A stretch of DNA of 64,000 nucleotides from Candidatus Tayloriibacteriota bacterium. GTDB lineage: Bacteria > Patescibacteriota > Minisyncoccia > Phycocordibacterales > PALSA-1337. The stretch's first letter is position 1. Each line of letters starts with the position of its first letter. The position numbers and the translations under genes are program-made. The stretch lies in NCBI GenBank assembly GCA_037129895.1, contig JBAXUB010000003.1, positions 2,699-66,698 on the forward strand, given 5' to 3'. This document shows, in pieces, positions 1-64,000 of this stretch. The notes under the pieces were generated by a model. That model worked only from the letters and a program-made list of their open reading frames with translations, did not search any database and was not told where the DNA came from.

Positions 1-2003
1 TCCGACCAAACTACGATGGTACAAAAAAGGAACCTACCGTAATGCCAACCGCCGTTCCTAACTTGCTTTTGAATGGAACTCTAGGTATCGCTGTTGGTAT
101 GGCTACCAATATCGCTCCACACAATCTCCGTGAGGTGGTTGACGCGACTGTGCACCTACTCGGAAACAAAGACGCTTCAACTGAGGATCTATTCCATTTC
201 ATCAAAGGTCCAGATTTCCCAACAGGCGCTATCATGTATGGTGAGAAAGATATACATCATGCCTATGCTACAGGACGTGGAGGTGTCACGGTTCGCGGTG
301 AGGCCGAGATAGTCGAGGACAAGAAGGGTCAATTCCAGATCATCATAACTTCTATACCATATCGCGTGAACAAGGCTGAGCTCATCATGAAGATAGCTGA
401 CCTCGTTCGTGAGAAGGTTATAGAGGGTGTGAAGGGGCTTCGCGATGAGTCAGACAAGGATATGCGTATCGCTATAGATTTGAAGCAAGGTTCATATCCT
501 GAGAAAGTCCTCAATTTACTCTATAAGCACACACAACTAGAAGATGCATTCCATTTCAATACAGTTGCTCTAGTTCATGGTGTTCCACAAACTCTTTCAT
601 TGAAGTCGATCCTACAAGAATTCGTTACACATAGAATAGATGTTGTACGTCGTCGTACACAATTCGATCTCACGAGAGCTGAAGATCGTGAACATATATT
701 GCTAGGTTTGAAGAAAGCACTGGATCATATAGATGAGATCATCACACTCATTCGTGGTTCCAAGGATGCAGTAGAAGCGCACGCTTCACTCATGAAGAAA
801 TTCAAGTTCAGTGAGAAACAAGCAACAGCGATATTGGAGATGAAACTACAGAGACTAGCTGGACTAGAGCGCAAGAAAGTTCTCGATGAATTACATGAAG
901 TTCAGGCTCTCATCGAAGAATTGAAGTCTATTTTGGGAAGTGAAAAGAAGGTTAGAAGTATCATCAAAACTGAGCTTATCGATGTAAGGACGAGATATGG
1001 TGATGATCGAAGGACCAAGATCGTGAAGCATGGCGTAAAGGATTTCAATCCAGAAGATTTGATAGCAGATGAAGAGTCGGTTATCGTTCTAACCAAAGGT
1101 GGTTATATAAAGAGAACTGATCCAGATGAATATCGCAAGCAGAAGCGTGGTGGTGTTGGGGTAGTTGATCTGGATACCAAGGAAGAGGATTTCATCTCTC
1201 ATTTGGTCTTTGCTTGGACTCATAACGATCTACTTTTCTTTACAGATAAAGGTAAGGCGTACCAGATCAAGATGTATGATATTCCAGAAGGTAAGAGGGC
1301 CACGAAAGGCAAATCAGTGATGAATTTTCTATCTCTTTCAGATGGTGAACGTGTGACTTCTATATTGCCGATGCCAAAAAACAAGAAAGATGCTGAAGGT
1401 CTCTCTCTTATCATGGTTACGAAAAATGGTACTGGCAAGAAGACTTCCGCTCAACATTTCAAAGATGTACGTCGTTCTGGGCTTATCGCTATAACACTCG
1501 AAGGCGGTGATGAACTCATCTCAGCTTCTTTTGTGACAAAGGGTGATGAGGTTGTTATGGCTACAAAGGAGGGTCAGTCGATACATTTCAAGGAAGGTGA
1601 CGTACGCGAAATGGGCCGAAATGCTGCAGGTGTTCGTGTCATCAAGATAGACAAGACTGATAGTGTGATCTCTGCTGACGTCGTCTCAAAAGACGCCAAG
1701 AATCCCCAATTATTCGTTATGGGAGCAAATGGTTATGGCAAGAAGACGAAACTTGCTGAATACAAGGTTCAGAATCGTGGTGGTTCAGGTATCCTCACTA
1801 TGAATATAACTTCGAAGACTGGCTCACTCATCGCCGCCAAGGTTGTTACTGATGACATCGAAGAGATCGTTGCCATGTCCAAGAAATCTCAGGTTATACG
1901 TGTTGATCTCAAGGAAATCCCATCATTATCTCGCGCTACCCAAGGCGTTCGTGTTATGAAACTTCGAGATGGTGATACTTTGGCTAGTCTCATCTGTTTG
2001 TAA
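1..2003 (+). CDS. gyrA: DNA gyrase subunit A, 3' partial (runs off the window start; internal M at 42 is not the true start)
   Basis: Frame is open from nt 3. It carries the GyrA motif '...NGTLGIAVGMATNIAPHN...' followed by C-terminal beta-pinwheel repeats, and stops at 2003. Confidence 0.9.
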   Translation, partial: RPNYDGTKKEPTVMPTAVPNLLLNGTLGIAVGMATNIAPHNLREVVDATVHLLGNKDASTEDLFHFIKGPDFPTGAIMYGEKDIHHAYATGRGGVTVRGEAEIVEDKKGQFQIIITSIPYRVNKAELIMKIADLVREKVIEGVKGLRDESDKDMRIAIDLKQGSYPEKVLNLLYKHTQLEDAFHFNTVALVHGVPQTLSLKSILQEFVTHRIDVVRRRTQFDLTRAEDREHILLGLKKALDHIDEIITLIRGSKDAVEAHASLMKKFKFSEKQATAILEMKLQRLAGLERKKVLDELHEVQALIEELKSILGSEKKVRSIIKTELIDVRTRYGDDRRTKIVKHGVKDFNPEDLIADEESVIVLTKGGYIKRTDPDEYRKQKRGGVGVVDLDTKEEDFISHLVFAWTHNDLLFFTDKGKAYQIKMYDIPEGKRATKGKSVMNFLSLSDGERVTSILPMPKNKKDAEGLSLIMVTKNGTGKKTSAQHFKDVRRSGLIAITLEGGDELISASFVTKGDEVVMATKEGQSIHFKEGDVREMGRNAAGVRVIKIDKTDSVISADVVSKDAKNPQLFVMGANGYGKKTKLAEYKVQNRGGSGILTMNITSKTGSLIAAKVVTDDIEEIVAMSKKSQVIRVDLKEIPSLSRATQGVRVMKLRDGDTLASLICL

Positions 2004-2018
2004 TTGGTCAGTCAATTT

Positions 2019-2136
2019 ACCCACACCACACGAGAGTTTTTATAACTCGAGGACTGTTCGGTGGTGCGTCAATTCGTGAGATAAATAATAGTTTCCTTCA
2101 TCCGCAGAGTTATAAAAACTCTCGTGTGGTGTGGGT
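2019..2136. repeat. Inverted repeat with 30-bp perfect arms (acccacaccacacgagagtttttataactc / revcomp) and a ~58-nt loop
   Basis: I compared the left arm 2019-2048 with the right arm 2107-2136 directly; they are exact reverse complements. Confidence 0.6.
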
Positions 2137-2149
2137 TTTAACAGGTATC

Positions 2150-2236
2150 CATTCACGGGGTAATTTGCTCCGTCGTCTGCGGGCGCTCCCGCTGGCTACC
2201 AGTCCTCGACGCACTACGCAAATTACCCCGTGAATG
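2150..2236. repeat. Inverted repeat with 19-bp perfect arms (cattcacggggtaatttgc / revcomp) and a GC-rich ~49-nt loop
   Basis: Left arm 2150-2168 and right arm 2218-2236 are exact reverse complements. The loop contains a further small hairpin. Confidence 0.6.
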
Positions 2237-2303
2237 TTATACATGTGTAACTGTCCACACATGGCACCTTTATACTTCATAACGAATAGACTATAATTAG
2301 CCT

Positions 2304-2819
2304 ATGTTTTCCGACCCAGCAACAAATTTGAATAAAGTAGGCTTAACAGACGGTATGAAAATAGTAGATATAGGCGCCGGTTCTGGTTTCTATAGTATTG
2401 AGGCGGCCAAGAGAGTTGGGGCCACTGGTAGGGTATATGCCGTAGATGTGCAGAAGGACCTATTGGAGAGACTCCGTTCGGTCGGTGCATCTCAAGGTCT
2501 TAGAAATATAGAAGTAATATGGGGAAATGCTGAGAAGATAGGTGGAACGAAACTCCGTGAAGGACTAGCTGACAGAGTCATTGTATCCAATGTATTGTTT
2601 CAAATAGAAAAACCGGATGATTTTGCTTTGGAGATAAAGAGGATCATCAAGCCGGGCGGCAAGGTTTTGTTGGTTGATTGGAGTGAAGTGAGTGCACTCG
2701 GTCCTTCTACAGTTGTATCTTCGAGTCAGGCACAGGCATTATTTGAGAAGTCAGGTTTCAAGTTAGAACAGCAATTCGGTGCAGGGGATCATCATTATGG
2801 CTTGGTTTTTGTAAAGTAG
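2304..2819 (+). CDS. Class I SAM-dependent methyltransferase
   Basis: Motif I 'VDIGAGSGFYSIEAA', acidic motif II 'VYAVDV' and motif 'IVSNVLF' are present, in a UbiE/COQ5-like arrangement. Confidence 0.7.
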   Translation: MFSDPATNLNKVGLTDGMKIVDIGAGSGFYSIEAAKRVGATGRVYAVDVQKDLLERLRSVGASQGLRNIEVIWGNAEKIGGTKLREGLADRVIVSNVLFQIEKPDDFALEIKRIIKPGGKVLLVDWSEVSALGPSTVVSSSQAQALFEKSGFKLEQQFGAGDHHYGLVFVK

Positions 2820-2867
2820 GCTGGCGTACACCTTCCGTATTTCATTCCTAGAATATATAATTCAATT

Positions 2868-4157
2868 ATGTCAAAATTCCAACTAATAATCTTGTCAGTG
2901 TTCGTAGTTTGTATCATTGCTGGTGTTATCGCCTTTGCAACATTCAAGGGTAATGGTACAAGTACTGATCTACCGAGCGTTACTATTTGGGGCACGTTTC
3001 CAGCGGATATTTTTAATAAGTATGTAGTAGAAATTAACAGCACATCATCCGTTACAATGACGGTGAATTATGTAGAGAAGAAACCAGAGCAATTCTCTAC
3101 CGATTTTATAGCAGCTTTGGCGAGAGGTACTGGACCTGATGCGATCCTCATACCACTAGATATGCTGTTGCCTCATTTGGATAAGCTGACCATGATACCG
3201 TATACAGCTCTGTCACAGAGGGCATATATGGATACATATGTTCAAGAATCCAACATATATCTTACAGACAGTGGCATTATGGGCCTACCATTCGTTATAG
3301 ATCCGCTCATCATGTATTGGAATAGGGGGATGTTCAACTCGGCTGGTGTAGCAACTTATCCAAAATATTGGGATGAATTTAACACGATAATACCGAAATT
3401 GACCGTGAGAGAGAGCGATGGGAATGTTCGTAAGTCGGCTGTTGCAATGGGTGATTTTACGAATATGACGAATGCTCGCGAGCTTGTTGGTTCTATGCTA
3501 TTACAACTCAACAATCCTTTTACTGCGTATGATAGTACTGGTATAAAGACAACGATCACGAATTCCTCGGGTTCAGCACCACAATCAGTATTCAAATTCT
3601 TCACACAGTTCGTCGATCCATCTAGTCCCAATTATTCATGGAATAGAGGGATGCCCAATGACAAAACAGCTTTCTTGTCAGGTATAGGGGCTACATATTT
3701 TGGCTTTGCCTCTGAACTCAAGGATATCCGTACAAAGAATCCAAATCTCAATTTTGATGCAGCATCGTTACCACAAGTTCGAACAGGTGGTGTCAAAGCA
3801 ACATTCGGAAAGATGTATGCATTTTCATTCATGAAAAGTTCGAGTAATGTGAACACTGCTTTCCAAGTCGCTTCAACTATGACAGCACCATCATTTTTAC
3901 CTATCTTGGGGAGTATGCTGTATCTACCTTCAGTACGTAGAGATATCATCGCACGTGGTTCTACAGATCCATATATCGATGTTTTCAATAAGGCAGCACT
4001 CGTCTCCAATGGATGGCTGGATATAGAACCTATAAAGTCACGCGCTATTCTCTCAGGAATGGTTCAGAACATTACGAGCGGTAAGGTTTCGGTGAGCGAA
4101 GGTATCCAAGACATTGAGGACTTGTATAATGTTCAGTTAAGGGCTGCCACACAATAA
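2868..4157 (+). CDS. Membrane-anchored extracellular solute-binding protein (SBP family 1/MalE-like), orphan
   Basis: It has an N-terminal TM helix. 'ARGTGPDAILIPLDMLLPHLDKL' resembles the MalE 'GDGPDIIFWAHDRFGG' region. No permease or ATPase gene is adjacent. Confidence 0.4.
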   Translation: MSKFQLIILSVFVVCIIAGVIAFATFKGNGTSTDLPSVTIWGTFPADIFNKYVVEINSTSSVTMTVNYVEKKPEQFSTDFIAALARGTGPDAILIPLDMLLPHLDKLTMIPYTALSQRAYMDTYVQESNIYLTDSGIMGLPFVIDPLIMYWNRGMFNSAGVATYPKYWDEFNTIIPKLTVRESDGNVRKSAVAMGDFTNMTNARELVGSMLLQLNNPFTAYDSTGIKTTITNSSGSAPQSVFKFFTQFVDPSSPNYSWNRGMPNDKTAFLSGIGATYFGFASELKDIRTKNPNLNFDAASLPQVRTGGVKATFGKMYAFSFMKSSSNVNTAFQVASTMTAPSFLPILGSMLYLPSVRRDIIARGSTDPYIDVFNKAALVSNGWLDIEPIKSRAILSGMVQNITSGKVSVSEGIQDIEDLYNVQLRAATQ

Positions 4158-4162
4158 ATATT

Positions 4163-4606
4163 ATGAAAAATAAGATATATACGATCATATTGGCCGCCAT
4201 AGTTCTAAGCTCGTTCGCACAGTTTTCAATACTGACCGTTAGTGCAGCAAATGAGTCTGTTGATATAACAAAATCGAGTTTTCAGTTATCTATCTGTGAT
4301 GGACCGAGGCCACCAGGTGGAGGTACTAGTGGCACGGTGTATTGTGATTTTACTGGACTTATCTTGACGGTACAGCGGTTCATCAATGTCGGTATAGCCA
4401 TCGGTGTATTCGTAGCACTCGGTAGTTTCTGTTATATCGGCTATCTATATATGACTGGAACACCGGGCAATATCACCAAGGCAAAATCCATTTTCCCAAA
4501 AATCTTTTTTGGGTTTATAATAATGCTCACGGCATGGTTCATCGTTTATCAGATGCTCTCATGGCTAGGTGCCAGTTCGACCTATACTACTTTATTGGGG
4601 AAATAA
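4163..4606 (+). CDS. Small signal-peptide/2-TM protein, paralog 1 (VirB2/TrbC-pilin-like topology)
   Basis: A signal peptide is followed by two hydrophobic helices. It ends with the shared C-terminal motif 'IIMLTAWFIV', which reads '..LS.WGLVNIL' in the other paralogs. Confidence 0.4.
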   Translation: MKNKIYTIILAAIVLSSFAQFSILTVSAANESVDITKSSFQLSICDGPRPPGGGTSGTVYCDFTGLILTVQRFINVGIAIGVFVALGSFCYIGYLYMTGTPGNITKAKSIFPKIFFGFIIMLTAWFIVYQMLSWLGASSTYTTLLGK

Positions 4607-4616
4607 TATAAATATA

Positions 4617-5087
4617 ATGAAATTATCAAACATAATTGGGTATAAGATTGGAACTAGCGTTATGATCGTTCTCATGTTAGTTGTGGTACTCAGTGTACCA
4701 GTGACTTTAGTCATGGCGCAGATCAATATTGGTGGGAATGCTATTACTGCCCCCGTCAGTGGGAATGGTAAAGCAGGAACTCTCGATAATCCATTAAAAG
4801 GAGTGAGTTCACTCGGCGATCTAGTAAAAACTGGTCTACAAGTCTTTACATACATAGCGGTTCTCATAGGTGTTGTCATGATAGTGATAGTTGGTCTCAA
4901 ATATATCCTCGCACGTGGTAAACCAGAGGAGATGAAGAAAGCCAGCCAATGGCTACTGTATATCGTGATAGGGCTAGCGATCGTTATTGGTTCTAGGATC
5001 GCCGTATCTATCGTTATCAACACACTGGAGTCCTCTGGTGCGGTTGATCCGAAAGTTATACAAAGTGCAAAGAATGCCAATCAATAA
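4617..5087 (+). CDS. Small signal-peptide/2-TM protein, paralog 2
   Basis: Start chosen at ATG 4617 (MKLSNIIG) to avoid overlapping the previous gene. It has a hydrophobic N-terminus and the helix-loop-helix body 'VFTYIAVLIGVVMIVIVGLKYIL...LYIVIGLAIVIG'. Confidence 0.4.
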   Translation: MKLSNIIGYKIGTSVMIVLMLVVVLSVPVTLVMAQINIGGNAITAPVSGNGKAGTLDNPLKGVSSLGDLVKTGLQVFTYIAVLIGVVMIVIVGLKYILARGKPEEMKKASQWLLYIVIGLAIVIGSRIAVSIVINTLESSGAVDPKVIQSAKNANQ

Positions 5088-5107
5088 TTTATTAATTATT
5101 CAATAAT

Positions 5108-5605
5108 ATGACAAAAAAACATTTAAAATATACACTTTCAATATTGATCGCCACTACGCCACTGTTAGCTTTTGCTGCGACGGGCGGTACTTTGAAGACT
5201 TTGATATCATCGATCATCAATTACCTCAATTGGGCACTAGTCCTCATGATGGCTCTGGCTATCGTGTATTTCACTTGGAATGTGATCAAGTATTATGTTA
5301 GGACCAATGAAGATAGGAAAGAGGGAAATACTTATGTTATGTATAGTATCATCGGTTTTTTCGTAATATTGTCTTTCTGGGGATTGGTAAATATTCTGCA
5401 AAATAGCTTCGGTTTGAGTAATCAAGGGAATACTCCAGGTAGTTGGGCTTCATTCTCCAATATTTTCCCTGGAGGAGGGTCGTCAGCTTCTGGTGGGGTA
5501 AGTGATCCAGCCTCGCAGACTCTATTTGATTACCAGGCTGGTGGCAGTTCGATTACTTGTCCGAGTGGAACGGATTACAATGCGACGACTGAGACTTGTA
5601 TGTAG
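5108..5605 (+). CDS. Small signal-peptide/2-TM protein, paralog 3
   Basis: Signal peptide 'LLAFAATGG' and the conserved motif 'FFVILSFWGLVNILQNSFG' are present, with a Gly/Ser-rich tail. Confidence 0.4.
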   Translation: MTKKHLKYTLSILIATTPLLAFAATGGTLKTLISSIINYLNWALVLMMALAIVYFTWNVIKYYVRTNEDRKEGNTYVMYSIIGFFVILSFWGLVNILQNSFGLSNQGNTPGSWASFSNIFPGGGSSASGGVSDPASQTLFDYQAGGSSITCPSGTDYNATTETCM

Positions 5606-5716
5606 TATAACCTATCAATATCCACAGGGGGGTGCATTTAATAGTCTGTAAAGTAGTGTATAATTATAACCAACTAATATATTCGTATTAGCATTTATTA
5701 ACAAATTAACAATAAT

Positions 5717-6076
5717 ATGAAAAAAATCATCGCAGTAGCATTGGCATTAACACCTGTTGTAGCATTTGCTCAATTGACACAGATCACCGACGTCAATAGT
5801 TTGTCTAGTAGACTCGTGAGTTTGGGTAATACATTTACATATTTGTTGATAGCTCTAGCAGTTATCTTCATTATCTGGAACGTGGTTATGTCCTTGATCA
5901 AAGGTAATGATCCTGCAGCTCGTGGTGCAGCAGCATCCTCTATATTGTATGGTATAGTCGGTCTATTCGTAATACTATCTATCTGGGGCCTAGTGAATAT
6001 CCTAGTCAATACATTCGGTACGAGACCACCTGCTGCAACAGTCCCTCAGGCACAGAATGCTCCAATAGTTTACTAA
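5717..6076 (+). CDS. Small signal-peptide/2-TM protein, paralog 4 (best VirB2-like topology)
   Basis: Layout is signal 'VVAFAQ', helix 1, loop 'KGNDPAARGAAAS', then helix 2 'LFVILSIWGLVNILVNTFG'. Confidence 0.45.
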   Translation: MKKIIAVALALTPVVAFAQLTQITDVNSLSSRLVSLGNTFTYLLIALAVIFIIWNVVMSLIKGNDPAARGAAASSILYGIVGLFVILSIWGLVNILVNTFGTRPPAATVPQAQNAPIVY

Positions 6077-6091
6077 TAGTTAAACAATTCG

Positions 6092-6376
6092 ATGTCATCC
6101 GTAACTCAGCTCATGGCCGCACTGGACGCTGCTACATTCGGCAAAGCAGTTGACCCGATTATATCAAATATATTGAATCCGATAATGGCGCTAATATTTG
6201 CTGTTGCTCTCGTCGTGTTCGTTTACGGAGTTTTGACATATGTTTGGGGTTCGCAAGATGGTGATGCAAGGACCCTAGCGAAGAATAGTATGGTTGGAGG
6301 AATCATCGGTATGTTCATCATGTTGTCAGCGTGGGGCATAGTCAATCTGATAGCAAATACTGTTAAATCTCTGTAA
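6092..6376 (+). CDS. Small 2-TM protein, paralog 5
   Basis: It carries the conserved motif 'MFIMLSAWGIVNLIANTV'. Confidence 0.4.
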   Translation: MSSVTQLMAALDAATFGKAVDPIISNILNPIMALIFAVALVVFVYGVLTYVWGSQDGDARTLAKNSMVGGIIGMFIMLSAWGIVNLIANTVKSL

Positions 6377-6416
6377 GTACTCAGAAAAATCTAGATCGGA
6401 ATTATATATAAAAGGG

Positions 6417-6447
6417 AAAGGCCGGACATGAATCGCTTCATGCCGGC
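6417..6447. terminator. Convergent intrinsic terminator hairpin
   Basis: The hairpin 'ggccggacatgaa tcgc ttcatgccggcc' is followed by 'gtttctt'. It sits between the end of the paralog array (+) and the end of the 6464-7009 gene (-). Confidence 0.5.
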
Positions 6448-6463
6448 CGTTTCTTGCAAAGAA

Positions 6464-7009
6464 CTATGACGAGGGTACATCCCTCGTTTCTGATATCGCC
6501 CAGGCAACAGGTGCCTGAGACAACTTTTGGTTTGGTTCGATACTCACCTCGATCGTATTGAACCCGACTGTGTTCTCGAGGTGAGACTTTTCCCGCCAAT
6601 TGCGCGGGTAAAGTTTGAAAATACGACTATCGTCGTGATCAAACCTCACCAACCAATGGACATCGTCGACAAGTATGTTCATGTCGACCCTTCTCCCAAA
6701 GACGCTCACGCCCTGCCATTTTCCTGGCACGGCAATGATGACGCCTGATTCGTGAGCTGTGGTGTAGCTCTGCTTCACCATTTCGCTCATCTTCGGGTTA
6801 AGTCCGTCACCCGATCCGGAAGATCCGGAGGGGGATGACCTCGACACGAATATGATGAGGATGATGAGTGGTGCCAGCAATAGTGCCCACTTCTGTGTTT
6901 TACTCATTTTCTGTTTGGGCGGGATCACCATTGCTGGTGTTACCGCTTTTGTCGTCGCTGCTGCGGGTGCAGCAGGTGTTGTTGTCGTCGCTGCTGTTGG
7001 TTTCGCCAT
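6464..7009 (-). CDS. Hypothetical membrane-anchored protein (first gene of the GC-rich island)
   Basis: It has an Ala/Thr/Pro-rich N-terminus and a TM helix 'WALLLAPLIILIIFV'. GC is ~52% against ~38% in the flanks. Confidence 0.45.
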   Translation of the reverse strand: MAKPTAATTTTPAAPAAATTKAVTPAMVIPPKQKMSKTQKWALLLAPLIILIIFVSRSSPSGSSGSGDGLNPKMSEMVKQSYTTAHESGVIIAVPGKWQGVSVFGRRVDMNILVDDVHWLVRFDHDDSRIFKLYPRNWREKSHLENTVGFNTIEVSIEPNQKLSQAPVAWAISETRDVPSS

Positions 7010-7033
7010 ATTAATCCTTCTATTTTTTTTGTT

Positions 7034-8062
7034 CTATTTTTTGCCTGCCATGACTATTCCCGCGCCGTCCCCAAGGCCCAATGCTGTTAGACCTTCCTGG
7101 GGAATGCCCCGGTATTCGTTCTCTTTTACTTCAATTGTTCGAGTCGTCTTTGGATCGACAGCTGCTGCTGCGGTCCTCGACGCCTCGTTTACGCCCATAT
7201 CAGGGTTCGCTTCCCTGAGTGCTCTGATCCCTTCGTTGATCATACCGATCGTCGACTTGGACGAGTAGATCGTCCTTGACTCTGGTGTGAGGTCAAAGTT
7301 TTCCAACGTTGGATTTTTGATCTCGCACCCGATCTGGTCTTCGAAAGCGGAGATATTTTCTTCGCCATCAAAAAGTGTTGAAACCCATTTGACTACTGAG
7401 CTCTTGTAATAGAGCAGAGTCTCAACCGAGTTCAATCCTGCCAGATCTGATAGTCGAGCAGCGACTAGCGCCAATATCCAGGCCCGAATCTCCGCGTTTT
7501 GATAACGCAGTGATTTGCTGAGCGCATCCGTGTCGCTCTTACGATTGTAGAGTATCAGGATGTTCGCAAACATCACGTATCCATCACGAGTGGTGAATGT
7601 CACCTGATTCTCGCTACCAAATCGGGTCGTTATGATTTCGTGCTTTTGGAAGTTGATTGGCTCTTCCTGAAGCCTAGAACTCCACATTGTGAAGTGGAAT
7701 CCTTGGAGGTAAACCAGGATCTTTCCCGGTCTGAAATAGTCCAGGTAGACCTTGGCTTCCCGAGCGTTCACTGTCGTCCACATCGCTGGGGTGTAGATGA
7801 TCACGAACGCTGCCACTCCGATCAGCGGAATTCCGATCGTCATCATCGACGATTTGTCGATGAATGATAGACCAATCGACAAGGCAACGAAAAGTATCAT
7901 TGCTGTCAATAGGTTGAGTATCAGCGATTCATAATCAAAGTTATTGATCACCGCTACCGCCAACGCTTTATCCGTGTTCACCCTGGCTCCCGGTTTCGGT
8001 GGGAGGGAGGTAATTTTCGGTCTCCGCAACGCGGGCGGAGCTTCTTTAATTTTCTTACTCAT
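7034..8062 (-). CDS. SPFH/band-7 (stomatin/HflK-like) membrane protein
   Basis: N-terminal TM helices are followed by the segment '...HEIITTRFGSENQVTFTTRDGYVMFANILILYNRKSDTDAL...', which is the SPFH pattern. Confidence 0.4.
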   Translation of the reverse strand: MSKKIKEAPPALRRPKITSLPPKPGARVNTDKALAVAVINNFDYESLILNLLTAMILFVALSIGLSFIDKSSMMTIGIPLIGVAAFVIIYTPAMWTTVNAREAKVYLDYFRPGKILVYLQGFHFTMWSSRLQEEPINFQKHEIITTRFGSENQVTFTTRDGYVMFANILILYNRKSDTDALSKSLRYQNAEIRAWILALVAARLSDLAGLNSVETLLYYKSSVVKWVSTLFDGEENISAFEDQIGCEIKNPTLENFDLTPESRTIYSSKSTIGMINEGIRALREANPDMGVNEASRTAAAAVDPKTTRTIEVKENEYRGIPQEGLTALGLGDGAGIVMAGKK

Positions 8063-8200
8063 AATTTCATTTCTTTCTGTCTTTGATCTTCAGCCATAAT
8101 TGTGGCCTCGGATCGGTTTGTCTATTATTCAGCTGTCAAACAGTATCTTTTGGACACTGGCAAGAGTCATCCGACCCTCGCAAACAGGCTTTTAAATCTG
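8063..8200. repeat. Promoter/5'UTR repeat, copy 1 (about 85% identical to 9435-9576)
   Basis: Direct comparison shows it contains TTGACA on the minus strand and the palindrome 'agccataattgtggcc'. It ends at the start codon of the 7034-8062 gene. Confidence 0.6.
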
Positions 8201-8317
8201 GTTCAATTGTAGCATAAAAAAAGGGCAAAGTCAAGGCAAATTGAGTATCGAAATAGGGCTATATAGCAAGTCATATTATTGGCTATTTTTGGTCATAAAT
8301 ATAAAGAAAACCCCTCA

Positions 8318-8352
8318 TAGACATTGCTGTCAGTGAGGGGTTTTTTGAAGGA
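8318..8352. terminator. Intrinsic terminator (bidirectional)
   Basis: 'cccctcatagacattgctgtcagtgagggg' plus a T-run lies downstream of the 8364-9434(-) gene. Confidence 0.5.
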
Positions 8353-8363
8353 ACTGTTCGGTG

Positions 8364-9434
8364 CTACCTGCACCGGCCACCACCACCGTGGTGGTATGTG
8401 GCAAACGGTAGTGGGGGACCGCCACGATATCCGCCGCCGTACGATGGGGCACAATAGCTGCCACTATAGTAGCTACCACCCCCGTATCCGACACTAATGA
8501 TCGGCCTGTACGTTTGATACACGTACGGCTGCTGGTAAACAACCGTCGGCGCTGTTCGATAGTAGTATGAGGACTGCTCAACCGGAGCAGGTTCCCGATA
8601 CTCCTGCACCTGTTTCTCAACAGGTTGCGCCGGCGGTGACCACGTTGAAGTGGTCTTCGTCGCACAAGTCGGCTGCCTCACTGTTACGGCCTGTGTGCTG
8701 ACAAGGGTGTTGCCCTTGTACACAGGCCCGTAGTTTACGGTTATGGAGCAGTTCGTGCTGCTCACAATGTTGAAGCAGTTCGACATGGCCATGGTATTGG
8801 CCACTGAAGAGCTCATCCCACTCTGACTCTGAGCGAGGCCAGCTCTGGCGCGAGCGATTTCGCCCTCGTAATCGCTGAGCTTTTTGCTCTCAGCGTTCAA
8901 GTCGAGCTGCTCTTTATGGGCAGCGTCGTACCCTTTTGTCAACTTCCTGTATTCTGCAGCTGTCGCTGCGGCTGTTGACGGCGCGTCCACGGTGGCCTTC
9001 TGGTCGCGGTGTGTCCACCACCACCAGAGACCGATGAGGCTGAGAATCGCCACGATTAACGTGGTAATCTTAAGCCACTTCCACTTGTCGCCCGAAGCGG
9101 GCGGCGTGGTGGTGACGTTTACTGTCGTCGATCCACCTGTACCACCGGAAGCTGCAGCTGCTGCAGCGGCGGCCGCGGCTGCTGCTTTAGCGGCGCTCCC
9201 TGCGCGCGGCTTCCGAGCCTTCTTGGGTGCGGCTGGCTGCGGCGGCGGAGTGACTGGTGGCGGCGTCCCCGTTGTTGGGGGAGTTGCCGTCTTCTTCGCC
9301 TTGGCAGTTTTAGGGGCGGCAGGTGCCGTACCCGAAGTTGCTGCTGACGCTGTTGTTGCTGCAGGTGCTGTATTTACAGAACCTGGATTTGCGGGCGGTT
9401 GCCCAACCGGCGTTTTTGTCGTTGCCATATTCAT
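8364..9434 (-). CDS. Low-complexity Pro/Ala/Thr-rich membrane protein with Gly/Tyr-rich C-terminus
   Basis: It contains the TM helix 'ITTLIVAILSLIGLWWWW' and a coiled-coil segment. GC is ~62%. The plus-strand ORF 8884-9471 is its antisense shadow. Confidence 0.5.
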   Translation of the reverse strand: MNMATTKTPVGQPPANPGSVNTAPAATTASAATSGTAPAAPKTAKAKKTATPPTTGTPPPVTPPPQPAAPKKARKPRAGSAAKAAAAAAAAAAAASGGTGGSTTVNVTTTPPASGDKWKWLKITTLIVAILSLIGLWWWWTHRDQKATVDAPSTAAATAAEYRKLTKGYDAAHKEQLDLNAESKKLSDYEGEIARARAGLAQSQSGMSSSVANTMAMSNCFNIVSSTNCSITVNYGPVYKGNTLVSTQAVTVRQPTCATKTTSTWSPPAQPVEKQVQEYREPAPVEQSSYYYRTAPTVVYQQPYVYQTYRPIISVGYGGGSYYSGSYCAPSYGGGYRGGPPLPFATYHHGGGGRCR

Positions 9435-9576
9435 ATTTCTTTTTCTTTCCGTCTTTGATCCTCGGCCATAATTATGGCCTCGGATCGGTTTCTATATTCA
9501 GCTGTCAAACAGTATCTTTTGGACACTGGCAAGAGTCATCCGACCCTTGCAAACAAGCTTCAAATTTCTGGTGGTA
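9435..9576. repeat. Promoter/5'UTR repeat, copy 2
   Basis: It contains TTGACA on the minus strand and the perfect 16-bp palindrome 'ggccataattatggcc' at 9464-9479. It ends at the start codon of the 8364-9434 gene. Confidence 0.6.
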
Positions 9577-9647
9577 TTATATCACAAAGGAGTAATTTGT
9601 CAAGGTAAACGTATTTCGGCAATGATCGGGTGAACATGAGTCAAATA

Positions 9648-9673
9648 GCGTTATACCATATATGGTATAACGC
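9648..9673. repeat. 26-bp perfect palindrome gcgttataccata|tatggtataacgc
   Basis: Read directly. It lies ~40 bp from the first tRNA-Leu 3'-end repeat. Confidence 0.6.
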
Positions 9674-9713
9674 CTATAAGCTATGTTGTGCGCCCCAGGA
9701 TAACATATTTGCG

Positions 9714-9731
9714 GTGCCGGGGAGAGGACTC
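9714..9731. repeat. Direct repeat of the tRNA-Leu 3' end (18 bp, gtgccggggagaggactc), copy distal to the tRNA
   Basis: It is identical to 10024-10041, which is the 3' terminal 17 nt of tRNA-Leu plus 1 nt. Confidence 0.6.
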
Positions 9732-9855
9732 TTTCCCTACGGGAACGGTACAGTCTTCGTATTTCTCCTCGTCTACGACTCGTAGAAATATACTCAGACT
9801 TTTCGAGTCTTTGGACGCGAACCAGTCAACTGGTTCGCTGGTGGTATGCATATCA

Positions 9856-9873
9856 GTGCCGGGGAGAGGACTC
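9856..9873. repeat. Direct repeat of the tRNA-Leu 3' end (18 bp), middle copy
   Basis: It is identical to 9714-9731 and 10024-10041. Confidence 0.6.
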
Positions 9874-10024
9874 CCCCGCGACTCTCGGCTGACCAGTCAG
9901 CCTCGGTCTGGGCACCGGCTCGCGGCTCGGTGCGCTCACCTCGCACGCTCCGCCGTTCTCGTCCTACCCCATGTCACAATGATGCTCCATTCGGACTGCA
10001 TTTAGCAGTCCTCGTGGATCATTG

Positions 10025-10106
10025 TGCCGGGGAGAGGACTCGAACCTCCATGAATTGCTTCGCGTGGTCCTAAGCCACGTGCGTCTACCAATTTCGCCAC
10101 CCCGGC
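10025..10106 (-). tRNA. tRNA-Leu (anticodon TAG), type II with long variable arm
   Basis: I folded it by hand. Acceptor GCCGGGG pairs with CCCCGGC, anticodon arm is CGTGG-CTTAGGA-CCACG, and T arm is GGAGG-TTCGAGT-CCTCT. Length is 82 nt. Confidence 0.8.
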
Positions 10107-10271
10107 GTAGATATAACATAGCATGTTTATGTGGGATTGACAAAATGGTATAAACAATGTTATAGTACACACGGCTAAGTTCTCTTACAATGTGATTTGA
10201 ACCAAGTGCCAAAAGTAAACAACCGGGCCTTTATGCCCACGGCTGAATAAGCCAAAAAAGAAAGGATAGTT

Positions 10272-11702
10272 ATGTTAAGTGAAAAATTCGTGCTGACGGT
10301 AAGTCGGCTAGTCATGCCGATCGGATTCGCTGTCGAAAATTTGGTCGCACGTATGCTACTCATGTGGTATGCGTTTGATAGGTTCGTCGGGGTAGATAAG
10401 GCCCCTATCATGTTCTCTCAGGGGGAAGTGATCGGAGTGGATGCTACGTTCGACGCAGATGGTGAGGTGCCTATCGGGTGCGGACAAGGAAGGTTCGGGA
10501 CCGAGCATCCGGCCATCTCGGTGGCCAAAGAGCTCGGAATCCAGGACAACGCGGAGTTGTTACCGCTACTAGGATTTCTGAAAAATGGGACAGGTAGTGA
10601 GTTGCGACTGCAAGTGCTGTTCAAGTCCGTTCGTCGAAAGGTGAACGGTGACCCGAAGACATGCATTCAGGTTATGAGCATCTTCATTGATGCCATAATC
10701 ATGAATGCCCGGTACAATCCGGTCGCATGTCAGAAGGAACTGTCGCTGGAAGAGGTCTTTCAAGGTCTCATCAAGCGCAAGAAGTTCACTGACAAACGAG
10801 CCTGCGCTCATCTGCAAAAGCAGATCGAACTCAGTCTTGCGAACAGTAAAGATGTGACTGAGTTAAATCACGTCCTTATGGCACTGTTCCGTCGTCGTGA
10901 CAAGACTGTGACGACAGCGGATGTGCCTCTCTACAAGGAGGCTGACATCCTCGAGTGGATGGAGTTCGTCCTCACAGCCTATTACCAGCAGCAGATCGAC
11001 TTTGGCAAGGCGCTGGAGGAGGTTCGAGATTTGGAACCTGTCATGGTTCCTACACTGATCGGTAAGAGCAGATTCAAGATGAAGCTCATCACCGTATCGA
11101 GTGAAAATGATCAGGTGGCAAAAGCTGCCAGATCGCTCGGTGCGGACATAGTCTTGCACAGAGAGCCAATGTCTCTACGTCGTCACATAAGTTTTGGTCC
11201 TGTCCGTGGGTTATCTAGCCAGAACCTGGCGAAAATGATCGAGTGGATGGAGGTGCCGAAAAAAATGAAAAGTCGAGTAAAGTGGGCTGATCTGGGAAGC
11301 TTCGACAAGAGTCGCGGGATCACATGGTGGCACGTGGACCGCAACGGAAATCTGCATAATGGTACCAAGTACCGTCCGCAGCCGGAATCGATGATCGCAG
11401 ATTCTTCGATCGTTGATGCGATCCAGCACGCCTTCCATTTCGAGGAACTGAAGTTCTGGTGCAATCATCCGGATCGCAAGATCAGGATCTCGGCCAGAAC
11501 GGAAGGGAAGAAACAGCTCGCCCTTCCTCAGCCCAACGGAAACAATGGGAACGGGAATGGACATCACGAGGTAGCCGGGATCAATGCGGTGGCAACTGCA
11601 TTCGACAAAGCCTTGGAATCCAAGGCAGTCAGGGACGTTGTCAAAGACGTCAAGCCCAAGCGCAGGGTTAGTAAAGGGGACAAGGTTGTCAGCAGGGCAT
11701 AG
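10272..11702 (+). CDS. Hypothetical protein (GC-rich island; no recognisable domain)
   Basis: A 476-aa ORF at ~52% GC. I see no tyrosine-recombinase R..HxxR..Y signature. Confidence 0.45.
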   Translation: MLSEKFVLTVSRLVMPIGFAVENLVARMLLMWYAFDRFVGVDKAPIMFSQGEVIGVDATFDADGEVPIGCGQGRFGTEHPAISVAKELGIQDNAELLPLLGFLKNGTGSELRLQVLFKSVRRKVNGDPKTCIQVMSIFIDAIIMNARYNPVACQKELSLEEVFQGLIKRKKFTDKRACAHLQKQIELSLANSKDVTELNHVLMALFRRRDKTVTTADVPLYKEADILEWMEFVLTAYYQQQIDFGKALEEVRDLEPVMVPTLIGKSRFKMKLITVSSENDQVAKAARSLGADIVLHREPMSLRRHISFGPVRGLSSQNLAKMIEWMEVPKKMKSRVKWADLGSFDKSRGITWWHVDRNGNLHNGTKYRPQPESMIADSSIVDAIQHAFHFEELKFWCNHPDRKIRISARTEGKKQLALPQPNGNNGNGNGHHEVAGINAVATAFDKALESKAVRDVVKDVKPKRRVSKGDKVVSRA

Positions 11703-11780
11703 TACAAATCAAGAACAGGGGGTTCCAGACAACTGGGCCCCCTTTCCTTTTATCTCAACATCCAATAGTTGAATCTGGTA

Positions 11781-11809
11781 TTGTCTAAATCACAAAAACC
11801 TGTTATATT
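11781..11809 (+). promoter_or_regulatory. Sigma70-like promoter for tRNA-Lys
   Basis: TTGTCT is followed by 17 nt and then TATATT, ending 9 nt before the tRNA 5' end. Confidence 0.45.
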
Positions 11810-11818
11810 TTCTCGTAC

Positions 11819-11891
11819 GCGCCCATAGCTCAGCTGGTAGAGCAGATCCCTCTTAAGGATAAGGTCGTAGGTTCGATCCCTACTGGGCGCA
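11819..11891 (+). tRNA. tRNA-Lys (anticodon CTT)
   Basis: Acceptor GCGCCCA pairs with TGGGCGC, D arm is GCTC..GAGC, anticodon loop is CTCTTAA, and T arm is GTAGG-TTCGATC-CCTAC. Length is 73 nt. Confidence 0.8.
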
Positions 11892-12020
11892 CAGAAATGA
11901 AAGTATTATATTAGTAGCAGGTGCATTTATGCACCTGCGTGTGGGGAGCGACTGTCGGAACAATACCGAGCCTAGTCAGGCGAGGTTGTCATTTCATCGG
12001 TCACGTGCAATAATTACTTT

Positions 12021-12308
12021 ATGTCAATAGCAGAAATACAGGAGAAAATTAGTCCAGTTCTCAAGTCATACGGTGTTACTTATGCTGGTATTTTTGGTTC
12101 AGTTTCGCGAGGCGAGGATCTTCCAGGTAGTGATATTGATATACTGATCAAGCTCGGCAAACCAATGGGCATGTTTTCTTATATGAGCCTGATTGAGGCT
12201 ATTCAGGACATATTGGGACGCAAAGTAGATATAGTTACAGAACAGAGTTTAAGTAAGTTTGTTAGACCTTATGTCATGCCTGAGTTAAAGACTATTTATG
12301 AAGGATGA
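12021..12308 (+). CDS. MNT-type nucleotidyltransferase antitoxin (MntA-like)
   Basis: It carries the minimal NTase motif 'GIFGSVSRGEDLPGSDIDILI'. It overlaps the downstream HEPN gene by 11 nt. Confidence 0.7.
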   Translation: MSIAEIQEKISPVLKSYGVTYAGIFGSVSRGEDLPGSDIDILIKLGKPMGMFSYMSLIEAIQDILGRKVDIVTEQSLSKFVRPYVMPELKTIYEG

Positions 12309-12621
12309 GAAAGTCTACATAGAACAGATGTTGGATTCGGTAGCAAAGATCGAAGATTTTACTAGTGGTATGAACAAGGAAGGTTTTATGAATGATTCCA
12401 AAACTCAGAGTGCCGTCATTATGCAGTTGGCAGTGATCGGCGAAATAGTAAAGAAGGTCTCTCCGAAGACGAAAGAAACTAGTGACATACCATGGAAAGA
12501 GATTGCAGGTTTCAGAGATCGAGCTATTCATCATTATTTTGGTATGGACCTGAATGTGATCTGGGATACTGTAGTTTTGGATATTCCAATTCTGAAGGCA
12601 GAACTCAAAAAGATACCATAA
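12298..12621 (+). CDS. HEPN/DUF86 toxin (HepT-like)
   Basis: The Rx4-6H motif 'RDRAIHH' is present and it is paired with the upstream MNT gene. Confidence 0.7.
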   Translation: MKDEKVYIEQMLDSVAKIEDFTSGMNKEGFMNDSKTQSAVIMQLAVIGEIVKKVSPKTKETSDIPWKEIAGFRDRAIHHYFGMDLNVIWDTVVLDIPILKAELKKIP

Positions 12622-12640
12622 AGCGTTGTTTCATATTTAG

Positions 12641-12649
12641 TGTTATAAT
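12641..12649 (+). promoter_or_regulatory. Extended -10 element (TGTTATAAT) upstream of the pilin gene
   Basis: It matches TGnTATAAT and sits 7 nt before the ATG at 12656. The same TGGTATAAT-type element recurs at 37332, 42890, 47174 and 57101. Confidence 0.4.
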
Positions 12650-12655
12650 TTGCAC

Positions 12656-13207
12656 ATGAATAAAAGTATCAAATTATTTAGACCTCGGTCTATCCGCGGT
12701 TTTACTCTGATCGAGATGCTCGTGGTTATAGCTATCATAGGCATATTGACGGGGATCATCGTCACTAACCTTTCTGGAGCAAAAGGAAAAGCCAGAGATG
12801 CAAAGAGAGTTTCGGATCTGAGTCATATTCAGTTAGCATTGCAGTTATATTTCGATAGGTGTGGTAGGTATCCAGAACCTGATGGTGGAGGAGTTGGTCA
12901 AGGGGGTAATGGTCAATGTAATAGAACAAAGTCGGGTCCAAATTCGGAATATACAATGTCTGATTTCATCCCGTCTATTCCAACACCGACGAGTGAGGCG
13001 GGGCAGACGGTTTATGGGTATGACTATGATTCAATTAAACCATATACCTACGTACTATATGCTGCCCTCGAATCTCCGAGTGCGGCTGTAAATGATGGTT
13101 TGAAGGCTGTGAGTGGTAGCCCGTCCTATTCTATCGGTACAAAAACTCTTACCTGTGGCGACAACACCACTGCCGGTTCCGTCCTCTATTGTCTCGGACC
13201 AAACTAA
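12656..13207 (+). CDS. Type IV pilin (major pilin candidate)
   Basis: Prepilin leader plus 'G|FTLIEMLVVIAIIGIL', the class III signal-peptide motif. The tracker's 12650 start is a TTG. Confidence 0.8.
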   Translation: MNKSIKLFRPRSIRGFTLIEMLVVIAIIGILTGIIVTNLSGAKGKARDAKRVSDLSHIQLALQLYFDRCGRYPEPDGGGVGQGGNGQCNRTKSGPNSEYTMSDFIPSIPTPTSEAGQTVYGYDYDSIKPYTYVLYAALESPSAAVNDGLKAVSGSPSYSIGTKTLTCGDNTTAGSVLYCLGPN

Positions 13208-13211
13208 GAAC

Positions 13212-14015
13212 ATGGATACACTTTCACTCGTTCTATCATTCATATTCGGCACGGTTATCGGAAGTTTCTTGAACGTAGTATCTCTGCGTTTCAATACAGG
13301 AACAGGTATAGGGGGTAGATCCAAATGCATGTCATGTGGAACGACTCTCACATGGAGGGAACTCGTACCACTTTTCAGTTACACAGTGCAGCTCGGCAAG
13401 TGCAAGAAGTGCAAGAGCAAGATCTCTTGGCAGTATCCACTAGTCGAATTCGTAGGTGGAGCATTATTCGTTCTCATATTCATCACATTTCCTCCACTTT
13501 CATTACTTTCAGGGATCACGACATTCTTGTATGTGATCGCTAGTTGTCTCCTGTTGGTAATGTCTGCATATGATATAAAACACAAGATAATACCAGATCA
13601 GTTCGTGTATACATTCATCTTGATTTCACTCATCAACCTATGTGTTGGTGGCACGTCACTACTGCATGTTCCTAGTATTTCAGCTTTTGCTGCTGGACCA
13701 CTGCTCGCTCTACCATTCGCACTGCTCTGGTTGGTATCGAAAGGTACATGGATGGGACTGGGTGATGCGAAATTGGTCCTCGGAATAGGATGGTTCACTG
13801 GGATCAGTCTAGGGATCAATGCTCTCATACTAGCTTTCTGGATCGCAGCAGGCGTCTCTGTTATATGGCTATTTTCTACATACAAGAAATTCAAATCAAA
13901 GACCGAGATACCTTTTGGACCATATCTCATATTGGGTATGTATTTGGTTATCGTATTCCATATTCAAGTTATCGATATTCAGCTCATAAAGGAATTATTG
14001 ATCGCGTATTTATAA
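13212..14015 (+). CDS. pilD: Prepilin peptidase (A24 family)
   Basis: It has the N-terminal zinc motif CxxC...CxxC (CMSCG...CKKCKSK), catalytic 'YDIKHKIIPD' and 'GLGDAKL'. Start ATG 13212 was chosen to avoid overlapping the pilin gene. Confidence 0.85.
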   Translation: MDTLSLVLSFIFGTVIGSFLNVVSLRFNTGTGIGGRSKCMSCGTTLTWRELVPLFSYTVQLGKCKKCKSKISWQYPLVEFVGGALFVLIFITFPPLSLLSGITTFLYVIASCLLLVMSAYDIKHKIIPDQFVYTFILISLINLCVGGTSLLHVPSISAFAAGPLLALPFALLWLVSKGTWMGLGDAKLVLGIGWFTGISLGINALILAFWIAAGVSVIWLFSTYKKFKSKTEIPFGPYLILGMYLVIVFHIQVIDIQLIKELLIAYL

Positions 14016-14034
14016 ATCATGATATAATGATCGT

Positions 14035-14631
14035 ATGATCCGCCTTCGAAAACATAATAAAGGCTTCACTCTCGTCGAACTTCTGGTCTGTATTGTGATC
14101 TTCGTCATCATGACCGCACTACTCGTGGTCAAATACGGCAATTTCAATCAGAATATCCTAGTCACCAACTTGGCGTATGACACTGCTCTCGCCATTCGCA
14201 CTGCACAGAATTACGGATTGAGTGTGAAAGCAGCTCAGACGACAACTGATTGTAGTAATGATTCATCATCGGCGTTTCAATGCGCGTATGGTGTGGAGTT
14301 TAATGCACCTAGTGGTAATTCATTTATTTTGTTTGCGCACGTGCCAATTACTACCGAGACTGGCATGTATGTTGAAGGAACTGATTCAAAAATGACAACA
14401 TATAATATGAAAAGTGGAGCCGTGATCACCAGGTATTGTTTCAATGAAAATGATTGTTCGAGTCTTGAAATAGGTAAATTGGATATCCTATTCAAACGTC
14501 CAGATCCGACGGCTCTCATATATTATGAAGGTAATCTCAAGTCATATGTGAAAATCATGATCCTGGGCACTGATGGAACGAAACGGAACATAAGCATTCG
14601 TAGCAACGGTCAAATATCTGTAGATATATAA
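14035..14631 (+). CDS. Minor (pseudo)pilin
   Basis: 'KGFTLVELLVCIVIFVIM' is a prepilin N-terminal methylation motif. Confidence 0.7.
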   Translation: MIRLRKHNKGFTLVELLVCIVIFVIMTALLVVKYGNFNQNILVTNLAYDTALAIRTAQNYGLSVKAAQTTTDCSNDSSSAFQCAYGVEFNAPSGNSFILFAHVPITTETGMYVEGTDSKMTTYNMKSGAVITRYCFNENDCSSLEIGKLDILFKRPDPTALIYYEGNLKSYVKIMILGTDGTKRNISIRSNGQISVDI

Positions 14632-14632
14632 T

Positions 14633-15298
14633 ATGAAAAAGGAATTTTCAATTTTTACAAACAAATATTCAAAAGGTTTTACTCTAGTTGAGATGATCGT
14701 ATCTCTTGCCATATTTTCCATAGTGGCTGTCGTCGCACTAGGTGCACTCATGAAGATCATCGGTGCCAATAAGAAGGCACAGACTCTGCAGTCTGCTATG
14801 ACGAATATCAACTTTGCTCTCGAATCTATGTCGCGTGAGATGAGAGTGGCGTCTAAGTTTGCGTGTTTTAATAGTGAAAATGCTGGTATTCAACCTAGCG
14901 ATACATTCTCAGCTGGTAACTGTACCAGTGGGCTTTTGAGTGAGAGTAATGTTCCTAATCCAGTAACTATCGCATTCAAGTCTTCGCATATAGGTGACGG
15001 CAACAATGGTGTGAAATGTAACCTTATTTATGCCTACAGCCTATCATATGACATTAACAAAAAAAGATGGAATATGAAGAAGGCAACACAGGGTAATTGT
15101 AATAGTGCAATTAATTCAAATAGTTACACATCCATCATAGACGATAAGGTGATCATCACAGATTGGTATGTCAAAATGACCAATGAAAAATATCCTCGTA
15201 TGCTTATCCGACTATCAGGTTATGTAGGAGATCAAGAGATCAATAAAACATTTTTCGATGTACAAACAGCCGTAGCATCTAGGCTAATGACGATCTGA
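14633..15298 (+). CDS. Minor (pseudo)pilin
   Basis: It carries the prepilin motif 'KGFTLVEMIVSLAIFSIVAVV'. Confidence 0.7.
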   Translation: MKKEFSIFTNKYSKGFTLVEMIVSLAIFSIVAVVALGALMKIIGANKKAQTLQSAMTNINFALESMSREMRVASKFACFNSENAGIQPSDTFSAGNCTSGLLSESNVPNPVTIAFKSSHIGDGNNGVKCNLIYAYSLSYDINKKRWNMKKATQGNCNSAINSNSYTSIIDDKVIITDWYVKMTNEKYPRMLIRLSGYVGDQEINKTFFDVQTAVASRLMTI

Positions 15299-15305
15299 TA
15301 TCAAA

Positions 15306-15908
15306 ATGAAATATTTATTTAATAAAAATAGGCATAATGAATCGAGTCCATTCAGAAATGGAGGTTTTACGATCATAGAAACTCTCGTGGCTATAACTGT
15401 ACTCATGATCGCCATCGCAGGACCTCTCGTCGTAGCTAGTAAGGGCTTGAATACTGCTCTATATGCTAGAGATCAGGTCATAGCTTCTAGCCTCGCTCAG
15501 GAAAGCATGGAGTTGATAAAGAATATGAAGAATAACAATCTTCAACTGCAGCAGACAGATGGTACGAGAGAGTGGTTGAATGGAATAATTAGTCCGGGTG
15601 TTGGAAATTCATGTACTGATGTACTTAGCTACTGTGATGCTAGTGTTATCGATGGTGTGAATAGTGTTAATGTCGGCGGTACTCTCGGCTATCCTATCTA
15701 TTTTAATAAATCAACAGGATATGGAACTAACGATACTGATGCAGTAAAAACAATTTTCTATAGGTATTACTATCTGACAACGGGTAGTGGTAGTTCATGT
15801 TCATCATCAGATAGTAACTGCACGATACACGTGGTTGTGTCATGGAATGAAGGTCCCGTGCCGTATGATATGGAACTGAGTAGTGAGATCGTTAGTAACT
15901 TGCCATAA
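15306..15908 (+). CDS. Minor (pseudo)pilin
   Basis: It carries the prepilin motif 'GGFTIIETLVAITVLMIAIAG'. Confidence 0.7.
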   Translation: MKYLFNKNRHNESSPFRNGGFTIIETLVAITVLMIAIAGPLVVASKGLNTALYARDQVIASSLAQESMELIKNMKNNNLQLQQTDGTREWLNGIISPGVGNSCTDVLSYCDASVIDGVNSVNVGGTLGYPIYFNKSTGYGTNDTDAVKTIFYRYYYLTTGSGSSCSSSDSNCTIHVVVSWNEGPVPYDMELSSEIVSNLP

Positions 15909-15913
15909 CAATC

Positions 15914-16465
15914 ATGAAATCATCCAGTATATATCAAGTGAATAGGAATGGCGGTTACACTCTGCTTTTCGCCATGCTCACTGCTGCTCTAGTTCTCGGT
16001 GTGGCTGTTTTCATAATATCTATAAGTAGGGGACAGTATCTGTTGTCTTCAACCGCCCGCGAATCAATGTTCGCTGTGTATGCGGCCGATAGCGGACTAG
16101 AATGTGGATCATTAGCAGCAGTTTCTACTTTACTCTCTACTACGAGCGCTGCATATGATAGCGCAGGGACTATTAGTTGTGGTGGAAGTGAGCCGCAAAT
16201 ATCTGCATACGGTCAATTGGCTGAATATGCTGGACTAAAAAATGATACCGCCTACAAAGCTGGAGTATCCATAATATTTGGAACTGGGGTCAATACCCGT
16301 TGTGCGCAAGTTGCTTTTATAAAGGGTATGACTGAAGATGGTCTATATCCGGTAACTATCATTGAATCACGAGGATATAACAGAGACTGTCCTGCTGCTA
16401 ATACTCCAATAGACCCACTAACTGTCGAGAGAGCACTCGTTCTAACACATGTCGGACAGGAATAA
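15914..16465 (+). CDS. Minor pilin (PilX-like)
   Basis: 'GGYTLLFAMLTAALVLGVAVFII' is a degenerate prepilin N-terminus. It has similarity to 28094-28525. Confidence 0.55.
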   Translation: MKSSSIYQVNRNGGYTLLFAMLTAALVLGVAVFIISISRGQYLLSSTARESMFAVYAADSGLECGSLAAVSTLLSTTSAAYDSAGTISCGGSEPQISAYGQLAEYAGLKNDTAYKAGVSIIFGTGVNTRCAQVAFIKGMTEDGLYPVTIIESRGYNRDCPAANTPIDPLTVERALVLTHVGQE

Positions 16466-16471
16466 TTGTGA

Positions 16472-18798
<2,327 letters not shown>

Positions 18799-18829
18799 AT
18801 ATGTGGAAATGCTCCGCCAGAATATAACC

Positions 18830-20281
18830 ATGAAAATCGAACTCAAAGGAATGACAATAGAGAAGGCACATGCACATCTCATGAAAGGTGACTTTACTTC
18901 TGTTGAGCTAACCGAGGCGTATCTAGATGTTATAAAAAATAGAGACACTGAAGTTCATGCATATCTGGAAGTATTCAATGACGCTGTTGGATCAGCCAGG
19001 GAAGCTGACAAAAGGATAGCGAATGGAGATAAAGGAATGCTTGTCGGTATACCAGTGGCTGTGAAGGACAATATTCTGATAAAAGGTAAAATCGCGAGCG
19101 CCGCATCCAAGATGCTGGAGAACTATCATGCGACGTATGATGCGACAGTTATAGAAAAATTGAGGAGAGAAGGAGTCGTATTTATCGGCAGGACGAACAT
19201 GGATGAATTCGCTATGGGAGGGTCAACTGAAAACTCTGCTTACGGAGCTACCAAGAATCCTCATGATGTGACCCGCATCGCTGGTGGATCATCTGGTGGA
19301 TCAGCAGCAGCAGTCGCTATGGATGGTGCAGTCTTCTCGTTGGGTTCTGATACTGGTGGTTCTATCAGACAGCCAGCAAGTTTCTGTGGAGTAGTTGGTT
19401 TGAAGCCAACTTATGGAAGTGTTTCTAGGTATGGAGTTATGGCGATGGGATCATCCCTAGATCAGATCGGGCCTATCACAAAAACGGTTGCAGATAGCGA
19501 GATCGTCTTCAATGCTATAAGAGGCAGAGATGTGAAAGATGGTACAACGATCAGTGAAGATACTTATGAAAAAATTGCCAATAATGGCAAGAAGAAACCG
19601 ATAATAGGGATTCCTAGACATTTCTTGAGTGGAGATGGTATAGACAAAGGAGTCATGAAGGCTTTCGATCAGGCGGTCCAGATATTGAAGAATGATGGCT
19701 ATGAAATAAAGGAAATAAAATTACCGAATATTTCATATTCACTCATGGTTTATTACATCATCATGCCTGCAGAAGTTTCTGCGAATATGGCGAGATTCGA
19801 TGGTATGAGATTTGGTCTCTATAAGGAAGGTGCAAACGGTATACAGGACTATTTTGAATCACGTCGTGCCGGACTCGGTCGTGAAGTCATCCGTCGTATC
19901 TTGCTCGGAACATACGTTTTGTCATCTGGATATTATGATGCGTATTACAATAGAGCGAACGCTGTTCGTAATATGATCACTGAGGATTTCTTAGAAGCGT
20001 TCAAGTCGGTTGATGCGATCATCACACCGACGGCACCATCTCCAGCTTTCAAGATCGGTGAAAAAACTAGTGATCCTATAGCGATGTACCTCGAGGATAT
20101 ATTTACTGTCACAGCTAACCTGACTGGATTGCCAGCAATCTCTGTTCCTATCAAGCCACAGGGCGCTGTAGAATATTCTGGTACCAATATGCCTATTGGT
20201 TTACAGATAACAGCGAGACATGGGTGTGAGTCGACATTATTTGAAATTGGTAAGGATGTGGAGTTAACAAAACCGGCGTAA
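18830..20281 (+). CDS. gatA: Asp/Glu-tRNA amidotransferase subunit A (amidase)
   Basis: It carries the amidase signature 'GGSSGGSAAAVA...GSDTGGSIRQPA'. Start was set at the in-frame ATG 18830, just after the gatC stop. Confidence 0.9.
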   Translation: MKIELKGMTIEKAHAHLMKGDFTSVELTEAYLDVIKNRDTEVHAYLEVFNDAVGSAREADKRIANGDKGMLVGIPVAVKDNILIKGKIASAASKMLENYHATYDATVIEKLRREGVVFIGRTNMDEFAMGGSTENSAYGATKNPHDVTRIAGGSSGGSAAAVAMDGAVFSLGSDTGGSIRQPASFCGVVGLKPTYGSVSRYGVMAMGSSLDQIGPITKTVADSEIVFNAIRGRDVKDGTTISEDTYEKIANNGKKKPIIGIPRHFLSGDGIDKGVMKAFDQAVQILKNDGYEIKEIKLPNISYSLMVYYIIMPAEVSANMARFDGMRFGLYKEGANGIQDYFESRRAGLGREVIRRILLGTYVLSSGYYDAYYNRANAVRNMITEDFLEAFKSVDAIITPTAPSPAFKIGEKTSDPIAMYLEDIFTVTANLTGLPAISVPIKPQGAVEYSGTNMPIGLQITARHGCESTLFEIGKDVELTKPA

Positions 20282-20301
20282 TAATTTGCTATAATATACC
20301 T

Positions 20302-20862
20302 ATGGATTTGATTCCAGCATTAGTCAAATTAGTCGAAACCGTTTTTGGATGGTATCCAGTTTTGGCGGCTGTCATCAAACAAGTGATCAGTTTCTTCATC
20401 ACTATATCTTTTCCGATATCTCTGGTATTTTTCATTGGTATAATATATTGCGTTGAAAACCTGAAGAGGATACGCAATCGTGAAGAAGAGATATATGACA
20501 CAAAGACCGAGCCTGCATATGAGGTCGGAGCGAAGGTGGACAAACATTTGACAGGGCGTTGGGAAAGCGTACAGAGACATATGAGCTCGACCAATCAGAA
20601 TGATTGGAAACAGGCCATCATCGAAGCTGATGTGATGCTCGATGATATATTGACCAAGATGGGTTATAGGGGAGAGTCAGTAGGGGAAAAATTGAAGCGA
20701 GTAGCTACTGGAGATTTCGCATCACTAGATGAGGCTTGGGAGGCACACAAGGTGAGAAATAGGATAGCTCATGATGGAGCAACATTCGTATTATCAGAGC
20801 ATGATGCCAAGCAGACAATTCAAAAGTATAGGAAGGTGTTCGAGGAGTTCTATTATATTTAA
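20302..20862 (+). CDS. Hypothetical membrane protein
   Basis: It has an N-terminal TM region and a C-terminal soluble domain. No recognisable family. Confidence 0.4.
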   Translation: MDLIPALVKLVETVFGWYPVLAAVIKQVISFFITISFPISLVFFIGIIYCVENLKRIRNREEEIYDTKTEPAYEVGAKVDKHLTGRWESVQRHMSSTNQNDWKQAIIEADVMLDDILTKMGYRGESVGEKLKRVATGDFASLDEAWEAHKVRNRIAHDGATFVLSEHDAKQTIQKYRKVFEEFYYI

Positions 20863-20866
20863 AAGT

Positions 20867-20885
20867 GTAGAGGTCAGACCTCTGC
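20867..20885. repeat. Palindromic element GTAGAGGTC(A)GACCTCTGC, copy 1
   Basis: Together with the following G-rich tract it is near-identical to 21507-21525. Confidence 0.55.
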
Positions 20886-20934
20886 AGTGGGGTGGTGGTG
20901 AGAGTTGTTGCTTTGGTAGCTTTTTCGTATATAC

Positions 20935-21456
20935 TTGCAATATATGAATGCTCTTTTCACCATGGGGGTGGTTTTGGCCATATTTCTAGGGGCCAGTTAC
21001 TGCTTCCTATATAGATCGTACAAGCGCATCGCTAGGCGATGTCGCAAGAAAGACTGTGGTCGCACAGGAGTGAAGAGGATCTGCAAGATACTCCCAGCTC
21101 GTGATGAGAACGTGGTCTCTTTTCGGAGTCCAGAAGGAAAACCTCGGTGGTTCATCCGTCGGATTATCAAGTTGACATTCACTCAGTGCAAATGTGGCTG
21201 GGTCGAATTGGTCAAGATCGATACTGATCCTATGTCTCTGTGGCACGCTTGGTGGGCCATGAAGTTTCATAAAGATCAGTTCATGTTCACTGAGCCCAAG
21301 CTCATAGAAGCGGCGCAGGCAAAGATGCGGAAGTTGTATCTAGGGGGCAAACACGAAAGTCTAGATCCCCAGACAACAGACACACCAACTTTGTCGCCAA
21401 AATCATTGTTCCGTGACTATTTCGAGGAGATCTCTGAAGTCATCGACAAAATTTAG
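20935..21456 (+). CDS. Hypothetical protein (N-terminal TM, Cys/His-rich; locally higher GC)
   Basis: An ORF with a coding-like local GC shift to ~50%. It is flanked by the two palindromic element copies. Confidence 0.4.
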   Translation: MQYMNALFTMGVVLAIFLGASYCFLYRSYKRIARRCRKKDCGRTGVKRICKILPARDENVVSFRSPEGKPRWFIRRIIKLTFTQCKCGWVELVKIDTDPMSLWHAWWAMKFHKDQFMFTEPKLIEAAQAKMRKLYLGGKHESLDPQTTDTPTLSPKSLFRDYFEEISEVIDKI

Positions 21457-21472
21457 TAAGTTTCGGTTTCAA

Positions 21473-21506
21473 GGCATGTATACCTCCCGTATGCATGCCC
21501 TTTTTT
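21473..21506 (+). terminator. Intrinsic terminator
   Basis: Stem ggcatg...catgcc followed by a TTTTTT run. Confidence 0.45.
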
Positions 21507-21525
21507 GTAGAGGTCTGACCTCTAC
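21507..21525. repeat. Palindromic element GTAGAGGTC(T)GACCTCTAC, copy 2
   Basis: Direct comparison with 20867-20885. Confidence 0.55.
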
Positions 21526-21641
21526 ATGAGGGGGGTGTATGTAGTTATTCACCATTTACAAGCCATATTGGCTCCACTTCATAATATAATCATGATATAA
21601 TAGCCGGTAATAGGTGGATCAATATTCACGCGTTTACCTTT

Positions 21642-22016
21642 ATGGAATCAAACAAAAAAAAGATATTAGTACTGGAAGACGAAAAAGCGCTATCTAGGGC
21701 ACTAGAACTCAAACTCACGCATGAGGGATTTGAAGTCAAGACAGGTATAAACGGAGATGATCTACTCAGTGTACTATCGAAAGACAAGTATTCACTCATC
21801 ATCTGTGATCTATTGATGCCCAAGACTGATGGATTCCAGGTACTACAGCTTCTCAAAGACAATAATATGAAGATCCCTGTGATAGTTCTCACAAACCTGA
21901 GCCAGGCAGAAGATGAAAGGAAAGTTAGAGAATTGGGGGCAGTGGAATATTTCGTGAAGTCAGATATACCTATTTCTGAAGTGGTTGAGAAAGTCAAAGT
22001 CAGAATCGCCAAGTGA
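21642..22016 (+). CDS. Single-domain response regulator (REC only), adjacent to pilB
   Basis: The motifs 'ILVLEDE', 'CDLLMPKTDG', 'VIVLT' and 'K' are all present. Confidence 0.8.
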   Translation: MESNKKKILVLEDEKALSRALELKLTHEGFEVKTGINGDDLLSVLSKDKYSLIICDLLMPKTDGFQVLQLLKDNNMKIPVIVLTNLSQAEDERKVRELGAVEYFVKSDIPISEVVEKVKVRIAK

Positions 22017-22113
22017 TCGGCTATAGTTTTTGTGTAGCACATAGAAATTTGCAAAGTAGAGTCAGTACATTTTATAAAACTAAAATAATTTAATAAAAAG
22101 ATTAAATAAATAT

Positions 22114-23763
22114 ATGAAATTTGATCAAGAAGCAATCATCAAAACCCTTTTGGATGGTAATTACATTACCGCAGATGATATAAAGAAGGCTGGAGAGTAT
22201 GCCGAGGAACATCGTGGCTCTCCGATCGAATACTTGATCACAGAAGGCCTGGCTAGCAATGATATCATCGGCCAAGCTATAGCTGAATCTCTCAAAGTTC
22301 CATATTCGAATCTGAAGACCAAAGAACCTTCCAAGGAACAGGTGTTGCTCATACCCGAGGAGATCGCAAAGAAATTTCATGTAGTCGTTTTCGATGAGAA
22401 CAGTCGCGAGACGATCATCGCTTCGGATGATCCAAAGAATGAAGACTTGGCGAAGGAGTTGGCGGTGATTTTCCCAAACAAGAAGATCAAACTCACTTTT
22501 TCACTATCTGATGATATCGACGCGGCATTCGTAGCATACCAACAAGGTTTGAAGACCAAGTTTTCCAAGATCATCGCAGCGAAGGGACGCATAGTTCCAG
22601 AGATCTGGGATCAAATATTCGAGGATGCATTGCTCCTCAAGACTTCCGATATACACTGTGAACCGCAGGAAAAGAAAGTTGTTATAAGATTCAGAATAGA
22701 TGGGATATTGCATGATGCTGGTGAGATACCAAAGGAATTCTATGAGAATGTTGTGAACAGGTTGAAGGTTCAAGCCAAGTTGCGTATCGATGAACATTTC
22801 AGTGCACAAGATGGTGCTATCCGTTATGTTCCCAAGAATTATCCTCATCCAGTCGATCTACGTGTATCTATCGTTCCTGTATTGGATGGTGAGAAGATCG
22901 CTATCCGTGTTCTATCATCATATGTGCGTGATCTCACATTGAGTGATGTTGGATTGTCAAAGGAATTGCAGGATCAGATCGAAAAGAGCTCAAAGAAACC
23001 ATTTGGTATGATACTAGTTACTGGTCCAACAGGTTCAGGTAAGACGACTACGCTCTATTCTATATTGAAAATAGTGAATACGCTGAAGACGAATATCACT
23101 ACGATCGAAGATCCTGTGGAGTACAAGATCGATGGTATCAATCAGATACAAGTGAACAATCAGACTAATCTGACTTTTGCCAAGGGTTTGAGAGCTATCA
23201 CACGTCAAGACCCCAATATCATCTTAGTTGGTGAGATCCGAGATCTGGAAACTGCAGACATCGCTGTGAATGCCTCATTGACTGGTCACCTCCTGTTCTC
23301 TACATTCCATGCTAACAACGCTTCAGCGGCGATTCCGAGATTCATAGATATGGGCATCGAACCATTTCTAGCAGGATCTACGATAGAGATGGTCATCGCA
23401 CAGAGATTGGTTCGTAGAATATGTGATTCATGCAAGGTGAGTCAGACGATGACCAAAGCAAAGATCAATAAGTTCGGCCCTGAGGTTAGTAAATATTTCG
23501 TCGGCGATAACTTTACATTCTATAGAGGCAAAGGCTGTGAGTCATGTTCGCATACAGGTTACAAGGGCCGCATCGGCATATTTGAGTTCATGACGACATC
23601 TCCTGAATTGCAGGACCTCATCGGCAAGAGTCCATCGACAAAGGATGTATTGTCATTGGTCCGGACACAAGGCTTCAAAACAATGTTCGAAGATGGGGTC
23701 GAAAAAATCAAAGCTGGCATCACGACTATAGATGAATTGTTGCGCGTTATCACACCACAATAA
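22114..23763 (+). CDS. pilB: Type IV pilus assembly ATPase (PilB/GspE family)
   Basis: It has an N-terminal GspE_N-like domain, the Walker A 'GPTGSGKTT', a Walker B/His box, and tetracysteine 'CDSC...CESCSH'. Confidence 0.9.
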   Translation: MKFDQEAIIKTLLDGNYITADDIKKAGEYAEEHRGSPIEYLITEGLASNDIIGQAIAESLKVPYSNLKTKEPSKEQVLLIPEEIAKKFHVVVFDENSRETIIASDDPKNEDLAKELAVIFPNKKIKLTFSLSDDIDAAFVAYQQGLKTKFSKIIAAKGRIVPEIWDQIFEDALLLKTSDIHCEPQEKKVVIRFRIDGILHDAGEIPKEFYENVVNRLKVQAKLRIDEHFSAQDGAIRYVPKNYPHPVDLRVSIVPVLDGEKIAIRVLSSYVRDLTLSDVGLSKELQDQIEKSSKKPFGMILVTGPTGSGKTTTLYSILKIVNTLKTNITTIEDPVEYKIDGINQIQVNNQTNLTFAKGLRAITRQDPNIILVGEIRDLETADIAVNASLTGHLLFSTFHANNASAAIPRFIDMGIEPFLAGSTIEMVIAQRLVRRICDSCKVSQTMTKAKINKFGPEVSKYFVGDNFTFYRGKGCESCSHTGYKGRIGIFEFMTTSPELQDLIGKSPSTKDVLSLVRTQGFKTMFEDGVEKIKAGITTIDELLRVITPQ

Positions 23764-23769
23764 AAATAT

Positions 23770-24906
23770 ATGAGACCTATAGACGTACGCAGATCATATG
23801 AAAAGAAGGGTTTTACAAAACCGGTTTTCGAATATCGTCCAGATTGGCCATATATCAGCGTAGGTTTCGGAGATGAACAGGATTATCTGATAGAGAATCT
23901 GAGTCTACTCATATCATCGGGTATGGGGATATCTAGTGCACTAGAAGCGATCAGAGTTTCGATAAAGGGTAGGAGATTGAAGAAGATCACCAAAGCCATA
24001 GAGTCTATGGTGAATGACGGCATGCCTCTCTGGCAAGCATTCGAGGTGACGAAATTATTATCTGATCGAGTTATATCGATCATCAGATCAGGTGAAGAAG
24101 CGGGAAAACTTCCAGAACACCTGAACTTGGTGACTATACAGACACACAAGGAAAAAGTCTTCAATTCTAGACTGAAATCAGCTCTACTATATCCTGGCAT
24201 CGTCCTCATCTTGGCTTTCATCGTCGCTGTCGGTAGTACATGGATCGTCCTGCCAAAACTGGTGTCAGTATTTCAAACAGCCAAGGGAGATCTGCCATTC
24301 GCAACGAAGACGATGTTGTGGTTGGGTACATTTATGTCAGATTATGGTGCTATCGTGGCGCCAGCCGTCATTGCGGCGGTTCTCGTACTAGTTTTCTTTG
24401 TCTTTTTCTTCAAGAAAACCAAGTTCATCGGGGATTATATATTGTTCTCGATTCCAGGAGTGAGGTCACTCATACAAGGCGTCGAATTGGCGAGGTTCGG
24501 GTATATAACCGGGGTATTGTTGCAAGCGGGATTCCAGGTCAATGAAGCATTGGAATCAGTGAAGAAAGGCACAACATACGCACAATATAGGAAGTTCTAT
24601 GAGCATCTCCAGCTCAATATCATAAACGGCGAATCATTCAAGAAATCGGTTTCATCATTCAAGAAGGCTGATAAATATCTACCAATCCCTATTCAGCAAC
24701 TTATTTTCTCTTCTGAACAGTCTGGAAAGTTATCCGAAACTCTGATCAAGATCGGAGTGATATTCGAAGAAAAGACCGAAGCTATGTCGAGAGATCTGAG
24801 TACAGTATTGGAACCAGTCATCTTGATCGTAGTTGGTCTAGTCGTCGGTTTCGTCGTGCTTGCGATCATGGGACCAATATATGGATTATCAAATCAAATA
24901 TTATAA
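23770..24906 (+). CDS. pilC: Type IV pilus platform protein (PilC/GspF family)
   Basis: It has duplicated T2SSF domains and 3 TM segments. Confidence 0.85.
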   Translation: MRPIDVRRSYEKKGFTKPVFEYRPDWPYISVGFGDEQDYLIENLSLLISSGMGISSALEAIRVSIKGRRLKKITKAIESMVNDGMPLWQAFEVTKLLSDRVISIIRSGEEAGKLPEHLNLVTIQTHKEKVFNSRLKSALLYPGIVLILAFIVAVGSTWIVLPKLVSVFQTAKGDLPFATKTMLWLGTFMSDYGAIVAPAVIAAVLVLVFFVFFFKKTKFIGDYILFSIPGVRSLIQGVELARFGYITGVLLQAGFQVNEALESVKKGTTYAQYRKFYEHLQLNIINGESFKKSVSSFKKADKYLPIPIQQLIFSSEQSGKLSETLIKIGVIFEEKTEAMSRDLSTVLEPVILIVVGLVVGFVVLAIMGPIYGLSNQIL

Positions 24907-25330
24907 TAGAGGGTTTTCTTTGGTAGAACTTTTGATAGTGATAGGCATCATTGCACTATTCGCTACAACTTCTACTGGTGTCTATTATAGTCTGAGGTCA
25001 AATACTAGTTTGGAATTGAATACTGGAAGTATAGTAGAGGCCGTCCGACTCGCACAATCTAGCGCCCAATCGGGTAAAGGCGATGCAAAATGGGGGGTCA
25101 AAATATCTGCCAATCAGTTGACGATCTTCGAGGGCAATAGTTATTCTGCTAGGAATGCTTCAGCCGATCAGGTCTATGGTATCTCGGGGGATGTCAGCAT
25201 GAGTGGTGTTAGCGAGATAGTTTTCGAGAAGGTCACGGGTGCAACGACTGGTGCGGGTACGATCACGGTTACCAACGGTTCTGGAGTTAGGAATATTATA
25301 ATAAATGAAAAAGGAACAGTTATATATTGA
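24881..25330 (+). CDS. Pilin-like protein
   Basis: It carries the prepilin motif 'RGFSLVELLIVIGIIALFA'. Confidence 0.6.
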   Translation: MDYQIKYYNRGFSLVELLIVIGIIALFATTSTGVYYSLRSNTSLELNTGSIVEAVRLAQSSAQSGKGDAKWGVKISANQLTIFEGNSYSARNASADQVYGISGDVSMSGVSEIVFEKVTGATTGAGTITVTNGSGVRNIIINEKGTVIY

Positions 25331-27551
25331 TATGTATAATAGAACTGATAAATCAAATACTCACTTGGCTCGCTCTGTTCGTACGAGTCGCTCGGCTGGA
25401 TTTTCTCTAGTCGAAATACTCGTTTCGATCTCTATATTCGTTATATTCGTCATAGCGGCGTCGGGTACCATAACTGATGTATCGAGACAGTCAAAGAATT
25501 CTGCCAACAAGGAAAGAGCAGCAGTCCTCGTAGAAGAGGCATTCGAAGCATCGAGAAATATTCGCGATGCCAATTTCGATAATCTCATCGATGGCTCATA
25601 CGGACTTTCTACATCGAGTAATATGTGGAATTTTTCTGGAACGTCTGATCTCACAGATCTGTTTACTAGAGTGATCAATATTTCGACAATCAGTCCTGAT
25701 CAGAAGAAGATCTCCGTGGCTGTTTCCTGGGCTGATCAGGCTTCAACTTCCAACACCTTTTCCATGAGTACATATCTCACACGTTGGCGTACCATTCTGA
25801 ACAATCAAGCAGGACTCACAGTGAACAAATCGGTAGTGAACCATGGCGGATCTAAGGTCGCTGCTGATTTTGCACCATATATGGCTGGTACTACTACGTT
25901 GACAGTTGGAGTTGCATCTATGCTAGATCCTGGATCTTACACAATCACCGAAAGTGTTGACCCAAATTACATTCAAACATTCAGTGGGGATTGTGATAGT
26001 GGTGGTAATATCACACTTGGCGCTAGTACTACCAATACTTGTCTCATCACCAATGAAGAAAAGCCTTCTAGGCTCACAGTGACCAAGGTGGTGACGAATC
26101 ATGGTCTATCAAAAACTATCTCAGACTTTACTCTGCTCGTAGATGCAAATCCAGTCACTTCTGGTGTAACAAATACTTTCAATTCTGGTATACATACAGT
26201 TTCTGAGGTTGCAGATAGTAGTTACAACACCACATTCAGCGGTGATTGTAATTCTATAGGTTCTGTCACACTAGCACCTAATACCACAAAAGCTTGTACA
26301 TTGACCAATGAAGAAAATCTAGCAAGCATATATATTACGAAAACAGTTATCAATCATGGTGATTCTAAGGTAGCCGCCGATTTTCAACCTTATCAAGTTG
26401 GGAATGCATCGGGTACAACTACGGTTAGTCTGAATGCTACAACAACCAAGAATTCTGGCACGTACTACGTCTCAGAGGTGATCGTTAATAAATATACGAA
26501 AACATATAGTGGGGATTGCAATGCGAGTGGTTTGATCACTCTGACTAGTGGAACAACGAAGTATTGTCACCTAACAAATGAAGAAGTACTTGTGAATGCA
26601 GTCCCTGACGTCACCACTCCTACAGTCTCATCTATTACCAATACCACTGCCACTCTCGGTGCGACTGTCACATCACTCGGCGTTCCAGCATCTATATCTG
26701 CACGCGGAACGTGTTGGGGAACGTCACCATCACCAACGACGAATTGTGTAGCCGAAGGCAATACGACAACTGGCGCATTCACTCAAGCTAGGACAGGACT
26801 CGCTATGGCTACTACGTATTACTATCGAGGTTATGCAACGAATACTACTGGCACGGGGTATTCTGCTGACGGTACATTCACAACGACTGGTTGTTCGACC
26901 GCATCATCTGTAGTTGGTACTCCGACGCTGTATGATTCTGCTTCATCAAACTCGGCCCTGGTCTCGAAGCCTACAGGAGTTACAACTGGTGACATCATGT
27001 TCGCACATATTCTACATAATGCTGCTAATAATAGTGATCGCTTGAATGCTATCCCTACGGGTTGGGTCCAAATCGCTCGCCACAGAAATGGAAATTACAA
27101 TCAGGCATTGTATTATCACGTCGCTGATGCAGCCGAGGGGGCCAATTATACTTTTGGCTTTTCGGGAAATATCAAAGCCGCGATTACTGTATCGGCATAT
27201 AGAGGCTGCTTCAATACAGCCAATCCTATAGCAGCCTCTTCTAGTGTTGAATATGTTGCGAATAATACTACATACCGTGCTGATACGATGACGTTACCAT
27301 CTGCCAATAGTACGATCCTCATGTTCCCAAGCATGTTTACTACTACAGTACGTACGTTCGCAAATCCTCTAACTCAGTCCGGTGGTTGGACAGAGGACTA
27401 CGATCAAGGTAGTACAGCGTCTGACTTCTCGAGAGCTGGGTATCGCAAGTTCATGTCTGCGTCTGGTGCAACGAATGTTATAGATAGTATCGGTCAGTCA
27501 GGGAGCACAGTTAAACACGCCTTTGGTGTAGGACTCACGCCGATCCCATGA
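25305..27551 (+). CDS. Large pilin-like protein with N-terminal prepilin motif and ≥3 internal ~90-aa repeats (possible tip adhesin)
   Basis: N-terminal 'SAGFSLVEILVSISIFVIFVIA' is followed by repeats such as 'VNHGGSKVAADFAPY...', 'NHGLSKTISDFTL...' and 'NHGDSKVAADFQPY...'. The C-terminal region is Thr/Ser-rich. Confidence 0.6.
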   Translation: MKKEQLYIDMYNRTDKSNTHLARSVRTSRSAGFSLVEILVSISIFVIFVIAASGTITDVSRQSKNSANKERAAVLVEEAFEASRNIRDANFDNLIDGSYGLSTSSNMWNFSGTSDLTDLFTRVINISTISPDQKKISVAVSWADQASTSNTFSMSTYLTRWRTILNNQAGLTVNKSVVNHGGSKVAADFAPYMAGTTTLTVGVASMLDPGSYTITESVDPNYIQTFSGDCDSGGNITLGASTTNTCLITNEEKPSRLTVTKVVTNHGLSKTISDFTLLVDANPVTSGVTNTFNSGIHTVSEVADSSYNTTFSGDCNSIGSVTLAPNTTKACTLTNEENLASIYITKTVINHGDSKVAADFQPYQVGNASGTTTVSLNATTTKNSGTYYVSEVIVNKYTKTYSGDCNASGLITLTSGTTKYCHLTNEEVLVNAVPDVTTPTVSSITNTTATLGATVTSLGVPASISARGTCWGTSPSPTTNCVAEGNTTTGAFTQARTGLAMATTYYYRGYATNTTGTGYSADGTFTTTGCSTASSVVGTPTLYDSASSNSALVSKPTGVTTGDIMFAHILHNAANNSDRLNAIPTGWVQIARHRNGNYNQALYYHVADAAEGANYTFGFSGNIKAAITVSAYRGCFNTANPIAASSSVEYVANNTTYRADTMTLPSANSTILMFPSMFTTTVRTFANPLTQSGGWTEDYDQGSTASDFSRAGYRKFMSASGATNVIDSIGQSGSTVKHAFGVGLTPIP

Positions 27552-27558
27552 TGATCCT

Positions 27559-28092
27559 ATGATTTTCCATTCATTAAATATGAAACAAGTAAAACAAATA
27601 TCAGGCTTCAGTTTAGTAGAGACGCTAGTATACATAGCGATATTTTCGGTGCTCATTATTTCGATCACGAATTTCTTTGGTACGATGTCGGCATCTCGTA
27701 TACGCAATCAACTGACCCTAGAGGTCAATGATCAAGGCGCGAAAGTGATGAAGACGATAACTCAAGCGCTGAGGAATGCTAGTCAGGTCAACAGTCCGAC
27801 GATAGGGAATACGGGTGCGAGTCTCAGTCTAGTGACTGTGGCTCCTGTAACATCGCCGACAGTATTTTCTCTGAGTAATGGCACGATATTTGTAACGGAA
27901 GGGGCGGGAGTTGCAACAGCACTAACCAACAACAAGGTTATTGCGAATAGTCTCGTGTTCGCGAACTTATCACATCCATCAACTCCGAACATTGTGAAGA
28001 TCAGCTATACACTGACTAGTTCCACTACTGCCTCAGGTCCAGGTGGACAGTATTCATTTACTTTCAATGGAAGTGGGGCACTCAGGAAATAA
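27559..28092 (+). CDS. Pilin-like protein
   Basis: It carries the prepilin motif 'SGFSLVETLVYIAIFSVLIISI'. Confidence 0.6.
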   Translation: MIFHSLNMKQVKQISGFSLVETLVYIAIFSVLIISITNFFGTMSASRIRNQLTLEVNDQGAKVMKTITQALRNASQVNSPTIGNTGASLSLVTVAPVTSPTVFSLSNGTIFVTEGAGVATALTNNKVIANSLVFANLSHPSTPNIVKISYTLTSSTTASGPGGQYSFTFNGSGALRK

Positions 28093-28093
28093 T

Positions 28094-28525
28094 ATGAAAA
28101 AATATCAATTAAATAAAGATTCAAAGGCAGCTCGACGCTCCGAGAGCATCTCTCAAGGTGGTTTTGCGACTCTATTCATCGTGATCGTTCTAGGGGCTGT
28201 TGTTCTGGCCCTCATATTCAACTTATCAACTAGTAGTGTTTGGTCTATCAAAGGCAGTACCGACACGAAAAATTCGAATGTAGCGAAGTCACTCACAAAC
28301 GCTTGTGCAGAAGTCGCTCTAGAGGCATTGCGTGAGAATCACAGTCTAACAGGTACAGCAAGTCTGGTATTGGATGGAAATACTTGTGAATATACAGTTA
28401 CGAATACTGGTGGTGATACGAGACAGGTTGTAGCGTCGAGTACTTATAGTGGCATCGTACGTAAGTTGACTATAAATACTAGTACTTTCAATCCACTGGT
28501 CATATCTAGCTGGGTTGAGAATTAA
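28094..28525 (+). CDS. Minor pilin (PilX-like)
   Basis: It starts at 'MKKYQLNK...' with a degenerate prepilin N-terminus 'GGFATLFIVIVLGAVVLAL'. It is paralogous to 15914-16465. Confidence 0.5.
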   Translation: MKKYQLNKDSKAARRSESISQGGFATLFIVIVLGAVVLALIFNLSTSSVWSIKGSTDTKNSNVAKSLTNACAEVALEALRENHSLTGTASLVLDGNTCEYTVTNTGGDTRQVVASSTYSGIVRKLTINTSTFNPLVISSWVEN

Positions 28526-28613
28526 ACGAGTATATGAGTTGATAGAGAAAATGCGCATATTTCATTTTATCTGCAACATAGTGTAAAATATAGACGATCT
28601 AGTTCAAAAAAAC

Positions 28614-29612
28614 ATGAAAAAAATCACGATCATTTCAGCATGTGTTATTTTGCTCATTGCTATCGCTGGTGGATTGTTTCTGTTTGGGCAATTCCAAAAT
28701 CAATCTCTAGGAACGATCAAATACGGCTATCAGGACTGGCCAGGTGTATTGCCTTATCTCATTGCATACGAAAAAGGATTCTATAAAAATAGAGGTTTAG
28801 ATGTTGTATTGGTCAAAGAAGACTCATATGTCAAGGAACTTGAGGATCTGATAAGCGGCGCTATAGATTTCAGTGGGGACGTTGCCCTCATCGATGTGGT
28901 AAAAAGAGTCAGTAAAGGGGTAAATCTCTCAGTTGTCTTGGCAACTGATTACTCGAACGGCGCGGATGGATTTGTTGCCAATAGTTCCGTGAAAAGTATC
29001 ACTGGCCTCAAGGGCAAGAATGTGTCGGTCGAGATGGATACGTTGGGCGAATATCTACTATATGAAGCACTGAAAAAGGACAATTTGAAACTGACTGATA
29101 TAAAGGAGGTCAATCTTTCTGCACAGGACGCCGCACAGGCTTTCATAGACAAAAAGGTAGATGCAGCTGTTAGTTATGGACCGAACTTGAGTCGTGCTGT
29201 TACGGATGGTGATGGGGCGATACTGTATTCATCAGCCAATTCGCCTGGACTCATCATCGATGTTCTAGCTTTTCGAAGCGATTTTGTAAAAAACAATCCA
29301 GCCAAAGTCTCGGCTGTAGTCGGTGCCTATGCCGATGCTATGGATTTTATAGAAAAGAATCCCGGTGATGCCTATACTATAGGTGCGAAATATTTTGGGA
29401 TTTCGGTTGAAGCACTCACAGGTCAATTGAAGGGTATAAAATTGATGTCTATAAGTGAAAATATGGATCTCATGTCATTCGGAAGCGGCAAGGATTCTAT
29501 CCATGGTCTTATAAATAATGCGTATGATTTTCTGAAATTAAAAGGTGATATAGTTGGAGACATAGATACGACAGAGATAGTTGATCATAGTTATGTGCGT
29601 GGAATAATGTGA
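28614..29612 (+). CDS. Membrane-anchored periplasmic-binding protein (NMT1/SsuA/TauA-like SBP)
   Basis: It has an N-terminal TM helix and an SBP type-2 fold, e.g. '...GYQDWPGVLPYLIAYEKGFYKNRGLDV...'. It sits directly upstream of the sensor genes. Confidence 0.55.
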   Translation: MKKITIISACVILLIAIAGGLFLFGQFQNQSLGTIKYGYQDWPGVLPYLIAYEKGFYKNRGLDVVLVKEDSYVKELEDLISGAIDFSGDVALIDVVKRVSKGVNLSVVLATDYSNGADGFVANSSVKSITGLKGKNVSVEMDTLGEYLLYEALKKDNLKLTDIKEVNLSAQDAAQAFIDKKVDAAVSYGPNLSRAVTDGDGAILYSSANSPGLIIDVLAFRSDFVKNNPAKVSAVVGAYADAMDFIEKNPGDAYTIGAKYFGISVEALTGQLKGIKLMSISENMDLMSFGSGKDSIHGLINNAYDFLKLKGDIVGDIDTTEIVDHSYVRGIM

Positions 29613-29619
29613 TACCAAT

Positions 29620-30867
29620 ATGTCCATCAAACTCAAATTAAGCTTGGTAATAATTTCTGTCTTAACCATCGTCGGTTCAATGATGTGGGGCATACTATAT
29701 TGGCAGAATAATAGAGTATTGAATGATCATATGGCAGCTGATATCAAGAATGCTGTTAGCTACAATTCTCAGTTGGTCAATGCATATATGGACAGGATCC
29801 AATCGAGTGTCACTAGTTTAGCTAGCGACCCGTCGATAGTCGATGCCTTGGTGAGTAGAGATAAACGTAAACTTGAGCAGGCGAGCCTCAAGTTCACTAC
29901 TATTGTTGAGTCTGAAAATAGTGTTGAGGATATCGCCCTATTCGAAGTCCGTGGATCGGGGTGTATTGTTATCGCAACTAGTAAAGTAGCCCAGTCGATT
30001 GTCGGACAGAATTTCTCTGAACGCGATTATTGTAAAGGCGTCCTGAAAATTAAGGAGACATATGTATCATCTGCGTTCGTCGGGGTTGTCACAAAACATC
30101 CGAATATATCTGTCGTAGTGCCGGTCGAGAATTCTAATGGAGAGATGATCGGGTTTGTGATGGGTGTCGTCAAATTTGACGAGTTACGTGGATATTTGTG
30201 GGATCTTCAGAACGATAGCAAGGTAGAAATAATGGATCGTAATGGAGTGATGTTCCTGGACACGACGAGCAAGATCGAAACCCTAGGTAATCTATCTACT
30301 GTCGAAGATGCAGAGCTCATGGAAATAGAGCAGTCGATATCGAACGGTGTACACGAATGGTATTTTAGAGATGATGATAACTTCATTGGGTACAAGTTCA
30401 ATGGATCGATGACGATCATATATGAACAATCAGCAACTAGTTTGATGGGTCTTTCACATTCCCTGAATTATACGATTCTGGCGTCCTTACTCGTATTGAT
30501 CATCCTGTCATTCTTGGTTATATTTATCTTTTTGGACAGTATTACCAATCGAATTTCGAGGTTGAGTAAAATCTCTAGTGATATTGCCAATGGGCAGTTC
30601 AATATAGAGTTGAATGAAAAAGATATGAAAGCCAAAGATGAGACAGCTATTCTAGCTATGACTTTCGTTGATATGGCAAAGAAACTCAAGGACCTCTATG
30701 ACAATCTGGATAATAAAGTAAAGGAGCGTACTAGTGAATTGGAGAAAACTGGGGCCGATCTCAAGAAAGCTCTAGATGAATCGAGCAGACTCAATAAAGT
30801 CATGGTAGGTAGGGAAATCGAGATGGCCAAATTGAAGAAGGGGCAGGAGCAACAAAAAAATTCATGA
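29620..30867 (+). CDS. Membrane sensor with Cache-like domain and HAMP, no output domain
   Basis: Layout is TM, extracytoplasmic Cache-like domain, TM, HAMP ('ISRLSKISSDIANGQF...'), then coiled coil. It overlaps the next gene by 4 nt. Confidence 0.55.
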   Translation: MSIKLKLSLVIISVLTIVGSMMWGILYWQNNRVLNDHMAADIKNAVSYNSQLVNAYMDRIQSSVTSLASDPSIVDALVSRDKRKLEQASLKFTTIVESENSVEDIALFEVRGSGCIVIATSKVAQSIVGQNFSERDYCKGVLKIKETYVSSAFVGVVTKHPNISVVVPVENSNGEMIGFVMGVVKFDELRGYLWDLQNDSKVEIMDRNGVMFLDTTSKIETLGNLSTVEDAELMEIEQSISNGVHEWYFRDDDNFIGYKFNGSMTIIYEQSATSLMGLSHSLNYTILASLLVLIILSFLVIFIFLDSITNRISRLSKISSDIANGQFNIELNEKDMKAKDETAILAMTFVDMAKKLKDLYDNLDNKVKERTSELEKTGADLKKALDESSRLNKVMVGREIEMAKLKKGQEQQKNS

Positions 30868-33674
30868 GGATAAGACGTAAAATAGCAGTTTCTTTTGTAT
30901 CTGGTTTCATTATTATTTTGTCGTTACTTATGCTGGTTCTGGGGGTTTACACTACGAGTATTATAAGGGCGAATGTATATTCGTATTTGCAGGCATCGAA
31001 TATCAGTAAAGCTGAACATTTGAAGACCTTCATTCAGGATCAACAGAAGACAGCGGTTATTTTGGCGGCATCATCTGTATATAGGGATTTCTTGTTGGAA
31101 CCTATAAATAGTAAACAATATAGTCTGTTGAAAGGCAAGATCGATAAACGTTTGATCAGAACGATAGAGTCTGACCCAGAGATTTATGAATCTATGATCA
31201 TAGATGCTCGTGGTGTGATCGTGGCTTCTTCAATCAAAACGAATGAAAAACTCGATAAATCTGGTGATGAATATTTCACCAAAGCCAAGGAAGGTGTATA
31301 TATCAAGGATATGTATTTTTCAGAGATAGATGGTCGAGTGAATTATACTGTTTCTGCACCGATCATCGCCGATGATGGGAAATTCTTGGGCGTGACGGTT
31401 GTCAGGTATTTACCAGAACATATCTATAAGATCGTAAATAGTAGTAGTGTGATCGGGCAGTCGGAGGAAAATCTACTAGTGAACAAGGATGGCCTATTCA
31501 TCACACCATCTGTTTTTCTGGGTTCTGAAGCTGTTTTGAAACAGAAGGATACTAGCCAGGTCAATGGTAGTTGTTCCGACCGTCGGGGTATCGATTCTGC
31601 TAGTAAGAGCGACATCAATATGCTGAAGGGTAGTCTGGCATCGGGTGTTACTGAGGTGACTGATTATCGTGGTGTACAAGTAGTTGAGACCAATGTGTAT
31701 ATACCTGACACGGGATGGTGTCTCATCACCAAGGTAGATGTCTCTGAAGCTTTGTCTTTCCGCTATAACATGATCTGGTATTATATATTGGCTGCACTAT
31801 TTGCAGAGATCATCTTCATTGCTGTTTCATACTATGTGTCAAGGAAGATAACCAGTCCTATTGAAGCTCTGCATGATGCTGTAGATAAGGTATCCCCATC
31901 CAGTCTAGATTTTAAGCCTGGGATTACTTCGAACGATGAGATAGGTAAACTTTCTGGCGCTTTCGGTGATATGGTCTTGGCTGTGAAGCAGGCCTTGAAT
32001 GATACCAAACAGAAAGTTATTGAACAGACCAGTGAATTGAATGCAAAAACTATTGAGGCTGATCTGCAGAAGACAGCTGTACTGAACATCCTCGAAGATG
32101 TCGAAGTGGAAAAGAAAAAAACGGAGCAATTGGCTAGTGATTTGCTAAAATTCAGACTGGCTGTAGATAATGCTATAGACCAAGTGGTCATAACCGATGT
32201 AGAAGGAATTGTTATATATGGGAATAGTGCAGTAGAGAAAATCACGGGGTATAAACCAGAAGAAGCTCTAGGCAAGAAGGCGGCAGTACTCTGGAAGGTA
32301 CCGATGCCTAATGATTATTACAAGGACATGTGGGATACGATAAAGATTCAAAAGAAACCATTCATAGGCGAGATACGTAATAAAAAGAAAAATGGCGATG
32401 TATACACGGCTATTATCAGTATTTCTCCGGTTCTCGATGATAAGGGTGACATCATCTTCTTTGTGGCCATTGAGCGAGATATTACAGATCGCAAGAAGAA
32501 TGAAGAACAGGTCAAGAAATTGCTAGCGGATACTCAGGAACAAGCAAAGTCATTGGATATAGCCAGATTGAAGGATGACGCGATCTTAGAAGGTATCGGT
32601 GACGGTATAATCACGACCAACGAAGACGGTATCATAACCTTGGTCAATGAGTCGGCATTGGAGATGTTCGGTTACAAGAGTGAGGAGATGATAAACAAAC
32701 AAGTCGTCGAGATAATGAGGATTACTGATGAGACAAGAGAAGAGATATCGATGAAACTCCGTCCTATAACGATTGCTCTCGAAACAGGAAAGAAAACAAG
32801 TGTTCCACTTGGCTCTACGTACTATTATAGTCGAAAAGATGGCACTAGATTCCCGTCAGGTATCACAGTCACACCGTTTAGGTTGGACGGCAAGATCATG
32901 GGTACGATCGAAGTATTCCGAGATATCACTATCGAAAAGGATATAGATAAGGCAAAGACAGAGTTCGTATCACTAGCATCTCATCAGCTTCGAACACCTC
33001 TGTCGGCTATCGGCTGGTATACAGAAATGCTCTTGGATGGTGATGCTGGTAAGATTTCAGTCAAGCAGAAGGATTATTTGAATGAGATATATAATGGCAA
33101 CAAGAGGATGGTCAATCTCGTCACATCCCTATTGAATGTATCGAGGATAGAACTTGGCACATTCTCTGTGGAACCAGAGCTGACTGATATTAGAGAGATA
33201 GTACAAAGCGTAGTTGATGAAATGAAACCTATGATCGTGGCGAAGAAAATGGATGTTAAGCTTGATATTGAAGAGGGTCTCGAAAAGATAATGGTTGATC
33301 AGAAACTCATAAGAATGGTTTATCAAAATCTGACCTCAAATGCGCTCAAATATACTGGAGAAGGAGGTCATATAACTATCGAGGTCAAGGTCAAGGACAA
33401 TGATCTGTTGAGTTCAGTCTCTGATAATGGTTTTGGGATACCAAAGAGTCAACAATCGGGAATATTCCAAAAGCTGTTCAGGGCTGATAATGCCAAGACT
33501 CAAGATGCAGATGGAACAGGATTGGGCTTGTATATAATAAAGTCGATAATAGAGCAATCAAGTAATGGCAAAATGTGGTTCGAATCCATTGAAAACAAGG
33601 GTACGACGTTCTACTTCACTATTCCAAAGAGTGGTGTAACTCCAAAGAAGGGCAGTCGACCATTGGGAAGTTAG
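30864..33674 (+). CDS. Sensor histidine kinase (Cache-HAMP-PAS-PAS-HisKA-HATPase_c)
   Basis: It has the H-box 'SLASHQLRTPLSAI', two PAS blocks, the N box and the G boxes 'DNGFGIP...GTGLGLYIIKSII'. Confidence 0.85.
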   Translation: MRIRRKIAVSFVSGFIIILSLLMLVLGVYTTSIIRANVYSYLQASNISKAEHLKTFIQDQQKTAVILAASSVYRDFLLEPINSKQYSLLKGKIDKRLIRTIESDPEIYESMIIDARGVIVASSIKTNEKLDKSGDEYFTKAKEGVYIKDMYFSEIDGRVNYTVSAPIIADDGKFLGVTVVRYLPEHIYKIVNSSSVIGQSEENLLVNKDGLFITPSVFLGSEAVLKQKDTSQVNGSCSDRRGIDSASKSDINMLKGSLASGVTEVTDYRGVQVVETNVYIPDTGWCLITKVDVSEALSFRYNMIWYYILAALFAEIIFIAVSYYVSRKITSPIEALHDAVDKVSPSSLDFKPGITSNDEIGKLSGAFGDMVLAVKQALNDTKQKVIEQTSELNAKTIEADLQKTAVLNILEDVEVEKKKTEQLASDLLKFRLAVDNAIDQVVITDVEGIVIYGNSAVEKITGYKPEEALGKKAAVLWKVPMPNDYYKDMWDTIKIQKKPFIGEIRNKKKNGDVYTAIISISPVLDDKGDIIFFVAIERDITDRKKNEEQVKKLLADTQEQAKSLDIARLKDDAILEGIGDGIITTNEDGIITLVNESALEMFGYKSEEMINKQVVEIMRITDETREEISMKLRPITIALETGKKTSVPLGSTYYYSRKDGTRFPSGITVTPFRLDGKIMGTIEVFRDITIEKDIDKAKTEFVSLASHQLRTPLSAIGWYTEMLLDGDAGKISVKQKDYLNEIYNGNKRMVNLVTSLLNVSRIELGTFSVEPELTDIREIVQSVVDEMKPMIVAKKMDVKLDIEEGLEKIMVDQKLIRMVYQNLTSNALKYTGEGGHITIEVKVKDNDLLSSVSDNGFGIPKSQQSGIFQKLFRADNAKTQDADGTGLGLYIIKSIIEQSSNGKMWFESIENKGTTFYFTIPKSGVTPKKGSRPLGS

Positions 33675-33714
33675 GTGGTAATATAGACTATGAGGTGTTA
33701 TTATTCTGAAATAT

Positions 33715-34092
33715 ATGGGAAAAAATAAAAAAATATTGATCATCGAAGATGAGGAGACCTTGCGGAAAGCAGTAAAAGATAAGCTTGAGATAGCGTCGTT
33801 CTCGACTGTTACTTGTAGTGATAGTGTTGTGGGATTGGAGACAGCACTCAGAGATCATCCGGATCTAATATTGTTGGATATCGTTATGCCCAAGATGAGC
33901 GGTTTGGATATACTCAAGGAATTACGAAAAGATGTATGGGGTAAGACTGCAGAGGTTATCATGTTTACGAATTTGAGTGATGATCAGAGTATGGACGAAG
34001 CAAAGAGACTAGGAGTGAGGGATTATTGGGTGAAGTCTTCGTTGCGTTTAGATGATATATTAACAATGGTGAAATCAACACTTGGTATATAG
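33715..34092 (+). CDS. Single-domain response regulator (REC only)
   Basis: The motifs 'ILIIEDEE', 'DLILLDIVMPKMSG' and 'VIMFTN' are present. Confidence 0.8.
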   Translation: MGKNKKILIIEDEETLRKAVKDKLEIASFSTVTCSDSVVGLETALRDHPDLILLDIVMPKMSGLDILKELRKDVWGKTAEVIMFTNLSDDQSMDEAKRLGVRDYWVKSSLRLDDILTMVKSTLGI

Positions 34093-34497
34093 GTGTTAAT
34101 AAAATTTATGGATAAAAAAATAATTCTTGTAACTGAAGATGAATCGAGGTTGCGCAATGTCCTCAAGGACAAACTGACCCTCGAGGGTTTCATAGTTTTT
34201 GAGGCAAAAGATGGAGAGGAGGGATTGAAATTGGCACTCAGTGAATATCCAGATCTCATGCTCGTCGATATATTCATGCCGAAGATGGATGGTCTCACGA
34301 TGCTCCGCAAGATCCGTGAAGACAGTCGTGGCAAGAAGATCAAGTTCATCATCCTCACCAATGCTGATGAGACTGACAAGATTGCCGAGGCTATGCAGGT
34401 TGCCGGCGTAGAAGATGACAAGACATTCGATTATTATGTGAAGTCTGATATCAAGATGGAAGATGTGATAGCCAAGGTCAAAGGGAAGTTGGGGTAA
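34093..34497 (+). CDS. Single-domain response regulator (REC only)
   Basis: The motifs 'IILVTEDE', 'DLMLVDIFMPKMDG' and 'FIILTN' are present. The likely true start is 'MDKKIILV' at ATG 34108. Confidence 0.75.
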   Translation: MLIKFMDKKIILVTEDESRLRNVLKDKLTLEGFIVFEAKDGEEGLKLALSEYPDLMLVDIFMPKMDGLTMLRKIREDSRGKKIKFIILTNADETDKIAEAMQVAGVEDDKTFDYYVKSDIKMEDVIAKVKGKLG

Positions 34498-34669
34498 TGA
34501 GTCACAAAAAAAATCGATAAAGGCAGACCTTTAGTGTTAGGAATATATCGTCAGTAGTGTAAGTGGTGGACATATAAACAAATATGTGGGACTATGTGGT
34601 CTGAACTGCTTTTTGACAAAAGCGCCGAGTCCCGACGGTAATTCGGGCTAAAACTAGTTAGGAGAGAAT

Positions 34670-35296
34670 ATGAAGAAACTAATATTAATTGGGGTGGTAT
34701 TTATATTTGTATCAGTGTTGACCGAAACTTTCGCACAGAACCTTATTCAAAATGGAAGTTTCGAATTTCCGGTAGTTGATCTTCAGCTTAGGGTTGATAC
34801 TGGAGCAACATGGCTTTCCGGTTGGGTTGTTGGTGGTACTGGTGATGTCTTTATTCACAATGGTCCGGCGAATGGTATTAACCAAGGTCCTGCTCAAGAT
34901 GGATTAAACTATTTGGATCTTAGTGGAGATGGACCGCCTCATGCATATGTTTACCAGGATCTTTCAACAGTTCCAGGTCTCACATATTCACTAAAGTTTT
35001 ATACTGGATCTTCAGGAGGCGTGTCGCCTATAATCAATATTCAACTTCAAGGAATGGGTATATTATTGAATACAAATCTAGCCCCTCTCGCACCAACCGC
35101 TGGTAAAATCAATTGGTTTGAGGAGACATTCTCCTTTGTATCCGATGCGAATTCAGTTCGACTTAGTTTCGTTGATACTTCAAGTTCAGACGACAACGCA
35201 AGTTATGTGGATAATGTTTCTGTCTCGATAATCCCTGAACCGACAACATTATTACCACTCGGATTAGTCGCCATGATCTTGTGGCGACGACGGTAA
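34670..35296 (+). CDS. Secreted protein with C-terminal PEP-CTERM sorting signal
   Basis: It has the signal peptide 'MKKLILIGVVFIFVSVLTETFAQ'. The C-terminus 'IPEPTTLLPLGLVAMILWRRR*' reads PEP, then a TM segment, then RRR. Confidence 0.55.
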   Translation: MKKLILIGVVFIFVSVLTETFAQNLIQNGSFEFPVVDLQLRVDTGATWLSGWVVGGTGDVFIHNGPANGINQGPAQDGLNYLDLSGDGPPHAYVYQDLSTVPGLTYSLKFYTGSSGGVSPIINIQLQGMGILLNTNLAPLAPTAGKINWFEETFSFVSDANSVRLSFVDTSSSDDNASYVDNVSVSIIPEPTTLLPLGLVAMILWRRR

Positions 35297-35453
35297 TCAT
35301 TGTGTGAGTATTTTACATACAACCAGACGAAAGTTTGGTTGTTTTTGTTTGAATGCTGTCAGAATTAAGACTTGAAATTGAGAAATGTTTATTGATATAC
35401 TATTCCTATAAAATATTTTAAATGGGCCGATTACTAACAGAAATACCCGAGGG

Positions 35454-35951
35454 GTGTTTTTTAATGCAACAAATATGATTCAATTTACACAAGAAGAGTT
35501 TGATGTCGCTAAAACAACTGGTGAGGCGCTGTACAAAACATTTGTAAGTGTATACTGTCCATACTTTAAGGAAAGGGTATCTTTTAATTCAAAAGGTCTA
35601 GAACATCTTAGGCTAAAAAGTCGGAACAAAGCAAGACTCCCTGCTGATCAGTTTATGCGTTTTAAGTTGATTAAGTTAGCACCACTGATTTTAGTTTCAT
35701 CTGGCACACTCCAGGGTATTTGGCAGACAAATAAGTTTGAGCCCAAGAGGATGCATAGCAGGACTGAAAATGTTTTGTCACTAGTCAATTATTATGAATT
35801 TACTGCAGTTATTAAGAGAGATCGAGTAAAGATTATTGTTAAACAAGTTGATAATGGTGAGATGTATTTTTGGAGCTTGATCCCATTCTGGGGTATGAAT
35901 ACGGAATATATGGAGAGGATTTTACATGACGGTGACCTTGAAAATGAATAA
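35454..35951 (+). CDS. Hypothetical protein
   Basis: A 165-aa ORF with no recognisable domain. Confidence 0.35.
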   Translation: MFFNATNMIQFTQEEFDVAKTTGEALYKTFVSVYCPYFKERVSFNSKGLEHLRLKSRNKARLPADQFMRFKLIKLAPLILVSSGTLQGIWQTNKFEPKRMHSRTENVLSLVNYYEFTAVIKRDRVKIIVKQVDNGEMYFWSLIPFWGMNTEYMERILHDGDLENE

Positions 35952-36305
35952 CAAAAAGCACCACGTTTCGGTGGTGCGTTTTGTTGGTGTCTGGTTACGG
36001 TTTAGAAACCGTGAGGGCGCGAACGCCCCAAACACCATTGAAAGTATACGCCAATTGGTATATGTGTCAAGAAGATGTAATAACTTGTTGCGGGGGCCGG
36101 AATCGCACCGACAATTTTCAGGTTATGAGCCTGACGGGTTACTGTTACCCTACCCCGCGATATTTTTCTAAGATTGGTCACCAACCTCACTTATCGGTCT
36201 ATTGTGCCATAAAAGGGGATTGGTTGCAAATGGTATTGTCAATGGGGTTGATTTATCGTCTTTTTTTCGCTATTGTATCTTGGTTGGGCAGGTGGGGTCA
36301 TGTTC

Positions 36306-36331
36306 GTTTGAAAATATATGTCGGCGTAGCT
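36306..36331. repeat. 26-bp direct repeat (gtttgaaaatatatgtcggcgtagct), copy A, followed by a degenerate tRNA-like 5' fragment
   Basis: It is identical to 36380-36405, which spans the upstream region and first 12 nt of tRNA-Met. Confidence 0.55.
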
Positions 36332-36393
36332 GTTGTAGTTTAGCCGGCACCAGGAGTATTGTAAGGTATGATGATATTAGTTTGAAAATATAT

Positions 36394-36467
36394 GTCGGCG
36401 TAGCTCAGGTAGTTAGAGCATAGCATTCATAAAGCTAAGGTCGAAGGTGCAAGTCCTTCCGCCGACA
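36394..36467 (+). tRNA. tRNA-Met (anticodon CAT; elongator or Ile-lysidine type)
   Basis: Acceptor GTCGGCG pairs with CGCCGAC, anticodon loop is TTCATAA, and T arm is GAAGG-TGCAAGT-CCTTC. Length is 74 nt. Confidence 0.75.
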
Positions 36468-36525
36468 CAATTCTGCATTATTAGTCCGTTGTTGTTTTAT
36501 AAAAACATTATAATATCTTTTTGAT

Positions 36526-37206
36526 ATGCCAATATTGAAATATGTAAATAAAGATTTCTTCAAATTATGGACTCCAACTATGGCTTATGTGCTGGGGTTC
36601 TTTGCTGCGGATGGGTATATGACATTGAATAAAAGGGGAGCGTACTTTTGGAATATTCAGATCACTGAGCGGGAGTTACTTCAAATGATCAAAGTGGTGA
36701 TCAATTCTCATCATAAGATAAGTGTGCGAAAAGGAAATGGTAGAGAGAAAGAGTTATATAGGTTGCAAATAGGAAGTAAAGAGATGTTTAACGATTTACA
36801 GAATCTCGGCTTTATTCCCGGAAAGACTTATAGTATGGCAGTGCCTAGTGTGCCAGCTAAGTTCTTTAGGGATTTTGTCAGGGGATATTTTGATGGTGAT
36901 GGAAATGTCTGGGTCGGGTATACTCATCGAAACAGGTGCACTAGACTTCTTACCCTATCTTCCAGCTTTACCTCATGTTCGAGGGCTTTTCTTGATGAAT
37001 TGAGATGTCGATTGAGACTATTTGGCCTAATTTCTGGTTCTGTATATACAGGAAAGGGTAAATTCTTTCGTTTGAAATATAGTGTACGTAGCTCTATGAA
37101 ATTATACGATTTCATGTATAATAGTCCACATCTGATACCAAGCAGGGATTTGTTCCTAGATCGAAAGAAGTCAGTCTTTGAAAGGTATCTGAAAATGCGC
37201 CCGTAG
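36526..37206 (+). CDS. LAGLIDADG homing endonuclease (double-motif, freestanding)
   Basis: It carries two LAGLIDADG motifs, 'LGFFAADGYM' and 'RGYFDGDGNVW'. The 3' end overlaps tRNA-Asp by 10 nt. Confidence 0.8.
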   Translation: MPILKYVNKDFFKLWTPTMAYVLGFFAADGYMTLNKRGAYFWNIQITERELLQMIKVVINSHHKISVRKGNGREKELYRLQIGSKEMFNDLQNLGFIPGKTYSMAVPSVPAKFFRDFVRGYFDGDGNVWVGYTHRNRCTRLLTLSSSFTSCSRAFLDELRCRLRLFGLISGSVYTGKGKFFRLKYSVRSSMKLYDFMYNSPHLIPSRDLFLDRKKSVFERYLKMRP

Positions 37207-37270
37207 TTTAGCTGGCTAAAACAATCCCCTGTCACGGGATAGACCGTGGGTTCGAGTCCCATCGGGCGCG
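37197..37270 (+). tRNA. tRNA-Asp (anticodon GTC)
   Basis: Acceptor GCGCCCG pairs with CGGGCGC, anticodon arm is ATCCC-CTGTCAC-GGGAT, and T arm is GTGGG-TTCGAGT-CCCAT. Confidence 0.85.
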
Positions 37271-37362
37271 CATAGATTTGAGATCAATAGGTAAGCCACA
37301 GAAAGTTCACGGGTCTAGAGGACTTGAGCTGTGGTATAATTTTTGTATAGAATTTGGATTAT
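37271..37362 (+). repeat. ~90-bp direct repeat copy 1 carrying an extended -10 promoter (TGGTATAAT at 37332-37340)
   Basis: It is near-identical to 42820-42917. It sits immediately 3' of tRNA-Asp and ends at the glycosyltransferase ATG. Confidence 0.65.
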
Positions 37363-38556
37363 ATGAATATCTGCTATATTTATCCGGGGTATCCGCCAGA
37401 AAATCACTCAGGTGGCGTGGGTACTTTTATTGAGGAATTAGTTAAAACAATTTCTAAGTATGGGACGCATAAGATTGATATCATCTCTCGAAGTGACAAA
37501 TATTTCGATAGCATTGAAAATCTTTCGACTAATGTCACATTATATCGCTTAGGGGAAACCCCTTTAGCGGAAAACAGTCCTGTCCTGTTGTTTCGTAATG
37601 AAGGTTTTCTCCGCCATTATGAAAGAGTGTTAGAGGTTGTAAAAATGATTAATGGCAAAAATCCGATAGATGTAATTGAAGTTGCAGATTGGGGAGCTGA
37701 AGGATTTTTGGTATTGAAGCAATTTTTGGATATCACACTTGTGCGATGTCATACGCCAGCCTTTGTTTCGGAGAGCTATAATCCGAGTAGTAGATCATAT
37801 CTTTCGGACAACATAAAATCATCTGAAAAGAGTATGCTGTCAATCGCTAAACACATTGTTTGTCCCAGTAGAAGTCTCATAGATGAGATTGATAAGCGGG
37901 TACATATTGGTTGTGTACCAAAAATTGAGTTATATCCCCTTGATCTTGGTGATATTAGGACAAAGCAGGACTACGCAATAACATCGAATGAAATAAGATT
38001 GCTTAGCGTTGGTAGAATTGAAGAGCGAAAAGGACAGGATATCATATACCAGGCGTGTCAGCTTATTTCAGAACAAAACAAATATAATATTAGTCTGGAC
38101 CTTATTGGAGCAGATACATATGTCGGAATCAACATGCTATTTAGTAAGTACTTCATTGAGAAGTTAGTAGAAAAGCCGACGTTCAAATTTAGGTTGCTTG
38201 GTGAAATGTCTAGAAAAAAGGTTTTAGAAATATATCAATATTACGATATCTATATTGGTGCATCGAGATTCGATAATTACCCATATACACTTCTTGAAGC
38301 AATGGGCGCAGGTTTGCCGGTGATAGGGAACAACAATTCTGGGATCAGTGAAATAATGATTAAAAACATAAACGGTTTAACGTTTGCTGGTAACTCGACA
38401 GAGCTTGCGAATTCGATTAATACACTTATTCAAGATCAAAAATTACGTGCGTACATAGGAGAGAACGCGAGAAGTTTTATTGAGACAAAATTGACACCTG
38501 GTGTGGTTTATCGTAATGTAATTAGAACGTATCAAAATATATGCAAAAAAGAATAA
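37363..38556 (+). CDS. Glycosyltransferase family 4 (GT-B)
   Basis: It has the N-terminal 'GGVGTFIEEL' and the C-terminal 'E.FG..LLEAMGAGLPVIG'. Start was taken at ATG 37363; the tracker's 37354 is a TTG. Confidence 0.7.
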   Translation: MNICYIYPGYPPENHSGGVGTFIEELVKTISKYGTHKIDIISRSDKYFDSIENLSTNVTLYRLGETPLAENSPVLLFRNEGFLRHYERVLEVVKMINGKNPIDVIEVADWGAEGFLVLKQFLDITLVRCHTPAFVSESYNPSSRSYLSDNIKSSEKSMLSIAKHIVCPSRSLIDEIDKRVHIGCVPKIELYPLDLGDIRTKQDYAITSNEIRLLSVGRIEERKGQDIIYQACQLISEQNKYNISLDLIGADTYVGINMLFSKYFIEKLVEKPTFKFRLLGEMSRKKVLEIYQYYDIYIGASRFDNYPYTLLEAMGAGLPVIGNNNSGISEIMIKNINGLTFAGNSTELANSINTLIQDQKLRAYIGENARSFIETKLTPGVVYRNVIRTYQNICKKE

Positions 38557-40193
38557 TTTCTCACAATAAAAACCTTGGAAAAAGACTAACTATGCAGTCA
38601 GATTTGCTGTTTTCAATTCACCATTTATTTCACAAAAAAGGTTTTAAAGAGATTAATACTCCAATATTAAGTTTTCCCACAAAGGAATATGGTGACGGTG
38701 AATTTGTTGTCGTGTCCAAGCTCCAGCCTGGAAAGTTCTATTCTCTTCCGCATTCTCCCCAATTGTATAAACAATATTTATTGGCTCGTTTTCCAGAACT
38801 GAAAGCATACTATCAGATAGCGTCAAATTTTCGACCTGAAATTGGTGATAATACACACGCACAAGAATTTCATCAAATAGATTTCGAAATTGCAAATTTA
38901 TCTCTGGACGATGTGCGACGAACTATTGAGCAAATTTGTAGTAAAGCTTTTTCACTTATTGACATTAGGCCGACCTATACCGTTATGAGATTTGAAGACT
39001 CTGTGTGTCTTTATGGCTCCGATTCGCCTGATCTTAGATACAGCGGTGGGGAATTTAGAAACGACGGAAAGGAAGTATATTTCGAAATACCAATTAGAGA
39101 TGTCCTAGATTTGCAGAAGTTGAAATCGCAGTTACGTGCAAGAACAGGTGTTAGTATGAGAATCGGACCAAAGTCATTTGTATTTGCGTCTCAAAAGGGT
39201 AACTTATATATACTAGGAGATTTCCGAAATAGGCTGATCAAAAATTATGTATTACGTCTACATTCTAAATGGTCATTCGTCTGGCTGATCGATTTACCTC
39301 TATTCAAGCGCGATGGCAATGGGCAAATTTCCACCTTTCATCATCCGCAAATGTCACCAATGAGTCATTATGCTTTTTGGAAAGCCGCAAAATCAAAAGA
39401 TATTAACGAAGTACTTTCTTTGAGGGGAAATGGATGTGAGCTCATAGTCAACGGAATGGAGCTTGGAGGAGGTAATGTTCGTAATAACGATTTAAAGATA
39501 CAAAAGGAAATTCTTAACATTTGTGGAGTAAGTGACACATCGCTTAGATCTACGTTTAAACCATTACTTGATATGCTCAGATCGCATCCGAATTACAAAA
39601 GCTCTGGAGCAGCTGTAGGCCTTGATCGTCTTATGATGTTATTAACAAAGAGCGATTCTCTTTCAGATAACCGAGCATTTCCACAAGATAATAATGGCAC
39701 GGAGTATTTCGGTGGCCCCTCAAACGTTTCTATGTCAGATTTACAGGAATTAGGTTTAGATTATGAACACCCGATAATAACCCAGTCACGGCAAACAGCA
39801 ATACGACTCGTTGAGGCAAATAACAATTTTATTCACGATCGAAAACATATACAGAATGTTGAGCAAAATGCAGTCGCGATCGCTATCAATGAAGGAGTTT
39901 TACCAGACGAAATACTCATTTTAAGACTAGCGGCGCATTGGCATGATGTCGGACGAAATGATTGGTTGCCACGTGAAATTGAACCCCACGCAGAAATTTC
40001 TATGAAAGCATTTAGAGAATGGGCGAATACGATGGGGATGCCAAATTCAGTAATTACTCCTGTTGAGTTATTGATAAAGGAACATGATGAACTATCGAAG
40101 ATCGAGCATCCTGATAAATTATTAAAAATCTTGCAAGACGGTGATAGGTTGGATGTTATTAATGTTGAGAGAGTGCAGAGGATATTGGCGTAG
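38541..40193 (+). CDS. Class IIb (AspRS-like) aminoacyl-tRNA-synthetase catalytic domain without anticodon-binding domain, fused to a C-terminal HD phosphohydrolase domain
   Basis: Motif 1 is 'FKEINTPIL'. Motif 2 is 'LPHSPQLYKQYLL...FRPEIGDNTHAQEFHQIDFEIA'. Motif 3 is 'ELGGGNVRNNDLKIQ...AAVGLDRLMMLLT...AFPQ'. The C-terminus carries 'AAHWHDVGR...EHD...DGDRLD'. Confidence 0.6.
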   Translation: MQKRIISHNKNLGKRLTMQSDLLFSIHHLFHKKGFKEINTPILSFPTKEYGDGEFVVVSKLQPGKFYSLPHSPQLYKQYLLARFPELKAYYQIASNFRPEIGDNTHAQEFHQIDFEIANLSLDDVRRTIEQICSKAFSLIDIRPTYTVMRFEDSVCLYGSDSPDLRYSGGEFRNDGKEVYFEIPIRDVLDLQKLKSQLRARTGVSMRIGPKSFVFASQKGNLYILGDFRNRLIKNYVLRLHSKWSFVWLIDLPLFKRDGNGQISTFHHPQMSPMSHYAFWKAAKSKDINEVLSLRGNGCELIVNGMELGGGNVRNNDLKIQKEILNICGVSDTSLRSTFKPLLDMLRSHPNYKSSGAAVGLDRLMMLLTKSDSLSDNRAFPQDNNGTEYFGGPSNVSMSDLQELGLDYEHPIITQSRQTAIRLVEANNNFIHDRKHIQNVEQNAVAIAINEGVLPDEILILRLAAHWHDVGRNDWLPREIEPHAEISMKAFREWANTMGMPNSVITPVELLIKEHDELSKIEHPDKLLKILQDGDRLDVINVERVQRILA

Positions 40194-40199
40194 TATAGT

Positions 40200-41039
40200 A
40201 TGGGCAATCAGATCGGCGAGTACAATTATTATCAGTCTATAGCATTTTGGGTTAAAATGAACAAAACCATGAACAATATTTTACAGACAAAATCAGCGAA
40301 AAAAATGTATTTAGATCGCCAATCGGAATTTAACGATATTATAGAGTTGTTACGCGTGTACAGGATCGACACTAAAAGAACAATAATTGCACTTGGTGGT
40401 GCGGAATCAATCACAGGCATATATAACTCTTTGGATAGGTCGGTACTCGGTTCTGTTGCTTCCGACAAAATCAAAATGCTTTATGTACCTATTGGCGTTT
40501 TCGGAAATGCTGATATTGTCAAAACAGTTGATGAATATGTAACGATTGTAAAGAGGTATTATCAAGGTTTGGGTAGTGAGGTTGATTTTAAGTATGTAAG
40601 CCCTCATGATTCTGAGGATGAGATTATTTCAAAAATTAAGGAGGCAGGCATAGTTTATTTAGCAGGAGGTGATACAAAATATTTAATCGAGAAGCTAAGT
40701 GCACCCAAAATAGAAGAGGCACTTAAAGAATCTTATGAAAAAGGAACAATTCTGATTGGAAACAGTGCTGGTATATTGTGTCTTCTTCAAAATCCAGTTT
40801 CATTTTCCTATGGTGATGAGCCAGAATACATGAAAGGTCTTGGATTACTAAAAAAATATTGCATCCTGGTTCACTATTCACCAGAGAAGGATGCACATAT
40901 AAAAAAAATACAGAAGCAAGTTAAGGATGATCAAATAGTACTGCTACCTGAATCTGGTGCCGCAATATTTATAAATGAGGAGCTCGTAGCTTCTACGGAA
41001 AAAAATAGCGTGTTACCCACTGCTGGTAACACGCGCTAG
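40200..41039 (+). CDS. Peptidase S51 family (dipeptidase E/cyanophycinase-like)
   Basis: 'IVYLAGGDTKYLIEKL' is followed by the nucleophile motif 'GNSAGILCL', then His in 'VHYSPE'. Confidence 0.5.
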   Translation: MGNQIGEYNYYQSIAFWVKMNKTMNNILQTKSAKKMYLDRQSEFNDIIELLRVYRIDTKRTIIALGGAESITGIYNSLDRSVLGSVASDKIKMLYVPIGVFGNADIVKTVDEYVTIVKRYYQGLGSEVDFKYVSPHDSEDEIISKIKEAGIVYLAGGDTKYLIEKLSAPKIEEALKESYEKGTILIGNSAGILCLLQNPVSFSYGDEPEYMKGLGLLKKYCILVHYSPEKDAHIKKIQKQVKDDQIVLLPESGAAIFINEELVASTEKNSVLPTAGNTR

Positions 41040-41061
41040 TTGATTGGCTTGGGACTCGCTA

Positions 41062-42552
41062 TTAGTCAGTGTAGTGTCCGATCGATGAGCTCAATGTATC
41101 AGGATTTACAGTGATCCTACCAAGGACTTGCTGTCTATCATTTTCGGTGGGTTCTTGGAATGATCTATTGCCATGAACCTGGGCCGTAATTTCAGCAAGG
41201 TCGTCCACGAACTTTTGATAAAACTGGCGCGTATACTCACATGCACGCTTATCACAGTTCATCATGTTTCCTGATTGTACCCACGATTCGTAGGCACAGG
41301 CATTCCCACATATCCCTATGGCTTTACAACCTTGACATGTATCGATGTAGACAGGTGAGCGTCGCTGAAGTGAATCTAGGATGTTTGGTTTCATCGAACA
41401 ACAATTAGCTGGTTCGATAGTCATACCACTAGCTAGTGTGTTAAGAGCTAGGAATGATTTACATGGACCGATGTTGCCTCGGGCATCAATGTTAATCGTT
41501 GTACCAGCGGCGGCTCCGCAATCGTGGTATCTGAACCTTCTGGTAACAAATGGATGGACTCTTCTGTACACGAGTTCAAAGAATAGTCCTGTGTTACGAA
41601 ACACACGGAAAGCATCATATGTTGCTTGGACGAAGTCAATAGGCGTGATCAGGAATGGGAAGTCCCCTTGACTCTTTGTTGGAGGCTTCATGTAGTTCAC
41701 TCCGATGCTTACTGGCCGATATTCTTCCAACATGGTTGAGATTTCACGTTTAAGATGGCAGACGTTGTGTTTTCCAATCACCATCGAAAGACCGAGTTCT
41801 ATACCAAAGCTGTTGAGTAGGCGGATGCCCATGTCAACTTGTTTGAATGATCCACGACCAGTGTGGTCTTTGCGCAGTATATCGTGGATGTCCTGTTGGC
41901 CATCAATCGATACTATCACCTTGATGTTATGGTGAGATAGATATTTCGCCCGTTCCGCGTTGATCAATATTCCGTTTGTGCCAAGCGCGATGAAGTATCT
42001 TTCACCAGCGCGTTTGAGCGATTCGACGAGAACGATTATTTGTTTTACACGTTCCCAAGCTATTAAAGGTTCCCCACCTGAAATATGTATGACCTTAGGC
42101 GTCGATGGGACGGAACCATTAAAGAAGAGTTCGATTACGTGTTTAAGATCCTCTGGTGATGCGGCCCGTTTAGTTACTGTAGTGATATTGTGCATAACCT
42201 TACAATAATCACAGCTCAGGTTGCAAACGTCTGTAAGGAGGATGCGTAGAAGCCTGTACCCACTATTACGGGTGCTCGTTTCTGGAGTTATGAAGTCAGT
42301 TAACTGTTCGTTTTCAGATAAAGCTACAAACGAGCCTCTGTTCAATGTCTCCACAAGATGCTTCGCTTCAGTGGGACAATATAATTGTTCCGCAAATGCG
42401 GAGACTTCTTCTTGTGTCCTATCACTAGTTATGAAATTTGCAAGTCTAATCAATCTGTTATCGCCGAATATTTGATTCAGCGAAACCGATTGGGATAAAA
42501 CCTGCAGTCCATTGCTAGCAATCATGGACTTGCTGAATTTTGATAATCTCAT
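41062..42552 (-). CDS. Radical SAM/SPASM-domain peptide maturase with N-terminal RRE (PqqD-like) domain
   Basis: The rSAM motif is CNLSCDYC (Cx3Cx2C). The C-terminal Cys-rich SPASM region reads 'CQGCKAIGICGNACAYE'. The ~110-aa N-terminal extension is PqqD/RRE-like. Confidence 0.75.
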   Translation of the reverse strand: MRLSKFSKSMIASNGLQVLSQSVSLNQIFGDNRLIRLANFITSDRTQEEVSAFAEQLYCPTEAKHLVETLNRGSFVALSENEQLTDFITPETSTRNSGYRLLRILLTDVCNLSCDYCKVMHNITTVTKRAASPEDLKHVIELFFNGSVPSTPKVIHISGGEPLIAWERVKQIIVLVESLKRAGERYFIALGTNGILINAERAKYLSHHNIKVIVSIDGQQDIHDILRKDHTGRGSFKQVDMGIRLLNSFGIELGLSMVIGKHNVCHLKREISTMLEEYRPVSIGVNYMKPPTKSQGDFPFLITPIDFVQATYDAFRVFRNTGLFFELVYRRVHPFVTRRFRYHDCGAAAGTTINIDARGNIGPCKSFLALNTLASGMTIEPANCCSMKPNILDSLQRRSPVYIDTCQGCKAIGICGNACAYESWVQSGNMMNCDKRACEYTRQFYQKFVDDLAEITAQVHGNRSFQEPTENDRQQVLGRITVNPDTLSSSIGHYTD

Positions 42553-42708
42553 TCAGTTTCCTTTTGTTGTAAATGATCAACTATGTTGAGAAATCTTGGG
42601 GATAAATTTGGTACCGTTTAGGTACGTTTCTATGGAAATATATATCACAAAATAGTAGAAATGGCAAGCTGTTAGCAAATCTTATCTTATCTGGAACGTT
42701 TGTGGTTT

Positions 42709-42776
42709 GTTAAACAATAGTGCACAACCTGGTGGGGTAATTGAATGTTGGAATACTTTTTGTCGTTTTACCCATA
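42709..42776 (-). CDS. Candidate 21-aa precursor peptide MGKTTKSIPTFNYPTRLCTIV (unannotated small ORF)
   Basis: I translated it by hand. It has an AGGAA RBS 6 nt upstream, sits ~155 nt upstream of the maturase on the same strand, and has a single Cys near the C-terminus. Confidence 0.2.
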
Positions 42777-42819
42777 TTCTTCCTTATCCCAGTTCCAACA
42801 TCCTCCTACCGCGTCCGCG

Positions 42820-42917
42820 CATAGATTTGAGGTCAATAGTAAGCCACAGAAAGTATGTGGATCTAGAGGACTTGAGCTGTGGTATAATTTTTGTATAGAA
42901 TTTTAATATACGAGTTT
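42820..42917 (+). repeat. ~90-bp direct repeat copy 2 with extended -10 promoter (TGGTATAAT at 42890-42898)
   Basis: It is near-identical to 37271-37362 and ends at ATG 42918. Confidence 0.65.
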
Positions 42918-43685
42918 ATGCCAACAGAACAAATGAATTTCGATCAATTGATATCAAAACTGTCCAATAATCAGAATGTGGACGCGCTACTTCTGTGTGG
43001 TTCAACTGCTACACAAACGCGTACTACTAGTAGTGATTATGATCTTGTTGTTATTGTCAAAGATAAGCCTGAAAAGCTAGTGTCGATGTTTGCAACGATC
43101 GGTAACGTACCAGCTGATATTTTTTTCTTTACAATATTGGAAATAGAAACTATTTTGAAGAACATGAGTGTGAAAGATGGTGCGGAGATGTGGCTATTGA
43201 ATTGGCTCGAAACTGGCAAGATTTCCTTCGATAAGTCTGGGACCTTAACGAAACTGCAAGAAACGAGAAGGAGTGTACAGAAGCCAGACAATGTTTCTTT
43301 GGCTAAGTCCTACGAATACAAGATCAATTATAATCTTCTGGCTAATACACGGTATTTTGAATCTAAAGATGAGCTTTATCATGCGGCACTAGAGATCCGT
43401 CTTTTATATTCCATTGTCGAAGCACTGGTCGGATATTTTACTATGCGTGCCATAAATTGGGAAGGAGAGAAGAGTGCTATCCTATATCTAAGAAAGAACG
43501 ACCCAGCATATCTGAAAGTATTTGAGTCAGTCTGTAGAGAGACATCTCTTTTTAGTAAGTTCGCTTCTTACAAGAAATTAGTTGAGGAGTCATTTTATGG
43601 TAAATACAAGAAGTGGGATAATGATATTGCTGTTAGTATGGATGGTGACTTCGGTGAATTCTGGAGGGGTCTATTGAATATGTAA
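42918..43685 (+). CDS. Nucleotidyltransferase-fold protein (Pol-beta superfamily, ANT/Lnu-like)
   Basis: It carries 'LLCGSTATQ...SDYDLVVIV', which is the GS...D.D motif. Confidence 0.5.
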   Translation: MPTEQMNFDQLISKLSNNQNVDALLLCGSTATQTRTTSSDYDLVVIVKDKPEKLVSMFATIGNVPADIFFFTILEIETILKNMSVKDGAEMWLLNWLETGKISFDKSGTLTKLQETRRSVQKPDNVSLAKSYEYKINYNLLANTRYFESKDELYHAALEIRLLYSIVEALVGYFTMRAINWEGEKSAILYLRKNDPAYLKVFESVCRETSLFSKFASYKKLVEESFYGKYKKWDNDIAVSMDGDFGEFWRGLLNM

Positions 43686-43774
43686 TCCTGTTGACTTCAT
43701 GGTATTTTTTGATAATATAGAGGTACAAGTGGCTTCGGCCTAACCCTCGAAAGGGGGAGAAAAGAGAAAAACCG

Positions 43775-44368
43775 TCAAAATAATTTTTTGACGGTTTTTC
43801 TTAAATTTTGAAATATATCGATCTCTAGGAAACCAATTTTTTCAACCAAGCGCCTTGTATCTATTGCGCGAACCTGAGACAAGATGGCAGAAGCGTGTTT
43901 TCCTTGAATTTCTCCTATAGGCACACGTAAATAATGTTTACGAAGAGAAGTGGTGAGAGGTATAACCATACAGATATTGGCCCCAAATCCACGGATGATC
44001 AAAACTGGTCTTAAGAAGTCCTCTCCATTACCATCTTGCTCCGAGCCTATGTTTATACCTAGTCTGCACCACCAAACTTCCCGTACAGTATAGAGGCGCG
44101 GTTTTTCTATATGTACAAGTTTCTTCTTGAAATTCCAACTGTCAAATTCTTTATTAATAGAAACTGGGTCTTCGAATGAGAACCTGATACCGTATTCTAC
44201 GCCAAATTCACTATTTCGAATATGATTTTCAGCTTCTTTTGCGGCTGTATATAGCAGGTCAAATGTACCAAGGACACTGATTTCTCCATTGGTATCAAAA
44301 TCCATTTCAGAAACATAATATTTTCCTGTAGGCGTTTCTTCTATTTGAATGTAATTATTTGTACTCAT
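43775..44368 (-). CDS. MazF/PemK-family toxin domain with ~100-aa N-terminal extension
   Basis: The C-terminal half reads '...RPVLIIRGF...ICMVIPLTTS...AILSQVRAIDTRRLVEKIGFL', a MazF signature. No separate antitoxin ORF was seen upstream. Confidence 0.55.
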   Translation of the reverse strand: MSTNNYIQIEETPTGKYYVSEMDFDTNGEISVLGTFDLLYTAAKEAENHIRNSEFGVEYGIRFSFEDPVSINKEFDSWNFKKKLVHIEKPRLYTVREVWWCRLGINIGSEQDGNGEDFLRPVLIIRGFGANICMVIPLTTSLRKHYLRVPIGEIQGKHASAILSQVRAIDTRRLVEKIGFLEIDIFQNLRKTVKKLF

Positions 44369-44576
44369 GATTTTGTTTGATTTATGTCTAATAATAGTTA
44401 CTACTAACCTAAACTAAAAAACTGCGACGAGTGAGTGCGTCATAATTATATAATTGTATGTCTTTTTTATCCTGAGAAATACTTACGATCTGAAACAGGA
44501 TCATTGTATCAGGTCAACTAATATTTTACAAAAAACAAAGGGTTTGAGAGTATTTAAACTGTGATAGAATTAACCC

Positions 44577-44987
44577 ATGAACAACTACAACTGGTACTCA
44601 CAACTTATCAAACCCACATGGTCACCACCATCATGGCTTTTTGGGCCGGTATGGACGGTACTGTATGTGATCATCGCAGTTACTTTTGGTACAGTATTTT
44701 ACAAGACATTTACGGGTAAACTATCGTGGATCGTGGCTCTACCTTTTATTCTCAACCTGATCTTCAATTTCGCATTTACACCATTGCAATTTGGTCTCAA
44801 GAACAATCTACTGGCTGCAGTAGACATCCTCCTTATTCTGGGAACACTCATCTGGGCACTCTATGCCGTCTGGCACGCATCAACAGAGCTCCGCTTTATT
44901 GTATACGCCAATATTCCGTATCTGTTATGGGTATCGTTTGCCACGTCTTTGCAATTGACTATCACTGTACTCAATAGACATATATAA
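44577..44987 (+). CDS. TspO/MBR (tryptophan-rich sensory protein) family membrane protein
   Basis: It has 'WYSQLIKPTWSPPSWLFGPVWTVLY' and 5 TM helices. Confidence 0.65.
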   Translation: MNNYNWYSQLIKPTWSPPSWLFGPVWTVLYVIIAVTFGTVFYKTFTGKLSWIVALPFILNLIFNFAFTPLQFGLKNNLLAAVDILLILGTLIWALYAVWHASTELRFIVYANIPYLLWVSFATSLQLTITVLNRHI

Positions 44988-45314
44988 ATGAATAATGAAA
45001 AAATAGAAAATTCACAGGATAGAATCCCAGCCAAAGAAGAAGTACTAAAAATAGTAGGCAGATTTGCAGAAAATTTTACTATTTTGAGTGAGTTGTCTGA
45101 TGAATGGGGTATTTATTCTTTGGAAGCGAAAGCTAGTGGATTAGAAAACAATGAGAGTGTCATCTATGATTATTCAAGGAAGGGTAGGTATGCAGATGGT
45201 CATCAGTCAGGAGCAACGGTTATTTATGCAGTTTCATATAATGGTGATATACCCACTGGCGGAGAGACGGTGGCTGAGATCGATGAAAAAACGGGTGAGT
45301 GGGTATTTAATTAG
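44988..45314 (+). CDS. Hypothetical protein
   Basis: A 108-aa ORF with no recognisable domain. Confidence 0.3.
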   Translation: MNNEKIENSQDRIPAKEEVLKIVGRFAENFTILSELSDEWGIYSLEAKASGLENNESVIYDYSRKGRYADGHQSGATVIYAVSYNGDIPTGGETVAEIDEKTGEWVFN

Positions 45315-45432
45315 TTTTGATGGTTTGTAAAAGTGTCAAAAAAGTTGACGCTTTTTGCAAGTGGCGGGAAGGAGGTGGTATGTGGCGGCTGATAGTTCTT
45401 AAAATCAGTTAAAGAGTAGTATACTTAACAGT

Positions 45433-46062
45433 ATGAAAAGACCAAGTCTACCACAGTCACAGGATTTGCCTATTATCTCAAGGGACCAGCTGCATGACTT
45501 ATATATTACGTGTCGTCAATCAGTTTCTGCAATCGCTATTTTGTTAAAATGTTCTCAGAATAGAATTAACTACTGGCTGGCAAAATATCATATACCAAAA
45601 AGGACTATTTCCGAGGCAATTTATCAGTTAAGAAATCCTAAGGGTGATCCGTTTCTATATAAACCACCGGATAGTTTAGAGACAGCAGTATTGTTTGGAA
45701 TGGGACTCGGGTTATATTGGGGTGAAGGCTCAAAACGTGGGACGGGTGGTGTTAGATTGACTAATACAGATCCGAGATTGCTAAGAAAATTCATTGAGTT
45801 TTTACAAGTATCATTCAACATTGATAGGTTTAAGTTGAGATTTGGCCTCCAAATATTCGATGATCTTTCGAAAGTTAAGACTTTGTCATATTGGACTCGC
45901 GAACTCGGAGTCAGCAGAAAACAGTTTTATAAGATTATTGTTTCAAAGATTCGCGGTAAAGGAACATATAAGATTAAGTCTGCAAATGGTGTGATAATTG
46001 TATATTTCAATAATATCAAACTGAAGAGACAGATCTGTGCCATGATTGATAATATCAGATAA
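45433..46062 (+). CDS. HTH-containing protein with a possible degenerate single LAGLIDADG-like motif
   Basis: It has an N-terminal HTH-like segment and 'FGMGLGLYWGEGSKRGTGGVRL', which is LAGLIDADG-like and resembles the single-motif family. The call is weak. Confidence 0.25.
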   Translation: MKRPSLPQSQDLPIISRDQLHDLYITCRQSVSAIAILLKCSQNRINYWLAKYHIPKRTISEAIYQLRNPKGDPFLYKPPDSLETAVLFGMGLGLYWGEGSKRGTGGVRLTNTDPRLLRKFIEFLQVSFNIDRFKLRFGLQIFDDLSKVKTLSYWTRELGVSRKQFYKIIVSKIRGKGTYKIKSANGVIIVYFNNIKLKRQICAMIDNIR

Positions 46063-46144
46063 ATAGTTTATTCTTACAGAGCTGCAAGGATGCCGATGCA
46101 GGTGTCTTGGTAGTTAAACCAGAAATGGTAATTTTGAAAATATA

Positions 46145-46424
46145 ATATAGTTATGCCGATGTAGCTCAGTTGGTAGAGCACGCCATTGGTAGGTCGTAAG
46201 ACCCTGCCCATATATGAGGTAACTCGTATATGAATCCCGAATTACGGTTAAAGTCCACAGAACATATTATTGCGGATAAGACCGTGGCGCTTCAAGTAGA
46301 TGCGCCCGAACGACTGACAAGGGTTTCCATTGTTCGAATGGAAAAAGATACAGTCTAGTCCTTGCTGTAAAGTGAGGTGTAAACGAATGGCGAGGTCTCC
46401 GGTTCAATCCCGGACGTCGGCTCC
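46145..46424 (+). tRNA. tRNA-Thr (anticodon GGT) interrupted by a 204-nt group I intron in the anticodon loop (exons 46145-46180 and 46385-46421, plus encoded CCA to 46424)
   Basis: The 5' half is GCCGATG-TA-GCTC...GAGC-A-CGCCA-TTGGT. The 3' half is AA-TGGCG-AGGTC-TCCGG-TTCAATC-CCGGA-CGTCGGC-T-CCA. The halves pair only if 46181-46384 is removed. Confidence 0.7.
46181..46384 (+). ncRNA. Group I intron (self-splicing intron candidate) in tRNA-Thr
   Basis: It inserts after U36, the intron ends in G, and it contains a P-element-like 'ttattgcggataag', an R-like 'acgactgacaa' and an S-element-like 'aagatacagtctagtcc'. There is no internal ORF. Confidence 0.6.
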
Positions 46425-46471
46425 AATTCCTCATGTGGATTCTCTATCCACATTGTCGTATACTAGACACC

Positions 46472-47041
46472 ATGATCATTATCGGAATAACAGGCACATT
46501 GGGCGCTGGAAAAGGCGTGGCGGTGTCATATTTGGAGAAAAAAGGGTTTCAACATTTTTCGGCTAGAAGTTTCATCCTCGAAGAGGTGCGTCGCAGGGGA
46601 CTGCCGGAAGTTAGAGATTCCAATGTCACCGTGGCGAATGACTTGCGCAAGAATCATTCTCCGAGTTATATTCTAGAAAGCCTGTACAATATGGCTGCAA
46701 AAAGCGGTCAAAACAGTGTATTGGAGTCAGTCAGAACTCCAGGCGAAGTTGATTTCCTAAAGAAGCAAGAGTCATTCTATCTTCTCTCAGTTGATGCTGA
46801 TCAGAAGGAGAGATATAGGAGAGTTGTGAAGAGGAATACGTCTTTTGACAATGTAACATTCGAAGAATTCCAATTACACGATTCGAGAGAGATGGAAGCC
46901 ACGGATCCTAACAAACAGAATATAGCTGAATGCATGAGGCTCGCTGACTTCAGTCTCGTGAACGATGGAACGATAGAAGAATTTCACGCGAAGTTAGAGG
47001 TGATGTTGAAGGAGATAAATGGGAGGAAAAATTTATTATAG
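46472..47041 (+). CDS. P-loop nucleoside/nucleotide kinase-like protein (adenylate-kinase-like GxxGxGKG)
   Basis: 'IIGITGTLGAGKGVAVSYLEKKGFQHFSA' resembles the NMP-kinase N-terminus. Start was set at ATG 46472, after the tRNA. Confidence 0.4.
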   Translation: MIIIGITGTLGAGKGVAVSYLEKKGFQHFSARSFILEEVRRRGLPEVRDSNVTVANDLRKNHSPSYILESLYNMAAKSGQNSVLESVRTPGEVDFLKKQESFYLLSVDADQKERYRRVVKRNTSFDNVTFEEFQLHDSREMEATDPNKQNIAECMRLADFSLVNDGTIEEFHAKLEVMLKEINGRKNLL

Positions 47042-47045
47042 TTGT

Positions 47046-47121
47046 GCCGATGTAGCTCAGTTGGTAGAGCGCCACTTTCGTAAAGTGGATGTCCCCGGTT
47101 CGATTCCGGGCATCGGCTCCA
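47046..47121 (+). tRNA. tRNA-Thr (anticodon CGT), CCA encoded
   Basis: Same 5' half as tRNA-Thr(GGT), anticodon arm CCACT-TTCGTAA-AGTGG, T arm CCCGG-TTCGATT-CCGGG. Confidence 0.85.
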
Positions 47122-47214
47122 AAACGTCTGATCTTGGTGCGGAGTAGTATTAAGGTAGGTGTTACAAAGAATCTGGTATAATGATATTGTGATGGCACAA
47201 GTTTAATAACCACA

Positions 47215-48141
47215 ATGGGAGACTATATTTCGAGAATTGAATCAATCAAGATATCTTATCCAGACTTAAAGGATGAGAATTTTGTGCCTGCAAAAAGTGG
47301 TACTCATCATGCAGTATTTATATCGAAAAATTTTGTGATCCGTTTCAGAGATGATAATCCGAGTCTACTTCAGCGAGAAGCGAAGCTTCTAGAAACGATT
47401 TCAGATACGCTGGTTCCAAAAGTTCTGTGGAAGAATTTTGAAGAAAAAGTGGGTGTCATCGTGGAAAATCGCTTACATGGAGAGAATATTAGTTTGGTAT
47501 GGAAATCATTATCAGTACAAGAAAGATCTAAATTAGTAAGTGGGTTAGTTGAATTTATTGGGAAACTTAGAAATATTGTGGGGAACAGGGTGTCTTCTGT
47601 TAGTAATGGTAAAGAGTATTCAAATTTTATTGATTTATTGCTTGATGGAGTACAGGAAAAGATTTCAAAGATATCTGAGTTCGATAAGGCTCGTGCCGTT
47701 ATTGCCGAAATTGAGCAGACTATTTCAGGTCAGGATATGATTGGGGATTTGTTTAATGGGTCAAAGATTTCGCTGATTCATGGTGATTTGATCAATCATA
47801 ATTTGTTGTCTGATGGTGGCAAACTCACTGGTGTTTTAGACTGGGAATTGGCTTGTTATGGTGATCAGGATTTTGATTTGTTTAGGCTTTTCTACTATCG
47901 TGAATGTGCCATGGCTTATCACGGTCAGGGTGTTGATGATACTTATGAATCTGAATATATGGATATTCTGATTGAAGAAATATACAAGTCAGGTCTAATA
48001 GGTGACGATAATATTTTTCAAAAAAAATATGCCTTTGTACGAGCAATCTTTTTTGTTAATGCACTATATTGGGATGTTTCATCCAATAAGGCGGAGGAAA
48101 ATCTCGCGAGTACTATAAATTTGTGGTTTAAGGGTAAATAA
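47215..48141 (+). CDS. Aminoglycoside phosphotransferase (APH)/choline-kinase family kinase
   Basis: It carries 'IHGDLINHNLL...VLDWELACYGDQDFDL', the Brenner/HGD motif plus a DxD motif. Confidence 0.6.
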   Translation: MGDYISRIESIKISYPDLKDENFVPAKSGTHHAVFISKNFVIRFRDDNPSLLQREAKLLETISDTLVPKVLWKNFEEKVGVIVENRLHGENISLVWKSLSVQERSKLVSGLVEFIGKLRNIVGNRVSSVSNGKEYSNFIDLLLDGVQEKISKISEFDKARAVIAEIEQTISGQDMIGDLFNGSKISLIHGDLINHNLLSDGGKLTGVLDWELACYGDQDFDLFRLFYYRECAMAYHGQGVDDTYESEYMDILIEEIYKSGLIGDDNIFQKKYAFVRAIFFVNALYWDVSSNKAEENLASTINLWFKGK

Positions 48142-48187
48142 AAAAGGGCCATGAACTAGTCGTGGCCCCGCTGAAAGTTGGGTAAAC

Positions 48188-48280
48188 CTACTTACAGCTA
48201 GTTCGTCTCCCAAAATGTTCCGAACCACCACGTGGTGGGGTTAATTTCGAGATGCGAATCTTTTTTGTTTTGATTTTCAT
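48188..48280 (-). CDS. Candidate 30-aa peptide MKIKTKKIRISKLTPPRGGSEHFGRRTSCK (unannotated small ORF)
   Basis: Translated by hand. It has an AGGAA RBS 6 nt upstream, lies immediately downstream of the rSAM gene on the same strand, and has a single C-terminal Cys. It also contains the 14-bp palindrome ccaccacgtggtgg. Confidence 0.2.
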   Translation of the reverse strand: MKIKTKKIRISKLTPPRGGSEHFGRRTSCK

Positions 48281-48305
48281 AATTTCCTTTGTCTAGAGAT
48301 TACTC

Positions 48306-49742
48306 TTACCCGGTGCTTGTGTCAAGCTCCTGTGACTTTAGGTGCTCGATTATCAATGCGTCTGTTATCTCTCGATAGAATTCGCACTGGCTTGTAAAGA
48401 TCTTGTTGTCTTGGAAAGACCCACTTTTTGAAGAGAATTCTCGAGTAACTTCGCATTGGCCAGCACAGGCGCACTCGATTTGGCATCCTATACAGACCTT
48501 GTCGGTCCCAGGGTATCTCGCTTTCACAAGTCGTGAAAGATTGTTGTTACTCTCAAATAGCTTATCGAAAGTATTTACATGACCAATTCGACTGGTTGTA
48601 TGACTGCAGACTTTAATACTTCCGTCAGTGTTGAATTCAAGCGACTTTCCTTGGACGGCTGCACAGAATGTATGCGTCTCTGTGAGGAGGTTTCCGCTAG
48701 TAAGATTCCTGTAGGCACTGTCCCATGTACCGAAGAAGTTTATGCCAATTGCGTCAGCGTACTTTTTTAGGCACATAAGCTTACTTACTTTTTCCTTTGT
48801 CGGCACATTGTGGAGTCCTATCAGATCGTAATCAAACGCGATAGACGTCATCTGTCGATTGGCTGCCCAGTCGATTATGTCTGTTCCAATAGAATCAAAG
48901 TTGTTCTGCGCCACAGTTATACTAAATCCGTCCAAGGGGTACCCAATATGATCTAGAAGGTCGATATTTTTTACAATTGCGTCAAATGTTCCTCGTCCTT
49001 CGTTTGTTATGCGTATAGCATTGTTGGCGATTTTAGTGCCGTCTAGAGATGTAGCGATGCGAACCTTAAATTTCTTCAGGGTATGTGCTATGTCGGACGT
49101 TAATAACGTAAGGTTTGTATTAATAGTGAATTCAAACGAGATGTCCGAAATAGAGTCACAGTAGTGTAGTATTTTAGCAATAGTTTGCCAGTTGAATAAT
49201 GGTTCTGCATTGCCGAAATGAATCTTGCAGTGATTTCGGTTGTGATCTCGTAGTAGTGCAATAAATCCGTCTATACATATTTTTGCGGTTTCCCATGTCA
49301 TGTTGAGTCCCGGTAATGGTCGCCTATACTCAGTAATTTTTTCTTGCGTCTCCGAATCCTTCTGGAAATGGATACAATGTTTGCAGGCTAGGTTGCACCA
49401 GTCACTAATAGCTAAACCCATTCTATCTACGGTCCGTCCACTAGCCAGTTCAAGTAAGTATTTTGATCGATTTTGAACTAGTATAAGTCGTTCGTCTTGG
49501 CCAGGGATGATGAGGAAAGATAATTGCTTGAAGTTTTCAAGTAGTTCTCTAGGGTCGTCATCGCACTGTTCGACAATAGCAATTAAAGTTTGTGGCTTCA
49601 AAAACAAGTTGAGAAAATTAATTCCTTCTGCATTCAGGATTCTGGGATTTCCGAACAGTTTGTGGTAAACCAGGGTTGAATTGGAAGACGGCTCTTTAAC
49701 ATAGCGTAAGAATGGAGATAGTTGATATTTTGAATCTTGCAT
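48306..49742 (-). CDS. Radical SAM/SPASM-domain peptide maturase with N-terminal RRE (PqqD-like) domain
   Basis: The rSAM motif is CNLACKHC (Cx3Cx2C), and the SPASM region reads 'CIGCQIECACAGQCE'. The N-terminal stretch 'ILNAEGINFLNLF...TLIAIVEQ...DPRELLENFKQLSFLI' is PqqD/RRE-like. Confidence 0.75.
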   Translation of the reverse strand: MQDSKYQLSPFLRYVKEPSSNSTLVYHKLFGNPRILNAEGINFLNLFLKPQTLIAIVEQCDDDPRELLENFKQLSFLIIPGQDERLILVQNRSKYLLELASGRTVDRMGLAISDWCNLACKHCIHFQKDSETQEKITEYRRPLPGLNMTWETAKICIDGFIALLRDHNRNHCKIHFGNAEPLFNWQTIAKILHYCDSISDISFEFTINTNLTLLTSDIAHTLKKFKVRIATSLDGTKIANNAIRITNEGRGTFDAIVKNIDLLDHIGYPLDGFSITVAQNNFDSIGTDIIDWAANRQMTSIAFDYDLIGLHNVPTKEKVSKLMCLKKYADAIGINFFGTWDSAYRNLTSGNLLTETHTFCAAVQGKSLEFNTDGSIKVCSHTTSRIGHVNTFDKLFESNNNLSRLVKARYPGTDKVCIGCQIECACAGQCEVTREFSSKSGSFQDNKIFTSQCEFYREITDALIIEHLKSQELDTSTG

Positions 49743-49924
49743 AAGATTTGTTCATTTGTTTGATTGTCAGAGATCGAATAATAAAGACGTTGTCTATATA
49801 TGTACTCGTTTAGTTCTACTACTAATGCACAAAATGTCAATAGGTACTAAATGTGATCGTAGGGGAGGGATCCTGTTGCCGTAGTTGTGTCTATGTGGTT
49901 ATATTGTTACAATTTTTGCATAAA

Positions 49925-50569
49925 ATGCCATCAAATATGATTTATAGATTAAACAGTGAAGTCAATAATAATCTCCAGGATGTTTGCTCTATAGCGCACA
50001 AAGAGCTTGATGAATTTTTTGGTATCAATTGGGTTAGGAATCTACCTCGTCTAATTATTGTAAATGATAGGAAAACAATCGATGGATTGTTTGGTAAAAA
50101 AACAGAGGCGTGGACAATAGGTTGGTCGGAAAATAACAATATCTATGTTCTCGATAAGAATAAGTTTTCTGAGGAAAGCGATCATAAGGAGTATACTGAT
50201 GATGAATATGCCGTGCTCGTGAAGCATGAAATGAGCCATTCATTTTCGAAAATATTAGCAAAAGGGGAAGTGAAGCCTAAATGGCTTTGGGAGGGTATTG
50301 CTGTATATACTTCAGGTGAGAACAAAGCGCGGATTAGACCTACAGAGTTTAAGCAATTTCTTGACTTTTTCGATGAAGGCGGTAAGGGTGTGTACGTAGA
50401 GGCCGGTTTTGCAATTCAACTTCTTGTCGAAAAATTTGGTAAACAAAAAATATTGGATTTGATAAAGATCTCATCCACATTTACGACGAGGGATGATTTC
50501 AATCTTGCGTTCAATTCGAGCTTTGATTTTGAGCCGACGTATGAGGAATTTAACAGGTTACTTTATTAA
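49925..50569 (+). CDS. Putative zinc metallopeptidase (HExxH)
   Basis: 'VKHEMSHSF' is an HExxH motif, with a downstream Glu in 'WLWEGIAVY'. It is divergent from the rSAM gene. Confidence 0.35.
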   Translation: MPSNMIYRLNSEVNNNLQDVCSIAHKELDEFFGINWVRNLPRLIIVNDRKTIDGLFGKKTEAWTIGWSENNNIYVLDKNKFSEESDHKEYTDDEYAVLVKHEMSHSFSKILAKGEVKPKWLWEGIAVYTSGENKARIRPTEFKQFLDFFDEGGKGVYVEAGFAIQLLVEKFGKQKILDLIKISSTFTTRDDFNLAFNSSFDFEPTYEEFNRLLY

Positions 50570-51029
50570 GTCTTTCAACATGCTTTTCCAGTTCCTTTAG
50601 TGTCCCTATATTATATTTCTTTCTTTCTGCGTCACTAGTTCGTGGGTCGACAGGCAGTAGTCTCCACATACTTTTTGAATTTTTCTTTTTATACTGGGTG
50701 CCAAATTTTTGCTTCCCACTTTTTTTGAGAAGTAATCTGTCCAAACACATGGCATACAAGGATAAAGCTTTCTTATACCCCAGTTTATAACTAATTTTAG
50801 AAAGTCTGACAGCCTTCGTTGAGTCTTGGATACTTGAACCATGATGAAATATCATCGCTGCATGATAGTAGTCATCTGCGGATACAAGCATTTTTTTGGA
50901 AATAAGATCACAAACTAACTTTTTTCTTTCTCTATCACATTTTGATAGCAACGACGCATCATTACATACTATTTTGTCATGACGATCTTTTTGGTCACTA
51001 TTGAATATTTTTTTCAGCGGTTTATTCAT
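50550..51029 (-). CDS. Hypothetical protein
   Basis: A 159-aa ORF with no recognisable domain. Confidence 0.3.
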   Translation of the reverse strand: MNKPLKKIFNSDQKDRHDKIVCNDASLLSKCDRERKKLVCDLISKKMLVSADDYYHAAMIFHHGSSIQDSTKAVRLSKISYKLGYKKALSLYAMCLDRLLLKKSGKQKFGTQYKKKNSKSMWRLLPVDPRTSDAERKKYNIGTLKELEKHVERLNKVTC

Positions 51030-51152
51030 AAGTTGATTCTATCATATAGAGTATTATTACTCGAAAGACGTAATGGTGCTAATTATAGTTATCCACAGCT
51101 ATATGTAGATATTATCATTTATCATATTGATAAATACTGATATTATGAGTAA

Positions 51153-52802
51153 ATGTCTAAATATATATCACACTTTAAGCCGACCGCGTCTGGTCTAGAT
51201 ATACTTATTAGTGGTAGGATTTTGGCGCCGGGGGAGAAGCCATATCATATGGTAGAAAGGGTTGTTGGTGCACTCGTTGGCATAGAGGAGCATTTTGGTA
51301 CAAATGAACAAGAAATGAATATCATAGCTCAAGAACTTGGAAGCATGATTGATGATCGTCATATCGTGTTGAGTACTCCGATAATGACCAATGCAGGGAG
51401 GTATTTAAACAGACCACTGTCCGCCTGTACTGTACCATTGCTTGATTTGGCTCATGATGACATCAATCACATTTGTAAAGTTATAACAAATATGCACGAG
51501 GATGGTATGGGAACGGGTTTTTGTCTTGATCATTTGGATGATCCTGTGGGTATGTTGAGAAAACTCAATGATATAGCTTTACAAAGTTCACGATCGGGTA
51601 AAGAAGACCGTCCTGTAGGAAACATGGCCACTTTGCGTTTTGATAGTGCGCATATTCTGGAATTTATCCGAGTAAAAATCGGAGCAGATCAAAGAGGTGA
51701 GGCATGGAAATTCAACATATCAATTGATTGTGGGTATGATTTTTTTGATAAAATTGAGAAAAATGATTTTATAACAATGTCGGATGGTTCAAGGTGTCAA
51801 GCTCGCTATATATTTGATGAAATTGTAAATGCAGTGCACTTGTGCGCTGAGCCAGGTTTAATTTTTATTGACAGAATGGAAGCTGACAATCCCACTCCGT
51901 GTGTTGGCCATTATCTTACTACTGCACCTTGTGCAGAAGTCGGTTTGACTTCTGGGGAGTCATGCCAATTTGGTTATCTAAATCTTGCGACGTTTATTGA
52001 AGCTGACGGTAAACTTGATGTAGATAAACTGAAGAAAGCCACGCGTCTTATAACTAGGATACTCGATAATGCCCTTGAAATCTCTATTCAAAACTATACT
52101 GAGATGGCTAATCGTATAATTGCGTCTAAGAAAAGGAAAATTGGTATAGGTGTTTGTGGGTTAGCTGATGCATTGATAAAATCGAAGTTGTTATATTCTT
52201 CTCCCGAGGCTCGTGAGTTTGCATTTGATATTATTACTTTGATTAATTTTGAATCTAAGAAAGCTTCTTATGAACTTGCTAAGAATCGTGGTTCCTTCGG
52301 TGCCATGTCGGAAATGATAGGTAATCGTCATATTGAGAATCCATCTTTCATTGACTGCCGTTATGGGTCACTTGAATCTAAGTACGTTGGGATGGAGGAA
52401 TGGTCTCTACTCTCCGAAAAAATTAGATCGAATAAGATGTTACGTAATGCCTCAACAATCGCTTTGCCACCCACTGGTAGGTGTGCGTTGGTATTTGGTG
52501 CATCTGCTGGTATAGAGCCAATCTTTTCAAAGGACTTATATAAAGTTGTGAATCCTGATTTATTGAGTAATTTGTATCAATATATAGAAACAGCTAATCA
52601 AATAAAACCAATAGATCATTTACGCATAACGGCGGCGTTGCAAAGAGGTGTAGATGAATCAATCTCTAAAACGATCAATATGGTTTCGGATATCACAAGA
52701 GAGGAGATAGGGGAATTGTATAAAGCAGCTTGGAATTTTGGTTTAAAGGGAATAACGGTCTATCGAGAGGGTTCTAAAGTGATGCAGCCAAATAAACTCT
52801 AG
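51153..52802 (+). CDS. Ribonucleotide reductase catalytic subunit (short, class II-like)
   Basis: It carries 'STPIMTNAGRYLNRPLSACTV', 'TAPCAEVGL' (thiyl-radical Cys loop) and 'GASAGIEP'. No beta-subunit gene is adjacent. Confidence 0.5.
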   Translation: MSKYISHFKPTASGLDILISGRILAPGEKPYHMVERVVGALVGIEEHFGTNEQEMNIIAQELGSMIDDRHIVLSTPIMTNAGRYLNRPLSACTVPLLDLAHDDINHICKVITNMHEDGMGTGFCLDHLDDPVGMLRKLNDIALQSSRSGKEDRPVGNMATLRFDSAHILEFIRVKIGADQRGEAWKFNISIDCGYDFFDKIEKNDFITMSDGSRCQARYIFDEIVNAVHLCAEPGLIFIDRMEADNPTPCVGHYLTTAPCAEVGLTSGESCQFGYLNLATFIEADGKLDVDKLKKATRLITRILDNALEISIQNYTEMANRIIASKKRKIGIGVCGLADALIKSKLLYSSPEAREFAFDIITLINFESKKASYELAKNRGSFGAMSEMIGNRHIENPSFIDCRYGSLESKYVGMEEWSLLSEKIRSNKMLRNASTIALPPTGRCALVFGASAGIEPIFSKDLYKVVNPDLLSNLYQYIETANQIKPIDHLRITAALQRGVDESISKTINMVSDITREEIGELYKAAWNFGLKGITVYREGSKVMQPNKL

Positions 52803-52813
52803 TAGTATTTCAC

Positions 52814-53404
52814 CTAGAATCTGGATTTTTCTCGCATAAGTATATTTGTAATGCTTTTTTTCACGATCATGTCCTTTTTTATACCGTGCTTATCTAAAAA
52901 TATAATCAAATCATTTTTTGCTTTTTCAATATTGTTGTGGTTGGTCATCATTTCTACTTCTATAGCTGGTTGGAAATTATGGATATCCTCTAGACACACC
53001 TCGACGCCATGATCGTGGAATGAATATCGTTTTTTACGAAGTTCAAAAAATTTCTTAAATCCTATCGAGTTAAGTATTCTCTCAGCCTCAGTAAATGATG
53101 AAATATTTATTTCATGTTCTAACCACGCATTATGATCACCTTCAGATTGGATGACCTTCGTATTCATACTGCTGTTTTCCTTATCAGAATCTTGTTCACA
53201 GCGAAGCCTCAGACTATATGAGCCCACTTTATCCATCTCTATTTCCTTGAAAGATGTTACTGATTTGGCGCAATAATATGCGTCAGTTATTGAGAGTGGT
53301 TTTATGGTCTTTTTAATAGAGTCACGCGCTTCTGCAAGAAATTTATCGAAGATGTCTCGCGAAATTAGTGCTCTGAATTCTACCTCATGTTTATGATCTT
53401 TCAT
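52814..53404 (-). CDS. CYTH-like domain protein
   Basis: It has an N-terminal 'HEVEFRAL' (ExExK/R-type) and matching size. Confidence 0.35.
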   Translation of the reverse strand: MKDHKHEVEFRALISRDIFDKFLAEARDSIKKTIKPLSITDAYYCAKSVTSFKEIEMDKVGSYSLRLRCEQDSDKENSSMNTKVIQSEGDHNAWLEHEINISSFTEAERILNSIGFKKFFELRKKRYSFHDHGVEVCLEDIHNFQPAIEVEMMTNHNNIEKAKNDLIIFLDKHGIKKDMIVKKSITNILMREKSRF

Positions 53405-53468
53405 TATGGGATCATATTAGCATTTTTATGGGCTAAAAAAAAGCGACCCAGATGAGGTCGCTATTGAA

Positions 53469-54035
53469 TTATCGTGAGCGGCTAATTATGGAATTAATGA
53501 TTTCAGCACATATTGACGCACAATCGTCTTGTCCTATTATTCCGGTATTAAGCGCTATAAATGGCAGATTGTACTTTAGAATATTTCTGTAATAGGCCAA
53601 TGAAATAGTTTCCTGCTTATCGATCATATTCCGATCGCGTATTGATAATCCACGTTGATGCATCCTCTGTAATTGTATGTCGATATGCATTGAAAGAAGG
53701 ATTGTCAGGTCTGGCTCTATGATATCTTTAAAATCTGATCGTCGTACAGGTACGCCAATAATTTCATGGTAGATAAAAGTCGTTAGCCAATAGCGATCAA
53801 CAACAACATGTTTACCTTCAGCCAATAGTTTTCGGATATATTTGGATGTTTCGATGACTCCTGTTTTATAGTAGGCGTATTTTTCCGCAGGAGACGCGCT
53901 TTTATCGATAAGTTTGCGAGATTTTTCATAATGATCTGGTGGGGTCTTGCAAGAAACTGCCCCAATTATGTCAGAGAGTAAAGGACAAAGTGTTGATTTA
54001 CCTGTCCCGTCTGCACCTTCTATTACAATGAACAT
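53469..54035 (-). CDS. tmk: Thymidylate kinase
   Basis: It carries 'MFIVIEGADGTGKST' (P-loop), a DRY-like 'VVDRYW' and a lid region. Confidence 0.85.
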   Translation of the reverse strand: MFIVIEGADGTGKSTLCPLLSDIIGAVSCKTPPDHYEKSRKLIDKSASPAEKYAYYKTGVIETSKYIRKLLAEGKHVVVDRYWLTTFIYHEIIGVPVRRSDFKDIIEPDLTILLSMHIDIQLQRMHQRGLSIRDRNMIDKQETISLAYYRNILKYNLPFIALNTGIIGQDDCASICAEIINSIISRSR

Positions 54036-54112
54036 AGTCGTAGTCTTTCTGCTGTTAGACCTGCTGATGAGGCAGCTAGGCTTCCATACTTATAATAAAT
54101 CAAAAAAAGTAA

Positions 54113-54661
54113 TTGTCAATAGCTTGTGTTGACTTTATGCATTTTATGAGATATGTTACATATGAATCGTACATTAAAATTATGAAATTATTGTTTCTTT
54201 ATGATGATCTCGTGGAACTCCAAAGACGTTACAGTGTTCTGAAGAAAAAAAACCGAGAGGCGGGTATTGCATGCGGTGAGGCTTCTGATCAAGGGGAATC
54301 ATTCGCGGGACATGATAATGCTCCGTTCGAAGCCGCTATGCTCGAAATGAATATTTCATCGCGCCAACTTGGGGACATCGAACTAATGCTCAGTAAGGCC
54401 GAAGAGTGTATTCCTAAGCCAAACGATGGTACAGTTCAGTTTGGACGTTTGGTTTTGATTGATGATGTATCTTTGAATGAAAAGACGTGGTATCTCATAG
54501 GGAGTCCTTGGACAACAATAAATGGCGACGGTCTTACTAAGGATGATCCTATGTCAACGTCATACATAAGTCCTATTGCGCGGGCTCTTTCAGGGCATAA
54601 GGTTAATGATAAAGTTTTGTTTCAGAATAAACGTGAGTTGAGAATTCTCGAGATTTGTTAA
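54113..54661 (+). CDS. GreA/GreB-family transcription elongation factor-like protein
   Basis: The C-terminal FKBP-like signature 'YISPIARALSGHKVNDKV' is present, with an N-terminal coiled coil. The likely start is ATG 54182. Confidence 0.5.
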   Translation: MSIACVDFMHFMRYVTYESYIKIMKLLFLYDDLVELQRRYSVLKKKNREAGIACGEASDQGESFAGHDNAPFEAAMLEMNISSRQLGDIELMLSKAEECIPKPNDGTVQFGRLVLIDDVSLNEKTWYLIGSPWTTINGDGLTKDDPMSTSYISPIARALSGHKVNDKVLFQNKRELRILEIC

Positions 54662-54703
54662 TCCATGGGTCGGTGCTACTTAAAGGTGAGTAGCATTTTT
54701 TTA

Positions 54704-56389
54704 TTATACCGCCACCCCAACCACCACCTTCACCCCTTTGTGAAGTCCTTCTGACCCAATAGTTAGCTCACCTTTATGCGCCCTCACAATAGCTCTTGCA
54801 ACAGACAACCCTATACCCATGCCGCGAGGATTGACGGTCATGGCTGCAGCACTTCTGTAATAGTTCTTTTTGAATAACTTCTCTCTGTCTAGGGAAGTTA
54901 AGCCGATGCCGGTATTTTTCACGACGATCTCAAAGTAGCCGTCTCTCGAATCAGTTGTAACTTCTATCGTACCGCCATCAACATTGTATTTGATTGCATT
55001 CTCTAGAATGATGAGTAGAACTTCACGCATCTTGTGTGCATCGATCTGTAAATCTGGCCAGATGTTGGGCTTTCCATTCTCTACGGTCAAATGCATCTTT
55101 TCTATATCGATCCGCAATTCGTCGAGTACATCTTCGGTCAACAGCCCGAGATTACCAGTTCCAATATTCAATATCTGCGAGCCGACTTTGAGTGTCGTAA
55201 TATCTAGGAAATCATCAACGATCTTACTCAATCGTGTTGCTGTCGCGTCTGTGTCCTCTAGGGATCTCGTAAGTTTCGCGCTCAATCGTCCATTGTCTCC
55301 AGAAAGTGTTGCAGCAAGGTCATTCTTGATCCTAGTCACTGGCGCCCGCAGATGGTGCTGAGTGATCATGATGAATTGGTCCTTGGTTTCATTGAGCTTT
55401 TCCAGATCACGTCTTGCATGCTTCTCGAGTTCGTATGCCTTGCGAATCTCTGCGGTCTGCTCAGCGACTTTTTCCGCGAGGGTGGAATTGAGGGTGGTGA
55501 GTTGGGCTGTCTGTTTGATGCCATTAGTAACAGATTTATACAAAAAGTAGCATAGTGTTGTGACCGCTATAAATAGAATAATACGTCCGTATATACCAAA
55601 AATGTAATCTGTAAAAATATTTATTACAGACATCGTTGCCATTGAAATTATCAATACCTTTGCTATTGCTATTTGTACATTCATTTGACGATAACGTGCA
55701 ATTGAATATGCAACAATAAAAATCCAAATTGCACCGAATATTGGTCCTGCCCAGTTCAGTCTATATTCTCCAAGTGAAGGTAGAAAAATATTGGCCATTG
55801 TCGGCGGAATTATGCCAAGTAATAGCGCAATAAACATATTTCTTAAGTTTGACTTTGATTTATCATTTGCAACCCTATAGGAATTAAATAAATGATAAAG
55901 TGATATTGTCCATAACAGGTAGAAAGAGACATCAAATACAAAGTTCCACGGCCCAAACGTCCACGCCCAACGGCCAAGACTAGCTATTTGATAAACACCT
56001 GATATAAATGTGTCGGTAAAATAATATAAATATGCAAAAATGGTAACAGCAATGACTGATAAAGCTACAGATTTTTTTGATGGAATAATATCGTTTGGGT
56101 ATATTATTGAAAAATAGTAGAAACCCAAAGCGATTATTATACCAAGTAGGTATTGGGTTCGCATCAGAAAGTCAGCAGTAATAGGGTCGGCTGTCGATAT
56201 AAGAAAGCCCTGAGATAGAACCCAAAGAGCTGTGACAAATGAAAATAATGCAAACACACGAGAAGATAGGTCTTTACTGCCGATTAGAATAACAATATCT
56301 AGATTAATGATTAAAATTGCAATAGTCCAAATTGTAATTATAATTGGAGTTATTTCCATATGTGGATTATATACCAATTTAGGCAGCAA
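54704..56389 (-). CDS. Sensor histidine kinase with multi-TM N-terminal domain
   Basis: It has ~7 TM helices, the H-box 'ITQHHLRAPVTRI', and HATPase_c G boxes 'NTGIGL...GMGIGLSVARAIV'. Confidence 0.8.
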   Translation of the reverse strand: MLPKLVYNPHMEITPIIITIWTIAILIINLDIVILIGSKDLSSRVFALFSFVTALWVLSQGFLISTADPITADFLMRTQYLLGIIIALGFYYFSIIYPNDIIPSKKSVALSVIAVTIFAYLYYFTDTFISGVYQIASLGRWAWTFGPWNFVFDVSFYLLWTISLYHLFNSYRVANDKSKSNLRNMFIALLLGIIPPTMANIFLPSLGEYRLNWAGPIFGAIWIFIVAYSIARYRQMNVQIAIAKVLIISMATMSVINIFTDYIFGIYGRIILFIAVTTLCYFLYKSVTNGIKQTAQLTTLNSTLAEKVAEQTAEIRKAYELEKHARRDLEKLNETKDQFIMITQHHLRAPVTRIKNDLAATLSGDNGRLSAKLTRSLEDTDATATRLSKIVDDFLDITTLKVGSQILNIGTGNLGLLTEDVLDELRIDIEKMHLTVENGKPNIWPDLQIDAHKMREVLLIILENAIKYNVDGGTIEVTTDSRDGYFEIVVKNTGIGLTSLDREKLFKKNYYRSAAAMTVNPRGMGIGLSVARAIVRAHKGELTIGSEGLHKGVKVVVGVAV

Positions 56390-56418
56390 TACATGTTGAT
56401 GTTTTATGCTATAATCCC

Positions 56419-57051
56419 TTGACTATGACATTCCTACGAATCTCCCAGTTTCTGACATGGCCAATAGCTTTTGTCTACTTTCATTTATTTTACCGTTTAC
56501 GTGTGAATGGTAGAGAAAATTTCAAGAACGTAAGCAGTCCATTCATCATCATTGTTAATCACTTCAGCTTCGTCGATAGTTTCTTGTTTCGTTTGATCCT
56601 CGGATTCGCTACGCCTCACTTACCGTTACGATTTATGGCTGTAGAAAAGTTCAGTTGGAGATGGTTGAATTTTCTATCTGACATAGGTGTTATCCCGTTC
56701 ATATATAGTATATTTGGTGTTTTCGTTGTTGTTCCCGGGTTAGGGCTTCATAAGAATTTGGAGAAGGCCAGAAAGATAATTGGTAAGAAAGGGAATATTG
56801 TTATATATCCTGAAGGTAAAATAGTAAAAGATAATGTAATAGCGCCATTCAAGTCTGGTGCAGCTGTTCTAGCTATAGAGACCAATACGCCGGTTGTGCC
56901 AGTTTCACTTCGACTCGGAAGGAGAAAGTGGGTGAGGAAGGAGCTGGTTGTGAATGTTGGGGAGGCTATGTTGGTGTCAAATGGCTCGAATATCGATGAG
57001 ACTGTAGCATCATTTTATCGATGTATACTTACTCTTTACAATAGGTCATAG
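56419..57051 (+). CDS. plsC: 1-acyl-sn-glycerol-3-phosphate acyltransferase family
   Basis: The HxxxxD motif 'NHFSFVD' and the motif 'YPEGKI' are present. Confidence 0.65.
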   Translation: MTMTFLRISQFLTWPIAFVYFHLFYRLRVNGRENFKNVSSPFIIIVNHFSFVDSFLFRLILGFATPHLPLRFMAVEKFSWRWLNFLSDIGVIPFIYSIFGVFVVVPGLGLHKNLEKARKIIGKKGNIVIYPEGKIVKDNVIAPFKSGAAVLAIETNTPVVPVSLRLGRRKWVRKELVVNVGEAMLVSNGSNIDETVASFYRCILTLYNRS

Positions 57052-57116
57052 ATAGTGAAAAAAGTCGGTGATCGAGCCGCATAGTTTTATACTTTTTGTA
57101 TGGTATAATATGTCGT

Positions 57117-57668
57117 ATGACATTACATAACAAAAAGATACTTGTGGGTGTGACTGGTGGTATTGCAGCATATAGAGCATGCAGTCTAGTTAGTCGTCTC
57201 CTAGGTGAAGGGGCTGAAGTTAGGGTTGTGATGACTGATAGTGCAAAAAAGTTTGTTACGCAACTGACTTTTCAAGCATTAACAAATCATCCTGTTTATG
57301 ATGATTTATGGAATATTAAGGATGAAAATTCGGTTGAGCATATTTCAGTTTCTCATTGGGCTGATTTGATAGTTGTCGCTCCTGTTACGGCAAATACTAT
57401 CGCTAAATTCGCCCATGGTATAGCGGATAATTTATTGACAACTATCGTGCTCGCGAGGTTACCAAATGTAAAAGTTGTTCTAGCTCCAGCCATGAATGTG
57501 AATATGTGGAATAATAGTATGGTTCAGAAAAATGTGGCGCTAATAAAAGACACGAAGGAGTTTATCGTCATTGAACCAAGGTCTGGTGTTTTGGCATGTA
57601 GAGATGAAGGTAAAGGTAAGATAGCTGATGTTGAAGATATTCTTGATATTGTGGTTAAGAGTATATAA
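57117..57668 (+). CDS. coaC: Phosphopantothenoylcysteine decarboxylase (flavoprotein)
   Basis: It carries 'KKILVGVTGGIAAYRACSLVSRL'. Start was set at the in-frame ATG 57117, downstream of the extended -10 at 57101-57109. Confidence 0.75.
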   Translation: MTLHNKKILVGVTGGIAAYRACSLVSRLLGEGAEVRVVMTDSAKKFVTQLTFQALTNHPVYDDLWNIKDENSVEHISVSHWADLIVVAPVTANTIAKFAHGIADNLLTTIVLARLPNVKVVLAPAMNVNMWNNSMVQKNVALIKDTKEFIVIEPRSGVLACRDEGKGKIADVEDILDIVVKSI

Positions 57669-58340
57669 GTGAATATGAAAAAAGATATAAATTTAACTGG
57701 GAAAAAGATTCTTGTTACTGCTGGCTCGACATGGGTCGCAATAGACGATGTTCGAGTAATAACAAATATCTTTAAGGGTAAGATAGGATTGACTATTGCA
57801 ATAGCGGCAGCCGAATTTGGTGCTGCTGTGACTTTGTTGCTTGGCTCGTCGTTAGACATATCGTGTATGAATCTACCTAGCACTCTCAGGGTGGTTAGGT
57901 TTAAATATTTTGAGGAGTTAGACGATTTAATGACTGAGAATTTGAGGTCTGGCAATTATGATGCGGTAATACATTCTGCTGCAGTCTCCGATTTCAAACT
58001 TGCGAAGAAACATGAGGGTAAAATCAAATCTAATACAGGGAATCTTACTTTAGAGTTAGTACCAACAAAAAAAATTGTGGATGGAGTAAAGAAGCTTGCA
58101 CCGGAAGTGTTTTTAGTAAAATTTAAGCTGGAGGTCGGTATTTCTGTGGAGCGCCTAATTGAAGTGGCTAGTGATAGTATGAGACAGTCGAGTGCGGATC
58201 TTGTTGTTGCAAATATTTACAATCCAAATTTTACTGATCATGAGGCTTATATAATCGATATCTCTGGTAAAGTCACTAATGTTCAGGGCAAAGAGGCAAT
58301 AGCACTTAAAATATTAGAAAATATTTATGAAGGATTATAA
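57669..58340 (+). CDS. coaB: Phosphopantothenate-cysteine ligase
   Basis: It carries 'ILVTAGSTWVAIDDVRVITNIFKGKIG'. It is a separate gene from coaC, i.e. a split coaBC. Confidence 0.7.
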   Translation: MNMKKDINLTGKKILVTAGSTWVAIDDVRVITNIFKGKIGLTIAIAAAEFGAAVTLLLGSSLDISCMNLPSTLRVVRFKYFEELDDLMTENLRSGNYDAVIHSAAVSDFKLAKKHEGKIKSNTGNLTLELVPTKKIVDGVKKLAPEVFLVKFKLEVGISVERLIEVASDSMRQSSADLVVANIYNPNFTDHEAYIIDISGKVTNVQGKEAIALKILENIYEGL

Positions 58341-59145
58341 CTTACAACAATTTTTATTGCCGACGTATTACTGTGATTCTGATAATGATTTAGTAAAAGA
58401 TATTGCAAGGAAGTATGTCGATCAAGGTTTAGATGAGGCTGAATTAGCTAGACGACTATTTTATTATGTTAGAGATTCGACCGTATATAGAGTAGGTCAT
58501 TGGACGAGGAAGGCGTCTGAGACATTACTTGAAAAAGGCGGTACATGCACGAATAATGCTAATTTATTGGTAGCTTTGTTGAGAGCTGCAAAAATCCCTG
58601 CCGGTTATGGTGTAATGGATGTCGTGGGTCCAGAATATTTTGGACCTGTTGTGTTGCCACACTTTTCAAGGAATGTGTCACGTCGTTCGAAACATGTATA
58701 TTGTTATGTATATGTAAAAGATAAATGGGTAAAATGTGACCCTTCTGATGATGAGCCTCTTTCTATAAATACACAACACTTGAATCCTCAAAGTAGAGTG
58801 GTTGAATGGAATGGTTTAAGTGATGCGATGCTTAATCTTGACCCCAATCATATATTGAAAGATGATGGGCCATTATCAAGTATTGATAATGTAATCGCAA
58901 AAAAGATGAAACATAGGCGTAGGATACCTGTCTATTTAGGGAATATCTATATTCAATTTTTGCGTGAGGAGGGAAGAAACATATTAAAGTTATCTGAGTT
59001 AAACGATGCATTTAATAGATGGTTATTTCAGAACCATAAAGTATTATATATATTTTATAGGTTGTTCTTCTTTATTGAATCAACTGTAAACCGAATGCGT
59101 GAATATAGCAGATCAACTTTTATTAAAAATAATAAATATGCTTGA
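58327..59145 (+). CDS. Transglutaminase-like cysteine protease domain protein
   Basis: It carries 'GGTCTNNANLLVALLRAAKIPAGY'. Confidence 0.5.
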   Translation: MKDYNLQQFLLPTYYCDSDNDLVKDIARKYVDQGLDEAELARRLFYYVRDSTVYRVGHWTRKASETLLEKGGTCTNNANLLVALLRAAKIPAGYGVMDVVGPEYFGPVVLPHFSRNVSRRSKHVYCYVYVKDKWVKCDPSDDEPLSINTQHLNPQSRVVEWNGLSDAMLNLDPNHILKDDGPLSSIDNVIAKKMKHRRRIPVYLGNIYIQFLREEGRNILKLSELNDAFNRWLFQNHKVLYIFYRLFFFIESTVNRMREYSRSTFIKNNKYA

Positions 59146-60721
59146 TATCTATCAATCGGCAGTAATAATAGCAGCTTTCTTCTTTACTGGTTTTGGCAGT
59201 TTTGCTGTATGGAAAAATCAAAGTGATCCACAGGCAAGACATTTTGCCTTATTAGCACTGGCTTATGCGGTATGGATATTTTCTTGGTTCGGCCTTCTGA
59301 AAATGGAATCCGATATGTACATGGCGCTATTTTTCGCGAGGTTACTCAATTTAGGGGCGACATTCATACCGGTTCTATTTTTACATTGGGTTTATAAGGC
59401 CGTGAGTGTTAAAAAAAAGTATAATATTTTTCTATACTTTTGTTACGCACTAACATTATTTTTCGCATCATTTAGCTTCTCCGATTTATATATATCTGGG
59501 GTCAGAAGTATTTCAGTTTTTCCATATTGGCCAGTTGCCGGACCTTTATATATATATTTTATTGTCATTGGGTATGTAGGATTTATTTTATCGGGTTTGA
59601 TTTTACTAGTATATAATTATTTCCGATCATCAGGTCAGGTTCGTTACAGGATTGCTTGTTTGTTTATTGGGTCAATGTTGAGCTTCGTGGGAGGTGGTGT
59701 AAATTTTCCTATGATGTTGGGCTACGTCATTCCACAGCCTTTTGATTTGGTAGGTGTATTTATGTTAATGACTAGCCCGATAATTTTCAGTTACGCAGTG
59801 CTTCATTATAAGCTATTTGAAATTCGTAATGTGGCAATACAGTTAGTTGCAGGCGCACTAAATATTGTATTCGTAATTAATTTAACTTTAGCTAAGACCT
59901 TCGGTGCAATATTTGTAAATTCAGCACTGTTTGTTTTTACTGTTTGGTTTACCGTAATGCTTTTTAGGACATTGAGTCGCGAAATCTCCCAACGCGAACG
60001 GATTGAACTCCTCGCTTCCGACCTCCAGGCTGCCAATGACAACCAAACAAATCTTATTCACGTCATGAATCACCAGATCAAGGGCAAGCTCACGGATGCC
60101 AAGGCGGCGTTTGCGGAACTACTAACTGATGATTATGGTACAGTCCCTGACGCAGCCAAGGTGATCGTGAGGCAGGGCTTCGAGCAGACACAGTTGGGTG
60201 TGGACTACGTTCAAGGAATATTGAAGAGTCTCTCTGCAGCGAGTGGCTCATTACCATACGACATGAAAGAGGTTGACCTGAAAGCCCTAGTAAAGAAAAT
60301 CAGTGACAAGCTAGCCGAAAAAGCCAAGGAGAAGAAACTCGCCTTTGAAGTCAATCTAGTAGATGGCGACTTCGTGGTTACTGCGGATACGATGCAGCTC
60401 GGCGAAGCTATCGGGAACCTCATCAGCAACTCCATCTCATACACCCCATCCGGCAGCATCCATATTTGGCTCACGAAGAAGGGTACCAATGCTCTCATAG
60501 CTGTCCAAGACACAGGTATAGGTATATCAGATGAGGACAAGACGAAACTATTCAAAAGCGGTGGCCGTGGGAAAGATTCGATCAGAGTCAATGTAAATAG
60601 TACCGGATATGGTCTCTCCTTCGTCAAAGGTGTAGTCGAAGCTCACAAAGGCCGTGTTTGGGCTGAATCTGATGGACCAGGGAAGGGCTCTAGTTTCTAT
60701 ATGGAATTACCGTTGGGGTAG
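59099..60721 (+). CDS. Sensor histidine kinase with multi-TM N-terminal domain
   Basis: It has ~6 TM helices, and HATPase_c motifs 'DTGIGISDEDKTKLF...STGYGLSFVKGVV'. The likely start is ATG 59137. Confidence 0.8.
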   Translation: MNIADQLLLKIINMLDIYQSAVIIAAFFFTGFGSFAVWKNQSDPQARHFALLALAYAVWIFSWFGLLKMESDMYMALFFARLLNLGATFIPVLFLHWVYKAVSVKKKYNIFLYFCYALTLFFASFSFSDLYISGVRSISVFPYWPVAGPLYIYFIVIGYVGFILSGLILLVYNYFRSSGQVRYRIACLFIGSMLSFVGGGVNFPMMLGYVIPQPFDLVGVFMLMTSPIIFSYAVLHYKLFEIRNVAIQLVAGALNIVFVINLTLAKTFGAIFVNSALFVFTVWFTVMLFRTLSREISQRERIELLASDLQAANDNQTNLIHVMNHQIKGKLTDAKAAFAELLTDDYGTVPDAAKVIVRQGFEQTQLGVDYVQGILKSLSAASGSLPYDMKEVDLKALVKKISDKLAEKAKEKKLAFEVNLVDGDFVVTADTMQLGEAIGNLISNSISYTPSGSIHIWLTKKGTNALIAVQDTGIGISDEDKTKLFKSGGRGKDSIRVNVNSTGYGLSFVKGVVEAHKGRVWAESDGPGKGSSFYMELPLG

Positions 60722-60745
60722 GGGCTGATTGCAGTGATGAATTAC

Positions 60746-60961
60746 TTAGAGAGATCGAGTCATCTTATTCAGACGCCTTCTTGAAGTTATCTTGCTAACA
60801 TCGACTTTTTGAAGGTCGATATATTTTCCGTAACTGTTGGTCAGCGACAGCATCAATGAATTGGTGCTTTCTTTGATTACAAATCCAACTGCATGAAGCT
60901 CGACGTTTTCAGTTTTATTGAAGGATTGTCTCCATACGATATATTCAGGTTGATTCTTCAT
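60746..60961 (-). CDS. Hypothetical protein
   Basis: A 71-aa ORF adjacent to 60963-61544. Confidence 0.25.
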   Translation of the reverse strand: MKNQPEYIVWRQSFNKTENVELHAVGFVIKESTNSLMLSLTNSYGKYIDLQKVDVSKITSRRRLNKMTRSL

Positions 60962-60962
60962 G

Positions 60963-61544
60963 TTATTTTTGTTTGATTAGTCTAATCTCAGTGATCATTG
61001 CTTTTGGTATGTAATACTTTTTAGGAGTTTTGTCTGGATGATTTATTGAATCTATAAGATTGAGAGTGATCGGATTATCTATGAGAATGTTCGAACTCGT
61101 TTCTCGGAACAAAACTCCTTCAGTAAGCATTGGAGTCAGTTTGTGTTTCCCAGTATAGTCATCGTCATACTGGAATATGTCATTCCAGTATACAGCAACC
61201 GAGTCACCTTCATGACAGATATCACGAATAATACTTTGAGGTTTTTTATTCATTCCCCGTATAACTCCTATAGGAATCACAATTCCAAAAACAGTGGCCT
61301 TTGGATGTTCAGTCCAAGATTGTTCAAGGTCGATGTACTCGTTGTTTCTCTCTAGTATTCTCCCATAAGATACGATCCTACCTACTGGAGGCTTTGTATT
61401 ATTTCCGTACGAGTAGTGTGCGTCTATGTAGGATATTTTAACTATTTTATTGCTCATGAAGTTAGTGATATTATTAATTTGATTTAGATAGATATAAAAA
61501 ACCACTTGCATCAAGTATTGCAATGTGGCTGTAATAGAACACAA
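60963..61544 (-). CDS. Hypothetical protein
   Basis: A 193-aa ORF with no recognisable domain. Confidence 0.3.
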   Translation of the reverse strand: MCSITATLQYLMQVVFYIYLNQINNITNFMSNKIVKISYIDAHYSYGNNTKPPVGRIVSYGRILERNNEYIDLEQSWTEHPKATVFGIVIPIGVIRGMNKKPQSIIRDICHEGDSVAVYWNDIFQYDDDYTGKHKLTPMLTEGVLFRETSSNILIDNPITLNLIDSINHPDKTPKKYYIPKAMITEIRLIKQK

Positions 61545-61948
61545 GACCGTAAAAGTAGTTGTCTATCTTTTCGTAAAACGAATACCTGAGGATGTGGATT
61601 TGGGAGCCCAACCCGGAGATGATTTGAAAGATGACTTGTCACGGCCACTCCGTGCACCTGAATCGCTGCGTGCCTGATGCCATGCTCGCGACACACCCTT
61701 GGTTGATGATCCAGTTGACTTTGCAGCATCTTTCTTACCGAAACTAAATAAACCCATAAGTATCTTTCTCTTTTCGTTGCTCGATAGACGATTCAATGAA
61801 ATGAAAAGTACCACTTCAAGGTTCTATCTATTAAATAGTCTAGTAGTTTAATCCTGACATGTCAACCATATTCAGGTGATTGCAAAAAGATGGTAGATGA
61901 TCTAGGGTTATCGTACATACGATCATATCCAATGACCAAGGGGAGATA

Positions 61949-62161
61949 TTGATTTTACAAAGGTCAAAAAAGAATGATGTTCTTCCTGAATATTGGGATG
62001 TGCCTGGAGGAACGCTAGAGGATGGTGAAGACCCGGAGGTTGGGGCGATACGAGAGGTAGTCGTAGACTATTTACCTGAGTGTTTGCGTGCCTACAAGGA
62101 GTTAAATAAAGATCCAATAAATCGAGGCTCTCGGACTGAAGGCTGTGCCGGTGTGATATAG
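61949..62161 (+). pseudogene. Truncated Nudix-box fragment (70 aa)
   Basis: It contains 'WDVPGGTLEDGEDPEVGAIREV', which is a Nudix box. It is too short for a full Nudix fold and sits directly upstream of an intact Nudix gene. Confidence 0.35.
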
Positions 62162-62168
62162 TTGTTTT

Positions 62169-62693
62169 ATGAAAAAAGTGACTAGCGTTTATTGCAAGAA
62201 GGATTACAAAGGAACTAGCGAAGTCGAATACATTGTTGAGTATTCTGATACTGATTCTTTTGATGATCTTGACTATGATCTGTGTCGCCAAGTCTACGGC
62301 ATCTGTTTTTGTGAAGACAAGTTGGTTATCGGTTATGGAGGCCAAAAGAAGAATTGGGGATTGATTGGGGGGACGATTGAAAAAGGAGAGACATTCGAAC
62401 AGACTCTCAGAAGAGAGATAAAAGAAGAATCAAATATGGAAGTTCTAGAGTTTATGCCTGTTGGCTATCAAAAAGTTACTGACACTCGGGATGGTAGCTA
62501 TTTTTTTCAACTTCGTTACACTTGCACAACTCGTCCTTATGGTACGTTCGTGTTAGATCCTGCTGGTGGAATTACCAAGATCAAACTGATAGATCCGAAA
62601 GATTACAAAAAGTATTTCGATTGGGGTAGAATTGGGGAGAGGATGATTGAGAGGGCATTGGAGTTGAGGAATATCACATCGTTTCCGTATTAA
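62169..62693 (+). CDS. Nudix hydrolase
   Basis: It carries the Nudix box 'GGTIEKGETFEQTLRREIKEESN'. Confidence 0.7.
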   Translation: MKKVTSVYCKKDYKGTSEVEYIVEYSDTDSFDDLDYDLCRQVYGICFCEDKLVIGYGGQKKNWGLIGGTIEKGETFEQTLRREIKEESNMEVLEFMPVGYQKVTDTRDGSYFFQLRYTCTTRPYGTFVLDPAGGITKIKLIDPKDYKKYFDWGRIGERMIERALELRNITSFPY

Positions 62694-62745
62694 AGCATAG
62701 GCAAGAAATTGGGATTGATATTTGAAGTTTCTTTGGTTAAAGTGT

Positions 62746-64000
62746 GATGGTGAATAAAGCTGCGAGTAAAGCTACTAGCATGATAACCAGACAATATAAA
62801 TTCGTTGAATATTTTTCGGCTGTAAAATATCTCGAAAGCCTTGGCAATATCGGCGCGGGTTATCAAAAAACAGATCTTTCTGCCCATTCACATCCTGAGA
62901 TGTTCCTCGAAAGGATGCAGGATTTTCTTGATTTGTTGGGTAATCCTGAAAAGAGTTTCAAGTATATTCATATAACGGGAACTGCTGGTAAAGGTAGTGT
63001 TGCAACGGCAGTTCATTTTGAGCTTGTAAAAGCTGGAAAGAAGTCTGGTTTGTTTACTTCACCATTTACAGTTAGTACTATCGAAAAGATTCAGGTTGGA
63101 GATAAATATATTGATCCCGTAGTTTTTGCAAAGTTGACTGATTCAATAAAGCCAGTCGTTGATCGTATGTTATTGTCTGGTCGACATGGCGCGCCATCAT
63201 ATTTCGAGATGATGTTGGCGATCGCTCTCATGTATTTTAATAAAGAAAAGTGTGAGTATGTTGTATTGGAAGTAGGACTCGGAGGCAGCTATGACGCCAC
63301 AAATATTATCCGTAAACCGACTATAACGGCGATAACCAATATCAGTCTTGATCATACAAATATATTAGGTTCAACTAGGGAATGTATTGCTAAAGACAAA
63401 GCAGGAATAATAAAGAAAGGAAGTGAGTTTTTCACTACTGAGAATGATCAGAAAATTCTGAAGATCTTCGAGGAGAAGTGTATGGGTACTGGTGCAAAGT
63501 ATCATTCTATCAATGTTCACAGTGTTGATTATGATGTAAGAAATCGATTACTTGTTGGAAGTATTTGTCAGAGTCTCGGAATCGTAAATGTTGCAGAAGA
63601 GGTCGGTCCATTACCAAGTATGCCAGCACGATTTGAAATTGTGGAAAGATCGCCCTTAGTCATAATAGATGGTGCCCATAATCCATCGAAGATATCGAGC
63701 ACTATTGTAAATTTGAGAAAACTGAAATATCGTAGTCTCGATTTGGTTGTCGCCGTTTCTGCGGATAAGGATTGGAAGGAGATGTTAAAATTGATTGCTC
63801 CATTTGCTAGGAGAATATTTGCGACTAGATTCAGTGTTCCAGGGAGAGTCTCTGTGAACCCGAAGGAGCTATTTATAGAAGCGAAGCTAGTTGCATCAAA
63901 AGGATGTAAGGTTGAACTGTTCGCCGATCCAGTAATGGCATTTGATATTGCGAGAAGAACAATGAATAAAAGTGACGTCTTATTGGTGGCGGGATCATTT
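62746..64000 (+). CDS. folC: Folylpolyglutamate synthase/dihydrofolate synthase (Mur ligase family), 5' partial (runs off the window end)
   Basis: It has the P-loop 'HITGTAGKGS' and a Mur-ligase middle domain. The frame is open to nt 64000. Confidence 0.7.

What the first reader, a model, noticed from the sequence alone, without database searches (positions are those of the whole stretch)
4163..6376. Tandem array of five paralogous VirB2/TrbC-like small membrane proteins
Five consecutive same-strand genes (94-172 aa) each encode a signal or hydrophobic N-terminus followed by a helix, short polar loop, helix unit. They share a conserved C-terminal helix motif [FLI]xI[ML][LT][SA]xWG[LI]VN[IL][LI]. 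The topology matches conjugative-pilin/T4SS VirB2-TrbC proteins, but there are five copies and no VirB4/VirB6 genes in the window. The array ends at a strong convergent terminator, immediately before the GC-rich island.
Basis: partly seen in the sequence, partly recalled or inferred. Interest (0 to 1): 0.55.

Follow-up and report, generated by a model that had tools for sequence, protein, structure and literature searches.

The report
Patescibacterial VirB2-like pilin gene array
Five neighbouring genes in this Candidatus Taylorbacteria (candidate phyla radiation) genome encode small membrane proteins of the VirB2/TrbC conjugative-pilin type; such arrays were already described in these ultrasmall bacteria, so this is an ordinary new example, with a notably fixed gene order.

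Summary
Five same-strand genes (4163-6376) encode helix-loop-helix membrane proteins, followed by a strong terminator hairpin.

Four of the five pass the gathering score of Pfam PF18895 (T4SS_pilin). The first falls just below it but is shown to be homologous at family level. Orthologues of the second all match canonical TrbC/VirB2 (PF04956).

The organism is a Ca. Taylorbacteria MAG (Patescibacteria). Tandem arrays of 2-11 divergent VirB2-like pilins in Patescibacteria are published (Quinonero-Coronel 2025). A six-gene array is essential in Southlakia epibionticum (Wang 2023). So this is a new member of a known kind.

What I add:
- In 80 other species the order methyltransferase, sugar-type solute-binding protein, p1, p2, p3, p4 (sometimes duplicated), p5 is invariant.
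- The five are therefore old, non-redundant subfamilies, not recent or strain-variable copies.
- p4 genes carry their own conserved upstream box (ATCCACAG, about 31 nt, TATAAT).
- No VirB4, VirB6 or VirD4 lies in the window, in 76 kb of the contig, or within 10 kb of the array in any of the 80 species.

Whether this genome has VirB4 elsewhere could not be tested. Interest is modest.

The parts
2304..2819 (+). Class I SAM-methyltransferase gene (171 aa). It is the conserved first gene of the block. A functional link to the pilins is not shown.
   Evidence: Pfam Methyltransf_11/25/31 from precomputed hits; NCBIfam matches only generic methyltransferases. Found immediately upstream of the SBP gene wherever that region lies on the contig (69 of 80 species representatives).
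2868..4157 (+). Membrane-anchored, carbohydrate-type solute-binding-protein-like gene (429 aa, one N-terminal TM segment at residues 6-24). It ends 5 nt before p1. No ABC permease or ATPase lies beside it.
   Evidence: PF13416 SBP_bac_8 at 31.2 bits against a cutoff of 27. A profile of 39 orthologues hits solved sugar-binding proteins (4r9f MBP1 E 4e-18, MalE family). TM segment. The gap from this gene to p1 has a median of 3 nt in 66 species. Sources name it 'extracellular solute-binding protein'.
4163..4606 (+). p1: the most divergent pilin-like paralogue (147 aa). It has a signal-like N-terminus, an extracellular segment with a conserved Cys pair (CDGP...CDF; C45, C61), then the two-helix hairpin.
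   Evidence: PF18895 at 24.2 bits, below the 26.6 cutoff. 1301 cluster representatives at E<=1e-3. 53 of 54 relatives hit PF18895. hhalign against the p4 family gives 94.8%. Cys columns are invariant or nearly so. Topology.
4617..5087 (+). p2: the TrbC/VirB2-closest paralogue (156 aa from the ATG at 4617). It has a signal-like N-terminus, a Gly/Asn-rich spacer and the hairpin.
   Evidence: PF18895 at 33.8-34.1 bits and PF04956 at 19.7-23 bits. 51 of 51 orthologues hit both families. hhalign against the p4 family gives 98.2%, E 3e-14.
5108..5605 (+). p3: pilin-like paralogue (165 aa) with a long Gly/Ser-rich C-terminal tail ending in a Cys pair.
   Evidence: PF18895 at 41.4 bits. Orthologues sit in third position in relatives, with length varying from 73 to 242 aa.
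5620..5664 (+). Conserved p4-specific upstream element in the 111-nt p3-p4 gap: an ATCCACAG box, about 31 nt of spacer, then TATAAT, 52 nt before the p4 ATG. Candidate internal promoter with a regulator site.
   Evidence: Window match. In 80 species, 71 of 78 gaps before p4-type genes have TCCACA, with a spacing to a -10-like hexamer of median 31 nt (IQR 29-31). ATCCACA lies upstream of 62 of 115 p4 genes against 0-3 for each other gene of the block. Background is 0.27 per kb.
5717..6076 (+). p4: the most conserved, most 'typical' paralogue (119 aa). It has a signal peptide (AFA|Q), the hairpin, and a Pro/Ala-rich tail. Candidate major subunit.
   Evidence: PF18895 at 39.8 bits. 332 homologues at E<=1e-3, nearly all PF18895. 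AF2 hairpin model with pLDDT 79.9. Duplicated in 31 of 80 species.
6092..6376 (+). p5: the shortest paralogue (94 aa). It is the hairpin only, with no signal peptide, and has a conserved C-terminus NTVK(S/G)L.
   Evidence: PF18895 at 43.7 bits. Two hydrophobic segments in 77 of 79 orthologues. Always the last gene of the array.
6413..6455 (.). Bidirectional intrinsic-terminator-like hairpin between the array and the convergent genes.
   Evidence: dG -24.4 kcal/mol, z -5.6, 0 of 200 shuffles fold as well. Sequence.
6464..8062 (-). Two convergent membrane-protein genes: cA 6464-7009 (181 aa, 1 TM) and cB 7034-8062 (342 aa, 2 TM). Genes of similar size sit in the same position in relatives. A link to the array is unproven.
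   Evidence: Same position in L008, L010 and the P0010 contig. blastp assigned cA-like ORFs in 17 and cB-like ORFs in 9 of the 80 species; two further minus-strand ORF clusters of about 330 aa (29 and 23 loci) lie about 2 kb past p3/p4. No Pfam or NCBIfam hit for the window copies; Band_7 only as a weak hit in one relative.

Best explanation
This is a vertically inherited chromosomal operon of a Ca. Taylorbacteria (Patescibacteria, class Paceibacteria) genome. It encodes five different, non-redundant members of the VirB2/TrbC-like PF18895 pilin family and is co-transcribed with a membrane-anchored sugar-type solute-binding protein.

Shown here:
- Family membership of all five proteins.
- The topology: a signal-like N-terminus in p1-p4, then a two-helix hairpin with a short basic loop.
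- Tight gene spacing from the SBP gene through p3, and between p4 and p5.
- A terminator after p5.
- Five orthologous subfamilies in a fixed order in 80 species.
- A conserved promoter-like element specific to p4.

Inferred:
- p1-p4 are exported by Sec and cleaved after AxA. p5 inserts without a leader, as other leaderless hairpin proteins do.
- All five sit in the cytoplasmic membrane with the loop inside.
- A VirB4/VirB6-type machine of the Patescibacteria MPF-FATA-like type IV secretion system, encoded elsewhere in the genome, takes them from that pool. It builds them into one mixed surface structure, a short pilus or a channel lining.
- p4 is the major subunit. p1, p2, p3 and p5 are specialised minor subunits for initiation, tip or base.
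- By analogy with the essential array of Southlakia epibionticum, the structure serves contact with, or exchange with, a host cell. It does not serve plasmid conjugation.
For: - Pfam PF18895 is above its gathering score for p2-p5, and p1 is just below. p1 is homologous at family level.
- The p2 family matches canonical TrbC/VirB2 PF04956 in 51 of 51 members and aligns with the p4 family at 98.2%.
- Hairpin topology and basic loops; AF2 hairpin model.
- Organism: identical protein in a Ca. Taylorbacteria MAG.
- Literature: 441 arrays of 2-11 VirB2-like genes in 383 Patescibacteria assemblies, mean identity 25%. VirB4 was found in 2,417 of 3,035 assemblies. The pilin is near virB4 in only 1,135 of 1,948 assemblies.
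- Six PF18895 pilins, SEML1_0014-0019, are essential in S. epibionticum.
- Orthology follows position. Window paralogues match their positional counterparts at 43-60% identity, but match each other at only 18-73 bits.
- The order is the same in 80 species representatives.
- Gaps: SBP to p1 median 3 nt, p1 to p2 5 nt, p2 to p3 14 nt, p4 to p5 6 nt, but p3 to p4 75 nt. That longer gap holds the conserved box.
- One species with the array, Taylorbacteria RIFCSPHIGHO2_12_FULL_45_16 (L054), is listed as VirB4-positive.
Against: - No VirB4, VirB6, VirB3/PrgI, VirB8 or VirD4 lies in the 64-kb window, in 76 of the 82 kb of the contig, or within 10 kb of the array in 80 species.
- VirB4 elsewhere in this MAG was not tested.
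- In the published table, only 14 of 23 Taylorbacteria assemblies are VirB4-positive.
- No filament made of PF18895 proteins has been seen in any organism, according to the reviews read.
- Fold and sequence searches against solved structures did not retrieve conjugative pilins: Foldseek best E = 1, profile search best E = 0.15.
- The roles assigned to individual paralogues (p4 major, the others minor) rest only on conservation, duplication and the promoter element.
Confidence: 0.6

Rival explanations
1. The five hairpin proteins and the tightly coupled solute-binding protein form a membrane or surface complex of their own that works without VirB4. One possibility is a sugar or oligosaccharide capture and uptake device, or an envelope scaffold. 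In that case the family name 'pilin' would mislead in this lineage.
For: - The SBP gene is always directly upstream of p1 (median gap 3 nt in 66 species). It is a genuine sugar-type SBP with no ABC permease nearby.
- No T4SS gene lies near the array in 80 species.
- 9 of 23 Taylorbacteria assemblies lack a detected VirB4.
- In other Paceibacteria listed in the stored part of the published table, only a single pilin sits next to virB4.
Against: - In Saccharimonadia and Microgenomatia the same family lies inside or beside the virB4 cluster and is essential together with it.
- The VirB4-negative calls come from draft MAGs.
- At least one array-bearing species is VirB4-positive.
- No known transporter uses VirB2-like hairpins.
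Confidence: 0.2
2. The paralogues are interchangeable alternative major pilins kept for antigenic or host-range variation, as proposed for tandem VirB2 copies in Bartonella and Anaplasma and suggested for Patescibacteria arrays.
For: - Low identity between the copies.
- The suggestion is made in the literature.
- The outward-facing N- and C-terminal tails vary in length. p3 orthologues range from 73 to 242 aa and p1 from 87 to 423 aa.
Against: - Each of the five subfamilies keeps its position and its own signature across 80 species: the Cys pair in p1, the TrbC-like core in p2, no leader in p5.
- The two assemblies of this organism have identical proteins.
- Only p4 is ever duplicated.
- No inverted repeats, silent cassettes or recombinase lie near the array.
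Confidence: 0.1
3. The genes encode unrelated small membrane proteins such as holins, bacteriocin-immunity proteins or toxin partners. This is the alternative the first reader offered.
For: - Small two-helix membrane proteins are common in those classes.
- 4 of 51 p2 orthologues give weak Phage_holin_3_6 hits.
Against: - Specific profile hits to pilin families.
- No phage, lysin or bacteriocin genes nearby.
- No match in viral contigs or plasmids.
- A housekeeping neighbourhood (gyrA, nusB, rnc, smc) that is conserved across species.
Confidence: 0.03
4. The genes are subunits of the type IV pilus (T4P) whose genes lie 6-22 kb downstream in the window.
For: A T4P cluster is present: prepilins, PilD peptidase, PilB ATPase and PilC.
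Against: - None of the five has the N-terminal methylation motif PF07963 or a prepilin-type leader.
- Their fold is a hairpin, not a single N-terminal helix with a globular head.
- In relatives the array is not next to T4P genes.
Confidence: 0.02

Closest known systems
Essential pilin array SEML1_0014-0019 of Candidatus Southlakia epibionticum ML1 (Saccharimonadia; Wang et al. 2023, PMC10633639)
   Same: Same Pfam family (PF18895, some members also PF04956). A tandem same-strand array of about 130-aa divergent paralogues in a Patescibacterium that also has type IV pili.
   Different: - There are six genes, lying directly beside the virB4, prgI and virB6 genes (SEML1_0006-0013), and they are shown essential by Tn-seq.
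- Here there are five genes, no T4SS gene within the contig region examined, an SBP gene coupled upstream, and no experimental data.
VirB2-like arrays of Patescibacteria (Quinonero-Coronel et al. 2025, PMC12102498)
   Same: Meets their description: 2-11 pilin genes in tandem, mean identity about 25%, detected with PF18895/PF04956, chromosomal, no relaxase.
   Different: - They report arrays as most abundant in Microgenomatia and Saccharimonadia, and their analysis centres on the virB4 neighbourhood.
- This array is in Paceibacteria and is unlinked to virB4.
- The fixed gyrA-methyltransferase-SBP-p1..p5 order and the p4 box do not appear in the sections I read.
Canonical conjugative pilins VirB2/TrbC/TraA (PF04956) of Gram-negative type IV secretion systems
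   Same: A leader peptide, two hydrophobic helices and a short basic cytoplasmic loop. p2 orthologues hit PF04956 directly.
   Different: - Those are normally a single gene inside a virB operon, in diderm bacteria, polymerised with VirB4, VirB6 and VirB5 and an outer-membrane core.
- Here the host is a monoderm, there are five paralogues, no adjacent machinery, and the window proteins score below the PF04956 cutoff.
Mbov_0395 / ICE_MMCAP2_0565 family pilin-like conjugal transfer protein (NCBIfam NF045849) of mycoplasma integrative conjugative elements
   Same: p2-p5 align over nearly the whole 80-residue model. NCBI names one p4 relative this way.
   Different: Scores of 23-29 bits are well below the cutoff of 40. 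Those proteins are carried on mobile elements, whereas this array is chromosomal and vertically inherited.
Tandem VirB2 paralogues of Bartonella and Anaplasma phagocytophilum
   Same: Several VirB2-like genes in a row (cited).
   Different: Those are thought to be interchangeable variants for immune evasion. Here five old subfamilies keep fixed positions, which argues for separate roles.

Membership tests
Pfam PF18895 T4SS_pilin | Whole-protein score at or above the gathering score of 26.6 bits | tested here: met
   p2 33.8, p3 41.4, p4 39.8, p5 43.7 bits
Pfam PF18895 T4SS_pilin | The same criterion applied to p1 | tested here: inconclusive
   p1 scores 24.2 bits, below the cutoff. However, 53 of 54 p1-family relatives hit PF18895 at E<=0.01 (best 3e-14), and hhalign of the p1 family against the p4 family gives 94.8%, E 5e-8.
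Pfam PF04956 TrbC/VirB2 pilin | Whole-protein score at or above the gathering score of 27.9 bits | tested here: not met
   Window p2 scores 19.7-23.0 bits and p5 13.5 bits; the others give no hit. All 51 p2 orthologues hit at E<=0.01, best 5e-11, so the relation is real but distant.
VirB2/TrbC-type conjugative pilin (functional class) | A cleavable leader followed by two hydrophobic helices joined by a short positively charged loop | tested here: met
   p1-p4 have a signal-like segment with an AxA site plus the hairpin. The loops hold 2-5 Lys/Arg. p5 has the hairpin but no leader. Cleavage itself was not tested.
VirB2/TrbC-type conjugative pilin (functional class) | Encoded within, or next to, a type IV secretion gene cluster containing VirB4 | tested here: not met
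   No T4SS Pfam family among the genes of the window or of 76 kb of the 82-kb contig. None among recurrent neighbours within 10 kb in 80 species.
VirB2/TrbC-type conjugative pilin (functional class) | VirB4 ATPase present somewhere in the same genome | not testable with these tools
   The rest of the MAG could not be fetched. Published frequencies are 2,417 of 3,035 Patescibacteria assemblies and 14 of 23 listed Taylorbacteria assemblies.
VirB2/TrbC-type conjugative pilin (functional class) | Polymerises into an extracellular filament | not testable with these tools
   This needs microscopy or biochemistry. Reviews state it is unknown even for the essential Southlakia array.
Patescibacteria VirB2 array (as described by Quinonero-Coronel et al. 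2025) | Two to eleven pilin genes in tandem, or separated by one non-pilin gene, with low mutual identity, in a Patescibacteria chromosome | tested here: met
   Five adjacent genes; 21-23% identity to p1 in the multiple alignment and at most 37% between any pair. The organism is Ca. Taylorbacteria. Definition.
NCBIfam NF045849 Mbov_0395 family pilin-like conjugal transfer protein | Score at or above the curated cutoff of 40 bits | tested here: not met
   p2 23.2, p3 29.4, p4 23.4, p5 26.8 bits; p1 gives no hit
Type IV pilin (T4P/T2SS pseudopilin) | N-terminal methylation motif (PF07963) and a prepilin leader | tested here: not met
   No PF07963 hit for any of the five at E<=1, whereas downstream genes of the window do have it.
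Holin / bacteriocin-immunity small membrane proteins | A profile hit to a holin or immunity family, with phage or bacteriocin genes nearby | tested here: not met
   No such hit for the window proteins; weak Phage_holin_3_6 hits in only 4 of 51 p2 orthologues. The neighbourhood is housekeeping genes. No viral or plasmid relatives.

The most novel reading that the evidence does not exclude
In this Paceibacteria lineage the five VirB2-like hairpin proteins, together with the translationally coupled sugar-binding protein, form a machine that does not depend on VirB4. It could be a mixed surface fibre or membrane conduit that captures and passes on host-derived carbohydrates. It would have been retained even where the type IV secretion ATPase has been lost. 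The conserved ATCCACAG box would put its major subunit p4 under separate control.
Probability: 0.15. Interest if true: 0.7.

Novelty: new member of a known kind. Interest (0 to 1): 0.3.

Why it matters
VirB2-like pilins in bacteria without an outer membrane are a recognised puzzle. Gram-positive type IV secretion systems normally have none, yet in the one Patescibacterium that can be manipulated genetically the pilin array is essential, and its role is unknown.

This locus does not add a new kind of system. It does give a clean comparative picture that bears on the puzzle:
- Five old subfamilies sit in an invariant order in at least 80 species. That argues for a mixed, stoichiometric assembly and against interchangeable variants.
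- The constant coupling to a sugar-type binding protein gives a concrete hypothesis to test.
- The p4-specific upstream box gives another.
- The separation from virB4 gives a third.

If the array persists in genomes that truly lack VirB4, the 'pilin' label would need rethinking.

Tried and rejected
1. **Structure comparison.** Foldseek of the p4 model against the PDB gave no significant match (best E = 1.0). The hits were generic helical hairpins and no conjugative pilin appeared in the top 50. A simple hairpin is too featureless for this test, so I treat it as uninformative, not negative.
2. **Profile search of the p4 family against PDB sequences.** Nothing below E 0.15.
3. **tblastn of p2 against 72,556 plasmids.** No match.
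4. **Scan of viral contigs with the p4-family profile.** No relative found. The family is therefore not obviously mobile or phage-borne in those collections.
5. **Finding VirB4 in the same genome.**
   - Precomputed Pfam hits for 76 kb of the 82-kb contig show no T4SS gene.
   - The species itself is not among the genome representatives; the best p4 match there is 75%.
   - The stored copy of Table S3 of PMC12102498 is cut off before the Taylorbacteria rows.
6. **Cross-referencing array-bearing species with the published VirB4 yes/no list.** Only two names could be matched. One is VirB4-positive. The other is 'No', but in an assembly with only 206 annotated CDS, so it tells nothing.
7. **A search seeded with the SBP of a named Taylorbacteria genome.** This was meant to pull in more named genomes. 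It returned one truncated name only.
8. **'Recent foreign GC-rich island' next to the array.** Rejected as the sole reading. Convergent genes of similar size occupy the same position in relatives, and the downstream 3.2 kb is also GC-richer there (0.497 against 0.459 over 44 loci).
Full report
**What is there**

The ORF list and the sequence show five consecutive + strand genes:
- p1 at 4163-4606
- p2 at 4617-5087
- p3 at 5108-5605
- p4 at 5717-6076
- p5 at 6092-6376

The ORF lister starts p2 at a GTG (4569) that overlaps p1. The ATG at 4617 gives MKLSN... and agrees with an independent gene call and with the orthologues.

Each protein has two hydrophobic segments of about 19 residues joined by a polar loop of 15-21 residues with 2-5 Lys/Arg. 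p1-p4 also have an N-terminal hydrophobic segment ending in an AxA-type site. p5 has none. AlphaFold2 with 53 homologues models p4 as a leader helix plus a hairpin of two long helices, 26-61 and 66-100, with mean pLDDT 79.9.

The hairpin after p5 (6413-6455) folds at -24.4 kcal/mol, z -5.6, and has T-rich flanks on both sides.

**Family**

Pfam PF18895 (T4SS_pilin, gathering score 26.6) scores p2 33.8, p3 41.4, p4 39.8 and p5 43.7 bits. p1 scores 24.2.

I tested p1 further:
- An exhaustive HMMER search found 1301 cluster representatives at E<=1e-3.
- 53 of 54 aligned relatives hit PF18895.
- The p1-family profile aligns with the p4-family profile at 94.8% probability, E 5e-8.
- p1 carries an extra, nearly invariant Cys pair (CDGP...CDF) before the hairpin.

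For p2, all 51 orthologues tested hit both PF18895 and the canonical TrbC/VirB2 family PF04956, best E 5e-11. The p2 and p4 families align at 98.2%. The NCBIfam model for the mycoplasma ICE pilin-like protein (NF045849) is matched only below its cutoff. None of the five has the type IV pilin methylation motif.

**Organism and literature**

An identical p4 is recorded from a Candidatus Taylorbacteria MAG, and almost all homologues are unnamed Patescibacteria proteins carrying PF18895.

Quinonero-Coronel et al. 2025 (PMC12102498) searched 3,035 Patescibacteria genomes with PF18895 and PF04956 and reported:
- 441 arrays of 2-11 pilin genes in 383 assemblies, with mean identity 25%.
- VirB4 in 2,417 assemblies.
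- A pilin near virB4 in 1,135 of the 1,948 VirB4-positive assemblies that have pilins.

Wang et al. 2023 (PMC10633639) showed by Tn-seq that six PF18895 genes, SEML1_0014-0019, are essential in Southlakia epibionticum. They lie beside virB4, prgI and virB6. A 2025 review calls these the only VirB2-like pilins in monoderm T4SSs and says their role is open. The kind of feature is therefore already known.

**Context in this genome**

Precomputed and fresh Pfam results for the window, and for 76 of the 82 kb of the contig, show no VirB4, VirB6, VirB3, VirB8 or VirD4. The window does hold a type IV pilus cluster (prepilins, PilD, PilB, PilC), but it is unrelated in sequence to the five genes.

Directly upstream of p1, with a 5-nt gap, lies a 429-aa protein with one N-terminal membrane segment and an SBP_bac_8 domain. 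A profile of 39 orthologues matches solved sugar-binding proteins of ABC importers, 4r9f at E 4e-18 and the MalE family. No permease or ATPase gene is adjacent. Upstream of that are a small SAM-methyltransferase and gyrA.

**Comparative result**

Three relatives looked up by exact protein showed the same block. It runs gyrA, methyltransferase, SBP, five or six pilin genes, then two convergent genes.

An all-against-all blastp shows that orthology follows position. Window p1 matches the first gene of the other arrays at 43-50% identity. p2 matches the second, p3 the third, p4 the next-to-last and p5 the last. Paralogues within a genome score only 18-73 bits against each other. The second assembly of this organism carries identical proteins, so there is no strain variation between the two.

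A scan of species-representative genomes returned 80 loci:
- Every one shows the same order wherever the contig allows.
- 34 are p1-p2-p3-p4-p5, and 31 are the same with p4 duplicated.
- Three loci carry a different extra copy, and the remaining 12 are truncated at contig ends.
- Median identity to the window proteins is 44-53%. Best-hit bit scores for the positional counterpart are about 2-4 times those for any other paralogue.
- Recurrent neighbours are housekeeping genes (nusB, rnc, smc).
- The large non-recurrent ORFs I checked were ClpB, IF-2, GroEL, a family-5 SBP and similar proteins, not T4SS parts.

**Operon structure**

Median intergenic gaps across species are:

| Junction | Median gap (nt) |
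|---|---|
| SBP to p1 | 3 |
| p1 to p2 | 5 |
| p2 to p3 | 14 |
| p3 to p4 | 75 |
| p4 to duplicated p4 | 88 |
| p4 to p5 | 6 |

The longer gaps carry a conserved box, (T/A)ATCCACAG. It is followed, at a nearly fixed 31 nt (IQR 29-31), by a TATAAT-like hexamer about 38 nt before the start codon. The box occurs in 71 of 78 such gaps. It lies upstream of 62 of 115 p4-type genes, against 0-3 for each other gene of the block. The background frequency is 0.27 per kb. In the window it is at 5620-5664. I read this as an internal, p4-specific promoter with a regulator site.

Taken with p4 being the most conserved and the only paralogue regularly duplicated, this points to p4 as the major subunit. That is an inference.

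**Most likely mechanism**

Shown here: the family, the topology, the operon layout, the age and non-redundancy of the five subfamilies, and the lack of physical linkage to T4SS genes.

Inferred:
- Sec export and cleavage of p1-p4, and leaderless insertion of p5.
- A membrane pool of hairpins with the basic loop on the cytoplasmic side.
- Recruitment by a VirB4/VirB6 machine encoded elsewhere into one mixed structure used for interaction with a host cell.

I give this 0.6.

The main rival, at 0.2, is that in this lineage the pilins work with the coupled sugar-binding protein and without VirB4. It draws on three points: the constant SBP coupling, the absence of T4SS genes nearby, and the 9 of 23 listed Taylorbacteria assemblies with no detected VirB4. 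Against it stand the draft state of those assemblies, the clear T4SS linkage of the same family in other classes, and one array-bearing species that is VirB4-positive (L054).

Interchangeable antigenic variants (0.1) fit poorly with the fixed positions. Holin or immunity proteins, and T4P subunits, are effectively excluded.

**Limits**

- Structure-based comparison was uninformative for so simple a fold.

**Verdict**

This is a real and correctly interpreted feature, and a new member of a published kind. It has some organisational details (fixed five-subfamily order, SBP coupling, p4 box, separation from virB4) that I did not find described in the sections I read. Interest is 0.3.

Noticed in passing
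window 8036-8240 and 9408-9612 (minus strand): The two minus-strand genes cB (7034-8062) and cC (8364-9434) are each preceded by a strong sigma-70-like promoter: TTGACT-17-TACAAT, and TTGACA-16-TATAAT (12 of 12). Each then has a duplicated leader of about 130-150 nt, 78-97% identical between the two copies. The leader folds into three hairpins (dG -36.6 and -43.6 kcal/mol, z -3.2 and -4.9). It is 80% conserved over 118 nt in the closest relative (L012). It has no Rfam match, even at E<=1. Candidate cis-regulatory leader RNA.
   Followed up: partly
window 6377-12000: This stretch is GC-rich: 0.51 against 0.40 for the rest of the window. It holds cA, cB, an Ala/Pro/Thr-rich 356-aa ORF, tRNA-Leu(TAG) at 10024-10106 (-), a 476-aa ORF with no family hit, and tRNA-Lys(CTT) at 11819-11892. 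Convergent genes of similar size sit in the same position in relatives, and the region just after the array is GC-richer there too. The 476-aa ORF has homologues in 7 of the 80 loci. It does not look like a recent foreign insertion.
   Followed up: partly
window 12656-28525: Type IV pilus gene cluster, interrupted by housekeeping genes. It contains several N_methyl prepilins, a PilD-type peptidase (about 13113-14015), PilB ATPase (22114-23763), PilC (23770-24906) and a 748-aa N_methyl protein (25305-27551). DNA ligase and gatC/gatA lie in between.
   Followed up: no
L008 9575-9898; L010 9610-9915 (and 31 of 80 species): The extra, sixth pilin gene in many relatives is a duplicate of p4. In the two copies read (L008 g4, L010 g4) it starts exactly at the predicted mature N-terminus (M-x-x-ITD(V/I)NSL) and has no signal peptide. 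Across the 80 loci, 46 of 117 p4-type ORFs show only two hydrophobic segments. So both leader-bearing and leaderless forms of the same subunit seem to coexist.
   Followed up: partly
proteins P0167, P0168, P0183, P0203, P0266: Some relatives of p1 are 400-590 aa long, with the pilin hairpin at the extreme C-terminus. These look like pilins fused to large N-terminal, presumably extracellular, domains. I did not examine them.
   Followed up: no
L068 (PMYF01000060.1); the many loci titled 'uncultured Candidatus Saccharibacteria' among L016-L091: A contig labelled Acidobacteria carries p4-p5 of this Paceibacteria-type operon, which suggests mis-binning. Many TPA assemblies labelled Saccharibacteria carry the full Paceibacteria-type block, so those labels may be generic and not taxonomic.
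   Followed up: no
window 12021-12621; 42891-44368; 36526-37206: Small mobile or defence-type modules are present: a nucleotidyltransferase/HepT toxin-antitoxin pair just after tRNA-Lys, a Polbeta nucleotidyltransferase gene close to a PemK toxin gene, and a LAGLIDADG-like ORF (faint hit) wedged between tRNA-Met and tRNA-Asp.
   Followed up: no
Table S1 of PMC12102498, Taylorbacteria rows: Only 14 of the 23 listed Ca. Taylorbacteria assemblies are scored VirB4-positive. That is lower than the phylum-wide 80%. It would be worth checking whether this lineage is losing the ATPase while keeping the pilin operon.
   Followed up: partly

What the first reader, a model, noticed from the sequence alone, without database searches (positions are those of the whole stretch)
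6450..11800. GC-rich (~50-62%) island with tRNA-Leu 3'-end direct repeats and duplicated promoters
Base composition jumps from ~38% to 50-62% GC across four genes: a membrane protein, an SPFH-like protein, a Pro/Ala/Thr-rich low-complexity membrane protein and a 476-aa unknown. The island contains tRNA-Leu(TAG), whose terminal 17 nt (+1) recur twice more as exact 18-bp direct repeats 150 and 310 bp beyond its 3' end. That is the classic attL/attR signature of integrase-mediated insertion at a tRNA 3' end, apparently serial. A 26-bp perfect palindrome sits next to the outermost repeat. Two of the island genes are driven by ~140-bp duplicated promoter/5'UTR segments that carry TTGACA and a 16-bp palindrome (ggccataattatggcc) just upstream of the RBS, which could be an operator or an RNA hairpin. 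No integrase is visible, so this may be a decayed or satellite-type element.
Basis: seen in the sequence. Interest (0 to 1): 0.65.

Follow-up and report, generated by a model that had tools for sequence, protein, structure and literature searches.

The report
Structured elements copying tRNA 3' ends
The repeated tRNA-Leu ends are not scars of an integrated island: they are the tails of two small folded elements from a family that sits behind many tRNA genes in Patescibacteria, which I could not find described, and the GC-rich genes beside them are an old, conserved gene module.

Summary
GC3 of the four genes is 0.57-0.62 against 0.38 in the rest of the window. There are three exact 18-nt copies of the tRNA-Leu(TAG) 3' end, a 26-bp palindrome and a duplicated promoter plus leader.

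The repeats do not bracket the island. The island is syntenic in three related Taylorbacteria genomes, and its four-gene module lies next to tRNA-Leu(TAG) in distant Patescibacteria. There it keeps GC3 of about 0.40-0.73 while host genes run from 0.29 to 0.74. No integrase, phage or plasmid relative was found.

The repeats are the 3' ends of two head-to-tail elements in the tRNA trailer: B-type (9857-10024) and C-type (9715-9856). Both have strong covariation support. Homologous units follow at least ten kinds of tRNA across Patescibacteria. Each ends in a copy of its own tRNA from T-loop position 57 to the discriminator. Many also carry internal segments complementary to that copy.

Best reading: these are tRNA-derived structured RNAs, co-transcribed with the tRNA, given a tRNA-like end, and copied from tRNA to tRNA. 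Rfam has no match, and my literature searches found no description.

The parts
10024..10106 (-). tRNA-Leu(TAG). CCA is not encoded. Its 3' end (discriminator at 10025) is the first copy of the repeat.
   Evidence: ARAGORN; Rfam tRNA at 56 bits.
9857..10024 (-). B-type tRNA-trailer element, 168 nt. It starts right after the tRNA discriminator and ends in the 17-mer GAGTCCTCTCCCCGGCA (9857-9873). The internal segment GGGGUAGGAC is complementary to that 3' end.
   Evidence: MFE -79.4 kcal/mol, z = -3.98. Conserved in L001, L008, L010, L023, L014 and, behind tRNA-Lys, in L009 and L001. 25 of 53 predicted pairs carry compensatory changes. Scores 193 bits with model R2. No Rfam match.
9715..9856 (-). 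C-type tRNA-trailer element, 142 nt, subtype C2 (only a 6-bp helix with its 3' copy). It ends in the same 17-mer (9715-9731).
   Evidence: Scores 131 bits with model R1. On the 21-unit alignment A1, 98.6% of cells are paired against 28-47% when partners are slid, and 18 of 28 pairs have double changes. Absent from L001 and L008.
9714..9731 (.). Third copy of the 18-nt repeat (3' end of unit C).
9856..9873 (.). Second copy of the 18-nt repeat (3' end of unit B).
9648..9673 (.). 26-bp perfect palindrome, followed on the minus strand by UAUUUGA. Probably the end of the tRNA-Leu/unit transcript, or an operator.
   Evidence: Sequence. 100% conserved in L001. Not called by the terminator scan.
9435..9603 (-). 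Consensus promoter (TTGACA, 16-nt spacer, TG-n-TATAAT, 9603-9576) plus a leader of about 140 nt for the 356-aa gene. The leader contains a 37-nt invariant block and the hairpin with the 16-bp palindrome (9464-9479).
8063..8234 (-). Second copy of the promoter (8234-8206) and leader, in front of the 342-aa gene.
8364..9434 (-). 356-aa Pro/Ala/Thr-rich single-pass membrane protein with a coiled-coil stretch. GC3 0.60.
   Evidence: Weak similarity of its L008 orthologue to the L023 313-aa protein (E = 6e-4).
7034..8062 (-). 342-aa membrane protein. It is the positional counterpart of SPFH/Band_7 proteins, but family membership is not shown. GC3 0.58. Fast-evolving: 50% identical to its L001 orthologue, 68% to L008.
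6464..7009 (-). 181-aa membrane protein. GC3 0.57.
   Evidence: BLASTP E = 3e-6 to the L023 179-aa protein.
10272..11702 (+). 476-aa protein of an uncharacterised family (167 clusters in the representative library). The window copy lacks the family's conserved His/Asp motifs. GC3 0.62. Promoter at 10137-10166.
11819..11892 (+). tRNA-Lys(CTT), usual neighbour of tRNA-Leu(TAG) in Patescibacteria.
11893..11988 (+). 5' remnant (about 96 nt) of a B-type unit behind tRNA-Lys. Its 3' part, including the tRNA-Lys copy, is replaced by the MNT/HepT cassette (12021-12621).
   Evidence: L001 has the intact unit at 11983-12146 (82 bits). Homology runs over window 11819-11988 and resumes at 12632. MNT/HepT by Pfam.

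Best explanation
Two separate things lie side by side here.

(1) The four GC-rich genes. They are an old Patescibacteria-wide module: a 476-aa protein of an uncharacterised family, a Pro/Ala/Thr-rich membrane protein, an SPFH-like membrane protein and a small membrane protein. The module is linked to tRNA-Leu(TAG)/tRNA-Lys(CTT). It is driven by near-consensus promoters and an anciently duplicated leader. It keeps a middling composition (gene GC 0.42-0.59, GC3 about 0.40-0.73) whether the host genome is AT-rich or GC-rich. The cause is unresolved. I lean towards exchange of alleles between lineages at a fixed locus rather than codon selection.

(2) The three 18-nt repeats. They are the tRNA's own 3' end plus the 3' ends of two small structured elements (B-type and C-type) lying head to tail in the tRNA trailer. 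These belong to a superfamily of tRNA-derived elements. A member starts right after a tRNA and carries a conserved hairpin and a three-way-junction module. It ends in a copy of that tRNA from T-loop nucleotide 57 to the discriminator. Many members also carry 5' segments complementary to that copy, so the element forms an acceptor/T-arm-like helix.

Proposed mechanism.
- Shown: position, orientation, conserved structure, matching ends, and distribution over many tRNAs.
- Inferred: the units are transcribed with the tRNA, and the tRNA-like end lets RNase Z, RNase P and the CCA enzyme release them as stable tRNA-like RNAs.
- Inferred: they spread by being copied onto the 3' end of other tRNA genes, possibly by template switching at the shared GA(G/A)TCC of the T-loop. 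That would duplicate the target's 3' end.
For: Island is conserved in place:
- Same gene order (gyrA ... four or five T4SS pilin genes, three minus-strand genes, tRNA-Leu, 476-aa gene, tRNA-Lys, type IV pilus genes) in L001/L003 and L008.
- GC3 is raised in the orthologues too: L001 0.51-0.63 against about 0.39; L008 0.40-0.50 against about 0.30.
- L066 has tRNA-Leu(TAG) followed directly by 449-, 603-, 374- and 151-aa genes. The 449-aa protein is a 476-family member (E = 1e-36). Module GC3 there is 0.51-0.56 while the host nusB gene has 0.74. There is no repeat.
- Saccharibacteria loci L010, L018 and L023 carry SPFH (Band_7, E = 1e-11) and PAT-rich genes at the same tRNAs.

Units:
- 17 species-representative genomes from several Patescibacteria classes have tRNA-Leu(TAG) followed by a 140-170-nt unit ending in the same 17-mer. 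No second tRNA is called there.
- C-type units also follow tRNA-Ile(GAT), Ile(TAT), Ala(TGC), Arg(TCG), Leu(GAG), His(GTG) and Val(GAC). B-type units follow Lys(CTT). In every case but the Val unit the unit ends in that tRNA's own 3' end.
- Covariation: C-type 98.6% paired, 106 double-change cells against 4-20 in slid controls, 0 of 500 shuffles reach the observed value. B-type 25 of 53 pairs compensatory.
- Anti-strands track the local tRNA. In C1 units the own-tRNA duplex is -19 to -32 kcal/mol and ranks first or second of 8.
- The sense strand folds better than the antisense strand: C-type -4.4 kcal/mol (p = 0.003); B-type -11 kcal/mol, 7 of 7.
- Terminator hairpins or the next gene's promoter follow the last copy.
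- Modules do not cluster by tRNA type; the window's unit C is closest to a tRNA-Ile unit at 85%.
- Copy number and presence vary between relatives.
- No Rfam family matches.
Against: - No expression or processing data exist; everything at the RNA level is inferred.
- G.U pairs are as rare as A.C in the predicted helices (5 against 4 of 586 cells; 14 against 13). This is unusual for RNA and leaves room for a single-stranded-DNA structure.
- Subtype C2, which includes the window's own unit C, has only a 6-bp helix with its 3' copy and folds no better in sense than in antisense. The minihelix idea therefore does not explain why C2 units still carry the full tRNA end.
- Units are dispensable. L006 and L066 lack them, and the window's tRNA-Lys unit is truncated.
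- The copying mechanism is conjecture, and no enzyme is identified.
- For the module, both C- and G-ending codons rise. That argues against plain translational selection, but horizontal exchange is supported only by one incongruent gene.
Confidence: 0.5

Rival explanations
1. First reader's model. The repeats are attL/attR-type scars left by serial integrase-mediated insertions at the tRNA-Leu 3' end, and the GC-rich genes are the decayed or satellite element.
For: - Direct repeats of a tRNA from the T-loop to the 3' end are what T-loop-targeting integrases leave (for example phage Ms6 at tRNA-Ala, PMC1762012).
- The composition anomaly is real.
- A genuine scar of this kind exists nearby in a relative: L066 has a 1.8-kb low-GC insert between tRNA-Lys and a 43-nt copy of its 3' part.
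Against: - The repeats do not bracket the island, and there is no copy near 6450.
- The island is syntenic in relatives, and in L066 it lies next to the tRNA with no repeat.
- The inter-repeat DNA is a fixed-size element with covarying helices, homologous behind at least ten kinds of tRNA.
- No integrase recurs in 116 neighbouring ORFs from 30 loci, and none appears among the Pfam families reported for the window. For 36 of the window's ORFs, however, only the best 25 of 55 matched families were listed.
- The 17-mer is absent from 2.9 million viral contigs.
- No phage or plasmid hits.
Confidence: 0.06
2. The units are miniature non-autonomous DNA mobile elements. A transposase or recombinase encoded elsewhere acts on folded single-stranded DNA, or the units spread by replication template switching. 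The hairpins are DNA recognition structures, the tRNA-end copy is a target duplication, and any RNA is incidental.
For: - G.U is not enriched over A.C in the helices.
- Tandem arrays and presence/absence differences between relatives.
- Modules do not follow tRNA type.
- The left edge of the duplication is fixed at nucleotide 57, while the right edge varies by 0-16 nt past the tRNA.
- C2 units keep invariant 5' parts whatever the tRNA.
- Units are dispensable and can be disrupted.
Against: - No transposase or recombinase is linked to the units.
- Orientation is always that of the tRNA, with terminators after the unit.
- The sense strand folds significantly better.
- Conserved GNRA-like loops and tandem G-A internal loops are RNA-type motifs.
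- The same unit type sits at the same tRNA in Taylorbacteria and Saccharibacteria, which suggests long vertical retention.
- C1 anti-strands match the tRNA, which a target duplication alone does not produce.
Confidence: 0.22
3. The units are guide RNAs: a scaffold followed by a 3' guide of 17-20 nt that matches the tRNA gene just after GGTTC, which would act as a PAM/TAM-like motif. They would serve an RNA-guided nuclease or transposition system that homes to tRNA genes, or be relics of such a system.
For: - The layout (scaffold, then about 17-20 nt identical to the tRNA 3' end, starting sharply after the universal GGTTC) resembles TnpB/Cas12-type RNAs; this comparison rests on my own knowledge.
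- It also resembles the delocalized crRNAs that home type V-K and I-F CASTs to sites next to tRNA genes (PMC11656645).
- Retargeting to many tRNAs while the scaffold stays conserved.
Against: - No Cas12, TnpB or Tns gene appears among the Pfam families reported for the window, and none recurs beside units.
- In B and C1 units the supposed guide is base-paired to internal complementary segments.
- No transposon ends.
- No Rfam match to known guide or omega RNAs.
Confidence: 0.07
4. For the composition alone. The four genes are GC3-rich because they are very highly expressed envelope genes under codon selection, not because of foreign origin or exchange.
For: - Near-consensus promoters, 12/12 and 11/12.
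- Strong preference for C- over T-ending codons in two-fold boxes (TAC 0.70 against 0.25, AAC 0.58 against 0.24, ATC 0.64 against 0.34).
- The module stays in a narrower, middling GC3 range in both AT-rich and GC-rich hosts.
Against: - G-ending codons not expected to be optimal also rise (GGG, CGG, CCG, ACG, TCG).
- The pilin genes in the window show no shift.
- No ribosomal or other reference genes are in the window, so the idea could not be tested.
Confidence: 0.3

Closest known systems
Partial tRNA duplications (attL/attR) left by tyrosine integrases that recombine in the T-loop, e.g. mycobacteriophage Ms6 at tRNA-Ala (PMC1762012); tandem accretion of defective elements
   Same: A direct repeat identical to the tRNA from the T-loop to the 3' end. 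The tRNA stays intact. Repeats can pile up in tandem.
   Different: Only 125-150 nt lie between the repeats, of fixed architecture with covarying helices. No integrase is present. Homologous units sit behind at least ten kinds of tRNA, each with the matching end. Many units also carry the complement of the repeat. The GC island lies outside the repeats. L066 shows a real scar for contrast: a 43-nt repeat starting in the anticodon loop, flanking a 1.8-kb low-GC insert.
tRNA-like processing elements: plant mitochondrial t-elements (PMC1920247) and MALAT1/NEAT1 mascRNA-type tRNA-like RNAs (PMC9777231)
   Same: An acceptor/T-arm-like helix next to another transcript. The proposed release is by RNase P and RNase Z.
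   Different: These units are bacterial and always directly behind the tRNA whose 3' strand they copy exactly. A three-way-junction module replaces the T-loop and a single hairpin replaces the D and anticodon arms. Processing has not been tested.
Guide RNAs that direct elements to tRNA genes: delocalized crRNAs of type V-K / I-F CRISPR-associated transposons (PMC11656645); TnpB omega RNAs (my own knowledge)
   Same: A structured scaffold followed by a short stretch identical to the end of a tRNA gene. The scaffold is conserved while the target-matching part changes.
   Different: No effector or transposase genes and no transposon ends. The matching stretch is internally base-paired in many members.
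tRNA-derived short non-autonomous repeats (SINEs, MITEs)
   Same: Short, without an ORF, dispersed, apparently descended from a tRNA (acceptor strand, then AGC as at tRNA positions 9-11, then T-stem).
   Different: Found only at tRNA 3' ends in tRNA orientation. No typical terminal inverted repeats, poly(A) tail or fixed-length target duplication. No retroelement partner is known in this phylum.
SPFH (Band_7) membrane-scaffold operons with small membrane partners
   Same: The module contains a two-TM protein with strands followed by long helices, with a small membrane protein beside it. Saccharibacteria counterparts hit Band_7.
   Different: The window protein itself does not reach Pfam significance. 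The other two module members (476-aa family, PAT-rich protein) are not part of known SPFH operons.

Membership tests
Integrase-mediated genomic island at a tRNA gene | Direct repeats of the tRNA 3' part bracket the foreign segment. | tested here: not met
   All three copies lie within 9714-10041. No further copy exists in 64 kb, even allowing 2 mismatches. The GC-rich genes lie on both sides of the tRNA.
Integrase-mediated genomic island at a tRNA gene | Integrase or recombinase gene in or next to the element. | tested here: not met
   No integrase family among the Pfam results for the window ORFs, but one search listed only the best 25 of 55 families for 36 ORFs. None recurs among 116 ORFs next to units in 30 loci.
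Integrase-mediated genomic island at a tRNA gene | Relatives with an unoccupied site. | tested here: not met
   L001/L003 and L008 all carry the island in the same place. L066 has the module beside the tRNA without repeats.
Integrase-mediated genomic island at a tRNA gene | Atypical composition. | tested here: met
   GC3 z-scores 3.4-4.1. The offset is also present in orthologues and has the opposite sign in L066.
Any described RNA family (Rfam 15) | Covariance-model match. | tested here: not met
   Only tRNAs reach gathering score in the window. Nothing credible at E <= 10 in 9400-10300.
Conserved structured RNA (generic) | Compensatory base changes that keep the helices across homologues. 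| tested here: met
   C-type: 18 of 28 pairs, 98.6% paired, 0 of 500 shuffles reach the observed value, slid controls 28-47%. B-type: 25 of 53 pairs.
Conserved structured RNA (generic) | Strand asymmetry (G.U enriched over A.C; sense strand folds better than antisense). | tested here: inconclusive
   G.U is about equal to A.C. The sense MFE is nevertheless lower: C-type p = 0.003, B-type 7 of 7.
tRNA-like processing element (t-element / mascRNA type) | Acceptor-plus-T-stem-like coaxial helix ending in a discriminator. | tested here: inconclusive
   Met in C1 units and in the L009 tRNA-Lys unit. Window unit B forms 4+4 bp with an internal loop. Window unit C forms only 6 bp.
tRNA-like processing element (t-element / mascRNA type) | Cleavage by RNase P / RNase Z and CCA addition. 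| not testable with these tools
   Needs RNA-end mapping or enzyme assays.
RNA-guided homing system (CAST delocalized crRNA, TnpB omega RNA) | Effector or transposase genes linked to the RNA. | tested here: not met
   None among the Pfam families reported for the window, and none among recurrent neighbours of units.
SPFH / Band_7 (342-aa protein) | Significant match to PF01145. | tested here: not met
   No hit for the window protein. E = 0.002 in one of five homologues. hhalign against the Saccharibacteria SPFH set gives probability 0.3%. The AF2 model is too poor (pLDDT 41) for a fold search. Only positional equivalence and an NCBI name on one homologue support membership.

The most novel reading that the evidence does not exclude
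The B- and C-type units represent a new class of tRNA-derived mobile element. It propagates only onto the 3' ends of tRNA genes, copies the target's T-loop-to-3' end, and in many cases also installs its complement. It would use a mechanism not yet known in bacteria: tRNA-templated, RNA-mediated or template-switch copying, possibly hijacking the tRNA processing machinery. Its ends may also serve as landing sites for small cassettes, such as the NYN gene in L001 and the MNT/HepT pair in the window.
Probability: 0.3. Interest if true: 0.9.

Novelty: new variant of a known kind. Interest (0 to 1): 0.72.

Why it matters
If the units are what they appear to be, ultra-small Patescibacteria carry a widespread set of tRNA-linked structured RNAs that I could not find described, in at least two families behind at least ten kinds of tRNA. 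These RNAs borrow the identity of the neighbouring tRNA's 3' end.

That opens testable questions:
- Are they cut out by RNase P and RNase Z, given CCA, or even charged?
- What do they do in genomes that have shed most regulators?
- How are both strands of the tRNA-matching helix renewed when a unit moves to a new tRNA?

There is also a practical point. Island- and prophage-finders that treat partial tRNA repeats as att sites will miscall these loci. The window shows how a real composition anomaly next to such repeats can suggest an integrated element that is not there.

The four-gene module, which keeps its own composition across hosts, is a second unexplained conserved feature of the phylum.

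Tried and rejected
- Second tRNA or tRNA intron. ARAGORN and Rfam call only one tRNA at each locus. The units are too short for group I introns, and the known Patescibacteria tRNA introns sit at position 35/36 (PMC13011429).
- Hammerhead or other self-cleaving ribozyme. By eye the C-type junction (CUGAG[C/U]A ... CGAA) lacks the essential G8, and Rfam finds nothing.
- Phage, plasmid or defence origin. PHROGs gives only a weak 'lipoprotein' hit. PADLOC, phage and plasmid BLAST searches find nothing. The 17-mer is absent from viral contigs.
- Protein function of the island genes. Pfam, NCBIfam and the PDB sequence search are negative.
- Structure prediction. AlphaFold models of the 476-aa and 342-aa proteins, built on shallow alignments, were poor (pLDDT 42.5 and 40.9), so I ran no fold search. 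In hindsight the 44-sequence alignment A5 should have been used for the 476-aa protein.
- MYG1/UPF0160-like reading. Canonical family members carry HxNPHLDE and GRFDEH motifs. The resemblance to MYG1 rests on memory only and was not confirmed by any search.
- Homology of the 342-aa family to the Saccharibacteria SPFH set. hhalign was negative.
- First duplex-energy test of anti-strand against tRNA end. It was confounded by the GC-rich Pa hairpin and was repeated on the flanking segments only.
- Translational selection as the cause of the GC3 shift. It could not be tested because the window holds no ribosomal or other reference genes.
- Literature. Seven searches found no description of such units. 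The library covers open-access papers only.

Full report
**Observation**

The window is from a Candidatus Taylorbacteria genome. The 342-aa protein is 100% identical to an NCBI MAG protein of that name. Background GC is about 40%.

- Between about 6500 and 11750, GC rises to 0.48-0.65 in 300-nt windows. No other kilobase of the 64 kb exceeds 0.455.
Their GC3 is 0.57-0.62 against 0.38 +/- 0.057 for 53 other ORFs, so the anomaly lies at synonymous sites and is not only due to Ala/Pro/Gly content.
- tRNA-Leu(TAG) is at 10024-10106 on the minus strand.
- The 18-mer GTGCCGGGGAGAGGACTC occurs exactly at 9714, 9856 and 10024 and nowhere else, even with two mismatches.
- The 26-bp palindrome is at 9648-9673. 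The duplicated segments are 8036-8191 and 9408-9560.

**The island is not what the repeats delimit**

All copies lie within 310 bp on one side of the tRNA, while the GC-rich genes lie on both sides. There is no copy at the left edge.

The 476-aa protein has only three close clusters in 5.8 billion proteins. Every contig that carries them and extends far enough shows the window's gene order: gyrA, methyltransferase, a solute-binding protein, four or five T4SS pilin genes, three minus-strand genes, tRNA-Leu(TAG), the 476-aa gene, tRNA-Lys(CTT), then type IV pilus genes.

Flanking proteins are 76-100% identical to L001 and 49-94% to L008. The island proteins are 50-89% and 58-68% identical. The island therefore predates these species.

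Its GC3 offset is present in each relative: L001 0.51-0.63 against about 0.39, and L008 0.40-0.50 against about 0.30.

**The module is much older than the genus**

A profile search of 1.84 billion representatives finds 167 clusters of the 476-aa family. None has a Pfam, NCBIfam or PDB match.

One member, in L066, lies directly downstream of tRNA-Leu(TAG). It is followed on the same strand by 603-, 374- and 151-aa genes, next to nusB and rnc.

Saccharibacteria loci L010, L018 and L023 have a PAT-rich membrane protein, an SPFH protein (Band_7, E = 1e-11 in L018) and a small membrane protein at the same tRNAs. There are significant but weak BLAST links to the window's 181-aa protein and to the L008 PAT-rich protein.

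Module genes have GC 0.42-0.59 and GC3 mostly 0.45-0.65 (range 0.40-0.73). This holds whether neighbouring host genes have GC3 of 0.30 (L008), 0.38 (window) or 0.74 (nusB in L066). In the window both C- and G-ending codons are raised.

The 342-aa gene is only 50% identical to its L001 orthologue but 68% to that of the more distant L008. That incongruence suggests allele exchange.

I cannot decide between exchange among lineages and selection. The window holds no highly expressed reference genes to test selection.

**What lies between the repeats**

On the tRNA strand, the 168 nt after the tRNA (unit B, 9857-10024) and the next 142 nt (unit C, 9715-9856) are hairpin-rich. Their MFE z-scores are -3.98 and -2.85.

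- Unit B is more conserved than the proteins. L008 keeps it nearly intact, with three compensatory pair changes in one hairpin (GGCUGA/UCAGCC to GCUCGA/UCGAGC).
- L001 has two tandem B copies. L003, from the same species, has one. The window has B then C.

**A phylum-wide family**

A scan of 185,579 species-representative genomes used the pattern 17-mer, 120-150 nt, 17-mer. It returned 17 contigs from Saccharibacteria, Magasanikbacteria, Parcubacteria/Paceibacterota and Taylorbacteria. In each locus where the gene lies within the fetched stretch (15 of 17), tRNA-Leu(TAG) is followed by one or more units, with no second tRNA called.

The units fall into two types, B and C.

A metagenome scan for a C-type core motif was decisive. 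True units sit directly behind tRNA-Ile(GAT), Ile(TAT), Ala(TGC), Arg(TCG), Leu(GAG), Leu(TAG), His(GTG) and Val(GAC). With one exception, each ends in a copy of that tRNA's own 3' end. The exception is the Val-linked unit in L046, which carries a Leu-type end.

- The copy always starts at T-loop nucleotide 57, just after GGTTC.
- It runs to the discriminator plus 0-16 nt of trailer.

B-type units follow tRNA-Lys(CTT) in a Saccharibacteria genome (L009) and in L001.

The window itself keeps the first 96 nt of that Lys unit (11893-11988). The rest, including the tRNA-Lys copy, has been replaced by a low-GC MNT/HepT toxin-antitoxin pair.

**Structure**

For 21 C-type units, RNAalifold predicts four helices:
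- a 9-bp hairpin 'Pa';
- P1, which pairs AGGACUC with the start of the tRNA copy;
- P2/P3, with a tandem G-A internal loop;
- P4, with GUAA or GUAG loops.

Of 28 pairs, 18 show compensatory double changes. With explicit controls, 98.6% of cells are paired against 28-47% when partners are slid. There are 106 double-change cells against 4-20 in the slid controls, and 0 of 500 shuffles reach the observed score.

For seven B-type units, 25 of 53 pairs show double changes.

Covariance models R1 and R2 find only unit C and unit B respectively in the window. Rfam has no match.

**The tRNA-matching helix**

In most C-type units (subtype C1) and in the L009 Lys unit, two segments flank hairpin Pa and are complementary to the tRNA copy:
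- Leu units: GUGCCGGGAG ... GAGAGGACUC
- Ile units: CGCGA ... CAGGACUC
- L061: ACGCG ... GAGGGACUC
- Lys unit: CGCCCA ... GGUAGGG

Duplex energies with the unit's own tRNA end are -19 to -32 kcal/mol and rank first or second of eight tRNA ends.

The layout reads: acceptor 5' strand, AGC, one hairpin, T-stem 5' strand, inserted module, T-stem and acceptor 3' strand. It looks like a tRNA whose T-loop holds a module of about 90 nt and whose D and anticodon arms are reduced to one hairpin.

Subtype C2 includes the window's unit C. It has an invariant 5' part (ACCAC[U/C]AGC ... GCGUCC[A/U]AGGACUC) behind four different tRNAs, and only a 6-bp P1.

Modules do not cluster by tRNA type. The window's unit C is closest to a tRNA-Ile unit at 85%. 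Units have therefore moved between tRNAs, and the tRNA-matching parts were renewed each time.

**RNA or DNA?**

For RNA:
- Units always have the tRNA's orientation and start at its end.
- They are followed by terminator hairpins or the next promoter.
- They contain RNA-type motifs.
- They fold better in sense than in antisense: C-type -4.4 kcal/mol (p = 0.003); B-type -11 kcal/mol, 7 of 7.

Against RNA:
- G.U pairs are no commoner than A.C.
- C2 units show no sense advantage.

No recombinase, transposase, reverse transcriptase or Cas/TnpB gene recurs near units. The recurrent neighbours are nusB-NUDIX, rnc and smc.

My best reading, at about 0.5, is a tRNA-derived structured RNA made from the tRNA transcript. 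Its tRNA-like end would let RNase Z, RNase P and the CCA enzyme release it. It would spread by copying onto other tRNA 3' ends, perhaps by template switching at the shared GA(G/A)TCC.

The rivals are a DNA-level miniature element (0.22), guide-RNA logic as in CAST homing crRNAs (PMC11656645) (0.07), and integrase scars (0.06).

L066 shows a true scar for contrast. A 43-nt copy of tRNA-Lys, starting in the anticodon loop, flanks a 1.8-kb low-GC insert.

**Promoters and palindromes**

The duplicated segments are a near-consensus promoter (9603-9576, 12/12; 8234-8206, 10/12) plus a leader of about 140 nt.

- Five copies from three genomes share an invariant 37-nt block, GCCAGTGTCCAAAAGATACTGTTTGACAGCTGAATA.
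- They share a predicted Y-shaped fold and a hairpin in front of the start codon.
- Covariation is thin, at two pairs.

The duplication is ancient and is not a sign of recent insertion. The 26-bp palindrome is conserved in L001 and probably ends the tRNA-Leu/unit transcript.

**Verdict**

The integrase-island reading is only partly supported: the composition anomaly and the serial additions at the tRNA end are real, but the att interpretation and the idea that the island is the inserted element are not.

The valuable result is the unit family. It is covariation-supported, phylum-wide, retargeted across tRNAs, absent from Rfam and not found in my literature searches.

Noticed in passing
window 11893-12631: The first ~96 nt after tRNA-Lys(CTT) are the 5' part of a B-type unit that is intact in L001 (11983-12146). 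In the window its 3' part and the tRNA-Lys copy are replaced by a low-GC MNT/HepT (nucleotidyltransferase / HEPN RNase) toxin-antitoxin pair. Homology to L001 resumes at 12632.
   Followed up: partly
L001 8710-9342 (minus strand): A low-GC (0.37) NYN-domain RNase gene sits just beyond the distal copy of the tRNA-Leu unit array and is absent from the window. Together with the MNT/HepT case, this makes two RNase-type cassettes that have landed at unit ends. That could be coincidence or a hotspot.
   Followed up: no
L066 1834-3775: A classical integration scar: a 1.8-kb low-GC segment (an HTH gene and two small ORFs, no integrase) between tRNA-Lys(CTT) and a 43-nt copy of its 3' part starting in the anticodon loop. 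It lies just upstream of tRNA-Leu(TAG).
   Followed up: partly
window 9435-9575 and 8063-8205 (minus strand): A conserved leader of about 140 nt with a 37-nt block that is invariant in five copies from three genomes, more conserved than the coding regions. It is a candidate cis-regulatory RNA or protein-binding site for the PAT-rich and SPFH-like genes. It has no Rfam match.
   Followed up: partly
window 10272-11702: Canonical members of the 476-aa family carry HxNPHLDE, GxGRFDEH, ECAATLVAK and NGSxT motifs, which look like a metal-dependent hydrolase. The Taylorbacteria copies have lost the His/Asp residues (VMPIGFAVEN, GRFGTEH), so they may be catalytically dead. The resemblance to MYG1/UPF0160 is from memory only.
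   Followed up: partly
window 7034-8062: The 342-aa gene is 50% identical to its orthologue in the close relative L001, but 68% identical to that in the more distant L008. DNA identity to L001 collapses exactly over this gene. This points to a hypervariable or exchanged allele.
   Followed up: partly
L054 2880-3345: A tandem array of variant units follows a T-arm-like sequence (GGTTCGAGTCCTGGTCGCGGAGCC) where ARAGORN calls no tRNA. It may be the 3' end of a tmRNA or of an atypical tRNA.
   Followed up: no
L046 2113-2477: tRNA-Val(GAC) is followed by two tandem C-type units. The first ends in the tRNA-Leu(TAG)-type 17-mer rather than the Val end, and the second runs off the contig end. This suggests rearrangement by recombination between units at different tRNA loci.
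   Followed up: no
alignments A1 and A6 (units from window and loci): Helices are almost purely Watson-Crick, with G.U below 1% of paired cells in the C-type alignment. This is unusually low for an RNA family.
   Followed up: partly
window 4163-6376: Five consecutive small membrane-protein genes lie directly left of the island. The two tested here (5717-6076, 6092-6376) match PF18895 T4SS_pilin. They vary considerably between relatives (49-91% identity).
   Followed up: no

Follow-up and report, generated by a model that had tools for sequence, protein, structure and literature searches.

A probable free-standing LAGLIDADG homing-endonuclease gene in the 5' leader of tRNA-Asp in Patescibacteria

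The open reading frame (ORF) found between a tRNA-Met and a tRNA-Asp gene in the window (the whole stretch of 64,000 nucleotides that was analysed) is an intact and, to judge from sequence comparisons, probably still active free-standing LAGLIDADG homing-endonuclease gene, which resides in the 5' leader of tRNA-Asp and probably spreads by homing. It belongs to a family of proteins of roughly 225 amino acids that is confined to genomes of Patescibacteria of the Paceibacteria type and that is large and apparently undescribed. The literature searched yielded no account of a tRNA-linked LAGLIDADG gene in the CPR, and NCBIfam holds no specific family for this endonuclease, the only matches being intein-bearing proteins that score far below the cut-off.

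The endonuclease and its tRNA neighbours

Monomeric LAGLIDADG homing endonucleases carry two motifs, each with a conserved acidic residue that binds metal, and make a site-specific double-strand cut in a target of 14-22 bp and leave 4-nt 3' overhangs. The ORF matches a sole Pfam family, LAGLIDADG_3 (PF14528, E=2.9e-11), and the same search found no GIY-YIG domain in it. Its sequence contains two motifs, GFFAADGY with D29 and GYFDGDGN with D125 (residues 22-31 and 118-126), as expected from the original prediction of a double-motif enzyme. The conservation of the motif residues, on which that prediction depended, is seen among 77 homologues, D29 being invariant and D125 present in at least 95% of them. 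The AlphaFold2 model (pLDDT 86.5, pTM 0.86) predicts a pseudo-dimeric fold made of two alpha-beta-beta-alpha-beta-beta-alpha halves. A comparison with characterised enzymes, which had been proposed as a check, gave I-AniI, I-Tsp061I, I-HjeMI and the bI3 maturase as best PDB matches by sequence and, in Foldseek, by structure. The probability is 1.00 for the first three of these, and TMq reaches 0.61-0.64 for I-AniI and I-Tsp061I and 0.58-0.67 across the top five matches.

Table 1. Features of the tRNA-Met/tRNA-Asp locus in the window
Feature	Position	Strand	Basis
Initiator-type tRNA-Met(CAT)	36087..36159	-	ARAGORN; Rfam tRNA 58.7 bits
26-bp direct repeat, copy 1 (14 nt of flank and tRNA-Met nt 1-12)	36306..36331	+	
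Decayed partial tRNA-Met copy	36320..36379	+	Sequence; register with the real gene
26-bp direct repeat, copy 2 (runs into the 5' end of the functional tRNA-Met)	36380..36405	+	
tRNA-Met(CAT)	36394..36468	+	ARAGORN; Rfam 61.6 bits
Spacer from tRNA-Met to ORF, 57 nt	36469..36525	+	Sequence; upstream-region comparison
Free-standing LAGLIDADG homing-endonuclease gene (monomeric, double-motif; 226 aa)	36526..37206	+	
tRNA-Asp(GTC), intron-less	37197..37271	+	ARAGORN; Rfam 67 bits

The layout of the locus is given in Table 1. The ORF starts just downstream of tRNA-Met, as originally described, at a distance of 57 nt (58 if the end given by Rfam is used) and not 59. Its stop codon TAG (37204-37206) corresponds to nt 8-10 of tRNA-Asp (U8-A9-G10), and nt 1-10 of the tRNA double as the final codons and the stop of the ORF. 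The 10-nt overlap that had been claimed is thus exact, but the stop codon was placed in the D-arm somewhat loosely, G10 being strictly its only base in the D-stem. The upstream tRNA-Met, whose T-loop is unusual (TGCAAGT), is the conserved upstream neighbour of the gene and likely its left homology arm for homing. The order of the cluster is conserved as fMet, Met, endonuclease where present, and Asp. The minus-strand initiator-type tRNA-Met, absent from the earlier account of the locus, adjoins the cluster in relatives too.

Relatives with and without the gene

Searches at E<=1e-3 retrieved 2810 homologous proteins, from organisms bearing names of Taylor-, Kaiser-, Yonath- and Paceibacteria, and at least 485 endonuclease loci were confirmed in species-representative (species-level) genomes. 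The site occupied hardly varies. Nearly all of the best 80 genome loci and 10 metagenome loci have the gene between tRNA-Met and tRNA-Asp; about 70 of the 80 best-matching relatives have a same-strand tRNA-Met upstream of it, with tRNA-Asp downstream. Among 88 loci, the end of the ORF coincides with nt 8-10 of tRNA-Asp in 46 and falls within this tRNA in about 70%. This position is kept across deep lineages with a mean identity of the endonucleases of about 53%. The gene had been presented as an intergenic invader of a tRNA cluster. It is not peculiar to this cluster but belongs to a large family fixed in the tRNA-Asp leader, downstream of tRNA-Met. A phage origin was also considered and rejected, the best phage homologues being at most 28% identical.

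Presence and absence of the gene at this interval, a comparison suggested together with the original prediction, were assessed in related loci retrieved via a neighbouring gene, and therefore blind to the endonuclease. This sample comprises 18 loci with a short empty spacer between tRNA-Met and tRNA-Asp (22-115 nt), eight with a longer spacer that also lacks the endonuclease, ten that carry the gene and one, L133, where only the C-terminal 49 residues are left (E=8e-8). Between about a quarter and a third of the related loci are occupied, and about two thirds are without the gene. Among the 88 endonuclease loci mentioned above, the ORF is mostly intact (81 loci) and is truncated in the other seven. 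This pattern of gain, decay and loss is that of a selfish homing gene.

Strong conservation at one site could also result from vertical inheritance combined with many losses. However, the host that GatA places closest (L044, 70% identity), whose tRNA-Asp differs by one base, has an endonuclease that is only 49% identical to that of the window and ranks 57th of 87. Such a distant endonuclease in so close a host, although a single case, argues against simple vertical descent. The relatives whose tRNA sequences are nearest (L087, L097 and L081) are devoid of the gene. Mantel correlations of the endonuclease with GatA or with the neighbouring membrane protein are low (r=0.17-0.20), but the host-host control, GatA against the neighbour, is equally weak (r=0.18), so that these tests lacked the power to detect congruence.

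The interval upstream of tRNA-Met also carries the duplication that had been noted together with the endonuclease. Both of its components were recovered as described. The 26-bp repeat GTTTGAAAATATATGTCGGCGTAGCT, made of the 5' flank and the first 12 nt of tRNA-Met, occurs in two exact copies, where none is expected by chance (100 shuffles, up to 3 mismatches allowed). The first is followed by a tRNA-like remnant with nt 1-12 exact, nt 13-15 changed from CAG to GTT and the D-loop GTAGTT kept, after which it diverges; it stays in register with tRNA-Met through the D-loop (GCT-GTT-GTAGTT versus GCT-CAG-GTAGTT). This decayed copy folds as a modest hairpin (z = -1.8), and the folds of such pseudo-tRNA leaders vary, some forming long hairpins (L106, z=-3.3) and others not (z=+0.6 to -1.8).

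That this duplication is a scar of cleavage and repair by the endonuclease of the window, as was first proposed, seems rather unlikely. The proposal agrees with the ORF ending in a similar partial tRNA-Asp copy in four relatives (L011, L016, L037 and L042), with the presence of CGTAGCTCA-type 5' sequences in both tRNA-Met and tRNA-Asp, and with the tandem amplification via microhomology at a tRNA 5' end reported for SegB (PMC13096335). However, relatives have 5' partial duplicates of the same anatomy upstream of tRNA-Thr, tRNA-Met and tRNA-Asp genes, including at endonuclease-less loci (L106, L113, L149 and L155). The CAR-to-GTT change at nt 13-15 recurs in them, and an identical change in unrelated tRNAs is unlike the outcome of random repair. 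In addition, no homology was seen between the flank and the 3' ends of endonuclease genes: an nhmmer profile of 45 such ends, run against 326 tRNA leaders, retrieved only the remnant of L133 (E=0.35) and not the leader in the window. The duplication therefore cannot be assigned to homing by this enzyme and belongs to a wider class of 5' partial tRNA duplications that is not specifically tied to the endonuclease. The resemblance of the 14-nt flank of the tRNA-Met copies (GTTTGAAAATATAT) to the endonuclease 3' end (TTTGAGAAATWTAT), examined as the possible ghost of an endonuclease once fused to tRNA-Met, was discarded as a chance similarity of AT-rich sequences.

The tRNA-Asp intron, the upstream relic and the possible target

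In some relatives, tRNA-Asp is interrupted at nt 35/36 by an ORF-less intron of 194-260 nt that matches Rfam group I models. Introns in tRNA genes of the CPR are mentioned elsewhere (PMC8172020), and their occurrence in the very tRNA that adjoins the endonuclease gene is what could suggest that the ORF is itself part of a group I or other intron lying within a tRNA gene. This is hardly credible for the family and is refuted for the window, where intron models yielded no group I match, even at E<=1, whether over this region or over the full 64,000 nucleotides, and where both flanking tRNAs are complete according to ARAGORN. In none of the relatives does the ORF lie within an intron; whenever tRNA-Asp is interrupted, the ORF is found 5' of exon 1. 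The original statement that the gene is not intron-encoded is thus borne out, in the relatives as well as in the window.

The intron was observed at 35-38 endonuclease-positive loci and in none of 30 endonuclease-negative tRNA-Asp genes. In the count used for the statistics, it is found next to the endonuclease in 38 of 90 cases versus 0 of 27 without it. Fisher tests give p=8e-6 when two differently sampled sets are pooled and p=0.057 for the unbiased sample alone; the association is significant only in the pooled sets, and its statistics ignore kinship, that is, phylogenetic non-independence. More than half of the endonuclease-positive loci, including that of the window, have an intron-less tRNA-Asp. 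Some of these differ in their anticodon stem. The ATCCC/GGGAT stem of the window is a variant limited to endonuclease-positive, intron-less loci (8 of 49 genes versus 0 of 65 others), and the G30:C40 pair is present in 33% of the tRNA-Asp genes of this group versus 67-71% in the other groups. These differences may be lineage effects; 15 intron-less endonuclease-positive loci have stems that are also common among endonuclease-negative ones. The 5' part and D-arm of tRNA-Asp offered no clue to a target at the junction of leader and tRNA, the consensus sequences of endonuclease-positive and endonuclease-negative genes being alike.

A trace of tRNA-Asp is also seen upstream of the gene. In most relatives, the promoter region includes a fragment of this tRNA, GGTTAG-N9-CTGTCAC, in which CTGTCAC is invariant and the spacing is that of the tRNA gene. 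CTGTCA is present in 51 of 88 upstream regions versus 0.75 expected, and 36 have it at a constant distance of 17 nt from the start. A hairpin resembling the anticodon stem was tried as an explanation of this relic and rejected: 61.7% of cells were paired versus 62.1% in shuffles, with no covariation, which indicates a constraint on the sequence and not on a stem. The relic was not found upstream of the endonuclease in the window. The spacer there holds a -10-like TATAAT (36509-36514, 11 nt ahead of the ATG) that stands alone, a promoter scan of the + strand having recovered no full sigma-70 consensus, and it aligns with the spacer of the endonuclease-less relative L087 as far as TTTTGATATGCYAAT.

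If the gene spreads by homing, as we favour, the endonuclease would cut endonuclease-less alleles in or beside tRNA-Asp, and repair would copy the gene from the donor, with the tRNA genes on either side, both highly conserved, serving as homology arms. Two features of relatives, the linked ORF-less group I intron at nt 35/36 and the CTGTCAC relic upstream of the gene, suggest that the target most likely includes the anticodon region of tRNA-Asp. The endonuclease would be transcribed within the tRNA-Asp precursor, where cleavage by RNase P at tRNA +1 would strip the stop codon from the message; full-length protein would then come only from the unprocessed precursor, which could keep enzyme levels low. 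Some features of the window count against the homing reading: it has an intact tRNA-Asp free of introns, the sequence where the endonuclease gene meets the tRNA (AAAAT/GCG) resembles empty-site leaders, and this copy lacks the relic and the promoter of most relatives.

Autorepression of a homing endonuclease is known from I-TevI. A refinement of selfish homing, which does not oppose it, can be drawn from the same sequence features. The enzyme would cut intron-less tRNA-Asp at or near nt 35/36, the ORF-less intron or, as in the window, a variant stem would protect the carrier, gene and intron would be co-inherited, and CTGTCAC would act as an autorepression operator. Such collaborative homing is an established concept in phages (reviewed in PMC3984707), and here it is a real possibility without being a probable one. 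It would account for an intron seen only beside the endonuclease and devoid of an ORF of its own, for the enrichment of CTGTCA with tRNA-Asp-like spacing upstream of the gene, for a relic kept as sequence and not as stem, and for the enrichment of variant anticodon stems in endonuclease-positive intron-less loci. However, the intron is missing from more than half of the endonuclease-positive loci, and among these 15 have stems that endonuclease-negative loci commonly have too; the window has neither intron nor relic, and the association, apart from ignoring kinship, could be produced by co-conversion linkage alone with a target located elsewhere than the insertion site. In its complete form, that of a cellular LAGLIDADG family that practises collaborative homing at the tRNA-Asp anticodon loop, with a tRNA-fragment promoter, a CTGTCAC operator and translation throttled by RNase P, the proposal is tentative.

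The association with an intron-bearing tRNA could also point to a domesticated protein that is no longer mobile and is kept for a host function, either as a maturase acting on the tRNA-Asp intron or as a DNA-binding protein that regulates the tRNA operon. Domesticated LAGLIDADG proteins do exist, for example WhiA (PMC3984707), and the strong conservation of the family, its largely intact ORFs, its fixed genomic position and the maturases I-AniI and bI3 among its structural neighbours are compatible with such a role. Domestication is nevertheless quite unlikely, since about two thirds of the related loci, nearest relatives included, lack the gene, remnants and truncations occur, and the catalytic aspartates are retained; a WhiA-like protein or pure maturase is expected to have lost its catalytic residues and to be universal in the clade. 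As for a maturase, more than half of the carriers, the window among them, have no intron to mature.

Comparison with known systems and significance

The endonuclease shares with I-AniI, I-Tsp061I, I-HjeMI and the bI3 maturase two LAGLIDADG motifs, conserved aspartates and a predicted pseudo-dimeric fold, but it is just 15-22% identical to them. Furthermore, those enzymes are encoded within introns (group I or archaeal) that lie in rRNA or mitochondrial genes, whereas that of the window is free-standing in a tRNA leader, with its stop codon inside the tRNA. Like members of the present family, I-SspI is linked to a group I intron that interrupts the anticodon loop of a tRNA gene; unlike the ORF of the window, it is encoded inside the intron and belongs to another enzyme family, PD-(D/E)xK.

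A precedent for a free-standing endonuclease gene amid tRNA genes is SegB of phage T4, which recognises a conserved tRNA motif (PMC2330249). SegB carries the flanking tRNA genes along via gene conversion (PMC2330249, PMC13096335) and promotes tandem duplication via microhomology at the tRNA 5' end (PMC13096335). It is however a GIY-YIG enzyme of a phage, whereas the enzyme described here is a LAGLIDADG protein of cellular Patescibacteria, fixed at one intergenic site and overlapping a tRNA. In the same way, the collaborative homing of phages differs from the present case, in which the host gene is a bacterial tRNA, the enzyme is of the LAGLIDADG type and the copy in the window is intron-less. 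A parallel in the same radiation is that of the LAGLIDADG endonucleases in rRNA insertions of the CPR, which belong to the same superfamily and for which target-specific homing was proposed (PMC11270868). These lie inside insertions of 16S and 23S rRNA, often group I introns, whereas the family of the window lies outside introns, at tRNA-Asp; tRNA is not mentioned in that work.

The finding bears on several questions. Because of the intron, many Patescibacteria genomes have a tRNA-Asp that tRNA finders overlook, which affects their annotation. The stop codon within the tRNA raises the question of a competition between tRNA processing and translation. Work on free-standing homing endonucleases has, to our knowledge, dealt almost exclusively with phages, and work on LAGLIDADG enzymes almost exclusively with those of introns and inteins. 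Here, a large natural LAGLIDADG family occupies the leader of a tRNA gene that is essential, in hundreds of genomes, where empty, occupied and decayed alleles can be compared. It also supplies compact meganucleases (about 225 aa) whose targets could be read off natural empty sites. If collaborative homing is true, the family would be a living intermediate in which free-standing endonucleases and introns are merging into mobile introns.

The endonuclease gene and its site between two tRNA genes

In the window, the leader of tRNA-Asp(GUC) is occupied by an intact free-standing gene for a LAGLIDADG homing endonuclease, whose homing function is predicted. It is the only long ORF between two plus-strand tRNA genes, and its TAG stop (37204-37206) is made of nucleotides 8-10 of tRNA-Asp. 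The 10-nt overlap of the original prediction was thus found, but the distance to tRNA-Met is 57 nt instead of 59 nt. The start at 36526 agrees with the family consensus MPIYKK; the source-contig annotation (208 aa) uses a later one.

The protein matches Pfam LAGLIDADG_3 (E=2.9e-11) and carries two motifs, GFFAADGY and GYFDGDGN. The motif residues, whose loss would have spoken against the original prediction, are conserved, D29 being invariant and D125 kept in at least 95% of 77 homologues. A confident AlphaFold2 model (25 homologues as input; pLDDT 86.5, pTM 0.86) shows two alpha-beta-beta-alpha-beta-beta-alpha halves. Among characterised proteins, I-AniI, I-Tsp061I, I-HjeMI and bI3 maturase are nearest, both in a PDB sequence search and with Foldseek (TMq 0.61-0.67, 15-22% identity). 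Judged by sequence and predicted fold, this is a genuine monomeric-type LAGLIDADG enzyme. The enzyme is of a known kind (monomeric, double-motif), but the system is a novel variant because of its fixed tRNA-leader site, its stop codon within a tRNA, its promoter derived from a tRNA-Asp fragment and its linkage to an ORF-less tRNA intron. No description of such a tRNA-linked system was found in the searchable literature, NCBIfam has no family for the endonuclease, and phage homologues reach at most 28% identity.

A protein search gave 2810 homologues of about 225 aa, the top ones 55-71% identical; named hosts are Taylor-, Kaiser-, Yonath- or Paceibacteria. When each species is represented by a single genome, at least 485 loci carry a relative. 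About 70 of the 80 best loci have tRNA-Met(CAT) upstream on the same strand, typically 50-90 nt and sometimes 2-6 nt from the start; tRNA-Asp(GTC) lies downstream. The supposed invader of the window's tRNA cluster is thus intergenic indeed, but it belongs to a large family at a fixed site. Of 88 loci with the endonuclease, 46 have the end of the ORF at tRNA-Asp nucleotides 8-10, six at 13-15 (where A9 is G) and ten, in another frame, at 19-24; seven have their own TAA, TGA or TAG 3-20 nt ahead of tRNA-Asp. The coding sequence thus abuts tRNA nucleotide +1 with no spacer of its own.

Relatives share the order gatC, gatA, small membrane protein, tRNA-fMet, tRNA-Met, [endonuclease], tRNA-Asp, tRNA-Thr, prfB, ftsE. 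The window genome belongs to this group; its GatA is 70% identical to that of locus L044 and is followed by a homologue of the membrane protein.

Several other features surround the gene. The gatA/membrane-protein pair, adjacent to the tRNA cluster in relatives, is split from it here by about 15 kb that encodes pilus and two-component proteins. The DUF642 protein of this block, with its signal peptide and PEP-CTERM-like tail (IPEPTTLLPLGLVAMILWRRR), is unexpected for a Patescibacteria-type genome. A protein of unusual architecture, encoded 1.3 kb downstream of tRNA-Asp, fuses a class II Asp/Lys/Asn-type synthetase catalytic domain (from residue 8) to a C-terminal HD domain. It has no match to an anticodon-binding domain, an absence reminiscent of EpmA/GenX-type paralogues.

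Features of the window and of fetched Patescibacteria loci (L handles)
Position	Feature	Strand	Remark
window 18746-20281	GatA
window about 20254	membrane-protein homologue		pair with gatA extends to about 20860
window ~20900-36000	intervening block		type IV pilus ATPase, 936-aa dCache/PAS sensor, two response regulators, DUF642 protein
window 34670-35296	DUF642 protein	+
window 35958-35977	bidirectional terminator-like hairpin		GCACCAC…GTGGTGC, T-runs on both strands; between upstream ORF and initiator tRNA-Met
window 36087-36159	initiator-type tRNA-Met	-	ARAGORN, Rfam
window 36306-36393	partial tRNA-Met duplicate
window 36394-36468	tRNA-Met(CAT)	+	ARAGORN, Rfam
window 36442-36458	non-canonical T-loop of tRNA-Met		TGCAAGT, G at position 55
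window 36509-36514	TATAAT
window 36526-37206	LAGLIDADG endonuclease ORF	+	226 aa
window 37197-37271	tRNA-Asp(GTC)	+	ARAGORN, Rfam
window 38541-40193	synthetase-like protein	+	550 aa
L113:6955-7030	partial tRNA duplicate
L106:3133-3208	partial tRNA duplicate
L155:1340-1486	partial tRNA duplicate
L044:2817-2886, 4126-4280	partial tRNA duplicates
L042:27-65	partial tRNA duplicate
L050:2795-2868	partial tRNA duplicate
L113:4864-5119	spacer with second tRNA-Met 3' end
L123:5569-5811	spacer with second tRNA-Met 3' end
L145:1094-1260	spacer with second tRNA-Met 3' end
L119:7030-7180	spacer with second tRNA-Met 3' end
L009:3669-3945	split tRNA-Asp(GUC)
L058:1265-1541	split tRNA-Asp(GUC)
L036:1824-2038	group I intron match	-
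L031:2539-2757	group I intron match	-
L032:2522-2758	group I intron match	+

Distribution, decay and predicted expression of the gene

Comparison of related tRNA-Met/tRNA-Asp intervals, proposed with the original prediction, reveals that presence of the ORF is polymorphic. Among the readable intervals of 80 metagenome loci fetched through the neighbouring membrane protein, hence blind to the endonuclease, 18 are empty (spacer of 22-115 nt), eight have longer spacers without the endonuclease and ten carry it. Locus L133 retains only the last 49 residues, beside tRNA-Asp (E=8e-8), and truncation or a frameshift affects 7/88 ORFs. By tRNA sequence, the closest loci to the window are L087, L097 and L081, and all three lack the endonuclease. 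The L087 spacer can be aligned with that of the window as far as TTTTGATATGCYAAT; since it keeps the first eight nucleotides of the ORF, followed by 6 nt and tRNA-Asp, it is best read as a deletion derivative. Furthermore, the endonuclease of L044, the closest host relative (tRNA-Asp one base different), is 49% identical and ranks 57th of 87, and the most similar endonucleases (64%) adjoin very different tRNA-Asp genes, a mismatch on which formal congruence tests have no power. Taken with the empty, occupied and remnant loci and the truncated ORFs, this is how a selfish homing gene would be expected to behave, and it is not what a host gene with universal retention would show.

In 51/88 endonuclease-positive loci, CTGTCA occurs within 60 nt upstream of the start (0.75 expected), exactly 17 nt from it in 36 of them. 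The consensus is tGGTTAGtataAT.tcCTGTCACG.g.TATAAT-N6-ATG/GTG; in a second class, TATAAT-ACTGTCA[CT] stands immediately ahead of ATG. As the GGTTAG-N9-CTGTCAC spacing is that of the D-loop and anticodon loop of tRNA-Asp, this relic is, from its sequence, a tRNA-Asp fragment (nucleotides 17-42) whose former stems are now TATAAT boxes. With 6 nt between the second box and the start codon, a leaderless mRNA is predicted. CTGTCAC is conserved without base pairing (61.7% of cells paired versus 62.1% in shuffles), which points to a sequence-specific constraint, for example a putative protein-binding site. The motif is absent from empty spacers, from the window and from L002 and L022, which carry the endonucleases closest to that of the window; in the window, only TATAAT is present.

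Since the ORF lies between the promoter region of tRNA-Asp and its nucleotide +1, it would be transcribed as the tRNA-Asp 5' leader. A stop codon located at nucleotides 8-10 would be lost once RNase P cuts at +1. Full-length protein would then come from the unprocessed precursor only, and ribosomes on processed leaders would stall, which could keep a potentially toxic nuclease at a low level. Basal relatives have an ORF that begins 2-3 nt after tRNA-Met and stops at a codon of its own just ahead of tRNA-Asp, an arrangement that looks like tRNA-punctuated processing.

Partial tRNA duplicates

The duplication of the tRNA-Met 5' sequence is confirmed: there are exactly two copies of the 26-mer GTTTGAAAATATATGTCGGCGTAGCT, at 36306 and 36380, where chance predicts none, and the first copy continues as a decayed tRNA-like stretch. 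Its reading as a homing scar loses its specific tie to the endonuclease. About 18/378 tRNAs of the fetched loci and window are preceded, at a distance of 38-155 nt, by a partial copy. Duplicates of the type described below are seen at tRNA-Thr (L113, twice in tandem; L149, L022, L044), tRNA-Met (window, L042, L044, L050) and tRNA-Asp (L011, L016, L042, L113, and L106 and L155, which have no endonuclease). Further partial copies flank intron-bearing tRNA-Asp genes.

The duplicates comprise a short AT-rich flank and exact tRNA nucleotides 1-12. Nucleotides 13-15 are always changed from CAG or CAA (CAR) to GTT; GG of the D-loop and a few further bases are then retained before divergence. Examples are GTAGCT-GTT-TTGGTAGA versus GTAGCT-CAG-TTGGTAGA and, in the window, GCT-GTT-GTAGTT versus GCT-CAG-GTAGTT in the real tRNA-Met. 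As the same three-base change recurs in unrelated tRNAs and genomes, comparison of the copies argues that it cannot be random decay. Some duplicates fold, inconsistently, into long hairpins, and in some a perfect palindrome replaces nucleotides 13-15 (L044: TCCGCCAGCTGGCGGA). Fragments of tRNA are known to derive from integrating elements and CRISPR spacers (PMC9897764), but these sources do not fit units of 38-76 nt. A break-and-repair origin is possible, since the endonuclease SegB is documented to drive tandem amplification by way of microhomology at the 5' end of a tRNA (PMC13096335). A ghost endonuclease 3' end, suspected upstream of tRNA-Met, was unsupported on test.

Other tRNA oddities were observed. 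The T-loop of the window tRNA-Met is common to L087, L097, L085 and L022, and several relatives (L006, L008, L014, L023) have tRNA-Asp genes with non-canonical GGGGTCAGCACCC T-arms. Four spacers after tRNA-Met contain a second tRNA-Met 3' end (…GATCCCCACTCCCGACAC) preceded by 130-150 nt of GC-rich hairpin sequence, which would indicate that tRNA-Met genes underwent either partial duplication at the 3' end or internal insertion.

Introns of tRNA-Asp and the candidate cleavage target

An insert of 194-260 nt interrupts tRNA-Asp between U35 and C36 in 35 endonuclease-positive loci whose 3' exon could be recovered; three more split genes are cut by contig ends. These inserts match the Rfam group I intron model, scoring 82-91 bits in L058, L061 and L027 and 36-53 bits for a second sequence type, and at least two types occur across L007-L071. 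They carry no ORF. The finding that would have overturned the original prediction, relatives whose ORF is part of a larger intron, was not made, and intron models have no match in the window, even at E<=1. No split was found in 30 tRNA-Asp genes of endonuclease-negative loci, and the association of intron with endonuclease (38/90 versus 0/27; Fisher p=8e-6 pooled, 0.057 within the unbiased sample) ignores lineage effects. L036, L031 and L032 have further strong group I matches (68-81 bits) immediately before tRNA-Met, probably in the neighbouring initiator tRNA-Met gene.

The linked intron at nucleotides 35/36, the CTGTCAC relic and deviant anticodon stems suggest that the cleavage target may be the anticodon region of tRNA-Asp. 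Intron-less tRNA-Asp genes of endonuclease-positive loci have stems unlike those of both other groups: G30:C40 occurs in 33% versus 67-71% (p=0.005 and 0.0008) and ATCCC/GGGAT, the window's type, in 8/49 versus 0/65 (p=0.0008), lineage effects being ignored here too. Fifteen intron-less carriers have stems common in empty alleles, which is a serious caveat, and co-conversion alone could account for the intron-endonuclease linkage. A target spanning the junction of leader and tRNA +1 has no positive support, and the leaders of empty sites (AAAAT/GCG) look like the endonuclease 3' end. With a target in the anticodon region, the free-standing endonuclease and the ORF-less tRNA-Asp intron would form the arrangement that is termed collaborative homing in phages (PMC3984707). 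Wherever the cut falls, the flanking tRNA genes would supply conserved homology for cross-species repair, as does the tRNA cluster for SegB in T-even phages (PMC2330249).

In the literature searched, tRNA introns of CPR bacteria receive a passing mention only (PMC8172020), and a study of CPR rRNA insertions (PMC11270868) has no mention of tRNA. Because ARAGORN overlooks the intron-split genes, tRNA-Asp would seem to be missing from many Patescibacteria annotations.
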